From an uncultured Pseudomonadales bacterium (GTDB lineage Bacteria > Patescibacteriota > Microgenomatia > UBA1400 > PJMF01): a stretch of 39,912 nt of DNA. Shown here piece by piece: positions 1 to 39,912 of this stretch (position 1 is the stretch's first letter; each line of letters begins with the position of its first letter). Under the pieces are notes generated by a model, which was given only the letters and a program-made list of their open reading frames with translations, searched no databases and had not been told where the DNA came from. The stretch is taken from NCBI GenBank assembly GCA_964393205.1, contig CAYMSV010000004.1, forward strand, positions 1 to 39,912. Direction: 5' to 3'. The translations under genes were made by a program, and so were the position numbers.

Positions 1-1
1 T

Positions 2-268
2 ATTTCTCAATTTTCCACTGCTTTGGCCAATGAAGTTGGATTGTCTGCAGACTTTGCTAATTTTAATCTTTCTCATGGTCAACAAACTTCAGGTCATGCT
101 GTTACTTTAATTCAAAACATGGATGGCAGCTTAGGTGTAATTGACGCTACTAACAACATGTTCAATCAAGATGTAGGTGCTTATATTAATCAAATTATTG
201 ATTCGGGCTATATTCCAACGAGCAATATCGAAGGAGCAATGCAGGGCTTGATATATCAAATTCCTTAA
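2..268 (+). CDS. C-terminal fragment of an unknown protein (gene begins upstream of the window)
   Basis: The frame is open from base 2 to TAA at 266-268. The TTG 'start' at 23 in the ORF track is probably internal. No motif recognised. Confidence 0.4.
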   Translation: MSQFSTALANEVGLSADFANFNLSHGQQTSGHAVTLIQNMDGSLGVIDATNNMFNQDVGAYINQIIDSGYIPTSNIEGAMQGLIYQIP

Positions 269-324
269 TTAATATTATTTTTGATTAAATTTATAAAAAA
301 GGAAATTTATTATTTAGAAAAGCA

Positions 325-921
325 CTACTCAGATTTTGTAGTTAAATGTTCAGTAAAATTTAACATTTTTAAAACAGGTTTGTTATCTGAAACAATTTTA
401 TTGATCGCACAATTCATCATTTGAAAGTCGTTTCCCTCTTGATAAGCAATTTTAATGGATGATAATCTTTCGTCGCCAAACATGTTTCTTAAATAATCTA
501 AAATTGCTCCACCGTGGGTGACAAATACAATATGATTTTGGTCTTTGGAAACTTTATTTACCAGTTGATGAATTCTTTCACCCGTAGCTCGTGAGGAATC
601 TCCATATTTTGGAACATACTCTCTATTATTTGTTGACTTAATCCATTCTCGTATAAATTCTTGCCTAGTGATTTTTGGATCGCTCCAAATCATGCGCTCA
701 ATCAAAGCCTTATCAAGACTGTATTTTAAATTTAACACTTTGGCTATTTGCTGAGCTGTTTCAACAGTGCGCTTCAATGGACTAGAAATGATTTTATTAA
801 TAGGAAATTGTTTTAAATATTCACCAGTTTCTTTAGCTTGGTTAAAGCCAATTTTAGTTAAACCAGGATCACCAGCATGGATTTGTTTTTGACCGTGGCG
901 AATGAGATAAAGCTTAGTCAT
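325..921 (-). CDS. histidine phosphatase family protein (phosphoglycerate-mutase-like)
   Basis: N-terminal LYLIRHGQ (RHG catalytic motif) and C-terminal VTHGG, as expected for the histidine phosphatase superfamily. 198 aa. Confidence 0.8.
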   Translation of the reverse strand: MTKLYLIRHGQKQIHAGDPGLTKIGFNQAKETGEYLKQFPINKIISSPLKRTVETAQQIAKVLNLKYSLDKALIERMIWSDPKITRQEFIREWIKSTNNREYVPKYGDSSRATGERIHQLVNKVSKDQNHIVFVTHGGAILDYLRNMFGDERLSSIKIAYQEGNDFQMMNCAINKIVSDNKPVLKMLNFTEHLTTKSE

Positions 922-1330
922 CTTCTAAATTTTCAAACCTTCCATCTTGGTATGGTGGAAAACAAATTTCAAAGACCACTAAATTATCATCAGCTTGCCA
1001 CTGCATGATATCTCCGACTTCAACTACCTGGGCAAAGCCTTCAGAGTTTTGATTAACTTCAAATATTATTTTTTTTCCACTAGGTTTTTGAATGCATAGT
1101 CTACCCGTACCAGAAATATAACCCTCTATTGTTTGATCGCCGCTAAGAACTCGTTGCGGTTTAGTTTTTTTACCAGCTTCGATATAAATAACTCCCAGAT
1201 CTCTTTCTTTTGTTTCTGGATGAAAATAAACATCACATACCACTCCAGGAAAAACCTCTGAAGACTCAATAAACTTTACAGTTAAAGTTTCATTTTCATA
1301 TGTGAATGATTCAATTTTATTTTTACTCAT
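914..1330 (-). CDS. small beta-rich protein, possibly cupin-like
   Basis: 138-aa ORF whose 3' end overlaps the downstream phosphatase gene start by 8 nt (operon). The cupin call rests only on size and beta-strand-like sequence character. Confidence 0.4.
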   Translation of the reverse strand: MSKNKIESFTYENETLTVKFIESSEVFPGVVCDVYFHPETKERDLGVIYIEAGKKTKPQRVLSGDQTIEGYISGTGRLCIQKPSGKKIIFEVNQNSEGFAQVVEVGDIMQWQADDNLVVFEICFPPYQDGRFENLEDD

Positions 1331-1437
1331 TGTAAGATTTTGTAAGATTCTAAATCTCTTCCTTGATTTATCTGCCTCATTTTTTCTAAAAATTCAGATT
1401 TTATGATTGGGGCAGATTATAAAATAAAAACCCCAAT

Positions 1438-1908
1438 TTATATAATAAACCCGCCATGACAATAAAGTCGACAAACAATTTTGCCATTTTTCGATATTTC
1501 CTCAATGCCAGTAAAATTTGCTAAATCACCAGTAGTTTTAAATTCATATTTCCACTCTCCATTGATAAATTCTTTTGGACCACGTACAGGAATATTGTCA
1601 CCAGATCCAGACATCAAAGCTGGTCTTAAAATTGAATCAAATAATTTTTCACTAATTTTATTACTAATAGTAAAACCATAATAATTCATACCCCAAACTG
1701 CTTTTTTATTTTGGTAGATTACTTCTTCACCAATAAATTTAGTTGCGCCAAAAAAAGTATCATGGAACTCTAAGTTGCCTTTTTGAAAATGATAGTCTTT
1801 CGAACCAGGGCGGAGTGAAGCAACCTGCTTAACACCTTCATTAGCGTAGGTATTTTGATTAGCTTGGCGCAGGAAAGAGTCGACAATAGAAATTAAAGAA
1901 TTTGACAT
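1438..1908 (-). CDS. conserved hypothetical protein (DUF5680-like by recollection)
   Basis: ORF-track frame. I moved the start to the ATG at 1906-1908 (MSNSLISIV...) because the longer start lies inside the intergenic 22-bp repeat. The WGMNYYG and C-terminal CHGG pattern recalls DUF5680. Not verified. Confidence 0.5.
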   Translation of the reverse strand: MSNSLISIVDSFLRQANQNTYANEGVKQVASLRPGSKDYHFQKGNLEFHDTFFGATKFIGEEVIYQNKKAVWGMNYYGFTISNKISEKLFDSILRPALMSGSGDNIPVRGPKEFINGEWKYEFKTTGDLANFTGIEEISKNGKIVCRLYCHGGFII

Positions 1909-1928
1909 ATTGCAATTATAATCTAAAG

Positions 1929-1950
1929 GGCGGAGCATGTGGGTCTGGAA
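1929..1950. repeat. 22-bp direct repeat copy 1 (GGCGGAGCATGTGGGTCTGGAA), resembles a tRNA 3' end on the minus strand
   Basis: Identical 22-mer at 4213-4234. The minus-strand reading is TTCCAGA-CCCAC-ATGCTCC-G, a T-loop/T-stem/acceptor/discriminator layout. Confidence 0.85.
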
Positions 1951-2003
1951 GCCATATATCCCATAGCTAAATGCACCTTTCTTGAGTTAATTATATCCAA
2001 AAT

Positions 2004-2018
2004 GGGACAAATGGGACA
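2004..2018. repeat. GGGACAAATGGGACA motif copy 1 (internal GGGACA x2)
   Basis: Identical 15-mer at 4298-4312. It lies 53 nt downstream of the 22-bp repeat here and 63 nt downstream in copy 2. Confidence 0.8.
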
Positions 2019-2093
2019 GTGCAGAAATGGTAGTCTTAGTGACCATATTTACTAATTTTGTGGAGAACGTGAAATAGAAATGTTTGTTGTTTC

Positions 2094-2122
2094 TTGAATA
2101 ATTGTCATAATTATGCTATCAT
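2094..2122 (+). promoter_or_regulatory. candidate sigma70-like promoter for the XRE-led cassette
   Basis: TTGAAT (2094-2099), 17-nt spacer, TATCAT (2117-2122), 10 nt upstream of the ATG at 2132. Pattern match only. Confidence 0.3.
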
Positions 2123-2131
2123 AATAATGAT

Positions 2132-2356
2132 ATGATAAAAATGAAAATATCCATTTCAGAAAAAGCGATTGGCAAAAACATTAAAAGAATGAGAAACAAA
2201 CTTAATTTGTCTCAAGAAGAATTAGCCATTAAAGCAGGAGTTAAGTATTCGAACCTAGTTAAAATTGAAAATTCAGTAATAGGTAAGCCAACGGTATATA
2301 CCGTTTACCGTATTGCAAAGGCATTGGATACAACTGTAGAGAAGTTAATCGAATAA
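2132..2356 (+). CDS. XRE-family helix-turn-helix transcriptional regulator
   Basis: 74 aa. The stretch LNLSQEELAIKAGVKYSNLVKIENS is a typical HTH_3 pattern. Confidence 0.8.
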   Translation: MIKMKISISEKAIGKNIKRMRNKLNLSQEELAIKAGVKYSNLVKIENSVIGKPTVYTVYRIAKALDTTVEKLIE

Positions 2357-2376
2357 TAAGTAGTAGAAAGGAATTT

Positions 2377-2661
2377 ATGGAATTATTAAATCCATACGTA
2401 AAAAAAGCTGAAGCTGAAGTTGAAAAGCTGTCAGCAGAGTATCAAAAGCTTAAAGCAAAAGTAAAGTCAGAAGCTGCTGATGTTCAAATTGAAACTGAAC
2501 AAAGAAAAAAGCAGGAAGAACTTGAACAAACATTGCAGAAAGCAAAAGAAGAACTTAAATCATTAAAGGAATCAACTAAAGACACCTTTGATGATATTAA
2601 GATGAAATATGAAATAACTATGGAAAAAGTTAGATCAAATTTTCAACAACTTAGTGAGTAA
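2377..2661 (+). CDS. small coiled-coil protein, unknown function
   Basis: 94 aa, K/E/Q-rich with heptad-like character throughout (AEAEVEKLSAEYQKLKAKVK...). GGAA-rich SD-like sequence upstream. Confidence 0.55.
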   Translation: MELLNPYVKKAEAEVEKLSAEYQKLKAKVKSEAADVQIETEQRKKQEELEQTLQKAKEELKSLKESTKDTFDDIKMKYEITMEKVRSNFQQLSE

Positions 2662-2683
2662 ATAAAAACTAGATTGGGATATT

Positions 2684-3010
2684 ATGATAATAATTAAATT
2701 TCAGGCACTCAATAATTACGAAAAAAGGAAAACTGATAAAGAAGAAGCAGTTAAATTATTGGAAGATTTACAATCAACATATCCAGCTCTATATAAAGAT
2801 GAGGAGGTAGTTTTTGACGTTAAAGTAGATCAAGATCCACACACACTGTATAAAATAGTTACTTTTAATGCATTTATACCAGATCATGGAAAAATATTTG
2901 CTGAGGCTAAAGCGACTACCTTTTTACAAGCACTTTCAAAGATCAAAACAGATCTTTACAGACATAGTCGAAAGGAGACATATGATGAACCAAGTTCCTC
3001 AAAAAAATAA
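2684..3010 (+). CDS. divergent HPF/RaiA (ribosome hibernation factor, S30AE)-like protein
   Basis: 108 aa. The element order matches my recollection of the HPF/YfiA beta-alpha-beta-beta-beta-alpha layout: IKFQALNNYE, helix AVKLLEDLQSTYP, strands EVVFDVKVD / YKIVTFNAFIP / KIFAEAKA, then helix TFLQALSKIKTDLYRHSRKE. Not verified by search. Confidence 0.45.
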   Translation: MIIIKFQALNNYEKRKTDKEEAVKLLEDLQSTYPALYKDEEVVFDVKVDQDPHTLYKIVTFNAFIPDHGKIFAEAKATTFLQALSKIKTDLYRHSRKETYDEPSSSKK

Positions 3011-4154
3011 CAAAGCAGTTGCTGATTTTTTAGCTAGCATTAGTTTTGATCCTAGTCTATGGTTCATATCAATAGCTGTTAACCAGAATATGTCATCTGG
3101 AGATTTACTTCGAATCATTCGCTCGCAACTTCCTGCAAAATTAGAAGAGCATGAGCTTCATACTAAACTTAAGCATCAACTCAGAAAAATGATTAAATAT
3201 ATCCATAACTTTACTCGTCAAGCCCAGGAAGAGGCGAAAAAAGCTGGTAATGATGTTTTTCTTAGTTTTGCTTTTAGAGAAGATGTGCTTGGTGGAGCTG
3301 CTCGAGATAATACAGCAGAATTGTTGCAACAGCGATCCTTTCCTGTAGGAAAAGTGATTGAAACACAACTTACTGTTGCTCATATCCCAGATCTAACTTA
3401 TGTCTATCAGTCAGGCAAAAATGTTTTGAAAGAAGATACTATTACTGTCACCATAGATCCCGAACAACTAATTTGCTATTCAGGAAAAGAAGTTTCTTTA
3501 GAGAAAGTCATTTGGAAAGAAAAAAATATTTTTTCAAAACCAGAAGATGATGAATATATTGAAGTAGTAAATATGTCTACTCAAAATAAAGCCATTCATA
3601 GTACTGGAAGTGAAAAAGTAGAGCGAACTTTTCAAAGTGGTTTGCTTTTATTTGTGAAAAATGAACTTGAAAGAATTGAAAAACAACTTAATCCTCAAGT
3701 TGTTTACTTATATTTTTCACAGTCATATGAGCCTTTAAGAAAAAAAATTGACGCACTGATTGAGAAAAGTATAGCTAGCAAAAAAATCCATCTCGAATAT
3801 ATTTCAAGCGATCAATTTAGGCATGTAGATGCTAATTTAATTAAGCCATCTTTTGGCATGATTAAAGAATTGTCAAAAATTAAAAATAATAAAAGTGCTA
3901 CAAGCAACTTACACGAAATATGTAAATTGATTCGACAAGGCAATCTAGACACTCTTTATTTATCCTCTGAGCTAAATCAATCCGGGTATATTACTCCAAG
4001 TGCTAACTGTTACACCTATCCAGTAAAGGATTCAAAGAAAGTAGATTCAATTAGACCGTGGCTAATTAAGTCAGCTCTAAATATTTCTGCAAAACTTATA
4101 ATCTTGAACACTCAGGATATAGGTAGTGAAGTGCTTGCAATTCCAAGGTATTAG
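2982..4154 (+). CDS. eRF1/Pelota-like (baeRF-type) protein
   Basis: Start set at ATG 2982 (MMNQVPQ...), preceded by AAGGAG at 2972-2977. The ORF-track start at 2868 would overlap most of the HPF-like gene. The C-terminus, GNLDTLYLSS...SAKLIILNTQDIGSEVLAIPRY, resembles the eRF1/Pelota domain-3 signature (GAVETLLIS ... GAKV.IIS....G..L...GGIAAILRY). Confidence 0.45.
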   Translation: MMNQVPQKNNKAVADFLASISFDPSLWFISIAVNQNMSSGDLLRIIRSQLPAKLEEHELHTKLKHQLRKMIKYIHNFTRQAQEEAKKAGNDVFLSFAFREDVLGGAARDNTAELLQQRSFPVGKVIETQLTVAHIPDLTYVYQSGKNVLKEDTITVTIDPEQLICYSGKEVSLEKVIWKEKNIFSKPEDDEYIEVVNMSTQNKAIHSTGSEKVERTFQSGLLLFVKNELERIEKQLNPQVVYLYFSQSYEPLRKKIDALIEKSIASKKIHLEYISSDQFRHVDANLIKPSFGMIKELSKIKNNKSATSNLHEICKLIRQGNLDTLYLSSELNQSGYITPSANCYTYPVKDSKKVDSIRPWLIKSALNISAKLIILNTQDIGSEVLAIPRY

Positions 4155-4186
4155 GTTCAATAGGTTCAAATAGTATGCGCAAAAAA

Positions 4187-4209
4187 ATAGGCATAAAGCC
4201 TATTTTTTT
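4187..4209 (+). terminator. candidate rho-independent terminator, bidirectional in form
   Basis: ATAGGC-ATAAA-GCCTAT hairpin, flanked by an A-run upstream and TTTTTT at 4204-4209. The stem is short. Confidence 0.4.
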
Positions 4210-4212
4210 CTT

Positions 4213-4234
4213 GGCGGAGCATGTGGGTCTGGAA
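4213..4234. repeat. 22-bp direct repeat copy 2; the minus-strand reading ends ...ATGCTCC-G-CCA
   Basis: Identical to 1929-1950. The flanking TT gives a CCA-A end in the tRNA orientation. Confidence 0.85.
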
Positions 4235-4297
4235 CCAGTGTGTCGTTATAACTGTCTTATTCCAGAATCGAGCTTCCAGGGTAATTTTAGCAAAAAC

Positions 4298-4312
4298 GGG
4301 ACAAATGGGACA
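4298..4312. repeat. GGGACAAATGGGACA motif copy 2
   Basis: Identical to 2004-2018. Confidence 0.8.
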
Positions 4313-4359
4313 CTATAAAAAAGGAGTGTCTTGTTTTAGTAGTGATATATTTTGATATA

Positions 4360-5268
4360 TTAATTATCAAACTCTCTCCACTGATTAGCTTTGGCTTCGG
4401 CCACAGACATTGCTCCCAGGCTTATTCTTTTTTTGAGGTCCTCAAGATAACAAAAATCAGGTGAATTACTAATCTTGAGTTTATTAAAAATAACTTTAGC
4501 AATAGAATATTCGAATAAGTGTATTGATATTACTGTCCTATCTTTCTCAAATTCAGGATAAATTAGATGAAATGCTTGTGGTTTTGGTGATAAAAGCAAC
4601 TCAACCTTTATAAGGTTCTGACCATTCAATATTGAGTTTCTAATTCCATTAAATGCATCATCGTATATAGTTCTCCCTAGAAGTAAAGCCAGATATTCGT
4701 AAGCAATTAGGACCATAGCATTAGGTTCCGCAATGGTGTTTTTTGTAAAGTCAGGTTTAAATTTATCTCCATCCCACCTTACAATGGACAAGCCTTTATA
4801 AATCTGCACTTTTTTCCCATTGGGAGTTTCATTTATTTTAGATGCCAATGTCTTTGCAGTTTCAGGATTTAATCCGTGTTCTTGAACTAACTTCTTTTCC
4901 ATAAAACTAACGGCATGCACTGTTGGCAATACAGCTTCACTGCTATCAGTTATTGGTCTTATATGTATTCCAGAGTTAGTTCTTTCAGCTTGTAAGACAG
5001 TTCCAATAGGGCTTTGTGTTGTATATTTCTGTCGCTTTTCTATAGAGTCGAAAATCTTAGGCAGATCATCTTTCAACTTCCAAGCAGCCTGTCTGACCCA
5101 GCTATCAAATTTTATTGAGGAATAAAGCTTCGATCCAATTCCGTGGTTGCATTCTGCACACAAGAGTTGGTGATTCAACCTTCCTCCTAAAAAATCTGGA
5201 ATTACATGTTCAGGTGGTGTCGAGTCATCTAATGCTTTTAAGCAAAGAATACATTTATCAAATTTCAT
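4360..5268 (-). CDS. HNH endonuclease-domain protein with an unknown C-terminal domain
   Basis: N-terminus CILCLK...PEHVIPDFLGGRLNHQLLCAECNHG gives CxxC ... EH ... N ... CxxCNH, a zinc-bound HNH beta-beta-alpha-Me motif. Its start overlaps the upstream gene's stop by 4 nt. Confidence 0.7.
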   Translation of the reverse strand: MKFDKCILCLKALDDSTPPEHVIPDFLGGRLNHQLLCAECNHGIGSKLYSSIKFDSWVRQAAWKLKDDLPKIFDSIEKRQKYTTQSPIGTVLQAERTNSGIHIRPITDSSEAVLPTVHAVSFMEKKLVQEHGLNPETAKTLASKINETPNGKKVQIYKGLSIVRWDGDKFKPDFTKNTIAEPNAMVLIAYEYLALLLGRTIYDDAFNGIRNSILNGQNLIKVELLLSPKPQAFHLIYPEFEKDRTVISIHLFEYSIAKVIFNKLKISNSPDFCYLEDLKKRISLGAMSVAEAKANQWREFDN

Positions 5269-6143
5269 ACCTTCAAGTTCATCCCGGAAAAACTTTTTAA
5301 ATCTTGGTAAATATCTTTATTTTCAAAGTTGTAAACATTCCCTATCATAAAGGTTGCGTTAGCCATAGGAACATTTTTACTTTCAAAACCAGATAAACAA
5401 GAGATGTAATAAAGTATTACACATGAGCCTGAATCAATAATTTTGTTAACCATAGGCTGATTTTTATGCATAAATTCATAAAGAAGTTGATCTAAGCCTG
5501 CTAGAGCAGCCTGTTCACTTATGGAGTGATAAATCAAATCATCATTAATTAAAACTTTATCAAGTGATAGAGCAATCGTTGGTATTCCATCTGGAACAGA
5601 AGATTTTCTTAGTTGTTTCCAGGCTTTTCGAATGTTTTTTTCAACAGACTTTGTGGAAGATGGCCTTTTACACTCAACATTGTAGGTAAATCGACTTGTA
5701 GATACTTGTAAATCGGGATTAGGTTCACCTAATTTCACTTTAGTTCCTAAATTATGCAAAAATGCAAACAAACTAAGCTCAAATGTTGTGTTCCTAGATG
5801 ATGTGTCTTCTGGATTCTCCTCTGAGAGCAAATAAGTACCGTTAGCAAGATCCAACAGTTTATTTTTCACCAGATTGGTATCTTGAGTTGTTTCCTCTAG
5901 TGCCTTAACTATATTAAAAACTTCTAGGGCATAATATTGGCTGTAGTAATACTTTGCCTTATTTTTTTTTAAAAAGTCATGGAATGCCTGATCACTTTTT
6001 GTTCTGGCCGCATCCAATTCTTTTAAGTATGAAAAGTATTGGCAGATTCTAGATTGATTATTAAGTGGAATCTCATGTTTAGAAAAGATTTCCTTGACTT
6101 TTTTCTCAGATTCAATGATTTTAGAGAACTTATATCTTTTCAT
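5265..6143 (-). CDS. PD-(D/E)xK-type nuclease-like protein
   Basis: FELSLFAFL...GEPNPDLQVSTSRFTYNVECKRP gives E ... PD-x12-E-C-K, the restriction-endonuclease-like core motif. 292 aa. Confidence 0.5.
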   Translation of the reverse strand: MKRYKFSKIIESEKKVKEIFSKHEIPLNNQSRICQYFSYLKELDAARTKSDQAFHDFLKKNKAKYYYSQYYALEVFNIVKALEETTQDTNLVKNKLLDLANGTYLLSEENPEDTSSRNTTFELSLFAFLHNLGTKVKLGEPNPDLQVSTSRFTYNVECKRPSSTKSVEKNIRKAWKQLRKSSVPDGIPTIALSLDKVLINDDLIYHSISEQAALAGLDQLLYEFMHKNQPMVNKIIDSGSCVILYYISCLSGFESKNVPMANATFMIGNVYNFENKDIYQDLKSFSGMNLKV

Positions 6144-6149
6144 AATGGC

Positions 6150-6989
6150 CTAATTTTTTAGCATGTCTTTTGAAAACTTTTCAAATTGTACAAAATCTTC
6201 CTTTTTGTAAAGCTTGTATTCCTTAGCAAAAAAGCGCAGTAATACGAAATAGATTTGGTAAGTAATAGAAACAATTCTTTCCACATCTTCTGGAGAGCCA
6301 TCAGTCATTAATCGCTGTTGCCCATTTGAGTCAGTGACAAAGAATCTATTTAGACCTGAGCTATTAAGATGAGCTATCTGTGAAAAAAACTTGTAATATA
6401 GAACATAATATTTCTCTAAACTTTTTCTCTCAGAGAGTTTTTTCTTCTTTTTTAAATATTCGTCAAAAATAATTGCTCTACCTCTAATATCAGGAATCTG
6501 CTTTGGAATCTTATACTTATATCTTTTTGATATTTTCTGTATTTCCAATTCTTTTTCATTTATAAACTGATCCCAATCACTAGGAGACTTAATATGTCCA
6601 AAGGTTAAATTCCATTTCGGATATTTATTCCAAAAACTTCTATGTTTTTCAGCAAAATCTATTTGCTCTTGTATAGAGTCTATAATAAATATAAATGCAT
6701 TTCTTTGAGTTCTTCCAGAGTATATATAGTTAATATTAATAAATGTTTCAACAAGTGATCTGAACAAAACCTCTGAGGCCTTATCAAAATACGGTTCACT
6801 TCTTAATAATTTAAAAATACTTTCACTATAACTTTGAGAAGCGCATACAACTAGGAAAAGCAGTTGTTTTTTAAATCTTACCTTAGTGAAATTAAGCTCT
6901 GTACTACTTAATAAAGTTGAGCCAAATTTAAGTATTTCTCCGAATTGGTTAACAAGATTTTGTTGCTTTGCATTGAATTTATTAGTCAC
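6150..6989 (-). CDS. all-helical protein, AbiV/DUF5677-like (recollection)
   Basis: 279 aa. The stretches LFRSLVETFININYIY and FFSQIAHLNSSGL resemble conserved patches of DUF5677/AbiV-type proteins as I remember them. Gaps to the neighbouring genes are 6 and 9 nt. Confidence 0.35.
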   Translation of the reverse strand: MTNKFNAKQQNLVNQFGEILKFGSTLLSSTELNFTKVRFKKQLLFLVVCASQSYSESIFKLLRSEPYFDKASEVLFRSLVETFININYIYSGRTQRNAFIFIIDSIQEQIDFAEKHRSFWNKYPKWNLTFGHIKSPSDWDQFINEKELEIQKISKRYKYKIPKQIPDIRGRAIIFDEYLKKKKKLSERKSLEKYYVLYYKFFSQIAHLNSSGLNRFFVTDSNGQQRLMTDGSPEDVERIVSITYQIYFVLLRFFAKEYKLYKKEDFVQFEKFSKDMLKN

Positions 6990-6998
6990 AACTTACTT

Positions 6999-7925
6999 TC
7001 ATGCCCGATAATTCTCTAGTAAATCAAGGACTTCTTGGGCTAATAATCCAATATTTTCAATAGTTTCACTTACTTTCTCTTTTTTTAACTTATATTTTCT
7101 TCCATATTTACCTGAGTATTCGGGAACCTTTTTTATAAAATCATCATCAATAACACCCGCATTATGAGTTTGTATGTGTCTCACTTGAAACATTTCTTTA
7201 ATATGTTGTGATTTCTCCAGTCCAACAAAATCAGCAATATTCTTGTGAAACTTATCCTTGAGCGTTGCTTCTAATAACAGGATGTTTTGAAAAAGATTTC
7301 TAGATCTGCTTGGAAAAATTGTTGGATATTTTTTCATTAATGATTTACCAAAAGCATCAAAGCTCGAGACCGATTGTTCTAGAGCATCTGAAATAAGATC
7401 CTCACTTATTTCAGATGCTTCTGGGGTTTCAGAAAGTTTTATTCTCTTTTCGCAAGATTCTAAAGACCTTTTTAGAATTATAAGTGAATTCAACTTTCCA
7501 CAATCAGGGCAATTTGAAAAAACACCATATATAGAGAAAACTAATCCACAGTTATCGCAGGTTACATGTGTTTCGAGTATTTTCTCTTGGTAAGATTTTA
7601 TTGGAAACGATACATCATTTGTTTTAACTTTAATTTTAATAAATTTTGAAGACGACCTTTCAAGATTTTTAAAACTTTTATTCAAATCATGAATTGCAGG
7701 TTCTATAAATTCCTTCGAAAGTAAACTTACGATGTAATCATTCTGTTCTTGAGTAAAAAAATCATTTGAACTGGCCTTATAGCCACAATATGGGCAGATA
7801 TGATCGCTTGTAGACAATCCTGTTCCGAACTTAACGCTAAAATACTCTAGGCATGTTGGACATTGCCTTCCAACAAGCCCATTTTCATCAGTTGGTATTG
7901 AGATCTTCATCTGAGTTGTATGCAT
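6999..7925 (-). CDS. double zinc-ribbon protein with a C-terminal HEPN-like R-x4-H motif
   Basis: CPTC...CPYC and CDNC...CPDC pairs in the N-terminal half. FQVRHIQTHNAG (R-H-I-Q-T-H = Rx4H) lies in a helical C-terminal domain. Confidence 0.5.
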   Translation of the reverse strand: MHTTQMKISIPTDENGLVGRQCPTCLEYFSVKFGTGLSTSDHICPYCGYKASSNDFFTQEQNDYIVSLLSKEFIEPAIHDLNKSFKNLERSSSKFIKIKVKTNDVSFPIKSYQEKILETHVTCDNCGLVFSIYGVFSNCPDCGKLNSLIILKRSLESCEKRIKLSETPEASEISEDLISDALEQSVSSFDAFGKSLMKKYPTIFPSRSRNLFQNILLLEATLKDKFHKNIADFVGLEKSQHIKEMFQVRHIQTHNAGVIDDDFIKKVPEYSGKYGRKYKLKKEKVSETIENIGLLAQEVLDLLENYRA

Positions 7926-7934
7926 TCAGTCTTA

Positions 7935-8264
7935 TTATAAACCCGACTTCTTTGGATATTTCTTCAAAAACTCCTCATTCTCACTCACCAAATAAACCGT
8001 CCAATAAATGTGACCACTTAAATCCTTTAAATCTCTTCCAACTAAACCACCTTCACGTCTTAATTTCTTGATAGAAGATGGATGAACTCCACGATCCTCA
8101 ATATCATATTTATCAAGGTGATCTTCCTCCCACCACTCCTTATCAAGATCTAACACAGGAATCACACCTTCCTGAATATTTCTCCAACAATCTCGACATC
8201 TCAGACCATCTGGTCGCCACCAAATATCCTCACCATCATGTGATCTTCTGCAAATTCCGCAGGT
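7935..8264 (-). CDS. in-frame continuation of the upstream gene (Cys4 zinc ribbon plus C-terminal domain) without its own canonical start
   Basis: Same frame as 8265-9560, separated from it only by TAA (8265-8267). The first 33 codons (TCGICRRSHDGEDIWWRPDGLRCRDCWRN...) contain no ATG, GTG or TTG. The ORF-track start is a GTG at 8165, downstream of the CxxC...CxxC motif. Confidence 0.45.
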   Translation of the reverse strand, partial: TCGICRRSHDGEDIWWRPDGLRCRDCWRNIQEGVIPVLDLDKEWWEEDHLDKYDIEDRGVHPSSIKKLRREGGLVGRDLKDLSGHIYWTVYLVSENEEFLKKYPKKSGL

Positions 8265-9560
8265 TTAACCTCGACCACCATCATTCAGATAAAAGCCATC
8301 AGGCTCATTCTTTAATCTGCGAGTTCTAATACGCTTAGTAGCTTCATATTCAGCACCCATTCGAGCCATTTGTACTAAATGATGATGCTCATACTTTGCC
8401 CTGAATTCAGGATCAAGTTTTGATTTTGGCTTCTTCGGTTCTTCTTTGCCAAAAAGCTTGAGTAAGTCATCTTCAAGCTCATATCCTTTGAGCTTGCCAG
8501 TCAAGAAACCCAAACAATAACTAATCATATCTTTTGGTGCTCGCCAGTTTGAATCTTTGAGGGCTTTCTTCAACAAGTTGTATAGATCAGCAGTGCTTTC
8601 ACGATCTCGTCTTTTAGGCTTGGCTTCTTGAACAGTAAAGGGAACTAATACATACTTATCCATATCTGGATTACCAAACGATAGACGAGTAAAACCACTT
8701 TCTTCCAGTGCTTTATTAACTAATGCTTCAAGATCAGTGATTGAGATTTTGTTTACCGACAGTAGCTTTTCATGAGCAGGAGTGTCCATTTCTGCTAGAA
8801 CTTCAGCTTTGACCTCTTGAGCAACTTCCAAAGCTTCAAGACTTTCAACATATTCTTTGCCTTCTTTATCATTTAGGCAAAATTCAGCTCGATATTTTTC
8901 AAGCAGTTGCCTATCTTCTAGCTCTTTCTGTGCTTGTTCCTTTTCCCACTGTTTATGTTCTTCGTCTCTTTTCTTGAGATCGTATATATCTTTGTTTGAA
9001 TATCCACAGCTTTTGCATTTGTAGAGAGTGGTAATTACCTTACCTTTTCTATTGCTTTTCACTTCTAGTTCTTCTTTACAATCAGGGCAAAAATCTGATT
9101 TGGAAACATAAAACTCTCCATCATCGTAAACACTATGACGTTTGTTGCATTTTTTACATTTGAAAGTGAAAAGAACTCTCAGTGGCTTATCATCATCCCA
9201 ATCAACTAAATGGTGCAAACCATCTTCAGCCATGGAAGTGCCACAATCTGGACAATCAGCTTTAGGGACTAGGGTATTGTCCTGTTTATCCTGTTTGACC
9301 CGATCTGCTTCCATCCATTCCGCAATGGTTGAAGCTCGATCTTTGTATCTGGATGCTTTTATCACAAAAATAAATCTGCCTCTAAAAATCCCCATGTTTT
9401 TCTCATGTTCAGATTCAGGATATTTTTCAAACTTCGGCTCAACCCTGAGCTTCTCGCCAATCCCATCTATCATTTCGAGCTGTCTGAGACATTCTCTAAT
9501 CGTGCCTAGATCATAGCGATCTTCGTAATGTTGTTGTGATTGTAGATATTGAAATGACAT
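8265..9560 (-). CDS. zinc-ribbon / coiled-coil protein of unknown function (possibly the N-terminal 431 aa of a 541-aa protein)
   Basis: CPDC...CKKC and CPDC...CKSC pairs, followed by an E/K-rich coiled segment. Ends at TAA 8265-8267. Confidence 0.65.
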   Translation of the reverse strand: MSFQYLQSQQHYEDRYDLGTIRECLRQLEMIDGIGEKLRVEPKFEKYPESEHEKNMGIFRGRFIFVIKASRYKDRASTIAEWMEADRVKQDKQDNTLVPKADCPDCGTSMAEDGLHHLVDWDDDKPLRVLFTFKCKKCNKRHSVYDDGEFYVSKSDFCPDCKEELEVKSNRKGKVITTLYKCKSCGYSNKDIYDLKKRDEEHKQWEKEQAQKELEDRQLLEKYRAEFCLNDKEGKEYVESLEALEVAQEVKAEVLAEMDTPAHEKLLSVNKISITDLEALVNKALEESGFTRLSFGNPDMDKYVLVPFTVQEAKPKRRDRESTADLYNLLKKALKDSNWRAPKDMISYCLGFLTGKLKGYELEDDLLKLFGKEEPKKPKSKLDPEFRAKYEHHHLVQMARMGAEYEATKRIRTRRLKNEPDGFYLNDGGRG

Positions 9561-9633
9561 ATGACCTTTCGCTAACCACCACTTAGCAATAGTGTATTAG
9601 ATTTTGTGCGATTTGCCTATATAATATTGAGTA

Positions 9634-11478
9634 ATGAAATCAAAGGAAAAACACACCGATAAAAAAGAAAAATCCTCTTTGAGAAAAAGAATAACTCTCA
9701 AATCACTTACAACATTTTTTGGAGTAACTTGGATTTTAACAATACTTATCTTCTTGGCCTTCCTAGTGGTGGGTACAAACTTTTTTCAAACAACAGTGGA
9801 TAAAGGACCGCTACAGAGTGATATCTGGGTTGTTATCTTACTCGTTGATATTCTGGGCGGGATTGGATCATTTTTACTTTTTAGCATGTTTTTAACAGCA
9901 CTGGCGATGAAAAATAAAAAGAATGAGAAAAAGAAAACATCTTTGGCTAAGAAACTTATTTCTTTCCTATTATTCTTTGTATATTTAGCTGTTCTTCCAA
10001 TTTATTTACTTAATAAAATCTGGAAACCAAAACAGCTAATTTCATTTTTCAAAGATGCAAAGAAAAATTTTAGTAAGAAAAACGCAGTCTCTTTTGGAAA
10101 AAAAATACTTGCTTCACTTCCTATCCTCGCATTTTTATTTCCTGTATGGATTATTGGTTATTTCTCAGTTGGAGCGATAACAGCAGACAGCTTGGGTTTA
10201 GTGCCGTATCAAATGGATATTGTTGGGACTGGATCTATGTATCCAACATTCCCAAAAGGAGAAGGTCGTGACCCAAAAGAATTAGCTCAACAAGTAGTCG
10301 GCCGACAAGATATGTTTAATTATCCCAATGGTCTTCAACTTGGAGGAAAAAGATATTTCAGTCATACCATTGCTCGAGGAGATATTATTACAGTAGAGGA
10401 TGAGAAAACAAGGAAAGCTACTGAAGAAGTATACGGAGATCCATCTGGTTGGTTGAAACGCGTAATTGCTGTTGCTGGAGACACTTTAGAGATCAGGGAT
10501 GGTATCGTGTATCTCAATGGTGAGGCTCAAAAAGAACCATATGTTGCTAAAGCAAGATCTACGTTTGGACAATCTTTCTTAGAAGAATGCAAACAGGTAA
10601 CCGTTCCTGAAAACTCAGTCTTTGTAATGGGCGATAACAGAACCGGAAGTCGCGATTCAAGAGATGTTGGCTTTTTTAACATCGATGATATTAAATCCGT
10701 ATACCCATTTGATAAACAATTGAAGTCCCTAACTCAAAATTGGCATGACATCACAAATGACCTTGAAGAGTCTTCACGCATCAAACTTGATAAAGAAAAA
10801 TATTTGGAAGAACTGAACAAAAAACGAGAAGAAGAAGGATTGAAGCCACTTACATACAATGAGAAGTTAGAACAATCAGCTCAAAAAAGAGGTGAAGTAA
10901 TTTTGAAATACAATGATTTTTCATTTGAAGCAACTGCTAGTGCTTACACAATGGAAAAAGCTATTCATGAAGTTGGTTATTACAACACTTTTTGGGGTGA
11001 AGCTCCATCTAATGGTTACTATGAATCTGATGAGCTCCTAGAAAACCAACTTGAATTTCCTGAGTCGAAGGACTTTATTTTTGATAAAAGATTTCAAGAA
11101 ATTGGTATCGCTGAAGTCAGCGGTGAAACAAATGGATGCCCATCACATGTGATCGTGCAACACTTTGGCGGGTACGTTCCACCCAACTATTCAGCGTCTG
11201 ATATACAATCCTGGGAAGAAGCACTGTCTTCTTTAAGAAATATTCAACCAAGTTGGAATGACTTGAAAAATTCTGGAGACTATTACAACCGACATAAAGA
11301 TAAGATAGATAGAATTACTTATATTATTGATTTACGCATTAACAAAATTACGGACATTGTTGGTACTATGAGAGCGAAGAAGTGGTTTTCGGCAGACCAA
11401 AGAGCATTTGTTGAATCTGGTGATATGGCCTTGTATAGGGAACAAGAAGAATTAGCTACATTTCTAAATAGTCAATGA
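9634..11478 (+). CDS. lepB: signal peptidase I (S26) fused to an N-terminal polytopic membrane region and a C-terminal CAP/SCP-like region
   Basis: GTGSMYPTF (catalytic Ser), KRVIAVAGD (catalytic Lys box) and VMGDNRTGSRDSR (box E). About five hydrophobic helices in the first 190 aa. The C-terminal LKPLTYNEKLEQSAQKRG...WGEA...IGIAEV pattern is like YkwD/CAP domains. Confidence 0.8.
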   Translation: MKSKEKHTDKKEKSSLRKRITLKSLTTFFGVTWILTILIFLAFLVVGTNFFQTTVDKGPLQSDIWVVILLVDILGGIGSFLLFSMFLTALAMKNKKNEKKKTSLAKKLISFLLFFVYLAVLPIYLLNKIWKPKQLISFFKDAKKNFSKKNAVSFGKKILASLPILAFLFPVWIIGYFSVGAITADSLGLVPYQMDIVGTGSMYPTFPKGEGRDPKELAQQVVGRQDMFNYPNGLQLGGKRYFSHTIARGDIITVEDEKTRKATEEVYGDPSGWLKRVIAVAGDTLEIRDGIVYLNGEAQKEPYVAKARSTFGQSFLEECKQVTVPENSVFVMGDNRTGSRDSRDVGFFNIDDIKSVYPFDKQLKSLTQNWHDITNDLEESSRIKLDKEKYLEELNKKREEEGLKPLTYNEKLEQSAQKRGEVILKYNDFSFEATASAYTMEKAIHEVGYYNTFWGEAPSNGYYESDELLENQLEFPESKDFIFDKRFQEIGIAEVSGETNGCPSHVIVQHFGGYVPPNYSASDIQSWEEALSSLRNIQPSWNDLKNSGDYYNRHKDKIDRITYIIDLRINKITDIVGTMRAKKWFSADQRAFVESGDMALYREQEELATFLNSQ

Positions 11479-12893
11479 AACTTACAAAATCACTTTTCAT
11501 CGAATACTTAGATTCACCACTCCACATGTGGCTGAAAGCACACAGTGAAGTGACTCCTAAAGCACCCTCAGTCTATGACCAACACATCATGAAACAAGGT
11601 TATGAAATTGAAAAACTTGCCAAGGTATTTTTGGAGAAAAAAGTGGCTCGTGAGTATCCAGCTGGCACCACCATTTCCTTTGAAGAAACGTTGACTGATG
11701 GTAATTACCAGTCACGTATTGATGCTTTGGTACACGACACTACTAATAACACCTATGACTTATACGAAATAAAAAGTAGCACTACTATCCATACTGAACA
11801 CAAGTATGACGTGACTTTCCAGCATTTAATTGCGAAAGCAAGTTTGCCAGTACATAAAACGTACTTAGTGCGTGTGAATAGTGATTATCGACGTGAAGGC
11901 GAGATCGATCTCAATCAGCTATTTATCATCGAAGACATGGAGCATGAGATTGCTAAAAGGGAGGACGAGGTTTATGAGCTTCGTTCAGATGCTTGGTCAA
12001 CTTTGCGATTAGAAATAATGCCAGTTGATGAGCATTGTCTCAACCCAAGCACTTGCTCATATCCTGCAATCTGTTTCCCAAATTTGCCTGACTATCCGAT
12101 TTACGACTTGAGTCGAGGGAGTAAGAATCAGTATCGAGAATTGATTGACCTCGGTATTCAGTCAGTTAAAGACATTCCTGATACCTGCAAATTGACCTCA
12201 AAGCAAAAAATGCAAATTCAGTCTGCTCGTAGTAGTCAGCCAATTATTAAACACGACGCTATTAAAAAACAACTTGATAGCTTGGAATACCCACTCTATT
12301 TCCTAGACTATGAAACCTATGCAGAAGCTTTGCCTATGCATGACCACTATGGACCATATCAACAAATCACCACTCAGTTTTCCATTCATGTCGCAGAGTC
12401 TCCAGAAAGTAAGGATTTTAAGCATTATGAATTTCTTGCACGGGAGAAAAATGATCCAGCTTCAGAATTAGCAAAAGCACTCTGTAATGTGATTGGTGAG
12501 ACTGGCACCATTATTGTTTGGAATAAAGGCTTTGAGTGTGGCAGGATTGAAGAGTTGGCGGTACTTGTACCAGAATATGCAGAACAACTAGCAAGTATTA
12601 ATAAACGAACTTTTGATTTAATGGAAGTTTTTTCTAAGGGGTTGTATGTTGATTTCCAATTTCATGGGAGTGCTTCAATCAAAAAAGTATTACCTATCTT
12701 AGCTCCTGAGCTGAGTTATAAAACTCTAGAGATTGGCGAAGGTGCTACAGCCATGATCAAATGGCATGAGATGGTGTATGGCGATATAACAGATGAGGAA
12801 CGAGATACTATTGCAAATAATTTATTGACGTATTGCAAATTAGATACATGGGCAATGGTGGAGATTTGGCGAAAACTAAGAGAATTGATGTAG
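11475..12893 (+). CDS. DUF2779-like protein (PD-(D/E)xK plus RNase-H-like exonuclease halves)
   Basis: LTKSLFIEYLDSPLHMWL at the N-terminus, DALVHD...YDLYEIKSST, and YPLYFLDYETY...PYQQITTQFSIH. ATGA overlap with lepB. Confidence 0.65.
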   Translation: MKLTKSLFIEYLDSPLHMWLKAHSEVTPKAPSVYDQHIMKQGYEIEKLAKVFLEKKVAREYPAGTTISFEETLTDGNYQSRIDALVHDTTNNTYDLYEIKSSTTIHTEHKYDVTFQHLIAKASLPVHKTYLVRVNSDYRREGEIDLNQLFIIEDMEHEIAKREDEVYELRSDAWSTLRLEIMPVDEHCLNPSTCSYPAICFPNLPDYPIYDLSRGSKNQYRELIDLGIQSVKDIPDTCKLTSKQKMQIQSARSSQPIIKHDAIKKQLDSLEYPLYFLDYETYAEALPMHDHYGPYQQITTQFSIHVAESPESKDFKHYEFLAREKNDPASELAKALCNVIGETGTIIVWNKGFECGRIEELAVLVPEYAEQLASINKRTFDLMEVFSKGLYVDFQFHGSASIKKVLPILAPELSYKTLEIGEGATAMIKWHEMVYGDITDEERDTIANNLLTYCKLDTWAMVEIWRKLRELM

Positions 12894-13005
12894 TGAGATA
12901 TTGATTGCCACAAATAATCTGATATATTTGATTTTAAAGATCCTTAAAAAACTGGCGAGGAAACCTCCAGCCCTTATTAGGGGGTATCAGTCTAGCTCAC
13001 GCCTT

Positions 13006-13050
13006 CCCTCCTAAGAACATTTTTGATGTTTTTAGGTGGGGGAGCGTTTT
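13006..13050 (+). terminator. long imperfect hairpin: terminator of the DUF2779 gene and/or leader element of the DUF1508 gene
   Basis: CCCTCCTAAGAACAT-TTTTG-ATGTTTTTAGGTGGG gives 15 pairs with one mismatch and one G-U. A TTTT run at 13047-13050 begins 6 nt after the stem. Confidence 0.35.
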
Positions 13051-13092
13051 AAGTAGCAAGCTTCCCTTTAATACATCGGAAAGGAGGTGAGA

Positions 13093-13272
13093 ATGATGGT
13101 TAGATTCCAAATCTATATTGACCAAAGTGGCGAATATAGATGGCGTCTTGTCGCTGCAAACAACGAAATCGTTGCTTGGAGTGAAGGTTACACAACCAAA
13201 CAAGGTGCTATTGATTCAGCTAACTGGGTCAAGACCAACGCAAGTTGGGCCCCAATCCATGATTTAACCTAG
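13093..13272 (+). CDS. DUF1508 (YegP-like) small protein
   Basis: FQIYIDQSGEYRWRLVAANNEIVAWSEGYTTKQGAIDSANWVK is the characteristic YegP repeat pattern. AAGGAGG at 13081-13087 precedes the ATG at 13093. Confidence 0.75.
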   Translation: MMVRFQIYIDQSGEYRWRLVAANNEIVAWSEGYTTKQGAIDSANWVKTNASWAPIHDLT

Positions 13273-13279
13273 TGTTAAA

Positions 13280-13819
13280 TCACTCCTCGTCAGTTTTTTG
13301 AGGATAAACCATTGAGGCAAGTCTTCTACGAAACATAGACCAGTTATCCCATTTCAGATCTGACCAATATCTCCAACTTAATTTCTTCTTATATTTGTTA
13401 CCTATTGAATCAATGAAAACTACACTATCAACTGATTTTCTTTCATCTATACATGCATGTTTAACCAAATCATAATTAAGCGTTACTGTTATTTGCTCGT
13501 TCTCGTCTAGCTTTTTTGGCAAATCGTAAACTAAGTAATCATTAGGAAAAACAAATAAAGACTTTCTATCAGATGTTTCAAACTCAGCACTTTCCACTAC
13601 AATTGGTCTTCTTCCAGCATTTCTTATAACTAGTGATAAAGTATCAATTTGTTGTTGCATTCCTACAGTAAATCCTCTTTTTACACCCACTTTTATTCTT
13701 GGTCTGTCCTGCAAATAAATAATAGTAGATAAAATTGCACCCCAACCGGCCAAAACAATAGTGGTGATCTTATCCCAATTTGCACCAATATTTTGAAAAA
13801 CTAAATTTAAATCTACCAT
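13280..13819 (-). CDS. single-pass membrane protein, unknown function
   Basis: 179 aa. One hydrophobic helix (ITTIVLAGWGAILSTIIYL) followed by a beta-rich region. Last gene of the minus-strand operon. Confidence 0.55.
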   Translation of the reverse strand: MVDLNLVFQNIGANWDKITTIVLAGWGAILSTIIYLQDRPRIKVGVKRGFTVGMQQQIDTLSLVIRNAGRRPIVVESAEFETSDRKSLFVFPNDYLVYDLPKKLDENEQITVTLNYDLVKHACIDERKSVDSVVFIDSIGNKYKKKLSWRYWSDLKWDNWSMFRRRLASMVYPQKTDEE

Positions 13820-13825
13820 ATGTTT

Positions 13826-13978
13826 TTACAAATTTTCTAAAATCTCAATTTGCACATCTTCATCAAAATCATCGATGTTATCAATTAAATCATCCGCATT
13901 ATCTTGAATAATTTCTTCAGTCTCATCAGTTAAACCTTCATCTTGTATTTTTTTAATGATGTCAAAATTGTTAGACAT
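13826..13978 (-). CDS. unannotated 50-aa highly acidic protein
   Basis: My manual translation is MSNNFDIIKKIQDEGLTDETEEIIQDNADDLIDNIDDFDEDVQIEILENL, with 18 D/E and 2 K. The ATG sits 1 nt after the upstream stop, and the stop sits 6 nt before the next ATG. It falls below the ORF-track length cutoff. Confidence 0.5.
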   Translation of the reverse strand: MSNNFDIIKKIQDEGLTDETEEIIQDNADDLIDNIDDFDEDVQIEILENL

Positions 13979-13979
13979 T

Positions 13980-14789
13980 TTAGTTACTTTCAAGTTCTTT
14001 CACCTGCATAAACTTAACTTCCTGTTCATAGATTGGCACAAACTGATTGTCTTTTAACACAAATCTTGTTCTCAGTACTCCAGTAGAGCAACATCTAGCG
14101 GAATCATCAAAAAGTCTTTGCTCAACATAAAAACCGTTATTTGTATCAGCTGAAATGATGGTTGCATCATCACCATTTGCTGAAAAAATAATCTTATTAT
14201 CTTTCACAATATCAGCACTAGTTGAGCCGCCGTCTGCACGGCAGTTGTAATTTTTGTGAACAATTGCTTCGTCTTTGTTGTCTCCATCAACATCAAAGTA
14301 ATCAATTTTATAAATTTCTTGATCAGGTAAAGTATAGGTAGTAAATGGACCATGTTCTTGATAGTTTTCTCTAGCTGTTTGCACCGGCCAATCCAAGTCA
14401 CAATCTTTTTTAAGTAGTCCAAGAGCTTCCTCTAAAGGTAAAGCCTCCAGATCTCTAACAGAGCTATCATAATCAGTGAGGGTAATTTCAGAAGTAGGAT
14501 ATGACTGATACACAGCAGTGTTATTAAGCGCTAACTGACTAAATTGTCTAATATCACCTTCTTCAAATTCTTTATAGTGATCTGCAGAACCCCAACGGAT
14601 ATCATCGTAATTAAAATAGGTAACATCTAGGGGCAGTGGCTGAAAACTATCTCCTGTGGTTTCTGAAGCAACCTCGGTGTTAGCTGTTTCAGTTTGACTG
14701 AGTACTTCTTGAGTTTTTGGAGCAGTAAAACGTCCAAGAATAAATGAGAGAAAGATAAGAGAGATAATTGTTATGATCTTTCTATTCAT
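13980..14789 (-). CDS. secreted or membrane-anchored protein with an FG-GAP/VCBS-like DxDxDG motif
   Basis: N-terminal signal/anchor IITIISLIFLSFILGRF and the motif YFDVDGDNKDEAIV. Its ATG overlaps the methyltransferase TGA (ATGA at 14786-14789). Confidence 0.6.
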   Translation of the reverse strand: MNRKIITIISLIFLSFILGRFTAPKTQEVLSQTETANTEVASETTGDSFQPLPLDVTYFNYDDIRWGSADHYKEFEEGDIRQFSQLALNNTAVYQSYPTSEITLTDYDSSVRDLEALPLEEALGLLKKDCDLDWPVQTARENYQEHGPFTTYTLPDQEIYKIDYFDVDGDNKDEAIVHKNYNCRADGGSTSADIVKDNKIIFSANGDDATIISADTNNGFYVEQRLFDDSARCCSTGVLRTRFVLKDNQFVPIYEQEVKFMQVKELESN

Positions 14790-17700
14790 TTATTTGCAAT
14801 TTCTACTAACTTAATTTCCTCATCTGTTAATTCATACAATCTATAAACCATTTGGTTGATCTTTTTTTCTAAGTTCACCTGCTCGATGGGTGGGTTTTGA
14901 GGATCATAATTATCAGCAGATGTGATGGACAATATTTGATTAGTCAAATCAATGAAAGGTTGTTGATTAGATTTTGAAATTACCTTTATAGGAATTTCTG
15001 ATAATGGTCTCTTATATAGCTCAAGAGTATCGCCTTTTCTCTTGCCTCTGTTATATAGCCAAAAATAAATTAATTTAGAGTTTAATACAGATAACAAATA
15101 AGCAATTTCTAAATCATTTCTTATTGAAGTTATGTAATAAACATCACCAGCGCCAATAAGAGTGCCATCAGTTTTAGCAAATACATTCTTTTTAGAACGA
15201 TATGGACAAACAATATGTTTACCGGTGTCAACCAAGAAACTTCTTTTTGATCCTCTGAGCCAATACCAAGAGTTTTCATCATCATTAACCTGTTCTCTGG
15301 CTTTTAATATTGGACGAAATTTTGAAAGGTAATTTTTTATCCAAGGATAATTTTGAATATTTACTTCAGAGTCAACATATATATAAAACATTTCTTTTTT
15401 CAAAGAAACAAAAAATTTATAAATATCAGAATTCTTAATAAATGGCTTAATTATTTCATTTCTCTCAAACTTAGGAATATTTTCATAAGTTTCAAAATCA
15501 ATAATATATATGTTTGTTCCTATTTTTATATTATTTCTTGATAGATAATCATCAGTCACATATCTATTTTCTAAAGCTCTATTAAGAAGTGCTTTTCCCA
15601 CAACGTCTGCTCCAGACTGAACACCCATGTTTATATAACTAAGTTCACCCAAATCTACGCAGTTAGTTTTTATCTTATTTAATAATTTCGATTTTTTAGA
15701 ATCAGAATTATTTATACCTTCAAATCTGATGTAGTTATTCTCACCATCATATATTTGACCTTGAGATAAAGTTAAATATTTAGTTTCATCGTTTTTATTG
15801 TGAATTATCTCTGTTAATAAGTTTTCGCTAGCAGTGCCTTTTTTATTTGTGATAATTATTTTTGCATGGCAATTTTTATCTATTCTCTTTTCAAAAATTG
15901 TGATCATATTATGTTGACCAAGAGCAGATTTAAATATTCTAAGTTCATTAAAATTAATTAGATTTCTAATGACAGATCTATTCTTTAGATCTGATCGGAG
16001 TTTTTTGGCTCCATCAGCTGTGACAAAATAATTAGTTGTAATAAAAGCATTTTGAGATTCATCTCTACCAATATTTAACGCCAAATGAAAGAAAAAATAA
16101 AAAAGATCCATTTTTCTTTGGTAAAATGACTTGAGATTTCCATTGCTGATTTCTCTAAAGATTTTTTTATTTCCTTTTTCTCCAACATAAGGCGGATTGC
16201 CAATAACTATATCGAAACCGCCTTTTTCTTTAAATACATCACTGAATTCAAGCTTCCAAATGAAAAATGGCTTAATATTCTTATGTCTAAGTTTAACAAG
16301 ATTATTGAGCTCTTTAACTTTCTTCTGCTCTTTGAATGATTCCTCAATAATTTCCCATTTCAAGTTATCTATATCTTCTTTTAGTGTTTGTTTCTTTGTC
16401 TTCTGTGACTCATCCACATACTGACTTATTTTATTTTGCAAATCTTCAAGCTTCAGTTCTGAATTTGATTTTCCAAAGCCAAATGGTAATTGCTCTGGCT
16501 TGGAATCTTCTGTTTTTCCAAATATTCCTTCATCGAATAATTTGATACCTTCATATTCTGAAATCAAACTATTTCCTTGCATTATTTTGTGATCAAGGTT
16601 GGGCAGCGGGCTTGGAGTAGACTCTTCTACAATAAGAGTTAGCCATAAACGAAGTTTGGCGATCTCTACTGCACCAGGATCAATATCAACTCCATGAATT
16701 GAATTAGAGATAGCATGTTTTTTAAGTTGGTAGTCAGTGAGTCTTTTATCTAAATAAATGTTTAAGATTTTTCTGGCTCTGACGATTTCATTAATCATTC
16801 CTAATGGAAAAGCTCCAGAACCAACTGCTGGATCGGCAACCTTGATGTTCATTAGAAGCTCGTCCAACTCACTTGCTTTCTTTATAATAGATTCTGCTAA
16901 TAAAAGCTCATACTTGCCAGTATATTTATACCCTCGTTTTTGCTTTTCTCTAATTTTCTTTAAGGCTACACTGTCATTTTCAATAATTCTATCTCCTGTA
17001 TAGATAAAACTTTCAATGTCTTTTCTTTCAATCCCTTCAGTCTCAGATTCCAAATAATTGATCAGGCACTCTTGGCACATGTAATGCACAATTTCTCTAG
17101 GGGTATAGAATGCACCTTTGCTTTTTCTGTCTCTGACTTGAAGTAAGTTTTCAAAAACCTTACCAAGCATTTCTGGATCAACAGCAACTTCTTTTTCTAG
17201 GGGTTCATTTTCATTAACAGTAAAGTTGTATCTATCAAAAACGTCTAAAATACCATTGCCTTTATCTCCATTTTTCGTGGGAATATTATTGGAGAATACT
17301 TCATCAGGTATGTTGATATTAGTTGTTTCCCATGCATAATCGTTCATTGGCTCAAACAAACCACCGTTTAAAAATGGCATCTTACAGTTATTGAGTTTTG
17401 GATAAAATGAATTTTTACCTCTGTCTTGAGCTAGAGCCTCATAAAATAGTGGCTCTAATACATCATTGAAAAAGTTTTTACCATATTTTGATCTTCTCTC
17501 AAAGAGCTCTCTTAAAAAGTTTTTAGGCCCATCTCCCCAGGATTTATCTGGAGCAACTCCAAACCAGCCCTTCTTTTGAAGAAAATAAAGAAAGACAATT
17601 TGGCCCATTGTTTTCTTTGCAAAATCAACAGTATCAATTTCTTTAGAATTAAACTCATTTTTAATACTTTCATCATCTGAAATTATTTTTTCTAAATTCT

Positions 17701-18319
17701 CCTTGAAAATCAAGAAAAGTTCCTTGTACTTCTCAAAAAACTCGTTGGTTACTACTTCAATATCAAATGCAGATTCGAATTCTTCTAAGTTTGGTTTTTG
17801 ATTACTTACTAGAAGATTAACAAATCTACTCTGTGCAGTATGTGTTCCTTCGTTTCTCCCAACCAGAAAAGACCATCTTTTAGCTGGTGTAATTTCTTCT
17901 TTTGTAGATATCTTATTATTTTTAACTTCTAGAGAGTGTTCAAGTTTTATAAGTGAAAAGCGCCAATCATTTTTACTTTGAGGAATAAACGCAACCAATG
18001 CCGCTAGTTTATTATTAGATTTCAAATAGTCTGCAACGAAATTTCTTTGGGCAGTTCTAGCTCTGTCTAATGATTTATCATTTGTTAAATTTACTTCTAG
18101 GATATCTATCTTCTGTGATTTATCATCTTCGAAATGACCAAGGACTTTATAGTTATCAATAAATGACTTGAAAGAATCTTTTACATACGTGTTGTCAACA
18201 TTTTTGTTAACCCTTGTAAAATCTTTTAACAAATTACTAATAAAGAGCTGAAATTTATTATCATTAAACTCTGTACTAAAAACTTCGTTGATTATTCTTT
18301 TAGCATCACTTTGTTTCAT
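14786..18319 (-). CDS. Eco57I/YeeA-type N6-adenine DNA methyltransferase with a TaqI-like C-terminal specificity domain
   Basis: Motif I is VADPAVGSGAFPLG. HGVDIDPGAVEIAKLRLWL is present. Motif IV is VIGNPPYVGEKG. The C-terminal LSVLNSKLIYFWLYNRGKRKGDTLELYKRPLSEIPI is TRD-like. 1177 aa. Confidence 0.85.
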   Translation of the reverse strand: MKQSDAKRIINEVFSTEFNDNKFQLFISNLLKDFTRVNKNVDNTYVKDSFKSFIDNYKVLGHFEDDKSQKIDILEVNLTNDKSLDRARTAQRNFVADYLKSNNKLAALVAFIPQSKNDWRFSLIKLEHSLEVKNNKISTKEEITPAKRWSFLVGRNEGTHTAQSRFVNLLVSNQKPNLEEFESAFDIEVVTNEFFEKYKELFLIFKENLEKIISDDESIKNEFNSKEIDTVDFAKKTMGQIVFLYFLQKKGWFGVAPDKSWGDGPKNFLRELFERRSKYGKNFFNDVLEPLFYEALAQDRGKNSFYPKLNNCKMPFLNGGLFEPMNDYAWETTNINIPDEVFSNNIPTKNGDKGNGILDVFDRYNFTVNENEPLEKEVAVDPEMLGKVFENLLQVRDRKSKGAFYTPREIVHYMCQECLINYLESETEGIERKDIESFIYTGDRIIENDSVALKKIREKQKRGYKYTGKYELLLAESIIKKASELDELLMNIKVADPAVGSGAFPLGMINEIVRARKILNIYLDKRLTDYQLKKHAISNSIHGVDIDPGAVEIAKLRLWLTLIVEESTPSPLPNLDHKIMQGNSLISEYEGIKLFDEGIFGKTEDSKPEQLPFGFGKSNSELKLEDLQNKISQYVDESQKTKKQTLKEDIDNLKWEIIEESFKEQKKVKELNNLVKLRHKNIKPFFIWKLEFSDVFKEKGGFDIVIGNPPYVGEKGNKKIFREISNGNLKSFYQRKMDLFYFFFHLALNIGRDESQNAFITTNYFVTADGAKKLRSDLKNRSVIRNLINFNELRIFKSALGQHNMITIFEKRIDKNCHAKIIITNKKGTASENLLTEIIHNKNDETKYLTLSQGQIYDGENNYIRFEGINNSDSKKSKLLNKIKTNCVDLGELSYINMGVQSGADVVGKALLNRALENRYVTDDYLSRNNIKIGTNIYIIDFETYENIPKFERNEIIKPFIKNSDIYKFFVSLKKEMFYIYVDSEVNIQNYPWIKNYLSKFRPILKAREQVNDDENSWYWLRGSKRSFLVDTGKHIVCPYRSKKNVFAKTDGTLIGAGDVYYITSIRNDLEIAYLLSVLNSKLIYFWLYNRGKRKGDTLELYKRPLSEIPIKVISKSNQQPFIDLTNQILSITSADNYDPQNPPIEQVNLEKKINQMVYRLYELTDEEIKLVEIANK

Positions 18320-18323
18320 AAAA

Positions 18324-21300
18324 TTATTTACCTTTAAAGTATTCTGAGAGGATTATTTCTTTTTTGGCAGAAACATTCATATTTATACCATTATCTGAAT
18401 CTTCCAAAAATTCTGATGGAAGAGTGGTTTTTAAAATACCCAAAATTTTGATTGGATTATTAATAATCTCAATATTTTGAGATAGTTCCTGATAAATTTT
18501 CTGAGTTACTTTTTTAGGGATACCTCCGCTATTGAGCTCAACGATAACTCTTCGGACATATTCTTCGTCATCCTCAGTAAACTTTTCATAATTTTTTACC
18601 TGCTTAGCATTTAAGATTTTAAAAAGTCTAGCGGCATTATCTCTACTTCCTCTTTTGGTTGAAAATTCATTTTCTTCATAATCTTCTACCTGATTTAACA
18701 TCAAAAGATTCTTTTCAAGTAATTGGTAGAACAACTCATCAATCGTCATTCTCTTTTCACTAGCATTGGCATGAAGTGTTTTCGCCGCTTCAATAAAGTC
18801 AATTTCACGCGCATCTGTAGAAGAAGAGTTTTCGACAATAAAGAATTTTTGAATCTTTCCTTTTCTAAAGTATGTTAAAAGCTCTGTTTTAGAGTTCTGT
18901 GATTTTCTTGCAGTGCGAGCTTTCTTAGGGAGTCTTTTTATTTTTGCAAACAGTTTGGGATCATTATCTCTGATATCTCTGATTTCTTGTAAGTATCCCA
19001 AGTCGCTTTCTTCATTTTGATCTTCTCCCTCAATCATTTCTTTTGAAAGCATTCGACTAAATAAACTATGTCCCTCTGGAATTTCGTCGTCCGTGAGAAG
19101 CTTGGCATCAGCCCCAAGTAAAGTAATAAATGCTTGAATTTTTGCTTCGGCTAGTTCTTTTAGTTTAATTTGTTCGTTGGATTGCTCAGTAGGGAATAAA
19201 GTATAGGTATAAATTTCTTTATGCTTGGTGTCGACTCTATTTATACGTCCTACCCTCTGCATAATCTTGGTGGGATTCCAAGGAATATCGTAATTAATTA
19301 CAACATTGGCTTGGTGAAGATTAGCACCTTCAGATAAAACGTCAGTAGTTATTAAAACTTTATAGTCGTTTTTTATGACTCTGGAATTTGCATCAAAATT
19401 TTCCATCACAATTTCTCTTTCAGCTAGAGAACTCCCACCTGAAAAATAAATGATTTGGTCTGGAAAAATATCCTGCAGGTTTTTTAGTAGGTATTCTGCC
19501 GTCTCTTTTGATTCAGTAAAAATAATAGACTTACCACTTTTTACTGGTTCTTCTAAAGATAGTTTTTCTTTAAAAGCTAAAATCTTAGGATCTCTAGAGA
19601 TATTAGCCCAGAGTTTCTTGATATTTCTTAAGATTTCAAGATCTTCCTGTAAGTTGTTAATAAACTTTTCAGTAAAATCCTTCGTCTCAAATTTTTCAGC
19701 CTTATTATCTTCTACTAGTTTGTCGATTGCTTCTAAATTTCCTTCATCCAGATAATCGAAAATTTTCTGTATATGACTTCTACTAACGTAAACGCTTCCA
19801 TCTTCGTATGTTTCAATAAATCTCTCATACGAAGAAATAAATCGATCAATTGTTTTATTAAATGCATAAAAGCTACTTTCCAGTCTTTTTATCAGCAACA
19901 TTTTCATGAATTTCATCATGTTTTTCTGTTGATGTTTTTCTTGGTTAGTAATTCCTTTGTAGTATAAAAGAGGAGTGTAACGAGAATACTTAAAATCATT
20001 GGTAATTATTTTTAAAGTCTCAAAAAATACAGCATCTTCTTCTTTGCTAAATTCGTAAAATATTGGTGCAGGATCAGCAATTTTAGGAAAACTCATTTTT
20101 TGATTCTGAAGATCGTCTCCGTAGTATTTAACGATCTCAGTTCTAGTTCTTCTGACCATTAAATATTTAAGCACCTTTTCTCTGATCAATTTGGAATTTT
20201 CTTTTGTAACATCAATGTACTGTTGTTTATCTTTTTTTCGATCAAGATCTTTTAGTTTTTTGTCCAAAACCTTAAAAAAGCCTTCTAAGTTTGGTAAGTT
20301 AGGGATCGTACTTTGCTTTGATCTCTGAAAGAGTTTTATCTGAGAGAGTAAATCTTTTGGCGAATTATTATATGGTGTAGCAGTAACAAGAATAACTTTT
20401 TTTCCTCGGCAGATTTGGGCAAGTTTTGCATAAGTTTCAGTTTCTTCGGTGCGGAATCGATGTGATTCATCAATTAAAACTATGTCATATTCTTTATGCA
20501 AATCCTTATCGATAATTTTATCCAGCATTCCTATTGATTCACACCTATAGTCTTTAGATCTAAAACCAAAGTTTTTAAAAGAATTTTTCCAACTACCTTC
20601 ATTATTTTCATCAATCAAGTGAGGGGGGGCTAATACCAAAATTCTCCCTGCTAGCTCTTGGCAAAGCATAGTACCCATATATGTCTTACCAAGACCAACT
20701 ACGTCAGATAAAAATACGCCACCATATTCATCAACTATTTTTTTTGCGTTGATAACAGCATGATCTTGATATTTCAGTTCTTTAAAATTATCTGGCCTGT
20801 AATTATGACTCAAATTTTCTTCTTCATTGATTTCTTCTCTGAAGTATTCATAGAGAAATTTCAAATAGAGTTCGTATGGGGTAATGTCTTCTCTAATCCA
20901 AGTATCTTTTTCAATTGTTTCAATATATTTTTCACTAACATCGATGCCATTTTCCCAAAGTTCATTAAATTTATTCAATGCAAATTTATAGTCTGAGGGA
21001 TTTTTAAGCTCGACGTTAAATTCCAAATTATCTACTAAACCACTTTGTGTAAAATTGCTGGAACCTGTAATCACTCTCCCAAGATCTCGATCATCTTCAT
21101 CGAAGGTCATTATGTAGAGTTTTGAATGAATTTTTTCTTCAGGGTAAGCTCTTACTTCAAGCTTTCCAGACTTTAGCCATTCAAGAAACTTGTGTGCTCC
21201 TGTCTCAACTTCATGGTTATTTTCACTCTCATCCATCTCATTTTTAATACTTTCACCAATATCATCACCAATCTCCTTGTAGGATTTTGAGACCTGAAGA

Positions 21301-21509
21301 AGATCGTATGTTTGCTTATTGGTACTGATTCCGATTAAGATTCTTATCTTTTCAGTTTTTTCGAGCTGAGGGTATATGGCGTAAAAACCACTGGTATAAA
21401 AATAACCAACTAAAATATCGAATAAACGAGTATCTTTGACCAAAACATTAAATCTACTTTTTAGGTTTTCACCATTTTCATTAGTAATAAATGTTAAGTC
21501 TGTACTCAT
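18324..21509 (-). CDS. PLD (HKD) nuclease domain fused to an SNF2-family helicase
   Basis: The N-terminus has one HKD motif, HSKLYIM...GSSNFTQSGL. Helicase motifs are DVVGLGKTYM (I), VLIDESHRFR (II), LVTATPYNN (III), TDVLSEGANL and QRVGRINR (V/VI). 1061 aa, 4 nt upstream of the methyltransferase. Confidence 0.85.
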   Translation of the reverse strand: MSTDLTFITNENGENLKSRFNVLVKDTRLFDILVGYFYTSGFYAIYPQLEKTEKIRILIGISTNKQTYDLLQVSKSYKEIGDDIGESIKNEMDESENNHEVETGAHKFLEWLKSGKLEVRAYPEEKIHSKLYIMTFDEDDRDLGRVITGSSNFTQSGLVDNLEFNVELKNPSDYKFALNKFNELWENGIDVSEKYIETIEKDTWIREDITPYELYLKFLYEYFREEINEEENLSHNYRPDNFKELKYQDHAVINAKKIVDEYGGVFLSDVVGLGKTYMGTMLCQELAGRILVLAPPHLIDENNEGSWKNSFKNFGFRSKDYRCESIGMLDKIIDKDLHKEYDIVLIDESHRFRTEETETYAKLAQICRGKKVILVTATPYNNSPKDLLSQIKLFQRSKQSTIPNLPNLEGFFKVLDKKLKDLDRKKDKQQYIDVTKENSKLIREKVLKYLMVRRTRTEIVKYYGDDLQNQKMSFPKIADPAPIFYEFSKEEDAVFFETLKIITNDFKYSRYTPLLYYKGITNQEKHQQKNMMKFMKMLLIKRLESSFYAFNKTIDRFISSYERFIETYEDGSVYVSRSHIQKIFDYLDEGNLEAIDKLVEDNKAEKFETKDFTEKFINNLQEDLEILRNIKKLWANISRDPKILAFKEKLSLEEPVKSGKSIIFTESKETAEYLLKNLQDIFPDQIIYFSGGSSLAEREIVMENFDANSRVIKNDYKVLITTDVLSEGANLHQANVVINYDIPWNPTKIMQRVGRINRVDTKHKEIYTYTLFPTEQSNEQIKLKELAEAKIQAFITLLGADAKLLTDDEIPEGHSLFSRMLSKEMIEGEDQNEESDLGYLQEIRDIRDNDPKLFAKIKRLPKKARTARKSQNSKTELLTYFRKGKIQKFFIVENSSSTDAREIDFIEAAKTLHANASEKRMTIDELFYQLLEKNLLMLNQVEDYEENEFSTKRGSRDNAARLFKILNAKQVKNYEKFTEDDEEYVRRVIVELNSGGIPKKVTQKIYQELSQNIEIINNPIKILGILKTTLPSEFLEDSDNGINMNVSAKKEIILSEYFKGK

Positions 21510-21597
21510 ATTTATATTCTTTTCTATTTAGTTAATTCTTGACTTAAATTCAATTGAACTCACATCCAATTATAGACCAAATACTCTAACTTTGGGT

Positions 21598-21632
21598 TAT
21601 CAATGTACGTATTGATATGCTTCTATATCAAT
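21598..21632. promoter_or_regulatory. operator-like TATCAAT repeats
   Basis: TATCAAT (21598-21604) and its inverted copy ATTGATA (21611-21617), plus a third direct TATCAAT (21626-21632), lie just upstream of a -35-like hexamer. Confidence 0.35.
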
Positions 21633-21643
21633 ACTTGTCATAA

Positions 21644-21672
21644 TTGACAACTTTTTTCAACAGTGATACTGT
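21644..21672 (+). promoter_or_regulatory. candidate promoter
   Basis: TTGACA (21644-21649), 17-nt spacer, TACTGT (21667-21672). Confidence 0.35.
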
Positions 21673-21679
21673 GTTCTTA

Positions 21680-21788
21680 TATTATTAAGCAAGCGAGCTT
21701 AGATACAGTTTATCTTGGCAGATAAACAAACCTTTTCAAAGGTCCAAGTTAGCCAACCTCTCGCGGTTAGTTAACTTGGGCCTTTTTT
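21680..21788 (+). ncRNA. candidate ~110-nt short transcript or terminated leader (two hairpins) upstream of the phage-like operon
   Basis: Hairpin 1 is GTTTATCT-TGGC-AGATAAAC (21708-21727, 8 perfect pairs). Hairpin 2 with a T6 run is at 21741-21788. No ORF. The 5' end is only inferred from the promoter guess. Confidence 0.3.
21741..21788 (+). terminator. rho-independent terminator-like hairpin
   Basis: GGTCCAAGTTA...TAACTTGGGCC forms an 11-bp outer stem with one G-U, followed directly by TTTTTT (21783-21788). It ends 28 nt before the ATG at 21816. Confidence 0.55.
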
Positions 21789-21815
21789 CGTGGCCTCAAG
21801 TTAGAAGGAGGCCAT

Positions 21816-23084
21816 ATGGCACAAATACAAATAACAGAAGTGGATATCAATCTACTCAATCCCTCGATTTATAATCCGAGGAAGCTTTCAGAGAAACAAG
21901 AAAAAGATCTAACAGAGAGCTTAAAGCGTTTTTCTTTCGTTGACCCCTTGATAGTTAATTTTCATCCTGAAAGAAAAAATATCATTGTGGGTGGTCATGC
22001 CAGATACAAGGTGGCAAAAAAACTTGGCTATAAAACTGTTCCAGTTGTTTACGTTAACCTCACTCTAAAGAAAGAACAAGAATTAAACCTGAGGCTTAAC
22101 GAAAACGGAGGCTCATGGGATTACGAACTTTTGAAAGCATTTGATATCTCAATGCTCCTGGATGTTGGTTTTGATGAAAATGACCTGAGCCATATATGGG
22201 ATGACCAGTTCTCTACAGAAGACGATCAGTTTGATTCTCAAAAAGCTGTAGGAAAAAGTAAGGCGACTGAGATAAAGCCTGGAGATTTATTTCTTTTGGG
22301 CCAGCATTATCTTCTCTGCGGCGACTCCTCAAACCTAGAAGACGTTAAAAAGTTGGTGGGTAATAACAAGATTGATGTTGTCTATTCGGATCCCATATAC
22401 AACATTAGCCTAAGTTATGACAATGGAGTTACTACTAAGGGTAAGTACGGTGGGACTAAGGTTAACGACAATAAGTCTGATGAGGACTACAGGATGTTTT
22501 TGGAGAAGACACTTGCCAATGCTCTAGCCGTAGTCAATAAAGATGCTCACTTCTTTTACTACTGTGATCAATCGTATATCTGGTTGTTACAAAGCACATA
22601 CCAAAAGCTTGGAGTTAAAAATCAACGCGTATGCTTATGGCTGAAGAATTCCTTCAACCCGACCCCTCAAGTTGGATTCAACAAATCTTTTGAACCGTGT
22701 GTATATGGGACCATTGGTAGTCCATATCTCAATAGTAATGCCACCAAACTGAGTGAAATTTTAAACAAAGAGATTTCAACTGGCAACCGATCTCACTCAG
22801 ACATCATGGACATCTTTGATATCTGGCTGGCAAAGCGAAAAGCTGGTCATGATTACTTAACACCTACCGAGAAGCCGGTCACTCTTCATGAAAAACCACT
22901 AAGACGGTGTTCTAAACCAAATGACAAAGTCTTGGATTTATTTGGTGGCTCTGGTTCTACCTTGGTGGCCTGCGAACAGATGAATAGGCAAGCCTTCCTC
23001 ATGGAAATTGACCCAGTGTTTTGTCAGGTCATCGTTGATCGGTATCAAAAATTAACCAACAAGGAGGTCGTTCTATGCAAATAA
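21816..23084 (+). CDS. ParB-like nuclease domain fused to an N4/N6 DNA methyltransferase
   Basis: N-terminal LNPSIYNPRK ... IIVGGHARYKVAKKLGY (ParB N-terminal domain). VVYSDPIYN is a motif IV variant. DLFGGSGSTLVACEQ is motif I (beta-class order). GAAGGAGG SD upstream. Confidence 0.8.
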   Translation: MAQIQITEVDINLLNPSIYNPRKLSEKQEKDLTESLKRFSFVDPLIVNFHPERKNIIVGGHARYKVAKKLGYKTVPVVYVNLTLKKEQELNLRLNENGGSWDYELLKAFDISMLLDVGFDENDLSHIWDDQFSTEDDQFDSQKAVGKSKATEIKPGDLFLLGQHYLLCGDSSNLEDVKKLVGNNKIDVVYSDPIYNISLSYDNGVTTKGKYGGTKVNDNKSDEDYRMFLEKTLANALAVVNKDAHFFYYCDQSYIWLLQSTYQKLGVKNQRVCLWLKNSFNPTPQVGFNKSFEPCVYGTIGSPYLNSNATKLSEILNKEISTGNRSHSDIMDIFDIWLAKRKAGHDYLTPTEKPVTLHEKPLRRCSKPNDKVLDLFGGSGSTLVACEQMNRQAFLMEIDPVFCQVIVDRYQKLTNKEVVLCK

Positions 23085-23827
23085 CACGAGGCATGATTCT
23101 ACAACTCGGAGAGCATGTTCTGGGTTGTGGAAGTAGCACAGATACAGATTTTGTTAAAAAAGTGATTGGCAATGAAACCATCCACTCAATTCAGACTGAT
23201 CCCCCGTATGGTGTAGCAATAGCTGAGTCCTCCATGAACCCAACAGCTCACAAATCACTGGCAAATGACCATCTCCAGTCTGACAAAGAGTATATCCAGT
23301 TTACGAAAGACTGGCTAGAGCCGGTCAAACCATTTCTAGCCAAGAAGAACTCAATTTATTGCTGGAACTCAGACAAGATGATTTTTGCTCTGCGTGAAGC
23401 CATGATTCAGTCTGGTTTTAAGTTTTCACAGCTACTGGTGTGGGTGAAAAATCAGTCAACCATGGCAAGGCTTGACTACTTACCCCAGCATGAACTTTGT
23501 GCGTATGGTTGGTTTGGGACACATGTGTTTCAGAAAGCTCAAGATAAGTCAGTGCTCTTTGCTCCCAAGCCACAAAGAAGTAAATTTCATGCAACTATGA
23601 AGCCTCTCACCCTGATTCGTAGGTTGATTCTAAACTCAACTGAAGTTGAAGACACAGTCTACGATCCATTTTTGGGGAGCGGGACAACACTTTTAGCCGC
23701 TCACCAAACTCTTCGCAAGTGCATCGGGATTGAGCTGGATGAAGGCTATTGCCACACCATTGTAGAGCGTTGGGAGAAGCTGACGAACCTTGAAGCTACC
23801 GTAAGAAAGGAGACACATGAACAATGA
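23075..23827 (+). CDS. N4/N6 DNA methyltransferase (beta class)
   Basis: SIQTDPPYGV (motif IV) and YDPFLGSGTTLLAAHQ (motif I). Overlaps the upstream gene by 10 nt. Confidence 0.8.
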   Translation: MQITRGMILQLGEHVLGCGSSTDTDFVKKVIGNETIHSIQTDPPYGVAIAESSMNPTAHKSLANDHLQSDKEYIQFTKDWLEPVKPFLAKKNSIYCWNSDKMIFALREAMIQSGFKFSQLLVWVKNQSTMARLDYLPQHELCAYGWFGTHVFQKAQDKSVLFAPKPQRSKFHATMKPLTLIRRLILNSTEVEDTVYDPFLGSGTTLLAAHQTLRKCIGIELDEGYCHTIVERWEKLTNLEATVRKETHEQ

Positions 23828-24224
23828 TTTACAAGACCGAACCCAGCAAAACAGGCAGTTGATGCTCGAACAACTCAAGAAAACGCCAGTGGTGCAAATT
23901 GCTTGTGAAAAAACCGGAATTGCTAGATCCACATTTTATCGCTGGAAGGAGGAAAGCAAAGAATTTGCTAAAGAAGCTGATCAAGCTCTAGCTGAGGGTG
24001 TGGCGTTAGTAAATGACATGGCAGAGAGTCAGTTACTTTCTGCCATTCGAGACCGCAATATCTCTGCAATTTTCTATTGGTTGAATCATCGCCATTCAGC
24101 CTACAGCAACAAGCTAGAAATAACTGCAAAAGTGAAAGACGAAACACTCTCACCAGAACAAGAAGAATTAATAAAGAAGGCTCTTAAACATGCCTCACTC
24201 ATCATGAAAGGAAAAGATGAATAA
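23817..24224 (+). CDS. terminase small subunit-like HTH protein
   Basis: 135 aa with ACEKTGIARSTFYRWKEES as the HTH. It sits immediately upstream of TerL and overlaps it. Confidence 0.6.
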   Translation: MNNDLQDRTQQNRQLMLEQLKKTPVVQIACEKTGIARSTFYRWKEESKEFAKEADQALAEGVALVNDMAESQLLSAIRDRNISAIFYWLNHRHSAYSNKLEITAKVKDETLSPEQEELIKKALKHASLIMKGKDE

Positions 24225-25779
24225 ATTACTTAATGAAAAAATAATTAAACAGGTCACAGATGACCGAAAAATGCGAGTCAACTTAACAAGAGAAAGTCTG
24301 CTGTATTTCTCTACAGTTTATTTCCCTCACTACTTTAGCTACGACTTTGCCCAGTTTCAGTTTGAGATGCTTCAACTGGTAGAAGATAGTGATTGCCCAT
24401 TTGGTGTTGTAATCACCTTTCGCGGATCAGGGAAATCCACCTTATTTACTACCATTGCTCCTCTCTGGACCATCATGGGTAACCAAGCAAAAAAACATGT
24501 TGTGATTGTCTGTCAAACTCAAGAACAAGCTCGATCTCACATGGCAAGCATCAAGGCTGAGTTAGAGTCTAATGAATTGCTTCGGGGAGACTTAGGACCA
24601 TTTAAAGAAACCAATGATACTTGGAATGCAATGTCACTTGAGTTTTCAAAATATGAAGCAAAAATTACAGCAGTTTCAATTGACCAAAGCATTCGAGGTT
24701 CTCGGTATAAACAGCACCGACCCGATCTAATTATTTGTGATGACATTGAAGATTCATCTTCAGTGAAAACCAAAGAAGGTCGTAAGCGTATCAAAGAGCT
24801 ATATAGTAGTGAAATCGCTCCTCTGGGTGACTTGAATACCAAAATTGTGATGGTTGGTAACTACTTGCATCCAAACTCACTGTTGGCAACTCTCAGAGAG
24901 TCAATCAGAGCAAAAAAGTTAATGGGCAAGGAACTTTTTATTCCACTAATTAATGACGAGAGACAAATTGCTTGGCCTCAAAAGTTTCCTAATTTAGCCA
25001 GAGTGAAGCAACTGGAAGAGCGTGTAGCAGATATGAGAATCTGGACTCAGGAATATATGCTCAAGATCGTGCCAGAAGAAGATCAACTCATTAAGTATGA
25101 AGATATTCGTTGGTATGACAACTATCCAGCTGGCTGGGAGCCGTATTTCCAGTTTAGAGCGGCTGGAGTGGACTTGGCGATTAGTAAGAATGATAAAGCT
25201 GACTACACGGCAATTGTTTCAGGAGCAGTTTTCAGACATAACAATGAGTACCATATCTTCATAGATCGTAACCCAACTAATGAGAAGTTTAATTTCAGAG
25301 AAACAATTGACTTTCTCATGGACTTCAAAAAAGTCTATCCAGACACACATCTGTTTATCGAAAGTACCAGTTACCAGCAATCTCTAGCTCAACAGCTTTT
25401 GCATGAAGGTATAGATGCTCATGATGTGCAAATCGGTAATTTAAGCAAGCTAGAGCGTTTAGCGGCTGTTGGATATTGGGTACGTCGTGGACAAGTGCAT
25501 TTCCCCAAAGATGGTTCAACTGACTTGGTAAACCAGATGGTTAATTTTGGAGCCGAAAAGCATGATGATCTGGTAGATGCCTTCACTTTACTCTGTTTAC
25601 AGGTGATGGAGTATGCCAAAACAGGAAGTACTCCTAGCTCAATTAGCACTGGTCCTATCAGAGTCAAGTTTGTGAACAATATGTATAGCTGGAGGTCTCT
25701 GGAGCGAGCTTCGGCAAGAAAGTTCGGATCATCAAGGTTTAATGTAAGAAATCTAGAAAATGATCCGTATGGGTGGTAG
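24217..25779 (+). CDS. terminase large subunit
   Basis: Walker A is TFRGSGKST and Walker B is DLIICDDIED. The C-terminal RNase-H-like nuclease half has AAGVDLAISKNDKADYTAIV ... HDDLVDAF. Confidence 0.8.
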   Translation: MNKLLNEKIIKQVTDDRKMRVNLTRESLLYFSTVYFPHYFSYDFAQFQFEMLQLVEDSDCPFGVVITFRGSGKSTLFTTIAPLWTIMGNQAKKHVVIVCQTQEQARSHMASIKAELESNELLRGDLGPFKETNDTWNAMSLEFSKYEAKITAVSIDQSIRGSRYKQHRPDLIICDDIEDSSSVKTKEGRKRIKELYSSEIAPLGDLNTKIVMVGNYLHPNSLLATLRESIRAKKLMGKELFIPLINDERQIAWPQKFPNLARVKQLEERVADMRIWTQEYMLKIVPEEDQLIKYEDIRWYDNYPAGWEPYFQFRAAGVDLAISKNDKADYTAIVSGAVFRHNNEYHIFIDRNPTNEKFNFRETIDFLMDFKKVYPDTHLFIESTSYQQSLAQQLLHEGIDAHDVQIGNLSKLERLAAVGYWVRRGQVHFPKDGSTDLVNQMVNFGAEKHDDLVDAFTLLCLQVMEYAKTGSTPSSISTGPIRVKFVNNMYSWRSLERASARKFGSSRFNVRNLENDPYGW

Positions 25780-25992
25780 CTAAACCAAGTCGCTCAGCTT
25801 AACTTTTATAGCTTTTGCAATCTTCTCCAAGATTTCAAGAGATGGAACATTACGACCTTGCTCAATGTAGCCCATATATGCTCGGCTAATACCGACTTTG
25901 TGGGCTACTTCCTCTTGAGACATTCCAGTCTTCTTGCGATAGCGTTGCACCTTCTTACCCAATACTTTGGGAAGTTTGGCGTTTTTTCTCAT
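25780..25992 (-). CDS. XRE-family HTH repressor
   Basis: TGMSQEEVAHKVGISRAYMGYIEQG. Start moved to the ATG at 25990-25992 (MRKNAKLPK...). Convergent with TerL with no gap. Confidence 0.8.
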   Translation of the reverse strand: MRKNAKLPKVLGKKVQRYRKKTGMSQEEVAHKVGISRAYMGYIEQGRNVPSLEILEKIAKAIKVKLSDLV

Positions 25993-26035
25993 GCTTACAT
26001 TGTTCTGGCATGAGGGTAATTTCACCACTAATTGA

Positions 26036-26081
26036 GAGTTAGCATTTTAGCCTGGTATTGGCCTTGATTTTATGCTAACTC
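26036..26081. promoter_or_regulatory. 10-bp perfect inverted repeat (operator or hairpin) in the divergent XRE/nuclease intergenic region
   Basis: GAGTTAGCAT (26036-26045) and ATGCTAACTC (26072-26081), 26 nt apart. Confidence 0.4.
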
Positions 26082-26117
26082 TAGCTTATCATTTGATCAG
26101 GAAGAAAGAACAAAAAT

Positions 26118-27197
26118 ATGCCAATCATCGTTTCACAAAATGGTAAAAATGCTCAAAAAGTAGATTCAACTCCCTTTGGACTGGAAGACAGATTGCAAGA
26201 ATACATTCTCGATAACCCCAACTCTATTCCTCTGTACGAAATACGAGATGATATCGAGTTAGTACTCCTATCTCGTGAATTCCAGACAAATAGTGGACCA
26301 ATCGACGCAATTGGAGTGGATGCTGAAGGAAATCTCTACTTAATAGAAACAAAGCTCTACAAAAATCCTGATAAAAGAACAGTCGTTGCTCAGGTCATGG
26401 ATTACGGAGCTGCACTTTGGAAACATCTAACCAACTTTGAAGACTTCATGATGATGCTTAACAAGCATTCTCAGAGCAATTTTCAGTGTTCTGCCACTGA
26501 AAAAATTCAAACCTATTTTAATCTTACTGATGAAACTACAGAAAAAGTTCTTGAAAGAATGAGAAATAATCTCGATGAGGGTAAGTTCAAATTTGTCATC
26601 CTCATGGATAGCTTAGATGACAGACTCAAAGATTTAATTCTCTACATCAATCAGAACAGCAAATTTGATATCTACGGAGTAGAACTTGATTATTACAGAC
26701 ACGAATCATTTGAAATCACCATTCCAAAACTATTCGGAGCTGAAGTTAAGAAAAGTATTGGGGCTACTACCAGTGATACTGTAGTTTACACACAAGATGA
26801 CTTAATCTCTGCCTATGCCAGCATAGGTTTTGAAGACAAAATTAGAGAAATACTACAAACCTATGATCAAGTAAATCATGGTAGTTATCCAGTAAAAAAT
26901 GTTACCGCTAATAAATCAGCTAAAAGTATTAATCTGTACTTCAACCTCCCCGCTACTGACTCGTTTAAAGACTTAGCTATTAGCATAGGAGTAATGCGTG
27001 GGAAACCGCTCGATACACTTGATCTATGGTGTTACTCTCCAGAACAACAGGATCAACTGATCGAAGCTATACAAAACGTGCTCAGAATACCTACAACTAA
27101 GCTCGTGCCAGAGTCAAACTATGGTCGAATTGGACAATGGCCTCTGAAAGACTTCTCCCAAGAAAAGCTTCTTCAACTCTTTGAATCACTCGCTTAA
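26118..27197 (+). CDS. PD-(D/E)xK nuclease-like protein (NucS/DUF91-type N-terminal half) with an unknown C-terminal half
   Basis: LEDRLQEYILDNPNSIP...LLSREFQTNSGPIDAIGVDAEGNLYLIETKLYKNPDKRTVVAQVMDY shows the E / D / ExK pattern typical of this family. Confidence 0.45.
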   Translation: MPIIVSQNGKNAQKVDSTPFGLEDRLQEYILDNPNSIPLYEIRDDIELVLLSREFQTNSGPIDAIGVDAEGNLYLIETKLYKNPDKRTVVAQVMDYGAALWKHLTNFEDFMMMLNKHSQSNFQCSATEKIQTYFNLTDETTEKVLERMRNNLDEGKFKFVILMDSLDDRLKDLILYINQNSKFDIYGVELDYYRHESFEITIPKLFGAEVKKSIGATTSDTVVYTQDDLISAYASIGFEDKIREILQTYDQVNHGSYPVKNVTANKSAKSINLYFNLPATDSFKDLAISIGVMRGKPLDTLDLWCYSPEQQDQLIEAIQNVLRIPTTKLVPESNYGRIGQWPLKDFSQEKLLQLFESLA

Positions 27198-27254
27198 CTG
27201 CGGCTAGACTTCCCACCAGATCGCGGTACCTTGTGTCCTAAGAAAGGAAACAAG

Positions 27255-28547
27255 ATGCCAATAAAATACTGCCTCTACGCCCGCAAATCTTCAGAATCTG
27301 ACGAGCGACAAACCATGTCGATTGATTCTCAAATCAAGGAGATGAGAACGCTAGCTGAGCGTGAAGAGCTAAACATAGTTGAGATGAGGCAGGAGAGCCA
27401 TTCTGCAAAGAAATCTGGGAACAGACCAGTATTTGTAAAACTGCTGGATGACATTGATAAAGGATTATTTAATGGAATTCTCACATGGGCACCTGATAGA
27501 TTGAGCCGTAATGCTGGAGATCTAGGATCACTTGTAGATTTAATGGATCAAGGCAAACTGCATGAGATTAAAACATACTCTCAAAGCTTCAAGAACAATC
27601 CGAACGAAAAATTCCTACTCATGATTCTCTGCTCACAAGCAAAGCTGGAAAATGATAACAGAGGCATTAATGTTAAACGAGGACTTAAGGCAAAATGTGA
27701 AATGGGGATTCGCCCAGGAGTTGCCCCACTTGGATATCAAAACGTTCTGAACAATAACAGAATTAGTGAAGTAATTCCTGACCCAGAGAAAGCCTGGGTC
27801 GTTCAAGAAATGTACAAGAGAGTAGCTGAAAAAGGACATAGTGGTAGAACCATCAGAAAATGGTTAAAAGAGATTGATTTCAAAACCAAGAATGACAAGC
27901 TATTAGCTCTCAGCAAAATCTATTCCACACTTAAAAACCCTTTTTATTATGGAGAGTTTCAGTATGGAGACGATTGGTATAAAGGTATTCATGAGCCACT
28001 CGTAACAAAGCAACTTTGGGATAAAGTGCAGAAGCAACTACTCACCCCTCCAAAGAAATGGCACAAAAAGAAATTTCCATTCAAGACTCTCTGTGTCTGT
28101 GGATCATGCGGAGGAGGAGTGACAGCTGAGGAAAAATATAAAAAGCTCAAATATGGTGGCTATAATAAACATGTCTATTATCACTGTGGAAGATCTGTTG
28201 ACTATGATTGTGATGAGCCATACATTACTGAAGAAGATCTTATTAAACAACTGCTTGCTCACATCAATGCAGGCAAAGTCAGAATTCATAAAGCTAAAAT
28301 TGCCAAAAAGTTAAAATCAGATATAGAACGATTCCATAGATTGAGATCTGAAGTATTGCATCAAGAATTTTTATCAGGGAATCTTGGAGAAATCGAAACC
28401 TCAGCTGTTAAGTCGAACGATGAAGAAATGGCAATCAATTACATTAAGCATGTACTGAAAACTGGAAGTTCAGATGACCGACGGGAAGCGTTGGGAATGA
28501 TTAAGACGAAGTTTGAACTAACTGCAAAAGAATTAAAGCTTGTCTGA
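27255..28547 (+). CDS. large serine recombinase (integrase)
   Basis: MPIKYCLYARKSSESDERQ is the resolvase catalytic Ser region. A recombinase domain follows, then a Cys-rich zinc ribbon (LCVCGSCGG...YYHCGRS) and a coiled-coil tail. The ATG at 27255 follows AAGGAAA. Confidence 0.85.
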   Translation: MPIKYCLYARKSSESDERQTMSIDSQIKEMRTLAEREELNIVEMRQESHSAKKSGNRPVFVKLLDDIDKGLFNGILTWAPDRLSRNAGDLGSLVDLMDQGKLHEIKTYSQSFKNNPNEKFLLMILCSQAKLENDNRGINVKRGLKAKCEMGIRPGVAPLGYQNVLNNNRISEVIPDPEKAWVVQEMYKRVAEKGHSGRTIRKWLKEIDFKTKNDKLLALSKIYSTLKNPFYYGEFQYGDDWYKGIHEPLVTKQLWDKVQKQLLTPPKKWHKKKFPFKTLCVCGSCGGGVTAEEKYKKLKYGGYNKHVYYHCGRSVDYDCDEPYITEEDLIKQLLAHINAGKVRIHKAKIAKKLKSDIERFHRLRSEVLHQEFLSGNLGEIETSAVKSNDEEMAINYIKHVLKTGSSDDRREALGMIKTKFELTAKELKLV

Positions 28548-29045
28548 CAATGCACTTTTAATTTGTAAAGTTATTTGATTTTGATCATAAAAACCTGCTG
28601 TAGGTATATGCAAAATAGGAATCATTGCCTGAGCAAAAGCATCATTAATGAAGATATCTCTTTGAGATCGTGAACTAACTTTGTGGCTTCCACCGTCTAA
28701 CTCAATTACTAATACTGGAGCAAAATCAGTACGATTACATAACACGAAATCGACATGCTTTTTCGAAATTTTATTAAAAGATGCCCAAAATTTCTTATCA
28801 CTTTTAGGTAAATCAACTTCAATTAAATCGGCCACTCTTACTTTAGGGCAAATGTATAAATCTGGAGAAATCGATTGAATCAACATATCAAAGAACACTT
28901 TTTCTCCTTTGCTCAATAAATAAGGCCCTTTTGATTTGTATCGAAAACCTGATTTTTTAGTAAAAAGTTTATAAAGATAAATAGCTAAACTAGCTAATAA
29001 AAGAATTCCAACCCAAAGGAATAATGTTGTATAGCTTTGATTCAT
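28533..29045 (-). CDS. DUF2726-like protein with an N-terminal TM helix
   Basis: LLSKGEKVFFDML...YICPKVRVADLI...KHVDFVLCNR...PVLVIELDGGSH...RDIFINDAF. Start set at the ATG at 29043-29045 (MNQSYTT...). Its 3' end overlaps the recombinase 3' end by 15 nt. Confidence 0.65.
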   Translation of the reverse strand: MNQSYTTLFLWVGILLLASLAIYLYKLFTKKSGFRYKSKGPYLLSKGEKVFFDMLIQSISPDLYICPKVRVADLIEVDLPKSDKKFWASFNKISKKHVDFVLCNRTDFAPVLVIELDGGSHKVSSRSQRDIFINDAFAQAMIPILHIPTAGFYDQNQITLQIKSALSDKL

Positions 29046-29094
29046 ATTGTCAGTATATGGGAAAAAACAGTCATTAACTAGAGTGATATAACTG

Positions 29095-29120
29095 CAAAAA
29101 AACAGCACTTACACGGCTGT
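29095..29120 (-). terminator. weak terminator-like hairpin downstream of tRNA-Ser
   Basis: The minus strand reads ACAGC-CGTGTAAGT-GCTGT followed by TTTTTTT. The stem is only 5 bp. Confidence 0.3.
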
Positions 29121-29214
29121 TAAACTGAAAAATGTTTAAAATTGGAAAATTTAGCAAGCCCCATCAACCCATTTGACTATATTAGACGGGTCTCCCAGAA
29201 CTTTTCGGTTGTTG

Positions 29215-29299
29215 CGGAAGCGGTGGGATTCGAACCCACGAAACCCAAAAGGGTTCAGGTTTAGCAAACCTGTGCAATTGGCCACTATGCGACGCTTCC
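29215..29299 (-). tRNA. tRNA-Ser (anticodon GCU), type II with a long variable arm
   Basis: Manual cloverleaf: acceptor GGAAGCG/CGCTTCC, D-arm GCA/TGC, anticodon stem CAGGT/ACCTG with loop TTGCTAA, 16-nt variable arm (ACCC-TTTT-GGGT), T-arm GTGGG-TTCGAAT-CCCAC, discriminator G. CCA is not encoded. Confidence 0.9.
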
Positions 29300-29386
29300 T
29301 TATTAAATAGCAAACTCACCAACTCATCAGAAACCCTTGCATTATAACAAAGTTGTTTTTAATTTAATAGCAATTCTCTCTAGAAA

Positions 29387-29809
29387 TTATTTAGCAAAAG
29401 CAATTAAAATTGCGCCAATGCTAATTAAAACAGTCCCGACAATTCCTAGCCAACTTAATTTTTCTCCCAAAAACAAAGCAGCAAAAATAATCCCAATTAC
29501 AATACTCATTTTGTCGATAGGCATTACCTTACTAGCTTCTCCCATTTGCAGAGCTCGAAAATAAAAAAGCCAAGATAAACCGGTGGCAATACCCGACAAT
29601 ATTAAAAAAATCCAAGCAGACTTTGTAACGTTGCCAATTTCTTTATTTAACCCCTGAGCAAAAGCGATTCCCCAGGTAAATATTAAAACAACTGTAGTGC
29701 GAATGGCGGTGGCTAAGTTTGAATTAAGATCTTTGAGGCCAATCTTGGCTAGAATCGAAACTAAAGCAGCAAAAATTGCTGACAAAATTGCAAAAATTAA
29801 CCAAGTCAT
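29387..29809 (-). CDS. single-EamA-domain (DMT superfamily) small membrane transporter
   Basis: 140 aa with four to five hydrophobic helices. N-terminus MTWLIFAILSAIFAALVSILAKIGL is typical of EamA-domain proteins. Confidence 0.65.
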   Translation of the reverse strand: MTWLIFAILSAIFAALVSILAKIGLKDLNSNLATAIRTTVVLIFTWGIAFAQGLNKEIGNVTKSAWIFLILSGIATGLSWLFYFRALQMGEASKVMPIDKMSIVIGIIFAALFLGEKLSWLGIVGTVLISIGAILIAFAK

Positions 29810-30020
29810 ATGAGTCTTTCAAAAGTATTTTTTAGTATTTCAAATAATTTAAATAAAAAGAAGACTAGATCATTATAACAAAGATATTTTACATTCAGCT
29901 TAATAAAAAAAGATTTTTGTGCTATAATCGGCCTCAAGTTAATCTATTTTAATTGTGCAATTTGTGAATTAAATAGATCAATTTTAAAAAATAATTGTAA
30001 TTCTGCCAGCAAAGGGATTT

Positions 30021-33000
30021 ATGCGCATTACACGTCGCTTAAAAAAAATACTGCCTGTATTTTTATTAATTTTACAAATTTTTTTCTCTTTCGCTCCGCT
30101 TACTACTCTCATTCCCACTGCTCGGGCACAAGAAGCAGATCCTCAACCCATTCAAATAGATAGTCAGCTTAAGCTAGATAATTATAGTGGTGATTTTGCT
30201 GTTTATTATGTAGTGGATGGAGAGATTGTGGCTCATCAGGGCAGTAGTGAAGATAATCTCGAACTGTTGTTGGCTAGTATATCCAATGAGGACGTGATAA
30301 AGCATCAGCCAGAACGTTTGGTTTTAAAAACTATTGATCAAAATTTCTATTTATTGGCTGGTGAGGTCGATCAAAGTTATCAAGATGAAAACTTAGAATT
30401 AAGCGATGATGATCAAGATTTTTTATATAATAACTGGCAAGTTGATGGTAAAGAAGCAACTACCACTTGGACTGTTCGTGAAGGTGTAACTTATAAATTT
30501 CCACTCAATGAACAAGTGCAGTTGCGCTTCAATGATTTGCCTAGTGAAACTAGTACCTTAACTATTGAAGAGGTACTTTTATCAGAAGATTTGCAGTTAG
30601 CATTGGGAGCAGTGTCAGAAATTGCCTATGACGTACAAACCGAAATGGAAAATGGTGAGTTTAGTTATGATTTGTATTTACCAAAAAATAGTGAGGATCA
30701 GGAATTAGAGATTAAATACGCTCAAGATTTAGCAGAATTAGAGCAAGAAGCTCAAGTGGTAGAAGCTGAGGTTTCGATCAGTGATGAACAGGTGAAGGTG
30801 GCAAACTTAGATCATATGACGGTGTTTGTGGTGGTGAGTCCATTGCCTGGTGGAATAGCTGAGGGTGAAGCCTGTATAGTTGGTGAAACAAGCGGAGACG
30901 AATGTTATTTGAGTATTCAAGCAGCTATAGATAATGCTAGTGATGGAGACATAATCATGGTAGGCGAGGGCACCTATACAGAAGCTGTGAGCATTAACGT
31001 TCCCAACCTTACCCTCAAATCAATAGAAGGGTGTGATAAAACCTTTATAGACAATCCAAATGTTGGCTCAGAAACCCAGGGAATTGGTGTATTAGCCAAT
31101 ATGGGTGTTGTTACAGTTGATGGATTTACTGTTCAAAATTTTAGAAATGGTATAGCTCAAGGAATGGCAGCTGCTGAGGGTACAGCCTTTATTGTTAAAA
31201 ACAACAAAATAATTCCCGAGAACAATGATACTAACCCTTATTTAAGAAATGGAATCCAAGTCACTGGCGAAGGCTCTGAGGTTATAGGCAACTATGTTGT
31301 TGGTGCTCCACTTACGAGTGCATGGTCTAGTTCTGGTATAGGAGTGGTTAATGCTAAAAACGTTTTAGTTGAAGGAAACACTGTTAATACAGGGGGTGCT
31401 GATATTGGAATCAGTATATTAAATTATAGTGCTGGTTTGGTTGAAAATATTGAAGTTATAGATAACGCCATAATTGGTGCGGGCAACGGAATAAGAGTGC
31501 ATTCCTCAACACAAGATAAAAGAATTAAAAATGTAGAGATAATAGATAACTATTTAGACAATAATGGTAGAGGAGTAAATGTTCAGATTGTGACTTTAGA
31601 AGATATGGAGATTTCAAATAATGATGTTCTTAACAATATTGGTCAAGGTATTAGATTTTCTTATTCAGCTACTCTCAGTGGTTTAATTCAGGTTAATAAT
31701 AATTCCATACATGGAAACGCTACCCATAGGGTTATCAATAGCAGCACTTATATTATTGATGCTACTTCAAATTGGTGGGGTGATAATTCTGGACCGCACG
31801 ATGAATGGGACGATGGAAGTAAACCTAATTTAAATGAAAATGCTTCTGGAGATAGCGTACAAGGTCTCGTCGATTACAGAAACTGGGTTGGTAGTGAAAC
31901 TTTTGAAATAAATGTAGAGGTTAATGAAACTGAAGTAAATGGGAATTATTATATACAATCAGAAATAGACAGGTATTTAGATTTTTCTATCACGAGTGAC
32001 TCGCCCATATATGGACAAATTATTAAAGCTGGCCTTTGGAATTATGATCCAGGTACAGGAAGTAGAACAAACCCAAGATATATAGGATGGATAGACTATG
32101 ACGCTGATGGGGTAATAGTAAATGAAAATATTTCATGGGAAATGGTTTCTACAAACTGGATTGGTAATAATGCTCCAGGAACTCAAATTAATGATGGAGA
32201 ATATCTTCTTTGGGTTGAGAGACATTGGGATGGTGGAGGATATATTAATGGTTCTACCATAACCAAAAAAGTGGTTCTTGATAATACAGCTCCAATCGTA
32301 GAAATAACTTCCGTAAATACTGGAGAGTTTTATAATGGTTCTGTAGATTTTAGAGGAACAGGTATTGATGCAAATCCAGAATCATACAGACTTCTTTTAA
32401 GATATATGAGTGATGATGGTTCTAAGCCAACCGTTTTCAATTCTGGATGGGTTTCAATAGACAATAGTTTTACGGATGAAAGTCTTTATTTATGGGACTC
32501 TACTACAAGTCGGTTTGATGATGGAGTGTATAGAGTAAGATTGGATGTTAGAGATAAAGCTGGAAATTGGAAGCATGATTTAAAAGATATTAAAATCGAC
32601 AACACCGCCCCACAAGGCTCAATCGATTCTATATATTATTCTGGTCCCAACAAATCTAAAGACTATTTTATCACCAATGATAACAAACCAGTTTTTGAAG
32701 GAACTTGTTCAGATAATAATGGTTTACAAGAAGTTACTTTAGAAGTTAGTCGTCAAGTTCAGACGATTAATTGTGAGACTGACAATACTTGGCGTTCAGC
32801 ACCATTATCATCGGCGCTGACAGACGGAGACTATTTAGTTACATTAACTTTGACAGATTTAGCTGGTAATGTAACTAATAAAACTCAGGAATTAAGAATA
32901 GATACTACTACTCCTAATGCTGTTCACACCTACTATAAAAATGGTGAAGTTATATTGGGAGGATCTGAGGTATATGCACAAAGCACTGGTCAATTAACTT

Positions 33001-34892
33001 TCACCGGTGAATACACGGATGCCAATCCGTCTTCAGGTCTTTATTGGGATTCTTTTGTCATTTTTGAAGCTCAAGATGATGGTTCTTTTAGGTTCTCTGC
33101 CAATGGCAAAAAATCTTATTGCCCTTGGAGAAAACAGCCCAATTTGGTCAATTTATCCGGAAGTAATTTTTCTCTAACTGATCAAATCAGTTTTGCTAAC
33201 TGTGAGACTGATTTAGAAGATGGTGTTTATTATTTAACCCATCAAATCTATGATTCAGCTACTAGAAAAGATATTCCATCAATTAATCAGTTTAGAGATG
33301 TTTTGGGTCTTAAGTTTAATATAGACGCGACTGCCCCTATCTCAACTATCACTAATCCAGATGGCGACACTTATCACAGTGGTCCAATTTTGATTGAGGG
33401 TAATACTTCAGATTCAAATGGAGTAGTTTCTGTAAAATTGTCTTCAGCTCCATATGAAAATGAATCTTGTGGAGAGTACACAGAAATTACCACCCTTAAT
33501 TTAGATCCAGCTTTAACTAGTTATGACTGGACTCATGACTGGGATCCAAGTACAGAGGGCCAATATTGTATTAAGGCTCAGGGAACGGATCTTGCTGGTA
33601 ATTTAGAGCAAACTTCGGTAGTGAAAAATGTCATTTACGATAAAACCATCCCCGAAGTCGATCTAACTGTCAACCCAGCAGATCCAGATGGTTCTGGTAA
33701 CTGGTATATCACTCGTCCAGAAGTGACTTTGACTGCCAATGATAACTTTGAAGTTGATTACATTCAATATCGCTGGGGTACAACTGGCTCATGGAGCACT
33801 TACTCTGCACCACTACAATCGCCAGCAGAAGGCACTAATACCCTTTATTACAAGGCTTTTGATAAGGCAGGTAATGAATCTGAGGAAGGCATTAGAACTC
33901 TCCAATGGGATCAAACAGAGCTCACCGAAGGTCCACTTAATATCAAGGCCGATCCCAATCCCACTGCCGAGAGTACTTCCACCATTTCTTGGGATCACGC
34001 TAGCGACAACATCGGTATCACCAAGTACAAAATTACTTGGGATCTGCGCGATGGAGATGACAAACACTCCAAAGAAGTGGCTGGCGATGTGACTGAAACT
34101 GAAATTGATGAACTAAAAGAGGGTTCATACAAAATCACAGTCACTGCTTATGATGGCTCTGGCTACAATAAATCAGCCACGACCAATCTAACGGTTGATC
34201 GCACAGCGCCAATCGCACCAGTGTTAACTCTCTTAGCTCAACGTCCAGGAGAGATTGATCTAAGCTGGGAGGCCATTGAGGATGCTGATCGCTATATCAT
34301 TTACTATGGTTTAGAAGCTGGCAACTATCTCTATGCTGCCGATGTTGGTAATGTTATAGACTACACGGTGACCGGTTTAACTGCTGGCAACTACTACTTT
34401 ATAGTTCGCGCAGTGGATGAGAGTGACAATCAAAGCGCTAATTCCAATGAAGTCTCAATTCTAGACTTAGCCGGAGCACCAGCAGGCACTGTCGTCGCTG
34501 AAGGCTTTGCCGAAGCAGGAGAAGTTCAAGGTGAGACAACGGAAGCCAGTGAAGAAGAACAGGCAGCCATGAACGAAGAAATTGCTAAACAAGGTGAAGT
34601 CAAAGGAGCAGCCATTGCTTGTACAGGCTTTAGTAAAAGCTTGTTCTGGCTCTTTTTAGCCATGCAAGCTGCAGCTATCTTACTTTTGGCTAAATTCAGC
34701 AAACAAGGCTGGTTAAAACTCTTAGCATTCTTGGCTCTACCAGCTGTCTTTACGGTAATAATCATGCGTACTGGCTTAGCTAATTGTTTTGGCAATGAAA
34801 CTATGATTTGGTTGACTAACAACTATTATTTGCCAGCCTATTTAACAGCCATGTTAACTAAAATGTTGGAGCTGTTCTTTATAGCTGAATAA
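30021..34892 (+). CDS. giant surface protein: signal peptide, right-handed beta-helix (PbH1/CASH-like), repeated Ig-like domains, FN3 domains, C-terminal TM anchor
   Basis: Signal peptide ...PTARAQE. Repeated N/G-rich coils (GNYVVG, GNTVNTGGADIGI, IDNAIIGAGNGIRV, IDNYLDNNGRGVNV, SNNDVLNNIGQGIRF). Five xDxTxP domain junctions (LDNTAPIV, IDNTAPQG, IDTTTPNA, IDATAPIS, YDKTIPEV). FN3-like LSWEAIEDADRYIIYYG. Hydrophobic C-terminal helices. Confidence 0.8.
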   Translation: MRITRRLKKILPVFLLILQIFFSFAPLTTLIPTARAQEADPQPIQIDSQLKLDNYSGDFAVYYVVDGEIVAHQGSSEDNLELLLASISNEDVIKHQPERLVLKTIDQNFYLLAGEVDQSYQDENLELSDDDQDFLYNNWQVDGKEATTTWTVREGVTYKFPLNEQVQLRFNDLPSETSTLTIEEVLLSEDLQLALGAVSEIAYDVQTEMENGEFSYDLYLPKNSEDQELEIKYAQDLAELEQEAQVVEAEVSISDEQVKVANLDHMTVFVVVSPLPGGIAEGEACIVGETSGDECYLSIQAAIDNASDGDIIMVGEGTYTEAVSINVPNLTLKSIEGCDKTFIDNPNVGSETQGIGVLANMGVVTVDGFTVQNFRNGIAQGMAAAEGTAFIVKNNKIIPENNDTNPYLRNGIQVTGEGSEVIGNYVVGAPLTSAWSSSGIGVVNAKNVLVEGNTVNTGGADIGISILNYSAGLVENIEVIDNAIIGAGNGIRVHSSTQDKRIKNVEIIDNYLDNNGRGVNVQIVTLEDMEISNNDVLNNIGQGIRFSYSATLSGLIQVNNNSIHGNATHRVINSSTYIIDATSNWWGDNSGPHDEWDDGSKPNLNENASGDSVQGLVDYRNWVGSETFEINVEVNETEVNGNYYIQSEIDRYLDFSITSDSPIYGQIIKAGLWNYDPGTGSRTNPRYIGWIDYDADGVIVNENISWEMVSTNWIGNNAPGTQINDGEYLLWVERHWDGGGYINGSTITKKVVLDNTAPIVEITSVNTGEFYNGSVDFRGTGIDANPESYRLLLRYMSDDGSKPTVFNSGWVSIDNSFTDESLYLWDSTTSRFDDGVYRVRLDVRDKAGNWKHDLKDIKIDNTAPQGSIDSIYYSGPNKSKDYFITNDNKPVFEGTCSDNNGLQEVTLEVSRQVQTINCETDNTWRSAPLSSALTDGDYLVTLTLTDLAGNVTNKTQELRIDTTTPNAVHTYYKNGEVILGGSEVYAQSTGQLTFTGEYTDANPSSGLYWDSFVIFEAQDDGSFRFSANGKKSYCPWRKQPNLVNLSGSNFSLTDQISFANCETDLEDGVYYLTHQIYDSATRKDIPSINQFRDVLGLKFNIDATAPISTITNPDGDTYHSGPILIEGNTSDSNGVVSVKLSSAPYENESCGEYTEITTLNLDPALTSYDWTHDWDPSTEGQYCIKAQGTDLAGNLEQTSVVKNVIYDKTIPEVDLTVNPADPDGSGNWYITRPEVTLTANDNFEVDYIQYRWGTTGSWSTYSAPLQSPAEGTNTLYYKAFDKAGNESEEGIRTLQWDQTELTEGPLNIKADPNPTAESTSTISWDHASDNIGITKYKITWDLRDGDDKHSKEVAGDVTETEIDELKEGSYKITVTAYDGSGYNKSATTNLTVDRTAPIAPVLTLLAQRPGEIDLSWEAIEDADRYIIYYGLEAGNYLYAADVGNVIDYTVTGLTAGNYYFIVRAVDESDNQSANSNEVSILDLAGAPAGTVVAEGFAEAGEVQGETTEASEEEQAAMNEEIAKQGEVKGAAIACTGFSKSLFWLFLAMQAAAILLLAKFSKQGWLKLLAFLALPAVFTVIIMRTGLANCFGNETMIWLTNNYYLPAYLTAMLTKMLELFFIAE

Positions 34893-34915
34893 ATTAATTT
34901 AGAGAATTTAAAAAA

Positions 34916-34939
34916 GCGGGTCTTTTGATCCGCTTTTTT
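34916..34939. terminator. bidirectional rho-independent terminator between convergent genes
   Basis: AAAAAA-GCGGGTC-TTTT-GATCCGC-TTTTTT, with one mismatch in the stem. Confidence 0.65.
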
Positions 34940-34956
34940 ATTTATTTAAATTTCAA

Positions 34957-36654
34957 TTAATGAATCTCAGCGCTTTTTTCTTTAAGGAAGTTACGCCAGT
35001 CTTCAACCAAGCGAATTATGGCAGAAAAAGGTGTGTCCACTAGAGCTGTGAAAAGAGCTGACACAATGTTATATTCTCGCCATTTATTACTAAACCATTG
35101 ACCAATTTTTGCCATCGGCACCGAAAACAAGTCTAAGAATGACTCTAAAATATTACCTTTATCTTTAATGGTAATTTCTTTGGAAGTAGCTTTAATAGCC
35201 GTAGCAGCAAAGAAAACCATAGCTGTAAAAACTGTATCAATGTACATTGATGTCCAAGGCACTTGAGTAATTTTAAAAATCCAAAAGATAATGCCTAAAC
35301 CAGCTATACCAAATAAGGTAGAAATTAAAACAAACAAGGCATTTAAGAATTTGTTCTTCTTTTTATTTAGTGCCAATTCATAAACATCTTCCTCAGCTTG
35401 GTGATAAACAATTTTTTTGATTTCGCTAACCACTACTGGAAAATTACTGGGATGAGGTGGTCTAATAGCTAGCACCAATAAGAACATCACAAAACTAGGA
35501 ATTGCTAAATCGACAAACAAGGTGAAAAGACTAAATGGTACACCTGCCCACCTAGCCACTGGTCCTTCAAAAATAACAAAACTCACTCCACCAGCCACAA
35601 AAATAGAGAGCGTTGAATAAATGGCTGAGCGGAAAAGGCGTTTTTTTAGACTCTTTCTTCTTCTGTGATAAACCTTGTCAATTAATTCATTTAGCTTTTT
35701 TTCATCGGCGTAAGTTGCTTTAACTACAGCCGGAGTGTTATTGATTTCATCTGTAATATCATTAATTAAGCGATAAGCAGCATCATATTTAGCAGCAATT
35801 TGGTAAACCTTTTTGCCAAAGGGTTTTTCTAGATCATTTTCGATATCTTGGCGAATTTTTACTGCTTGTTCTGTGACTTGTTTAATGCTTTTGGGATCCT
35901 CTTTGACCCAAAAAGGGTATTTAATTTTAATCAGGTTAAAAGCAATAATTGGATTATCAAAATTATATAAAGTGCGATGAACACTGATATAAATTTGTAA
36001 GAATTTTTCCATATCCGAAACGCCGTTTTCAGGAATTATCTTAATGCGACTGTAAAGAATGTTGGTCATTAAATTCATTAGTGCATTTTCTTTAAAATTG
36101 GGAGATAAGAGTTCTTCGATTTCGCAAGCAGCGATTTCCATAATCCAGGCGTAAAAATTAATTTTTTTCTTGACATGAATGTCATCATTAGCTCTGGGTA
36201 GGCGACTGTCACTCAAAATTTTAATGTATTTATTGAGGATATTTTCTAATTCATGAACTTGGCTACGACTAATTCTGCCACTATCAAAGTAACCACTACG
36301 CATCAATTCCAGGGCCATTGGTTCAGCAATTTCTTTGGCCTTGATATCAGGCATAATACTGATGCCATAAAGTTTAGATACTAAACGTCTTTTTAAAATG
36401 CGTTCAATGGCAGCACGACGCAGTAAATTTTCTTCTTTCCAATCAATTACTTCACGGACTTTTTCGTAAGCCTTAGCAATCTTTGAAGCTACTTCATCTA
36501 CCTCAAGAGCAGCAATCACTGGTCGATGATGATATTCCCAATCCATTTGGTATTGTTTTATATAATCATCAAAGTAGTGAGATAGTCTTCGAGTTTCCTT
36601 ATTTTCTGTTGTTGGTTCTGACATATGACTGTTGATATAAGAGATAGGGTTCAT
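34957..36654 (-). CDS. polytopic membrane protein, unknown function
   Basis: 565 aa. A soluble helical N-terminal ~340 aa is followed by several hydrophobic helices. An alternative start is at 36624 (MSEPTT). Confidence 0.6.
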   Translation of the reverse strand: MNPISYINSHMSEPTTENKETRRLSHYFDDYIKQYQMDWEYHHRPVIAALEVDEVASKIAKAYEKVREVIDWKEENLLRRAAIERILKRRLVSKLYGISIMPDIKAKEIAEPMALELMRSGYFDSGRISRSQVHELENILNKYIKILSDSRLPRANDDIHVKKKINFYAWIMEIAACEIEELLSPNFKENALMNLMTNILYSRIKIIPENGVSDMEKFLQIYISVHRTLYNFDNPIIAFNLIKIKYPFWVKEDPKSIKQVTEQAVKIRQDIENDLEKPFGKKVYQIAAKYDAAYRLINDITDEINNTPAVVKATYADEKKLNELIDKVYHRRRKSLKKRLFRSAIYSTLSIFVAGGVSFVIFEGPVARWAGVPFSLFTLFVDLAIPSFVMFLLVLAIRPPHPSNFPVVVSEIKKIVYHQAEEDVYELALNKKKNKFLNALFVLISTLFGIAGLGIIFWIFKITQVPWTSMYIDTVFTAMVFFAATAIKATSKEITIKDKGNILESFLDLFSVPMAKIGQWFSNKWREYNIVSALFTALVDTPFSAIIRLVEDWRNFLKEKSAEIH

Positions 36655-36693
36655 TATAGCAAAAAACTCGGGTTTCGATATAATGTCTTCACT

Positions 36694-37569
36694 ATGGCTG
36701 ACAAATATAAGGCGACTTGGGTTTCACACAGTTCAATTAGCGATTTTTTAAATTGTCCTCGGGCTTACTACCTCAAGAATGTCTATAAAGATCCCAAAAC
36801 TAAGCATAAAATTCAACTAATTTCACCACCCCTATCCCTAGGAGCAGCTGTTCACAATGTTATTGAGGCTTTGTCAGTATTGCCCACTGATGAGCGTTTT
36901 TCAGTGAGTTTAATCAAAAAATTTGATCAAGAGTGGAAGAAATATGCTGGTATTAAAGGTGGTTTTTTTGATGAAAAAACGGAAATGGCTTATAAGGAGC
37001 GAGGAGCCGATATGTTGAGGCGAGTGATGAATAATCCAGGTCCACTGAGTCGTTTGGCAGTCAAAATTAAGGAGGATTTACCCTGGTTTTGGCTATCTGA
37101 AGAAGAAGAGATTATTTTGTGTGGCAAGATTGATTGGTTAGAGTATTTGCCAGATGAAGATAGTGTACATATCATTGATTTTAAAACTGGCAAGGCAGAA
37201 GAGGATAGTAGTTCTTTGCAGTTGCCTATTTATCACCTTTTAGTGCATTATTGTCAGCATCGAGAGGTGGCAAAAGCTAGCTATTGGTACTTAGAATCTA
37301 GTGATCAGCCACAAGAACAAAAATTGCCCGATTTAGCTTGGGCAGAAGCTGAGGTGTTAAGCATAGCTAAAAAAATTAAAACAATGAGAAAATTAGAGCA
37401 CTTTAAGTGCCCTCATGGTGAGAATGGTTGTTGGGCTTGTCGACCAATGGAGCAAATACTTAAAGGCGAGGCTCAGCTGGTGGGCGAAAATGATTATCAT
37501 CAAGATGTTTATGTTTTACCCAGCAAGGGAAAGAAGTTGGCGAGAAAAGATAATAGCGAGTTGATTTAA
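36694..37569 (+). CDS. PD-(D/E)xK (Cas4/AddB-like) nuclease with a Cys cluster
   Basis: Start moved to the ATG at 36694 (MADKYKATWVSHSSISDFLNCPRAYYL). GKIDWLEY...IIDFKTGK gives D ... D/ExK. One N-terminal Cys plus CPHGENGCWAC matches an Fe-S staple-like pattern. Confidence 0.65.
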   Translation: MADKYKATWVSHSSISDFLNCPRAYYLKNVYKDPKTKHKIQLISPPLSLGAAVHNVIEALSVLPTDERFSVSLIKKFDQEWKKYAGIKGGFFDEKTEMAYKERGADMLRRVMNNPGPLSRLAVKIKEDLPWFWLSEEEEIILCGKIDWLEYLPDEDSVHIIDFKTGKAEEDSSSLQLPIYHLLVHYCQHREVAKASYWYLESSDQPQEQKLPDLAWAEAEVLSIAKKIKTMRKLEHFKCPHGENGCWACRPMEQILKGEAQLVGENDYHQDVYVLPSKGKKLARKDNSELI

Positions 37570-37570
37570 T

Positions 37571-38833
37571 TTATCGTAAGTGCCAATAGACAGTCATGTA
37601 ATTACCTTCATGGAAGATAAAAACGCCGTTACCCCCATCTCCTAGACAATTGCGACAAAAATAAGCTTCACCACTTTCTACACTGCGTACACTAATATCT
37701 CCAATACCGACTATATCTAAAGCAGGATGGGTTTTTCCTCCATACATCCAGTTATAACAGGTATTACCTCCATAATTTTGGGTAATACGAATTTCTGCCA
37801 TTGGCCAAGACCAACTGCCACTGCCGGAATTGACTTGTCCAGAAGGATCATGAGCACAACCAGTAGACCACAGCACACTTTTGTTTGCCAATTTTTCTAG
37901 AGGATTAATGGCATTTCGATAGTACCAGTCCCAACCGCTAGAGCGATTAAAATCGTCAACAGAGTATTTATAAACACTGAAGTGGAGATGTGGTCCTGTA
38001 GAAAAACCAGAATTTCCCATAGTGCCAACAATTTCTCCTCGTTTAACTTGAACGCCGCTACCTTGACGAATAACGGTTTGTGCAGCACTGGAAATTTGAC
38101 TGAGCTCTTTAAGTGCCTCAGCTAGTTTTTGTTGGTAAATGCTTTCATTATTTTTGGTTTGCTGCAGTAAATTATCTTTACTGTCTTTCTGTGCATCTAA
38201 TTCAACTTTTTGTCTTTCTAAATCATTTTTTTTCTGATTAACTTCTTCCTGCATTTCTTCTTTAAGTCTTTTTTGTTGATCATAAGTGGCTCGTTGTAAT
38301 TCAGTACGACGCATGACGTCTAGAGTCTGGTCTTGAGCTTGATTGAGGTAGCGATACTGACTAATAAATTGATTAAAGGAATCGCTGACAAAAAAATTAG
38401 CCTTAAATTGTTTGCGGCTTTGTTTGTAGCTAGCTCGTACTCGCTCTATTAAAATACCGCTTAATTTATCTAAAGAAATACTCAGGCCCTCTATGCGTTG
38501 AGTAAGTTCTTCAATTTCTTTTTCTAACTGATAAATTTCATTAACCGTTTGTTGAATTTTTAGGCCTTGGAGTTGAATTTGGCCGTTGAGAATATTAATT
38601 GTTGACTGGAGGGTGTTGGCTTCTGTTTTAGCCTGATTAATTTTACTTTCCCAGCAAGTTCTTTGGCTATTTAGACAAGAACTATATTTGCCAGTGTCTT
38701 CTTCTTTGTATTGGCCACAATCAAACTTTTGATCACAGTCTTGAGCTAAAATGTTGGAAGGTTTAAAACTTAAAAAATAAAAAGCCAGTAAAAAAAGGAT
38801 TAAAAATCGGCGACTAAATGTTTTGATTTTCAT
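37571..38833 (-). CDS. EnvC-like secreted coiled-coil M23/LytM peptidase with an atypical (permuted) motif order
   Basis: A signal peptide and ~200-aa coiled coil are followed by GEIVGTMGNSGFSTGPHLHF (HxH half). The protein ends with THPALDIVG...GNGVFIFHEGNYMTVYWHLR (HxxxD half). It lies directly downstream of ftsX. Confidence 0.75.
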   Translation of the reverse strand: MKIKTFSRRFLILFLLAFYFLSFKPSNILAQDCDQKFDCGQYKEEDTGKYSSCLNSQRTCWESKINQAKTEANTLQSTINILNGQIQLQGLKIQQTVNEIYQLEKEIEELTQRIEGLSISLDKLSGILIERVRASYKQSRKQFKANFFVSDSFNQFISQYRYLNQAQDQTLDVMRRTELQRATYDQQKRLKEEMQEEVNQKKNDLERQKVELDAQKDSKDNLLQQTKNNESIYQQKLAEALKELSQISSAAQTVIRQGSGVQVKRGEIVGTMGNSGFSTGPHLHFSVYKYSVDDFNRSSGWDWYYRNAINPLEKLANKSVLWSTGCAHDPSGQVNSGSGSWSWPMAEIRITQNYGGNTCYNWMYGGKTHPALDIVGIGDISVRSVESGEAYFCRNCLGDGGNGVFIFHEGNYMTVYWHLR

Positions 38834-38839
38834 CTTTAA

Positions 38840-39709
38840 CTATTTCCTCAGCATGCGTTTAACAGCGGTGATGCTAGCAAAAGTTCCTAGTAGTGATGCA
38901 GTGATTAGTCCAGCAAGCAACTGATAAGCAAAAAATTGCCAACTAATGGGGAAATTAATGATGTCTTGTAAAAAGTCACTTAACCAAGGGGTTACATAGA
39001 GTATCATTGCGTAGTAAAAAGCAAAAGCAAGTAAGCTGGCTATCAAGGCCAAAATAATACCTTCTATTACGTAAGGGCGGCTAATAAAGGTATTGCTAGC
39101 TCCAACAAATTTCATAACTTTGATGCTGCTGCGTTTGGCACTTACCTTCATGCTAATGGTGACCATGATCATTAGGAAAGAAACGGTAGTTAGAATCACT
39201 AAGAAAAACAAACCAAATAAACGCAGAGCATTGGTCCAACGAATTAGACTTTGCATCACGTCCTGTTGAAAATCAACATCTTCAACGTATTGGTTTTCTC
39301 TGAGTGTTTGGCTAATTTTATCTAAGTCTTGAGCATCGTGAGCAGAAATTTCAATACTAGCGGGCAAAATATCTTCAGTCACGAGCTCTAGCAACAGAGG
39401 ATTATCTTGATTTTCTTGACGATAAATATCTAAAGCTTCACTCTTATCGACTACCAAAACTTCTTTAACATAATCTTTTTGTCTAAAATCTTCTGCAAGA
39501 TTATCAACAATGGTATTATCAGTTTCCAACCTAAAGAAAGCAATTACTCGTGGTTGGGTTTCGAAATATTGAAGTATTCTTTGGCTGCCTATAGTCATAG
39601 CTGAAAAAGCAAAGGCCACAAAAAAAGTGATGGTTAAAACTATAATGCTCAAAATACTTTGATAAGGTGAGCGACGAATAGCTGTCAGGGCAGAATTGAA
39701 GCTTTTCAT
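38840..39709 (-). CDS. ftsX: cell-division ABC-transporter permease-like protein FtsX
   Basis: 289 aa. N-terminal TM, periplasmic alpha/beta domain (VIAFF...KDYVKEV...SKSEALD...NPL), then three C-terminal TM helices including VMKFVGASNTFISRPYVIEG. Confidence 0.8.
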   Translation of the reverse strand: MKSFNSALTAIRRSPYQSILSIIVLTITFFVAFAFSAMTIGSQRILQYFETQPRVIAFFRLETDNTIVDNLAEDFRQKDYVKEVLVVDKSEALDIYRQENQDNPLLLELVTEDILPASIEISAHDAQDLDKISQTLRENQYVEDVDFQQDVMQSLIRWTNALRLFGLFFLVILTTVSFLMIMVTISMKVSAKRSSIKVMKFVGASNTFISRPYVIEGIILALIASLLAFAFYYAMILYVTPWLSDFLQDIINFPISWQFFAYQLLAGLITASLLGTFASITAVKRMLRK

Positions 39710-39714
39710 AATTT

Positions 39715-39912
39715 TTATTTTTTCTTTTCCTCTTTTTTGTTCTTTTTATTCTTTGTTTTCTTTTTTTTCTGCTTTTTCTTTTCCTCTTCTTTGTTTTCTT
39801 TAGTTTTTTCTTCGTCGATTTCATCAACTTTTTTTGTTTCTTCTTCCTTTTCTTCTTTTTCTTCTTCTTTGTCCCGATTATTTTTTTCTAATTCTTCAAC
39901 TTTTTTTTCTAA
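39715..39912 (-). CDS. 3' end of an upstream gene encoding a K/E-rich low-complexity tail (5' end outside the window)
   Basis: My manual translation of the open frame from the window edge is LEKKVEELEKNNRDKEEEKEEKEEETKKVDEIDEEKTKENKEEEKKKQKKKKTKNKKNKKEEKKK, ending at TAA 39715-39717, 5 nt before the ftsX ATG. Not in the ORF track because it has no start in the window. Confidence 0.35.
   Translation of the reverse strand, partial: LEKKVEELEKNNRDKEEEKEEKEEETKKVDEIDEEKTKENKEEEKKKQKKKKTKNKKNKKEEKKK

Follow-up and report, generated by a model that had tools for sequence, protein, structure and literature searches.

The window analysed here, the whole stretch of 39,912 nt, contains two overlapping genes that form the subject of this report. 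The upstream gene, here termed gene A (2684..3010, + strand), encodes a short HPF/RaiA-like protein of 108 aa, a single domain without a C-terminal dimerisation domain, and is followed by gene B (2982..4154, + strand), whose 390 aa product is a divergent Balon-like (baeRF-1, aeRF1-superfamily) protein predicted to be non-catalytic. The reading frame of gene B corresponds to an ORF at 2868-4154 with ATG codons at 2982 and 2985; with the start placed at 2982 the two genes overlap by 29 nt, the stop codon of gene A being at 3010, and the public gene call starts at 2985, giving a protein of 389 aa. An AAGGAG ribosome-binding site for gene B can be read from the sequence within gene A (2972..2977, + strand), 4 nt ahead of the start codon at 2982 or 7 nt ahead of the one at 2985. 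The gene overlap of 29 nt and the AAGGAG had been described in a first-pass annotation of this DNA, and all of these features are present. An overlap of this size is particular to the lineage of the window, the spacing between genes A and B elsewhere being -1 to +45 nt. A survey of gene neighbourhoods of the kind suggested in that annotation found the adjacency to be kept: at every one of the subfamily's ten distinct loci gene A is directly upstream of gene B, the gap between them ranging from -29 to +45 nt.

Ahead of the pair lie the XRE regulator and coiled-coil genes that had been noted previously, namely a gene for an XRE-family HTH regulator of 74 aa (2132..2356, + strand; PF01381, E 7e-13) and one for a 94-aa coiled-coil protein of the sll1863 stress-response family (2377..2661, + strand; NCBIfam NF052504, E 1.8e-11), the latter scoring 44.1 bits and thus above the model cutoff of 35. 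A promoter-like site, TTGAAT-17-TATCAT with TG, identified by consensus matches only, lies over short inverted repeats (2105-2115/2120-2130 and 2111-2122/2127-2138) at 2094..2138 (+ strand), and we regard it as a putative promoter with a putative XRE operator. Past gene B, RNA folding predicts a terminator-like hairpin (4181..4209, + strand) with a 12-bp stem, a 5-nt loop and a T-run, at -12.9 kcal/mol and z -2.5; a consensus terminator scan made no call at this hairpin.

Location of the cassette at a tRNA-Ser integration hotspot

The cassette occupies an integration hotspot at tRNA-Ser. It is flanked by an att-like relic and by a tRNA-Ser gene, which was the sole match in an Rfam search. The relic is the first copy of a direct repeat (1929..2030, unstranded) and matches the left end of a 25-kb island, while the second copy (4213..4324, unstranded) spans the left junction of this island at 4218/4219 and is, from 4219 onwards, the left end of the island itself. 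Between the two copies, 22 nt are identical (1929-1950 and 4213-4234) and a second stretch, 1988-2030 against 4282-4324, has 79% identity, which bears out the earlier description of a repeat-bracketed cassette; the repeat motif also occurs in another lineage (L008), where it marks the edge of an island. The possibility that the repeats are tRNA fragments was considered; their alignment to tRNA-Ser shows just partial similarity, and they were treated as att-like island ends and not as tRNA genes. The island carries restriction-modification genes, a PLD-helicase, an HNH gene and a PDC-M14A-like gene. This restriction-modification/defence island is an independent insertion of 25 kb, and in a sister contig (L015) window position 4218 is joined straight to 29214, leaving the cassette without the island.

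Gene A and the HPF/RaiA fold

The AlphaFold2 model of the gene A product (mean pLDDT 86.4) has the order β-α-β-β-β-α, comprising strand 2-8, helix 16-32, a one-turn helix at 34-37, strands 42-50, 57-65 and 69-77 and helix 80-100, with a tail of about 8 disordered residues after the one domain. This agrees with the HPF-type order of strands and helices that had been read from the sequence in the first-pass annotation. When the model was compared with the PDB using Foldseek, the best 20 matches were all to HPF, RaiA or pY (probability 1.00, TM-scores of 0.53-0.82), most of them ribosome-bound structures, and no other fold was found among these 20. An HPF/RaiA fold for gene A is therefore supported at the level of the predicted structure and, since the protein has 108 aa and one domain, it resembles short rather than long HPF/RaiA. 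Indeed, gene A shares with the short HPF/RaiA proteins (YfiA, pY; PF02482) its β-α-β-β-β-α order, TM-scores of 0.7-0.8 to the best ribosome-bound structures, a length of about 100 aa and a basic C-terminal helix; among the basic residues of helix α2, K88 is invariant in the A family, with R93 and R96 close to invariant. Unlike those proteins, it is sub-threshold in Pfam, is 10-21% identical to the HPFs matched by fold, and always lies directly upstream of a Balon-like gene rather than at an rpoN/hpf-type locus.

Single-sequence and profile searches of PDB sequences gave no significant match of gene A to a solved HPF, and the PF02482 gathering threshold was not reached, the window protein itself giving no PF02482 match. 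Across the A family PF02482 is nonetheless the Pfam model matched most often, by 6 of the 16 members, all sub-threshold (best E 0.0039). An HMM of the A family matched a Pfam-recognised HPF at a remote locus (L103) with an E of 1.4e-5 in a small database, and comparison of the family with this bona fide HPF by hhalign gave E 4.6e-4 and a probability of 33%, both results lending weak support. At that locus, the Pfam S30AE (HPF) gene lies directly downstream of a remote member of the B family. A weak match of gene A to DUF7355 (E 0.002) was also obtained, and pI ranges from 4.6 to 9.5 across the A family.

Kinship of gene B to Balon and aeRF1

The gene B product ends in ...GNLDTLYLSS...SAKLIILNTQDIGSEVLAIPRY, as quoted in the first-pass annotation, where it was likened to the C-terminus of eRF1/Pelota. 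This likeness is not a chance one: the NCBIfam model for Balon, NF052287, aligns end to end with residues 261-390 over model positions 228-361 (E 4.9e-5), and the evidence at the profile level described below is much stronger. The NF052287 score, 23 bits where the cutoff is 330, reflects alignment of the C-terminal third alone. In Pfam, gene B gave no baeRF or eRF1 match at E≤1, and neither the window protein nor its 7 close homologues matched the Pfam baeRF families. The Pfam check that had been suggested for both proteins gave sub-threshold PF02482 matches in the A family and no relevant match for gene B.

More distant relationships were evaluated with a profile of the gene B subfamily (A1) and one of a wider, remote family of 80 members (A4). 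The two profiles aligned over 377 columns in hhalign (100%, E 5e-40). Members of A4 match the curated models for Balon (41/80), MSMEG_1130 (28/80) and Rv2629 (11/80) as well as the Pfam families baeRF_family3 (9/80) and eRF1_3 (7/80); the A4 profile matched Balon (8rd8_B) in the PDB with E 3e-7 and Pelota with E 9e-4, and aligning it with 8rd8_B in hhalign gave 94.7% over 297 columns. Direct comparison of A1 with Balon residues 53-369 by hhalign was not significant (probability 0.7%, E 0.08), and the link between gene B and Balon is therefore transitive via A4. Searches of PDB sequences with single sequences and with the A1 and A2 profiles returned no HPF, Balon, eRF1 or Pelota match for either gene. 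The top 13 Foldseek matches of the gene B model were eRF1, aRF1, Balon and Pelota, with E values from 8e-7 to 3e-3 and TM-scores of just 0.17-0.27; the AlphaFold2 model, built on an alignment of 8 sequences, is poor, with a pLDDT of 58 that falls below 50 in the C-terminal domain. The profile chain from A1 through A4 to Balon, together with the fold matches, supports placing gene B in the radiation of aeRF1-like proteins of bacteria (baeRF-1/Balon) and upholds its earlier designation as an eRF1/Pelota-like protein of baeRF type. Neither protein reaches the threshold of a curated family, and both belong to rare subfamilies that existing models miss; with whole subfamilies of both proteins escaping Pfam and NCBIfam, surveys of hibernation factors undercount them.

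Comparison with the known groups helps to place gene B. In common with Balon it has a length of about 360-400 aa, fold matches of the aeRF1/Pelota type, an ...RY end, no GGQ or NIKS and an adjacent HPF/RaiA-type gene in a stress-type operon. It differs in being very divergent, in having invariant motifs of its own (HGTGSEK and YPVKxSKKVxSIRPWL) and in its Patescibacteria-like host. The most conserved stretch, GY..P....YTYPVK.SKKV.SIRPWL, aligns with the C-domain of Balon at matching length, in a region where the model has a pLDDT <50. Balon itself contacts A1492/A1913 through an HP motif in its N-domain and EF-Tu through a β-hairpin insertion in its C-domain, and also has a lasso loop and a bL27 trap (PMC10901736). 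A His-Pro dipeptide was found in the first 140 residues of none of the members, the N-terminal 52 residues of Balon lying outside the alignment. With the baeRF-1 clade (PMC6514570; Pfam baeRF_family1-12) gene B shares the character of a bacterial aeRF1 homologue without the catalytic Gln and an operonic linkage to HPF, yet its subfamily lacks a Pfam baeRF match, which is found only in remote A4 relatives (the 9/80 matching family 3). It resembles archaeal and eukaryotic aeRF1 and Pelota/Dom34 in its superfamily fold and in the domain-3 signature at its C-terminus, whereas the missing NIKS and GGQ, the bacterial host and the HPF linkage set it apart, with nothing pointing to termination or rescue.

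Proposed function of the pair

The statement in the first-pass annotation that no bacterial eRF1-like protein had been characterised is outdated, as Balon (P. urativorans AOC03_06830), Msmeg1130 and Rv2629 have been studied by cryo-EM on ribosomes and shown to inhibit translation in vitro (PMC10901736). A single ribosome can hold Balon as well as RaiA, and Balon genes most often adjoin raiA (Helena-Bueno et al. 2024, PMC10901736); as early as 2019 baeRF-1 had been noted to share operons with HPF and was predicted to be a non-catalytic blocker of the A site (Burroughs and Aravind, PMC6514570). As HPF-Balon pairing has thus been described before in other bacteria, the present pair adds a further member to a known system and does not represent a new kind. 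What is new is modest, namely the rare subfamilies of both proteins, the Patescibacteria-like host and the location at a tRNA-Ser hotspot. No Patescibacteria or Candidatus entries were found in the supplementary text consulted for the Balon paper (PMC10901736), and HPF has been reported to be commonly lost in small-genome bacteria (bioRxiv 10.1101/2025.11.04.686544).

The folds and homology of the two proteins, the lack of GGQ and NIKS in gene B and the conservation of the gene linkage were shown computationally, and our preferred reading, to which we assign a probability of roughly 0.7, is that genes A and B are transcribed together as a ribosome-hibernation module of the familiar HPF/RaiA plus Balon type in a Patescibacteria (Microgenomates-like) bacterium. 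By analogy with solved HPF complexes, the gene A product would bind in the decoding channel of the 30S subunit, shutting out mRNA and tRNA, and the gene B product, by analogy with Balon, would fill the A site and reach toward the peptidyl-transferase centre while leaving mRNA untouched; we propose that, because it would not touch mRNA, it could share a ribosome with the HPF-like protein. Both would be made together from a tightly coupled operon with the sll1863-family stress protein, here under an XRE repressor, and would silence and protect ribosomes in stress or dormancy. Ribosome binding, co-binding of the two products, induction under stress and any role of EF-Tu are inferred.

The first-pass annotation had favoured an accessory system for translation arrest or rescue over housekeeping factors, and was partly supported: its identification of the two proteins is right and its lean toward a conflict or rescue system is weak. 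The accessory character stands, given the att-like relic and tRNA-Ser gene and the outcome of a pattern scan (A1 patterns) of 185,579 species-representative genomes, in which no relative of gene B was found; the set includes a MAG with an SHMT 97% identical to that of the host. A role in conflict would mean translation arrest of the abortive-infection type, with the XRE protein restraining a pair that, on phage attack or as a toxin-antitoxin-like addiction module, would bring host ribosomes to a halt. An XRE regulator at a mobile-element hotspot is an arrangement common in conflict systems too, and this counts against the hibernation reading. In the window the first cassette gene encodes an XRE HTH resembling control proteins and antitoxins, att-like repeats bracket the cassette, which abuts the tRNA-Ser site carrying the island with its restriction-modification, PLD-helicase, HNH and PDC-M14A-like genes, and the gene B subfamily is rare and patchy and was not found in the genome scan; conflict-driven origins have moreover been proposed for baeRF-1 (Burroughs and Aravind, PMC6514570). 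However, genes A and B gave no match among the PADLOC defence models, the XRE gene matching generic HTH/control-protein models only, and the island is a separate element without which the cassette occurs in L015. Most homologous loci lack an XRE gene and appear to be chromosomal, with stress, metal-homeostasis and two-component genes around them (sll1863 family, ChaB, DUF1269/YflT, HSP20, SOD and response regulators), and the characterised relatives are reversible hibernation factors, not toxins (PMC10901736). We therefore consider a conflict function improbable.

Active rescue or release, in which gene B would act on stalled ribosomes in the manner of aeRF1 or Pelota, by release or splitting, with gene A as an accessory, appears highly improbable. 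It would accord with the presence of eRF1, aRF1 and Pelota among the fold matches and with the A4 match to Pelota, and a few baeRF-1 families retain the catalytic Gln (PMC6514570), GGQ occurring somewhere in the sequence of 5/80 A4 members. Against this, neither the GGQ peptide-release motif nor the NIKS stop-codon motif was found in any of the 8 subfamily members, in which the catalytic-loop position reads H[GS]TG[SNA][ED]K, with no Gln; silencing accords better with a gene that is obligately paired with one for an HPF-fold protein, and Balon keeps the peptidyl-transferase centre inert (PMC10901736). Least probable of all is a likeness of fold without common function, with gene A a βαβββα protein that has no part in ribosome binding and might, for instance, serve B as partner or chaperone, and the target of the pair not the ribosome: the low identity to solved HPFs without significant sequence match, the wide pI range and the DUF7355 match would suit such a protein, but the top 20 structural matches belong exclusively to the HPF family, sub-threshold PF02482 matches recur in the A family, its HMM finds a true HPF at the equivalent position beside a related Balon-like gene (L103), and the basic residues of helix α2 are conserved.

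Patescibacteria are ultra-small, largely uncultivated and probably host-dependent, and dormancy is likely to be important to them. The hibernation reading would extend the HPF plus Balon pair to a Patescibacteria-like bacterium, leaving current understanding of the way these pairs operate unchanged. The strict coupling of genes A and B makes this a clean pair in which to ask whether HPF-type and Balon-type factors are co-dependent, and the recurrent sll1863-family neighbour is a candidate further partner. A broader idea, which we hold to be doubtful, is that the sll1863-like, HPF-like and Balon-like proteins form a mobile three-component hibernation cassette, XRE-switched in some lineages and spread on integrative elements that target tRNA-Ser among Patescibacteria, small-genome bacteria of a sort in which canonical HPF is reported to be generally lost. 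The third, hitherto unrecognised, ribosome-associated partner in this cassette would be the sll1863-family protein. Of the 8 distinct loci with enough contig ahead of the A-B pair, 7 carry a gene of the sll1863 family there; an XRE gene heads the cassette at two further loci (L009 and L010), and in other loci a ChaB gene occupies the XRE position.

Function of the gene pair and its relation to known systems

The overlapping genes encoding an HPF/RaiA-like protein (gene A) and a Balon-like protein of the aeRF1 superfamily (gene B) are an instance of a system already described and characterized experimentally. The baeRF-1 clade was defined by Burroughs and Aravind 2019 (PMC6514570), who noted its persistent operonic association with HPF and that most families have lost the catalytic Gln, and who suggested that these proteins are non-catalytic A-site blockers working jointly with HPF. 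By cryo-EM, Helena-Bueno et al. 2024 (PMC10901736) found the A site of hibernating ribosomes filled by Balon, the AOC03_06830 protein of Psychrobacter urativorans, which lacks NIKS and GGQ, contacts EF-Tu(GDP), can bind together with RaiA, inhibits translation in vitro and has the RaiA gene as the most frequent neighbour of its coding genes. Gene B likewise encodes neither motif and lies beside an HPF-like gene. The first-pass annotation holds in part: its identification of HPF-like and eRF1-like proteins is correct; its statement that no bacterial eRF1-like protein had been characterized experimentally is contradicted by the structural and translation-inhibition data on Balon. A preprint (bioRxiv 10.1101/2025.11.04.686544) reports common loss of HPF among bacteria with small genomes and frequent placement of non-canonical HPF genes beside Balon, a picture with which this locus is consistent.

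We consider it probable (about 0.7) that the two proteins jointly silence and protect ribosomes in stress. They would be co-produced from one operon, with genes A and B of the window translationally coupled through their 29-nt overlap. In the 30S subunit the HPF-like protein would occupy the mRNA/tRNA channel, and the Balon-like protein would sit in the A site and extend to the peptidyl-transferase centre with no peptide release, because its loop has no Gln. The predicted outcome is silent, protected 70S ribosomes under stress, reversible on recovery. Binding, co-occupancy and induction, like any role of EF-Tu or of the sll1863-like protein encoded upstream, we infer.

The cassette, its conservation and the adjoining island

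Gene A (2684-3010, + strand) encodes 108 aa. Gene B (+ strand) probably starts at an ATG at 2982 or 2985, in frame within a long ORF (2868-4154), and ends at 4154; an AAGGAG lies just 5' of both ATGs (2972-2977). The overlap is counted from the 2982 ATG to the gene A stop codon at 3010, and the public gene call for an identical gene B protein uses 2985, giving 389 aa. Upstream of gene A are an XRE HTH gene (2132-2356; PF01381, E 7e-13), preceded by a promoter-like site and overlapping inverted repeats, and a gene of the sll1863 stress-response family encoding a 94-aa coiled coil (2377-2661; NCBIfam 44 bits, cutoff 35). Beyond gene B comes a T-run hairpin with a 12-bp stem (4181-4209), and direct repeats (1929-2030 and 4213-4324) flank all four genes. 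Every element of the layout in the first-pass annotation, from overlap and AAGGAG to bracketing repeats, is thus present. The ATG chosen by the ORF caller for the neighbouring DUF5680 gene (1438-1938, - strand), at 1938, falls within the first repeat copy (1929-1950), and the real start is probably a downstream Met (MSNSLISIV...).

Gene linkage, like the folds and motif losses, was established computationally. Contigs were fetched for all close gene B homologues and some remote ones, and scanned with HMMs for A, B and sll1863-like genes. The adjacency first remarked in the window proved conserved, a gene A homologue lying directly upstream of B on the same strand at every one of the B subfamily's 10 distinct loci, with spacings of -29 to +45 nt. 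An sll1863-like gene precedes the pair at seven of the eight loci with sufficient upstream contig. The lead gene of the cluster is an XRE HTH gene in three lineages (the window, L009 and L010) and ChaB in others; the 94-aa coiled-coil gene (also at L001 4698-4982, L004 680-964 and elsewhere) occurs with either lead, and its product is a candidate third partner. Neighbours include DUF305, DUF1269/YflT, response regulators, a copper ATPase, ArsR-type regulators, SOD and PNPase. At L103, a remote relative, a Pfam-recognized S30AE/HPF gene lies directly 3' of the Balon-like gene, with HSP20 close by; at L098, another, the Balon-like gene has no HPF neighbour.

The first-pass annotation leaned towards an accessory translation-arrest or rescue system. 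A conflict or abortive-infection module we regard as unlikely. It would be suited by the XRE gene, by the att-like repeats and by an adjoining defence-type island, but PADLOC gives no match for A or B, the homologous loci mostly have a stress-type setting and no XRE gene, and the island is a separate insertion. The island occupies about 25.0 kb (4219-29213) at the 3' end of a tRNA-Ser(GCT) gene, with junctions at 4214-4218 and 29214-29218; in contig L015 window positions 1-4218 run straight into 29214-30899 (100% identity), the two parts overlapping by 5 nt (GCGGA), and the insertion's left end is present in L014 and L016. A large serine recombinase (27231-28547) adjoins the tRNA. The cargo at 4360-23084 has the look of a set of defence and restriction-modification genes: HNH_5 (4360-5268, -), DUF5677 (6150-6989, -), a PADLOC PDC-M14A-like protein (6999-7925, -; E 3e-18), an Eco57I/MmeI-type fused methylase (14786-18319, -), a PLD-nuclease with helicase (18324-21509, -) and a ParB-N6/N4 methylase (21816-23084, +). 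It also holds a gene for a 614-aa protein with a signal peptidase S26 domain confined to its middle, residues 197-353 (9634-11478), followed by a DUF2779 gene (11475-12893). The island's left end of about 110 nt (GGCGGAGCATGTGGGTCTGGAA ... GGGACAAATGGGACA) recurs just 5' of the hibernation cassette, as the direct repeats, and also at L008 2525-2625, in a different lineage, about 1.1 kb 3' of a Balon-like gene and beside a large helicase gene. This suggests an element family repeatedly targeting this site, and that the hibernation cassette may itself be what is left of cargo brought in by an earlier integration.

Identity of the two proteins

A Pfam search gives no match for gene B. In NCBIfam, residues 261-390 align to the end of the curated model for ribosome hibernation factors of the AOC03_06830 family (E 4.9e-5), at 23 bits, far below the equivalog cutoff of 330. 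Close homologues form only eight clusters among 5.8 billion proteins (33-100% identity); the profile built from them (A1) found 110 proteins among 1.84 billion representatives, 80 of which, all remote, make up a second alignment (A4). The two align by hhalign over 377 columns (probability 100%, E 5e-40). Of the hibernation-factor models, that for Balon matches 41 of the 80 A4 members (best E 1e-20), that for MSMEG_1130 matches 28 and that for Rv2629 matches 11; Pfam baeRF_family3 matches nine and eRF1_3 seven. Against PDB, the A4 profile finds the Balon chain of 8rd8 (E 3e-7, residues 53-369), archaeal Pelota (E 9e-4) and Msmeg1130 (E 0.02), and hhalign of A4 with the 8rd8 Balon sequence gives 94.7% over 297 columns (E 6e-8). 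The assignment is transitive, through A4, because A1 compared directly with Balon is not significant. The AlphaFold2 model from eight sequences is poor (pLDDT 58, residues 283-390 below 50); its best 13 Foldseek matches in PDB are eRF1, aRF1, three Balon homologues and Pelota (E 8e-7 to 3e-3, TM only 0.17-0.27). Gene B is thus a divergent Balon-like (baeRF-1) protein, the profile chain and structural matches bearing out the eRF1/Pelota-like identity first proposed.

That it is instead an active release or rescue factor is very unlikely, GGQ and NIKS being missing from all eight subfamily members, which carry H[GS]TG[SNA][ED]K at the position aligned to the catalytic loop. Balon's HP motif was not found, the N-terminal 140 residues of the family having no His-Pro dipeptide. 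The most conserved block (GY..P....YTYPVK.SKKV.SIRPWL) aligns to a segment of the Balon C-domain; that domain carries the EF-Tu-binding hairpin (PMC10901736), to which the block may correspond.

For gene A, the HPF assignment is not evident from sequence searches alone, as the protein has neither a PDB sequence match nor a PF02482 match in Pfam. The search of 5.8 billion clustered proteins yielded a family of 14 including the window protein; the commonest Pfam match in the family is PF02482, hit below threshold by six of 16 members with a best E of 0.004. The AlphaFold2 model from the family alignment (mean pLDDT 86.4, pTM 0.75) has the order β1-α1-β2-β3-β4-α2 and a short disordered tail. Its best 20 Foldseek matches in PDB are all HPF, RaiA/YfiA or plastid pY chains, mostly ribosome-bound (probability 1.00, TM up to 0.82, rmsd 1.8-4.1 Å), and non-HPF folds rank below them. 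Weak sequence evidence agrees: besides the PF02482 matches, the family aligns by hhalign, in correct register, with the L103 HPF (E 4.6e-4), which its HMM also matches among the ORFs of fetched loci (E 1.4e-5). Gene A is accordingly modelled as an HPF/RaiA-fold protein, as the first reading had it; being single-domain, it resembles short HPF/RaiA, unlike the dimerizing long HPF. Resemblance to HPF in fold only is very unlikely, the structural matches being exclusively HPF (best 20) and a true HPF holding the equivalent position in L103.

Host and rarity

The host is Patescibacteria-like. Overlapping contig L013 carries an SHMT gene about 3.6 kb past the left end of the window; it shares 97% identity with the copy in one MAG and 85-88% with the copies in MAGs labelled Woesebacteria and Paceibacterota, and many Microgenomates-group MAGs come next. 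GC is 30-41% at all the loci. No close relative of gene B turned up when 185,579 species-representative genomes were scanned by pattern, and both subfamilies fall outside Pfam and curated NCBIfam thresholds. What is new is thus a divergent and rare version of a known pair, from an under-studied lineage, with a recurring sll1863-family partner. A T/C-rich low-complexity stretch at the window's right end (39700-39912) contains overlapping imperfect repeats (repeat family D1); read on the minus strand, it is likely to code for a K/E-rich tail.

Follow-up and report, generated by a model that had tools for sequence, protein, structure and literature searches.

DNases with two different active sites include R.BspD6I, with its large and small subunits, and Cas9, with its HNH and RuvC domains. 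Very little is known, to our knowledge, about how the tiny-genome bacteria of the candidate phyla radiation defend themselves beyond restriction-modification (RM). Among described defence genes, HEC-08 is a single-gene defence protein that combines HEPN and zinc-finger-like domains and was identified nested within other defence systems (Payne et al., bioRxiv 10.1101/2024.01.29.577857). PDC-M14, listed in PADLOC, is an untested two-gene phage defence candidate whose component A (PDC-M14A) is a 'guilt-by-embedding' candidate, and the one DUF5677 gene assayed in the literature covered does not figure among the five genes reported to protect.

The window analyzed here, a stretch of 39,912 nucleotides, carries four tightly packed genes for predicted nucleases, g1 to g4 (Table 1). 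The first-pass annotation took them for one candidate undescribed defence operon. Part of that claim stands, as the g3-g4 pair recurs and is unrecorded; part does not, as g1 and g2 proved separable. With moderate confidence, we read the block as a segment of a defence island made up of separable modules in a Patescibacteria-type genome, with g3-g4 as the sole recurrent unit. Gene order, conservation of the catalytic motifs, predicted folds, module separability, and recurrence of g3-g4 are shown by the data; each biochemical activity, and the role in defence as well, is an inference.

Layout and surroundings of the block

Table 1. Positions of the genes and non-coding elements discussed in the text, in window coordinates.
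Feature	Positions	Strand	Description
g1	6999-7925	-	308 aa
g2	6150-6989	-	279 aa, GTG start
g3	5265-6143	-	292 aa
g4	4360-5268	-	302 aa; first 4 nt shared with the end of g3
up	7935-9560	-	Zinc-ribbon-rich reading frame; 431 codons, in-frame TAA at 8265-8267, 109 codons
Conserved non-coding boundary element	4213-4320	.	Downstream of g4; 22-bp core at 4213-4234 plus GGGACAAATGGGACA about 70-90 nt away
Partner of the 22-bp core (identical sequence)	1929-1950	.	

Checking the open reading frames of the window reproduced the coordinates and spacing initially given for the four minus-strand genes, with gaps of 9, 6, and -4 nt, and no terminator-like site was found within those gaps. Promoter-like sites were rarer than expected (12 versus 22 in shuffles), and the block is probably co-transcribed. 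The operon, given at first pass as 4360-7925, does not start at 7925, as the co-directional frame up lies upstream and ends 9 nt before g1. This frame continues in register across a single TAA stop, which stands where a Tyr codon is conserved (TAT in locus L099; Y in L087 and L089). An intact 539-aa version is encoded in L087, and up looks disrupted in the window. Its C-terminal part (about 190 aa), consisting of CxxC..CxxC and a conserved tail, occurs elsewhere on its own, as a small gene next to related arrays, and has relatives in L093/94 and L183; relatives of the N-terminal part were found in L091/92. No Pfam family matched up, and it may be a regulator.

Horizontal acquisition had been argued from low GC content, which turned out to be weak evidence without a clear foreign-DNA signal: the block has 32.3% GC, the window 35.5%, and lepB 35.8%, and 16% of same-size windows are equally low. 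The 22-bp repeat next to g4, also pointed out at first pass, is real but does not bracket the four genes. Together with its partner, it flanks an opposite-strand 2.3-kb module (HTH-94aa-108aa-428aa). Homology to the L099 copy of the block (97% identical) stops exactly at the outer edge of the boundary element. The boundary element and the transfer of the block hint at how islands are assembled in these organisms.

Near the block, the window encodes a PLD-SNF2 helicase and an MmeI/Eco57I-type methyltransferase, and PLD-SNF2 and MmeI-like genes were found elsewhere upstream of g3 arrays and of g1 relatives. The nearest methyltransferases lie at 14786-18319 and 21816-23084; a profile scan detected no methyltransferase domain in g1-g4 or up. 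Given the PLD-SNF2 and MmeI/Eco57I-type genes nearby, and the presence of g1 relatives in type I RM operons, the defence context of the block is real. It is highly improbable that these genes serve something other than defence, be it as homing or selfish nucleases or in the DNA repair or housekeeping of an uncultured lineage. Homing endonucleases and repair enzymes, too, can carry HNH and PD-(D/E)xK domains, but the families are patchily spread across phyla and occur on plasmids, and their surroundings showed no sign of an intron or intein. Moreover, some copies sit inside type I RM operons, and others adjoin MmeI-like/PLD-SNF2, CBASS-like SMODS, HEPN_AbiU2, or DUF4145 genes.

Predicted domains and conserved motifs

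The motifs first quoted for g1, g3, and g4 are present in the window and conserved across homologs. In g1, a double zinc ribbon (aa 1-145) precedes a HEPN-like helical domain (aa ~147-308), and both CxxC..CxxC ribbons and R249-x4-H254 are invariant in 33 sequences sharing 43-72% identity. Curated HEPN models in Pfam, NCBIfam, and PADLOC gave no match to g1 at E values up to 1. In the AlphaFold model (pLDDT 82 overall, mostly 88-98 for residues 147-307), nine of the ten top Foldseek PDB hits to the C-terminal fold were HepT-type toxins, with a probability of at most 0.98 and a best E of only 0.06, short of significance. The invariant Rx4H, with these sub-significant matches pointing the same way, agrees with the original assignment of g1 as a zinc-ribbon-HEPN protein. 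Residues 1-144 match positions 1-149 of the 152-position PADLOC PDC-M14A profile (E 2.7e-18).

Homologs of g1 number 321, are about 305 aa long, and occur in both bacteria and archaea. Relatives were present in 83 other loci and, in 7 of 80 genome loci, were embedded in type I RM operons, with g1 relatives lying between HsdS and HsdR. The neighbors of g1 are highly variable among loci. L089 carries g1 at 59% identity followed by an unrelated 418-aa gene. In Natrinema, the g1-type zinc-ribbon module stands on its own as a 149-aa gene next to another putative effector. We predict that g1 is a stand-alone RNase-type defence gene, in which the zinc-ribbon domain would serve as a sensor or nucleic-acid-binding part and the HEPN Rx4H site would cleave RNA upon infection, leading to growth arrest or abortive infection.

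The all-helical g2 protein matches Pfam DUF5677 (PF18928; 57.8 bits against a cut-off of 27.1, E 1.8e-15). The search for relatives yielded 117 representatives; among 34 family members scanned, DUF5677 was matched by all, the PADLOC single-gene candidate PDC-S52 by six, and HEPN_AbiV (Pfam) and AbiV (PADLOC) by none. Hence, of the proposed AbiV/DUF5677-like identity, DUF5677 was confirmed and AbiV was not reproduced in the Pfam and PADLOC scans. The invariant residues R77, E81, D176, Y195, and H207 form an enzyme-like set, and g2 may act independently or as an accessory to g3-g4.

An N-terminal helical domain (aa 1-131) and a PD-(D/E)xK core (E122, D144, E157, K159, Q177) make up g3. E122 and PD144-x12-E157-C-K159 do not vary among 29 sequences whose identity falls as low as 23%, and the model (pLDDT 88, pTM 0.89) has an alpha-beta-beta-beta-alpha-beta core (H115-131, E135-138, E145-148, E153-159, H164-178, E187-193). 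No sequence match to g3 was found in Pfam, PADLOC, NCBIfam, or PHROGs. Its fold hits were almost all PD-(D/E)xK nucleases, none reaching E 0.001; the top hits (E 0.02-0.5) were Cdn1, PspGI, HindIII, AF1548, Hjc, Can1, LmuA, and phage 'restriction endonucleases', and the BspD6I subunits were also among the weak hits. With the full E..PD..ExK signature on the expected core, and weak fold matches, the PD-(D/E)xK call made at first pass was upheld. The 87 homologs of g3 are largely restricted to Patescibacteria and Nanoarchaeota, and searches of phage genomes returned no relatives of g1, g2, or g3.

A Cys4 HNH_5 domain (aa 6-49) is followed in g4 by a conserved 250-aa domain of unknown fold. The match to Pfam HNH_5 (34.6 bits against a cut-off of 27.5) and the Cys4/His/Asn residues of C6xxC9..E20H21..C37xxC40N41, at least 90% conserved in 16 sequences, support the HNH designation. 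Only 17 homologs of g4 were found in 5.8 billion proteins, all in the candidate phyla radiation.

Co-occurrence of the four genes

Given the compact layout of the block, the four genes had been taken for a single defence system, a claim that failed the synteny check proposed along with it. Profile HMM searches over all fetched loci, a comparison set of about 170 related loci, found g1 alone in 83 loci, g3 alone in 78, and g3 with g4 in five. All four genes occurred together only in close relatives, namely the window's clones and L087/L088, a sister lineage that is 72% identical in DNA. Near g1 relatives, tblastn found no match to g2, g3, g4, or up in 80 genome loci, and the 78 other g3 loci contained neither g1 nor g2. 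Where the block is complete, it has moved as a whole: L099 carries a 97.4% identical 4.6-kb copy of the four genes and part of up between unrelated flanks, and in L087 all five are present at 72% nucleotide identity beside a flanking DUF2779 protein that is only 47% identical.

These data make it quite unlikely that the HEPN, DUF5677, PD-(D/E)xK, and HNH proteins, four or, with up, five, form one joint defence machine. Such a machine would fit the short gaps without a terminator and the intact block in L087 and in L099 with its different flanks. However, none of the 83 other g1 loci has g2, g3, or g4, none of the 78 other g3 loci has g1 or g2, and g2-g3-g4 was found without g1. Tight spacing is normal in compact genomes of this kind, and the full set spans a narrow divergence range, so that physical linkage explains its conservation equally well. 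Because the block moves together in L099 and L087, a joint function retains a small probability.

A three-gene functional system of g2-g3-g4, with g1 a neighbor gained later, is likewise unlikely. It would account for L176, which has exactly g2-g3-g4 in common with L087 (89.6% nucleotide identity) between unrelated flanks. Homology between the two loci ends precisely where g2 starts and, on the other side, about 60 nt past the g4 stop, and a tRNA-Ser gene stands upstream of g2 in the place of g1. All other g3-g4 pairs (L091/92, L104-106, L177, L178-180) nevertheless lack a DUF5677 gene, the 294-aa gene that precedes g3 in L177/178 bears no resemblance to DUF5677 (hhalign probability 0.25%), and distant g2 relatives are themselves single-gene defence candidates through their match to PDC-S52.

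Unlike the larger combinations, g3-g4 recurs. A g3 relative lies directly upstream of g4 in six lineages (L176, L087, and the four groups of pairs above) at a spacing of -4 to +3 nt, with g4 identities of 47-68% and differing outer flanks. In a seventh lineage (L183), g4 is preceded by a different protein that also has a D-x12-ECK motif, and in L182, whose g4 relative is the most divergent (35% identity), no partner lies upstream. The pair is absent from Pfam and PADLOC except for the N-terminal HNH_5 domain of g4, and is a previously unrecorded recurring pair. Since g3 directly precedes g4 in six lineages at about 50% identity, we propose that the pair is a candidate module of two nucleases in Patescibacteria.

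It is unlikely that the block consists of four independent single-gene Abi-type or restriction-type genes, all of whose adjacency, including that of g3 and g4, reflects hotspot packing and co-transfer. The highly variable neighbors of g1 and g3, the compactness of the genomes, and signs of cassette exchange in the arrays, where different partner genes have N-terminal codons in common and the boundary element is conserved, are consistent with independence. Against it stand the repeated placement of g3 directly before g4 while both outer flanks change, the other ECK-motif protein in the seventh lineage, and a rough neighbor-joining tree in which g3 clades track partner type.

As for the candidate pair itself, g3 and g4, whose reading frames overlap, may form a two-subunit DNase in which each active site would cut one strand of invading DNA. 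Recognition or control might reside in the N-terminal helical domain of g3 and the C-terminal domain of g4. No methyltransferase is attached, and self-protection would therefore have to come otherwise, by modification dependence or by activation upon infection. About half of the g3 relatives lack g4; some have no downstream gene whatsoever, and others have tightly linked alternatives, namely a trypsin-like protease, a small P-loop protein, or a 183-aa zinc-ribbon protein. With so many relatives lacking g4, g3 evidently works without it. We raise, as a tentative and rather doubtful extension, that g3 is a new hub family of PD-(D/E)xK nucleases of Patescibacteria and DPANN archaea with interchangeable, translationally coupled partners (the g4 HNH protein, a membrane trypsin-like protease, a small P-loop protein, or a zinc-ribbon nuclease-like protein). 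The resulting modular two-gene immune systems would have cassettes swapped at a conserved junction, the shared MINI[LV]ERQFDR start, and delimited by a conserved non-coding recombination site of about 36 nt.

The supposed four-nuclease system is thus replaced by testable units: a zinc-ribbon-HEPN gene that is widely distributed and occurs repeatedly within operons for type I RM, the DUF5677 gene, and a PD-(D/E)xK + HNH pair confined to candidate-phyla-radiation lineages. Should g3-g4 prove to be a true defence nuclease of two subunits, a new and compact system would be gained, and perhaps a new tool with two nucleases; otherwise, the locus is a defence island of the ordinary kind.

Comparison with known systems

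The best structural matches to the C-terminal domain of g1 are HepT/MntA-type HEPN toxins (PDB 6M6U, 7BXO, 5YEP), with probabilities of 0.8-0.98, TM scores of about 0.6 on the target, and Rx4H in common, at Foldseek E values of 0.06-0.4. Unlike HepT/MntA, the locus has no MntA-like nucleotidyltransferase antitoxin, and g1 has an additional double zinc ribbon. HEC-08, compared here by description rather than by sequence, resembles g1 in joining a HEPN Rx4-6H domain to zinc-ribbon/zinc-finger modules in one protein, and its structural match, the HEPN toxin SO_3166 (5YEP), is also among the g1 hits. The HEPN domain (DUF3644) is N-terminal in HEC-08, whereas it is C-terminal in g1, and no Pfam HEPN model, DUF3644 included, matches g1. 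The N-terminal half of g1 covers the component A profile of PDC-M14. However, PDC-M14 is a two-gene cassette, with a separate partner gene in Natrinema, whereas g1 has the module fused to HEPN; the second component had no match in g2, g3, g4, or either flanking protein. As for PDC-S52, the likeness is confined to the six g2 relatives, and g2 itself has no PADLOC match.

In contrast to RM systems, g1-g4 and up come without a cognate methyltransferase. The g3-g4 pair shows no significant similarity to R.BspD6I or Cas9 and has neither a methyltransferase partner nor a guide RNA. Any likeness would be mechanistic only and would lie in two different nuclease active sites being encoded together, potentially one cut per strand.

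Conservation and mobility of the four-gene block

The four packed minus-strand genes g1 to g4, numbered in reading direction, had been proposed to form one undescribed nuclease defence system. HMM searches over all fetched comparison loci (L numbers) recovered g1 relatives alone in 83 loci and g3 relatives alone in 78, g3 with g4 in five, and all four genes, or cut-off copies of the block, in just nine, namely the window's own clones (L001-L006), a 97% copy (L099) and L087/L088. With the full set limited to such close relatives, a four-gene system is not supported, and the region is best explained as a defence-island segment built from separable modules. A single system of four or five genes would fit the block travelling intact, as in L087 and L099; however, physical linkage is enough to explain intact blocks that all lie in close relatives.

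L087 (72% nucleotide identity) retains the order up-g1-g2-g3-g4, 'up' being a zinc-ribbon-rich frame upstream of g1, and in L089 (g1 59% identity) the four-gene order is already lost. L099 shares with window positions 4214-8781 a 4.6-kb segment that is 97.4% identical, the remaining DNA being unrelated. In L176, g2-g3-g4 is present and shares 89.6% nucleotide identity with L087; homology ends precisely at the start codon of g2, upstream of which a tRNA-Ser gene takes the place of g1. Given the L099 copy, the L087 order and the L176 trio, the block can move as a unit, and so can sub-blocks. The flanking DUF2779 gene is 47% identical between window and L087, compared with 62-82% for array proteins; hence the array seems younger than its flank, or exchanged independently of it.

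Coordinates of features in the window and in comparison loci
Feature	Location	Strand	Size or remark
g1	6999-7925	-	308 aa
g2	6150-6989	-	279 aa, GTG start
g3	5265-6143	-	292 aa
g4	4360-5268	-	302 aa
'up' frame	7935-9560	-	
In-frame TAA of 'up'	8265-8267	-	
'up' C-terminal part	7935-8264	-	
Relatives of 'up' C-terminal part	L093 9438-10016; L183 248-832; L099 3631-4209		
Boundary element	window 4213-4320, 1929-2030; L087 13785; L093 11049; L097 7942; L099 7909-7930		
DUF2779 gene	window 11475-12893; L087 6890-8329		
ORF between element copies	2868-4154	+	428 aa
PLD-SNF2 protein, then methyltransferase	14786-21509	-	1061 aa; 1177 aa
ParB_N-N6_N4 methyltransferase fusion	21816-23084	+	422 aa
Genes starting MINI[LV]ERQFDR	L093 8882-9433; L095 8882-10168; L103 1781-3067		downstream of g3 relatives
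Separate zinc-ribbon gene and the 334-aa gene before it	L181 4000-5459		149 aa

The gene coordinates, with spacings of 9, 6 and -4 nt, were exactly as first annotated, and a consensus scan agreed that the gaps hold no terminator-like hairpin; promoter-like sites were fewer than in shuffles (12 versus 22). Since 'up' terminates 9 nt ahead of g1, the array does not start at g1. Low GC had been read as a sign of horizontal acquisition, but the block has a GC content of 32.3%, the whole window 35.5% and lepB 35.8%, and 16% of same-size windows are equally low. A strong anomaly is thus ruled out and the GC argument for a foreign block is weak. No named defence system was recognised in the four proteins or their neighbours when they were scanned against PADLOC, Pfam, NCBIfam and PHROGs, in agreement with the first-pass annotation, whose domain assignments were essentially right apart from a link of g2 to AbiV. 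PDB profile searches by sequence with all four families returned nothing significant, and the fold evidence from models is suggestive. The genes g1 to g4 are probably uncharacterised members or variants of known nuclease-based defence gene kinds.

The g3-g4 pair and the array boundary element

No library (Pfam, PADLOC, NCBIfam, PHROGs) contained a match to g3. Its proposed PD-x12-ECK core is nevertheless borne out: E122, D144, E157, K159 and Q177 are invariant across 29 family sequences, and a confident model (pLDDT 88, pTM 0.89) places them on an alpha-beta-beta-beta-alpha-beta core. None of the fold matches was significant, the top ones being nearly all PD-(D/E)xK nucleases. In g4, an HNH_5 match exceeding the Pfam cut-off and conserved Cys4, His and Asn residues uphold the predicted zinc-bound HNH motif with an extra domain, the latter comprising 250 conserved C-terminal residues without known relative. 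A 5.8-billion-protein collection held only 17 g4 relatives, all from the candidate phyla radiation, and about 15 of their contexts were inspected.

A g3 relative lies directly upstream of the g4 relative in six lineages (window, L087/L176, L178-180, L177, L091/92 and L104-106), at spacings of -4 to +3 nt and with differing outer flanks; g4 in the other lineages is 47-68% identical to the window copy. This recurring adjacency speaks against all four genes being fully independent. A functional unit of g2-g3-g4 would account for L176, but DUF5677, the g2 domain, is missing from all remaining g3-g4 pairs; the gene of 294 aa that precedes g3 in L177/178 was rejected as a hidden DUF5677. We therefore regard g3-g4 as a candidate two-nuclease module. 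The link is one-way, g3 relatives often having another gene, or none, downstream. In L183 the gene before the g4 relative encodes an unrelated protein of 508 aa, likewise with a D-x12-ECK motif, and the g4 relative of L182 (35% identity) has no upstream partner. Hhalign detected no adaptor domain common to g4 and the alternative g3 partners.

In the candidate module, foreign DNA would be cut on its two strands by the two active sites, with recognition or control supplied by the extra domains, and self-protection would not depend on a dedicated methyltransferase, since none is attached. Apart from the N-terminal HNH_5 domain of g4, the g3 family and the pair are missing from Pfam and PADLOC; judged by the source names of homologues, both appear confined to Patescibacteria and Nanoarchaeota.

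For g3 relatives, 76 metagenome loci were fetched. In place of g4, the gene after a g3 relative encodes a trypsin-like membrane protease, a small protein with a P-loop or a zinc-ribbon protein of 183 aa, or there is no such gene; in a rough neighbour-joining tree, partner type follows the g3 clades. In three loci, the downstream genes for the 183-aa zinc-ribbon protein and for a 428-aa membrane trypsin-like protease, which are unrelated to each other, share the start MINI[LV]ERQFDR. The shared start suggests that downstream genes were replaced by recombination within their first codons.

A conserved non-coding element, which reads TGTCCCATTTGTCCCATT ... GGTTCCAGACCCACATGCTCCGC in the orientation of the array, directly follows the final gene of these arrays and is kept in several genomes whose proteins are just ~50% identical. 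Its two window copies (22 bp exact) flank an HTH-94aa-108aa-428aa module, and homology between window and L099 stops exactly at the element edge. The element may serve in recombination or as an operator. The 22-bp repeat is neither a tRNA fragment (no tRNA found) nor an Rfam family (no match), and its folding z-score was not significant for a stable RNA structure. The 428-aa ORF has a weak, sub-threshold match to the NCBIfam ribosome-hibernation-factor family AOC03_06830 (E 5.6e-5; 22.8 bits versus a cut-off of 330). Overall, the analysis corrects the four-gene claim, yields one specific two-gene candidate and hints at an exchange of cassettes.

Upstream frame and neighbouring putative defence genes

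One in-frame TAA splits the 'up' frame at a position where Tyr is otherwise conserved (Tyr in L087 and L089, codon TAT in L099); six metagenome contigs have the same TAA. It is either a fixed nonsense mutation, leaving a pseudogene or a gene split in two, or a site of read-through. A 192-aa ORF is all that is left of 'up' in L099, where its N-terminal two-thirds have been replaced completely. The C-terminal part, in which CxxC..CxxC precedes a conserved tail with the ending ...VYLVSENxxFLxKYP, occurs in other genomes as a stand-alone gene of ~192 aa next to g3 or g4 arrays. It matched no Pfam family and may be an island-associated regulator.

Further along the window, a PLD (NgoFVII-like) and SNF2-helicase protein is followed by an Eco57I/MmeI-type methyltransferase with a TaqI_C specificity domain, and together they look like a two-gene restriction-modification (RM)-like system. 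Relatives of this pair (33-55% identity) lie immediately upstream of g3 arrays in L093-L096, L109, L113 and L115, and of archaeal g1 relatives in L008 and L009. In L091/92 and L177, relatives of the ParB_N-N6_N4 fusion (47-50% identity) are separated from g3-g4 pairs by a few genes. Genomic contexts and a patchy distribution speak against a non-defence role for g1 to g4. A phage origin is rejected for g1, g2 and g3, tblastn having found no relative of theirs in sequenced phage genomes.

The DUF5677 and zinc-ribbon-HEPN proteins

The description of g2 as AbiV/DUF5677-like holds in its second half: g2 and all 34 sampled relatives match Pfam DUF5677, and none of them matches AbiV profiles, so that the AbiV link is rejected. 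R77, E81, D176, Y195 and H207 are invariant in the family, and six of the 34 relatives match the single-gene PADLOC phage defence candidate PDC-S52. A HEPN relationship of g2 to g1 was rejected (hhalign probability 2.3%). Plasmids gave no g2 match. In one study, the single tested DUF5677 gene was not among the protective genes.

The g1 family (321 matches, ~305 aa) spans bacteria and archaea, and both CxxC..CxxC ribbons and R249-x4-H254 are invariant, as expected from the annotated zinc ribbons and HEPN motif. The C-terminal domain is helical in the AlphaFold model (pLDDT 82), and its nearest PDB structures are HepT-type HEPN toxins (probability <=0.98, E 0.06). The 80 genome loci fetched for g1 relatives come from Chloroflexota, Bacteroidota, Proteobacteria, Methanosarcina, Nanoarchaeia and others; tblastn found none of g2, g3, g4 or 'up' in them, and neighbours varied greatly. 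A type I RM gene lay within 10 kb in 17 of these loci, and in seven loci the g1 relative was flanked on both sides by co-directional Hsd genes, as in the order HsdM-HsdS-g1-HsdR of L022. Relatives also occur on 23 plasmids, solitary in the single context inspected. A stand-alone zinc-ribbon-HEPN gene is the best explanation of g1.

Residues 1-144 of g1 match the PADLOC candidate PDC-M14A (2.7e-18). In L181, a Natrinema salinisoli plasmid, this zinc-ribbon half is a gene of its own, directly preceded by that of a 334-aa protein with an HDRYIIRD motif that may be PLD-like; the two genes probably correspond to the PDC-M14 cassette. The zinc-ribbon half of g1 is the PDC-M14A module, which in Natrinema has its own gene next to that of another putative effector. 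The closest functional precedent for g1 is HEC-08, which likewise combines HEPN with a zinc finger and whose protection is abolished by mutating the Rx4-6H histidine (Payne et al., bioRxiv 10.1101/2024.01.29.577857).
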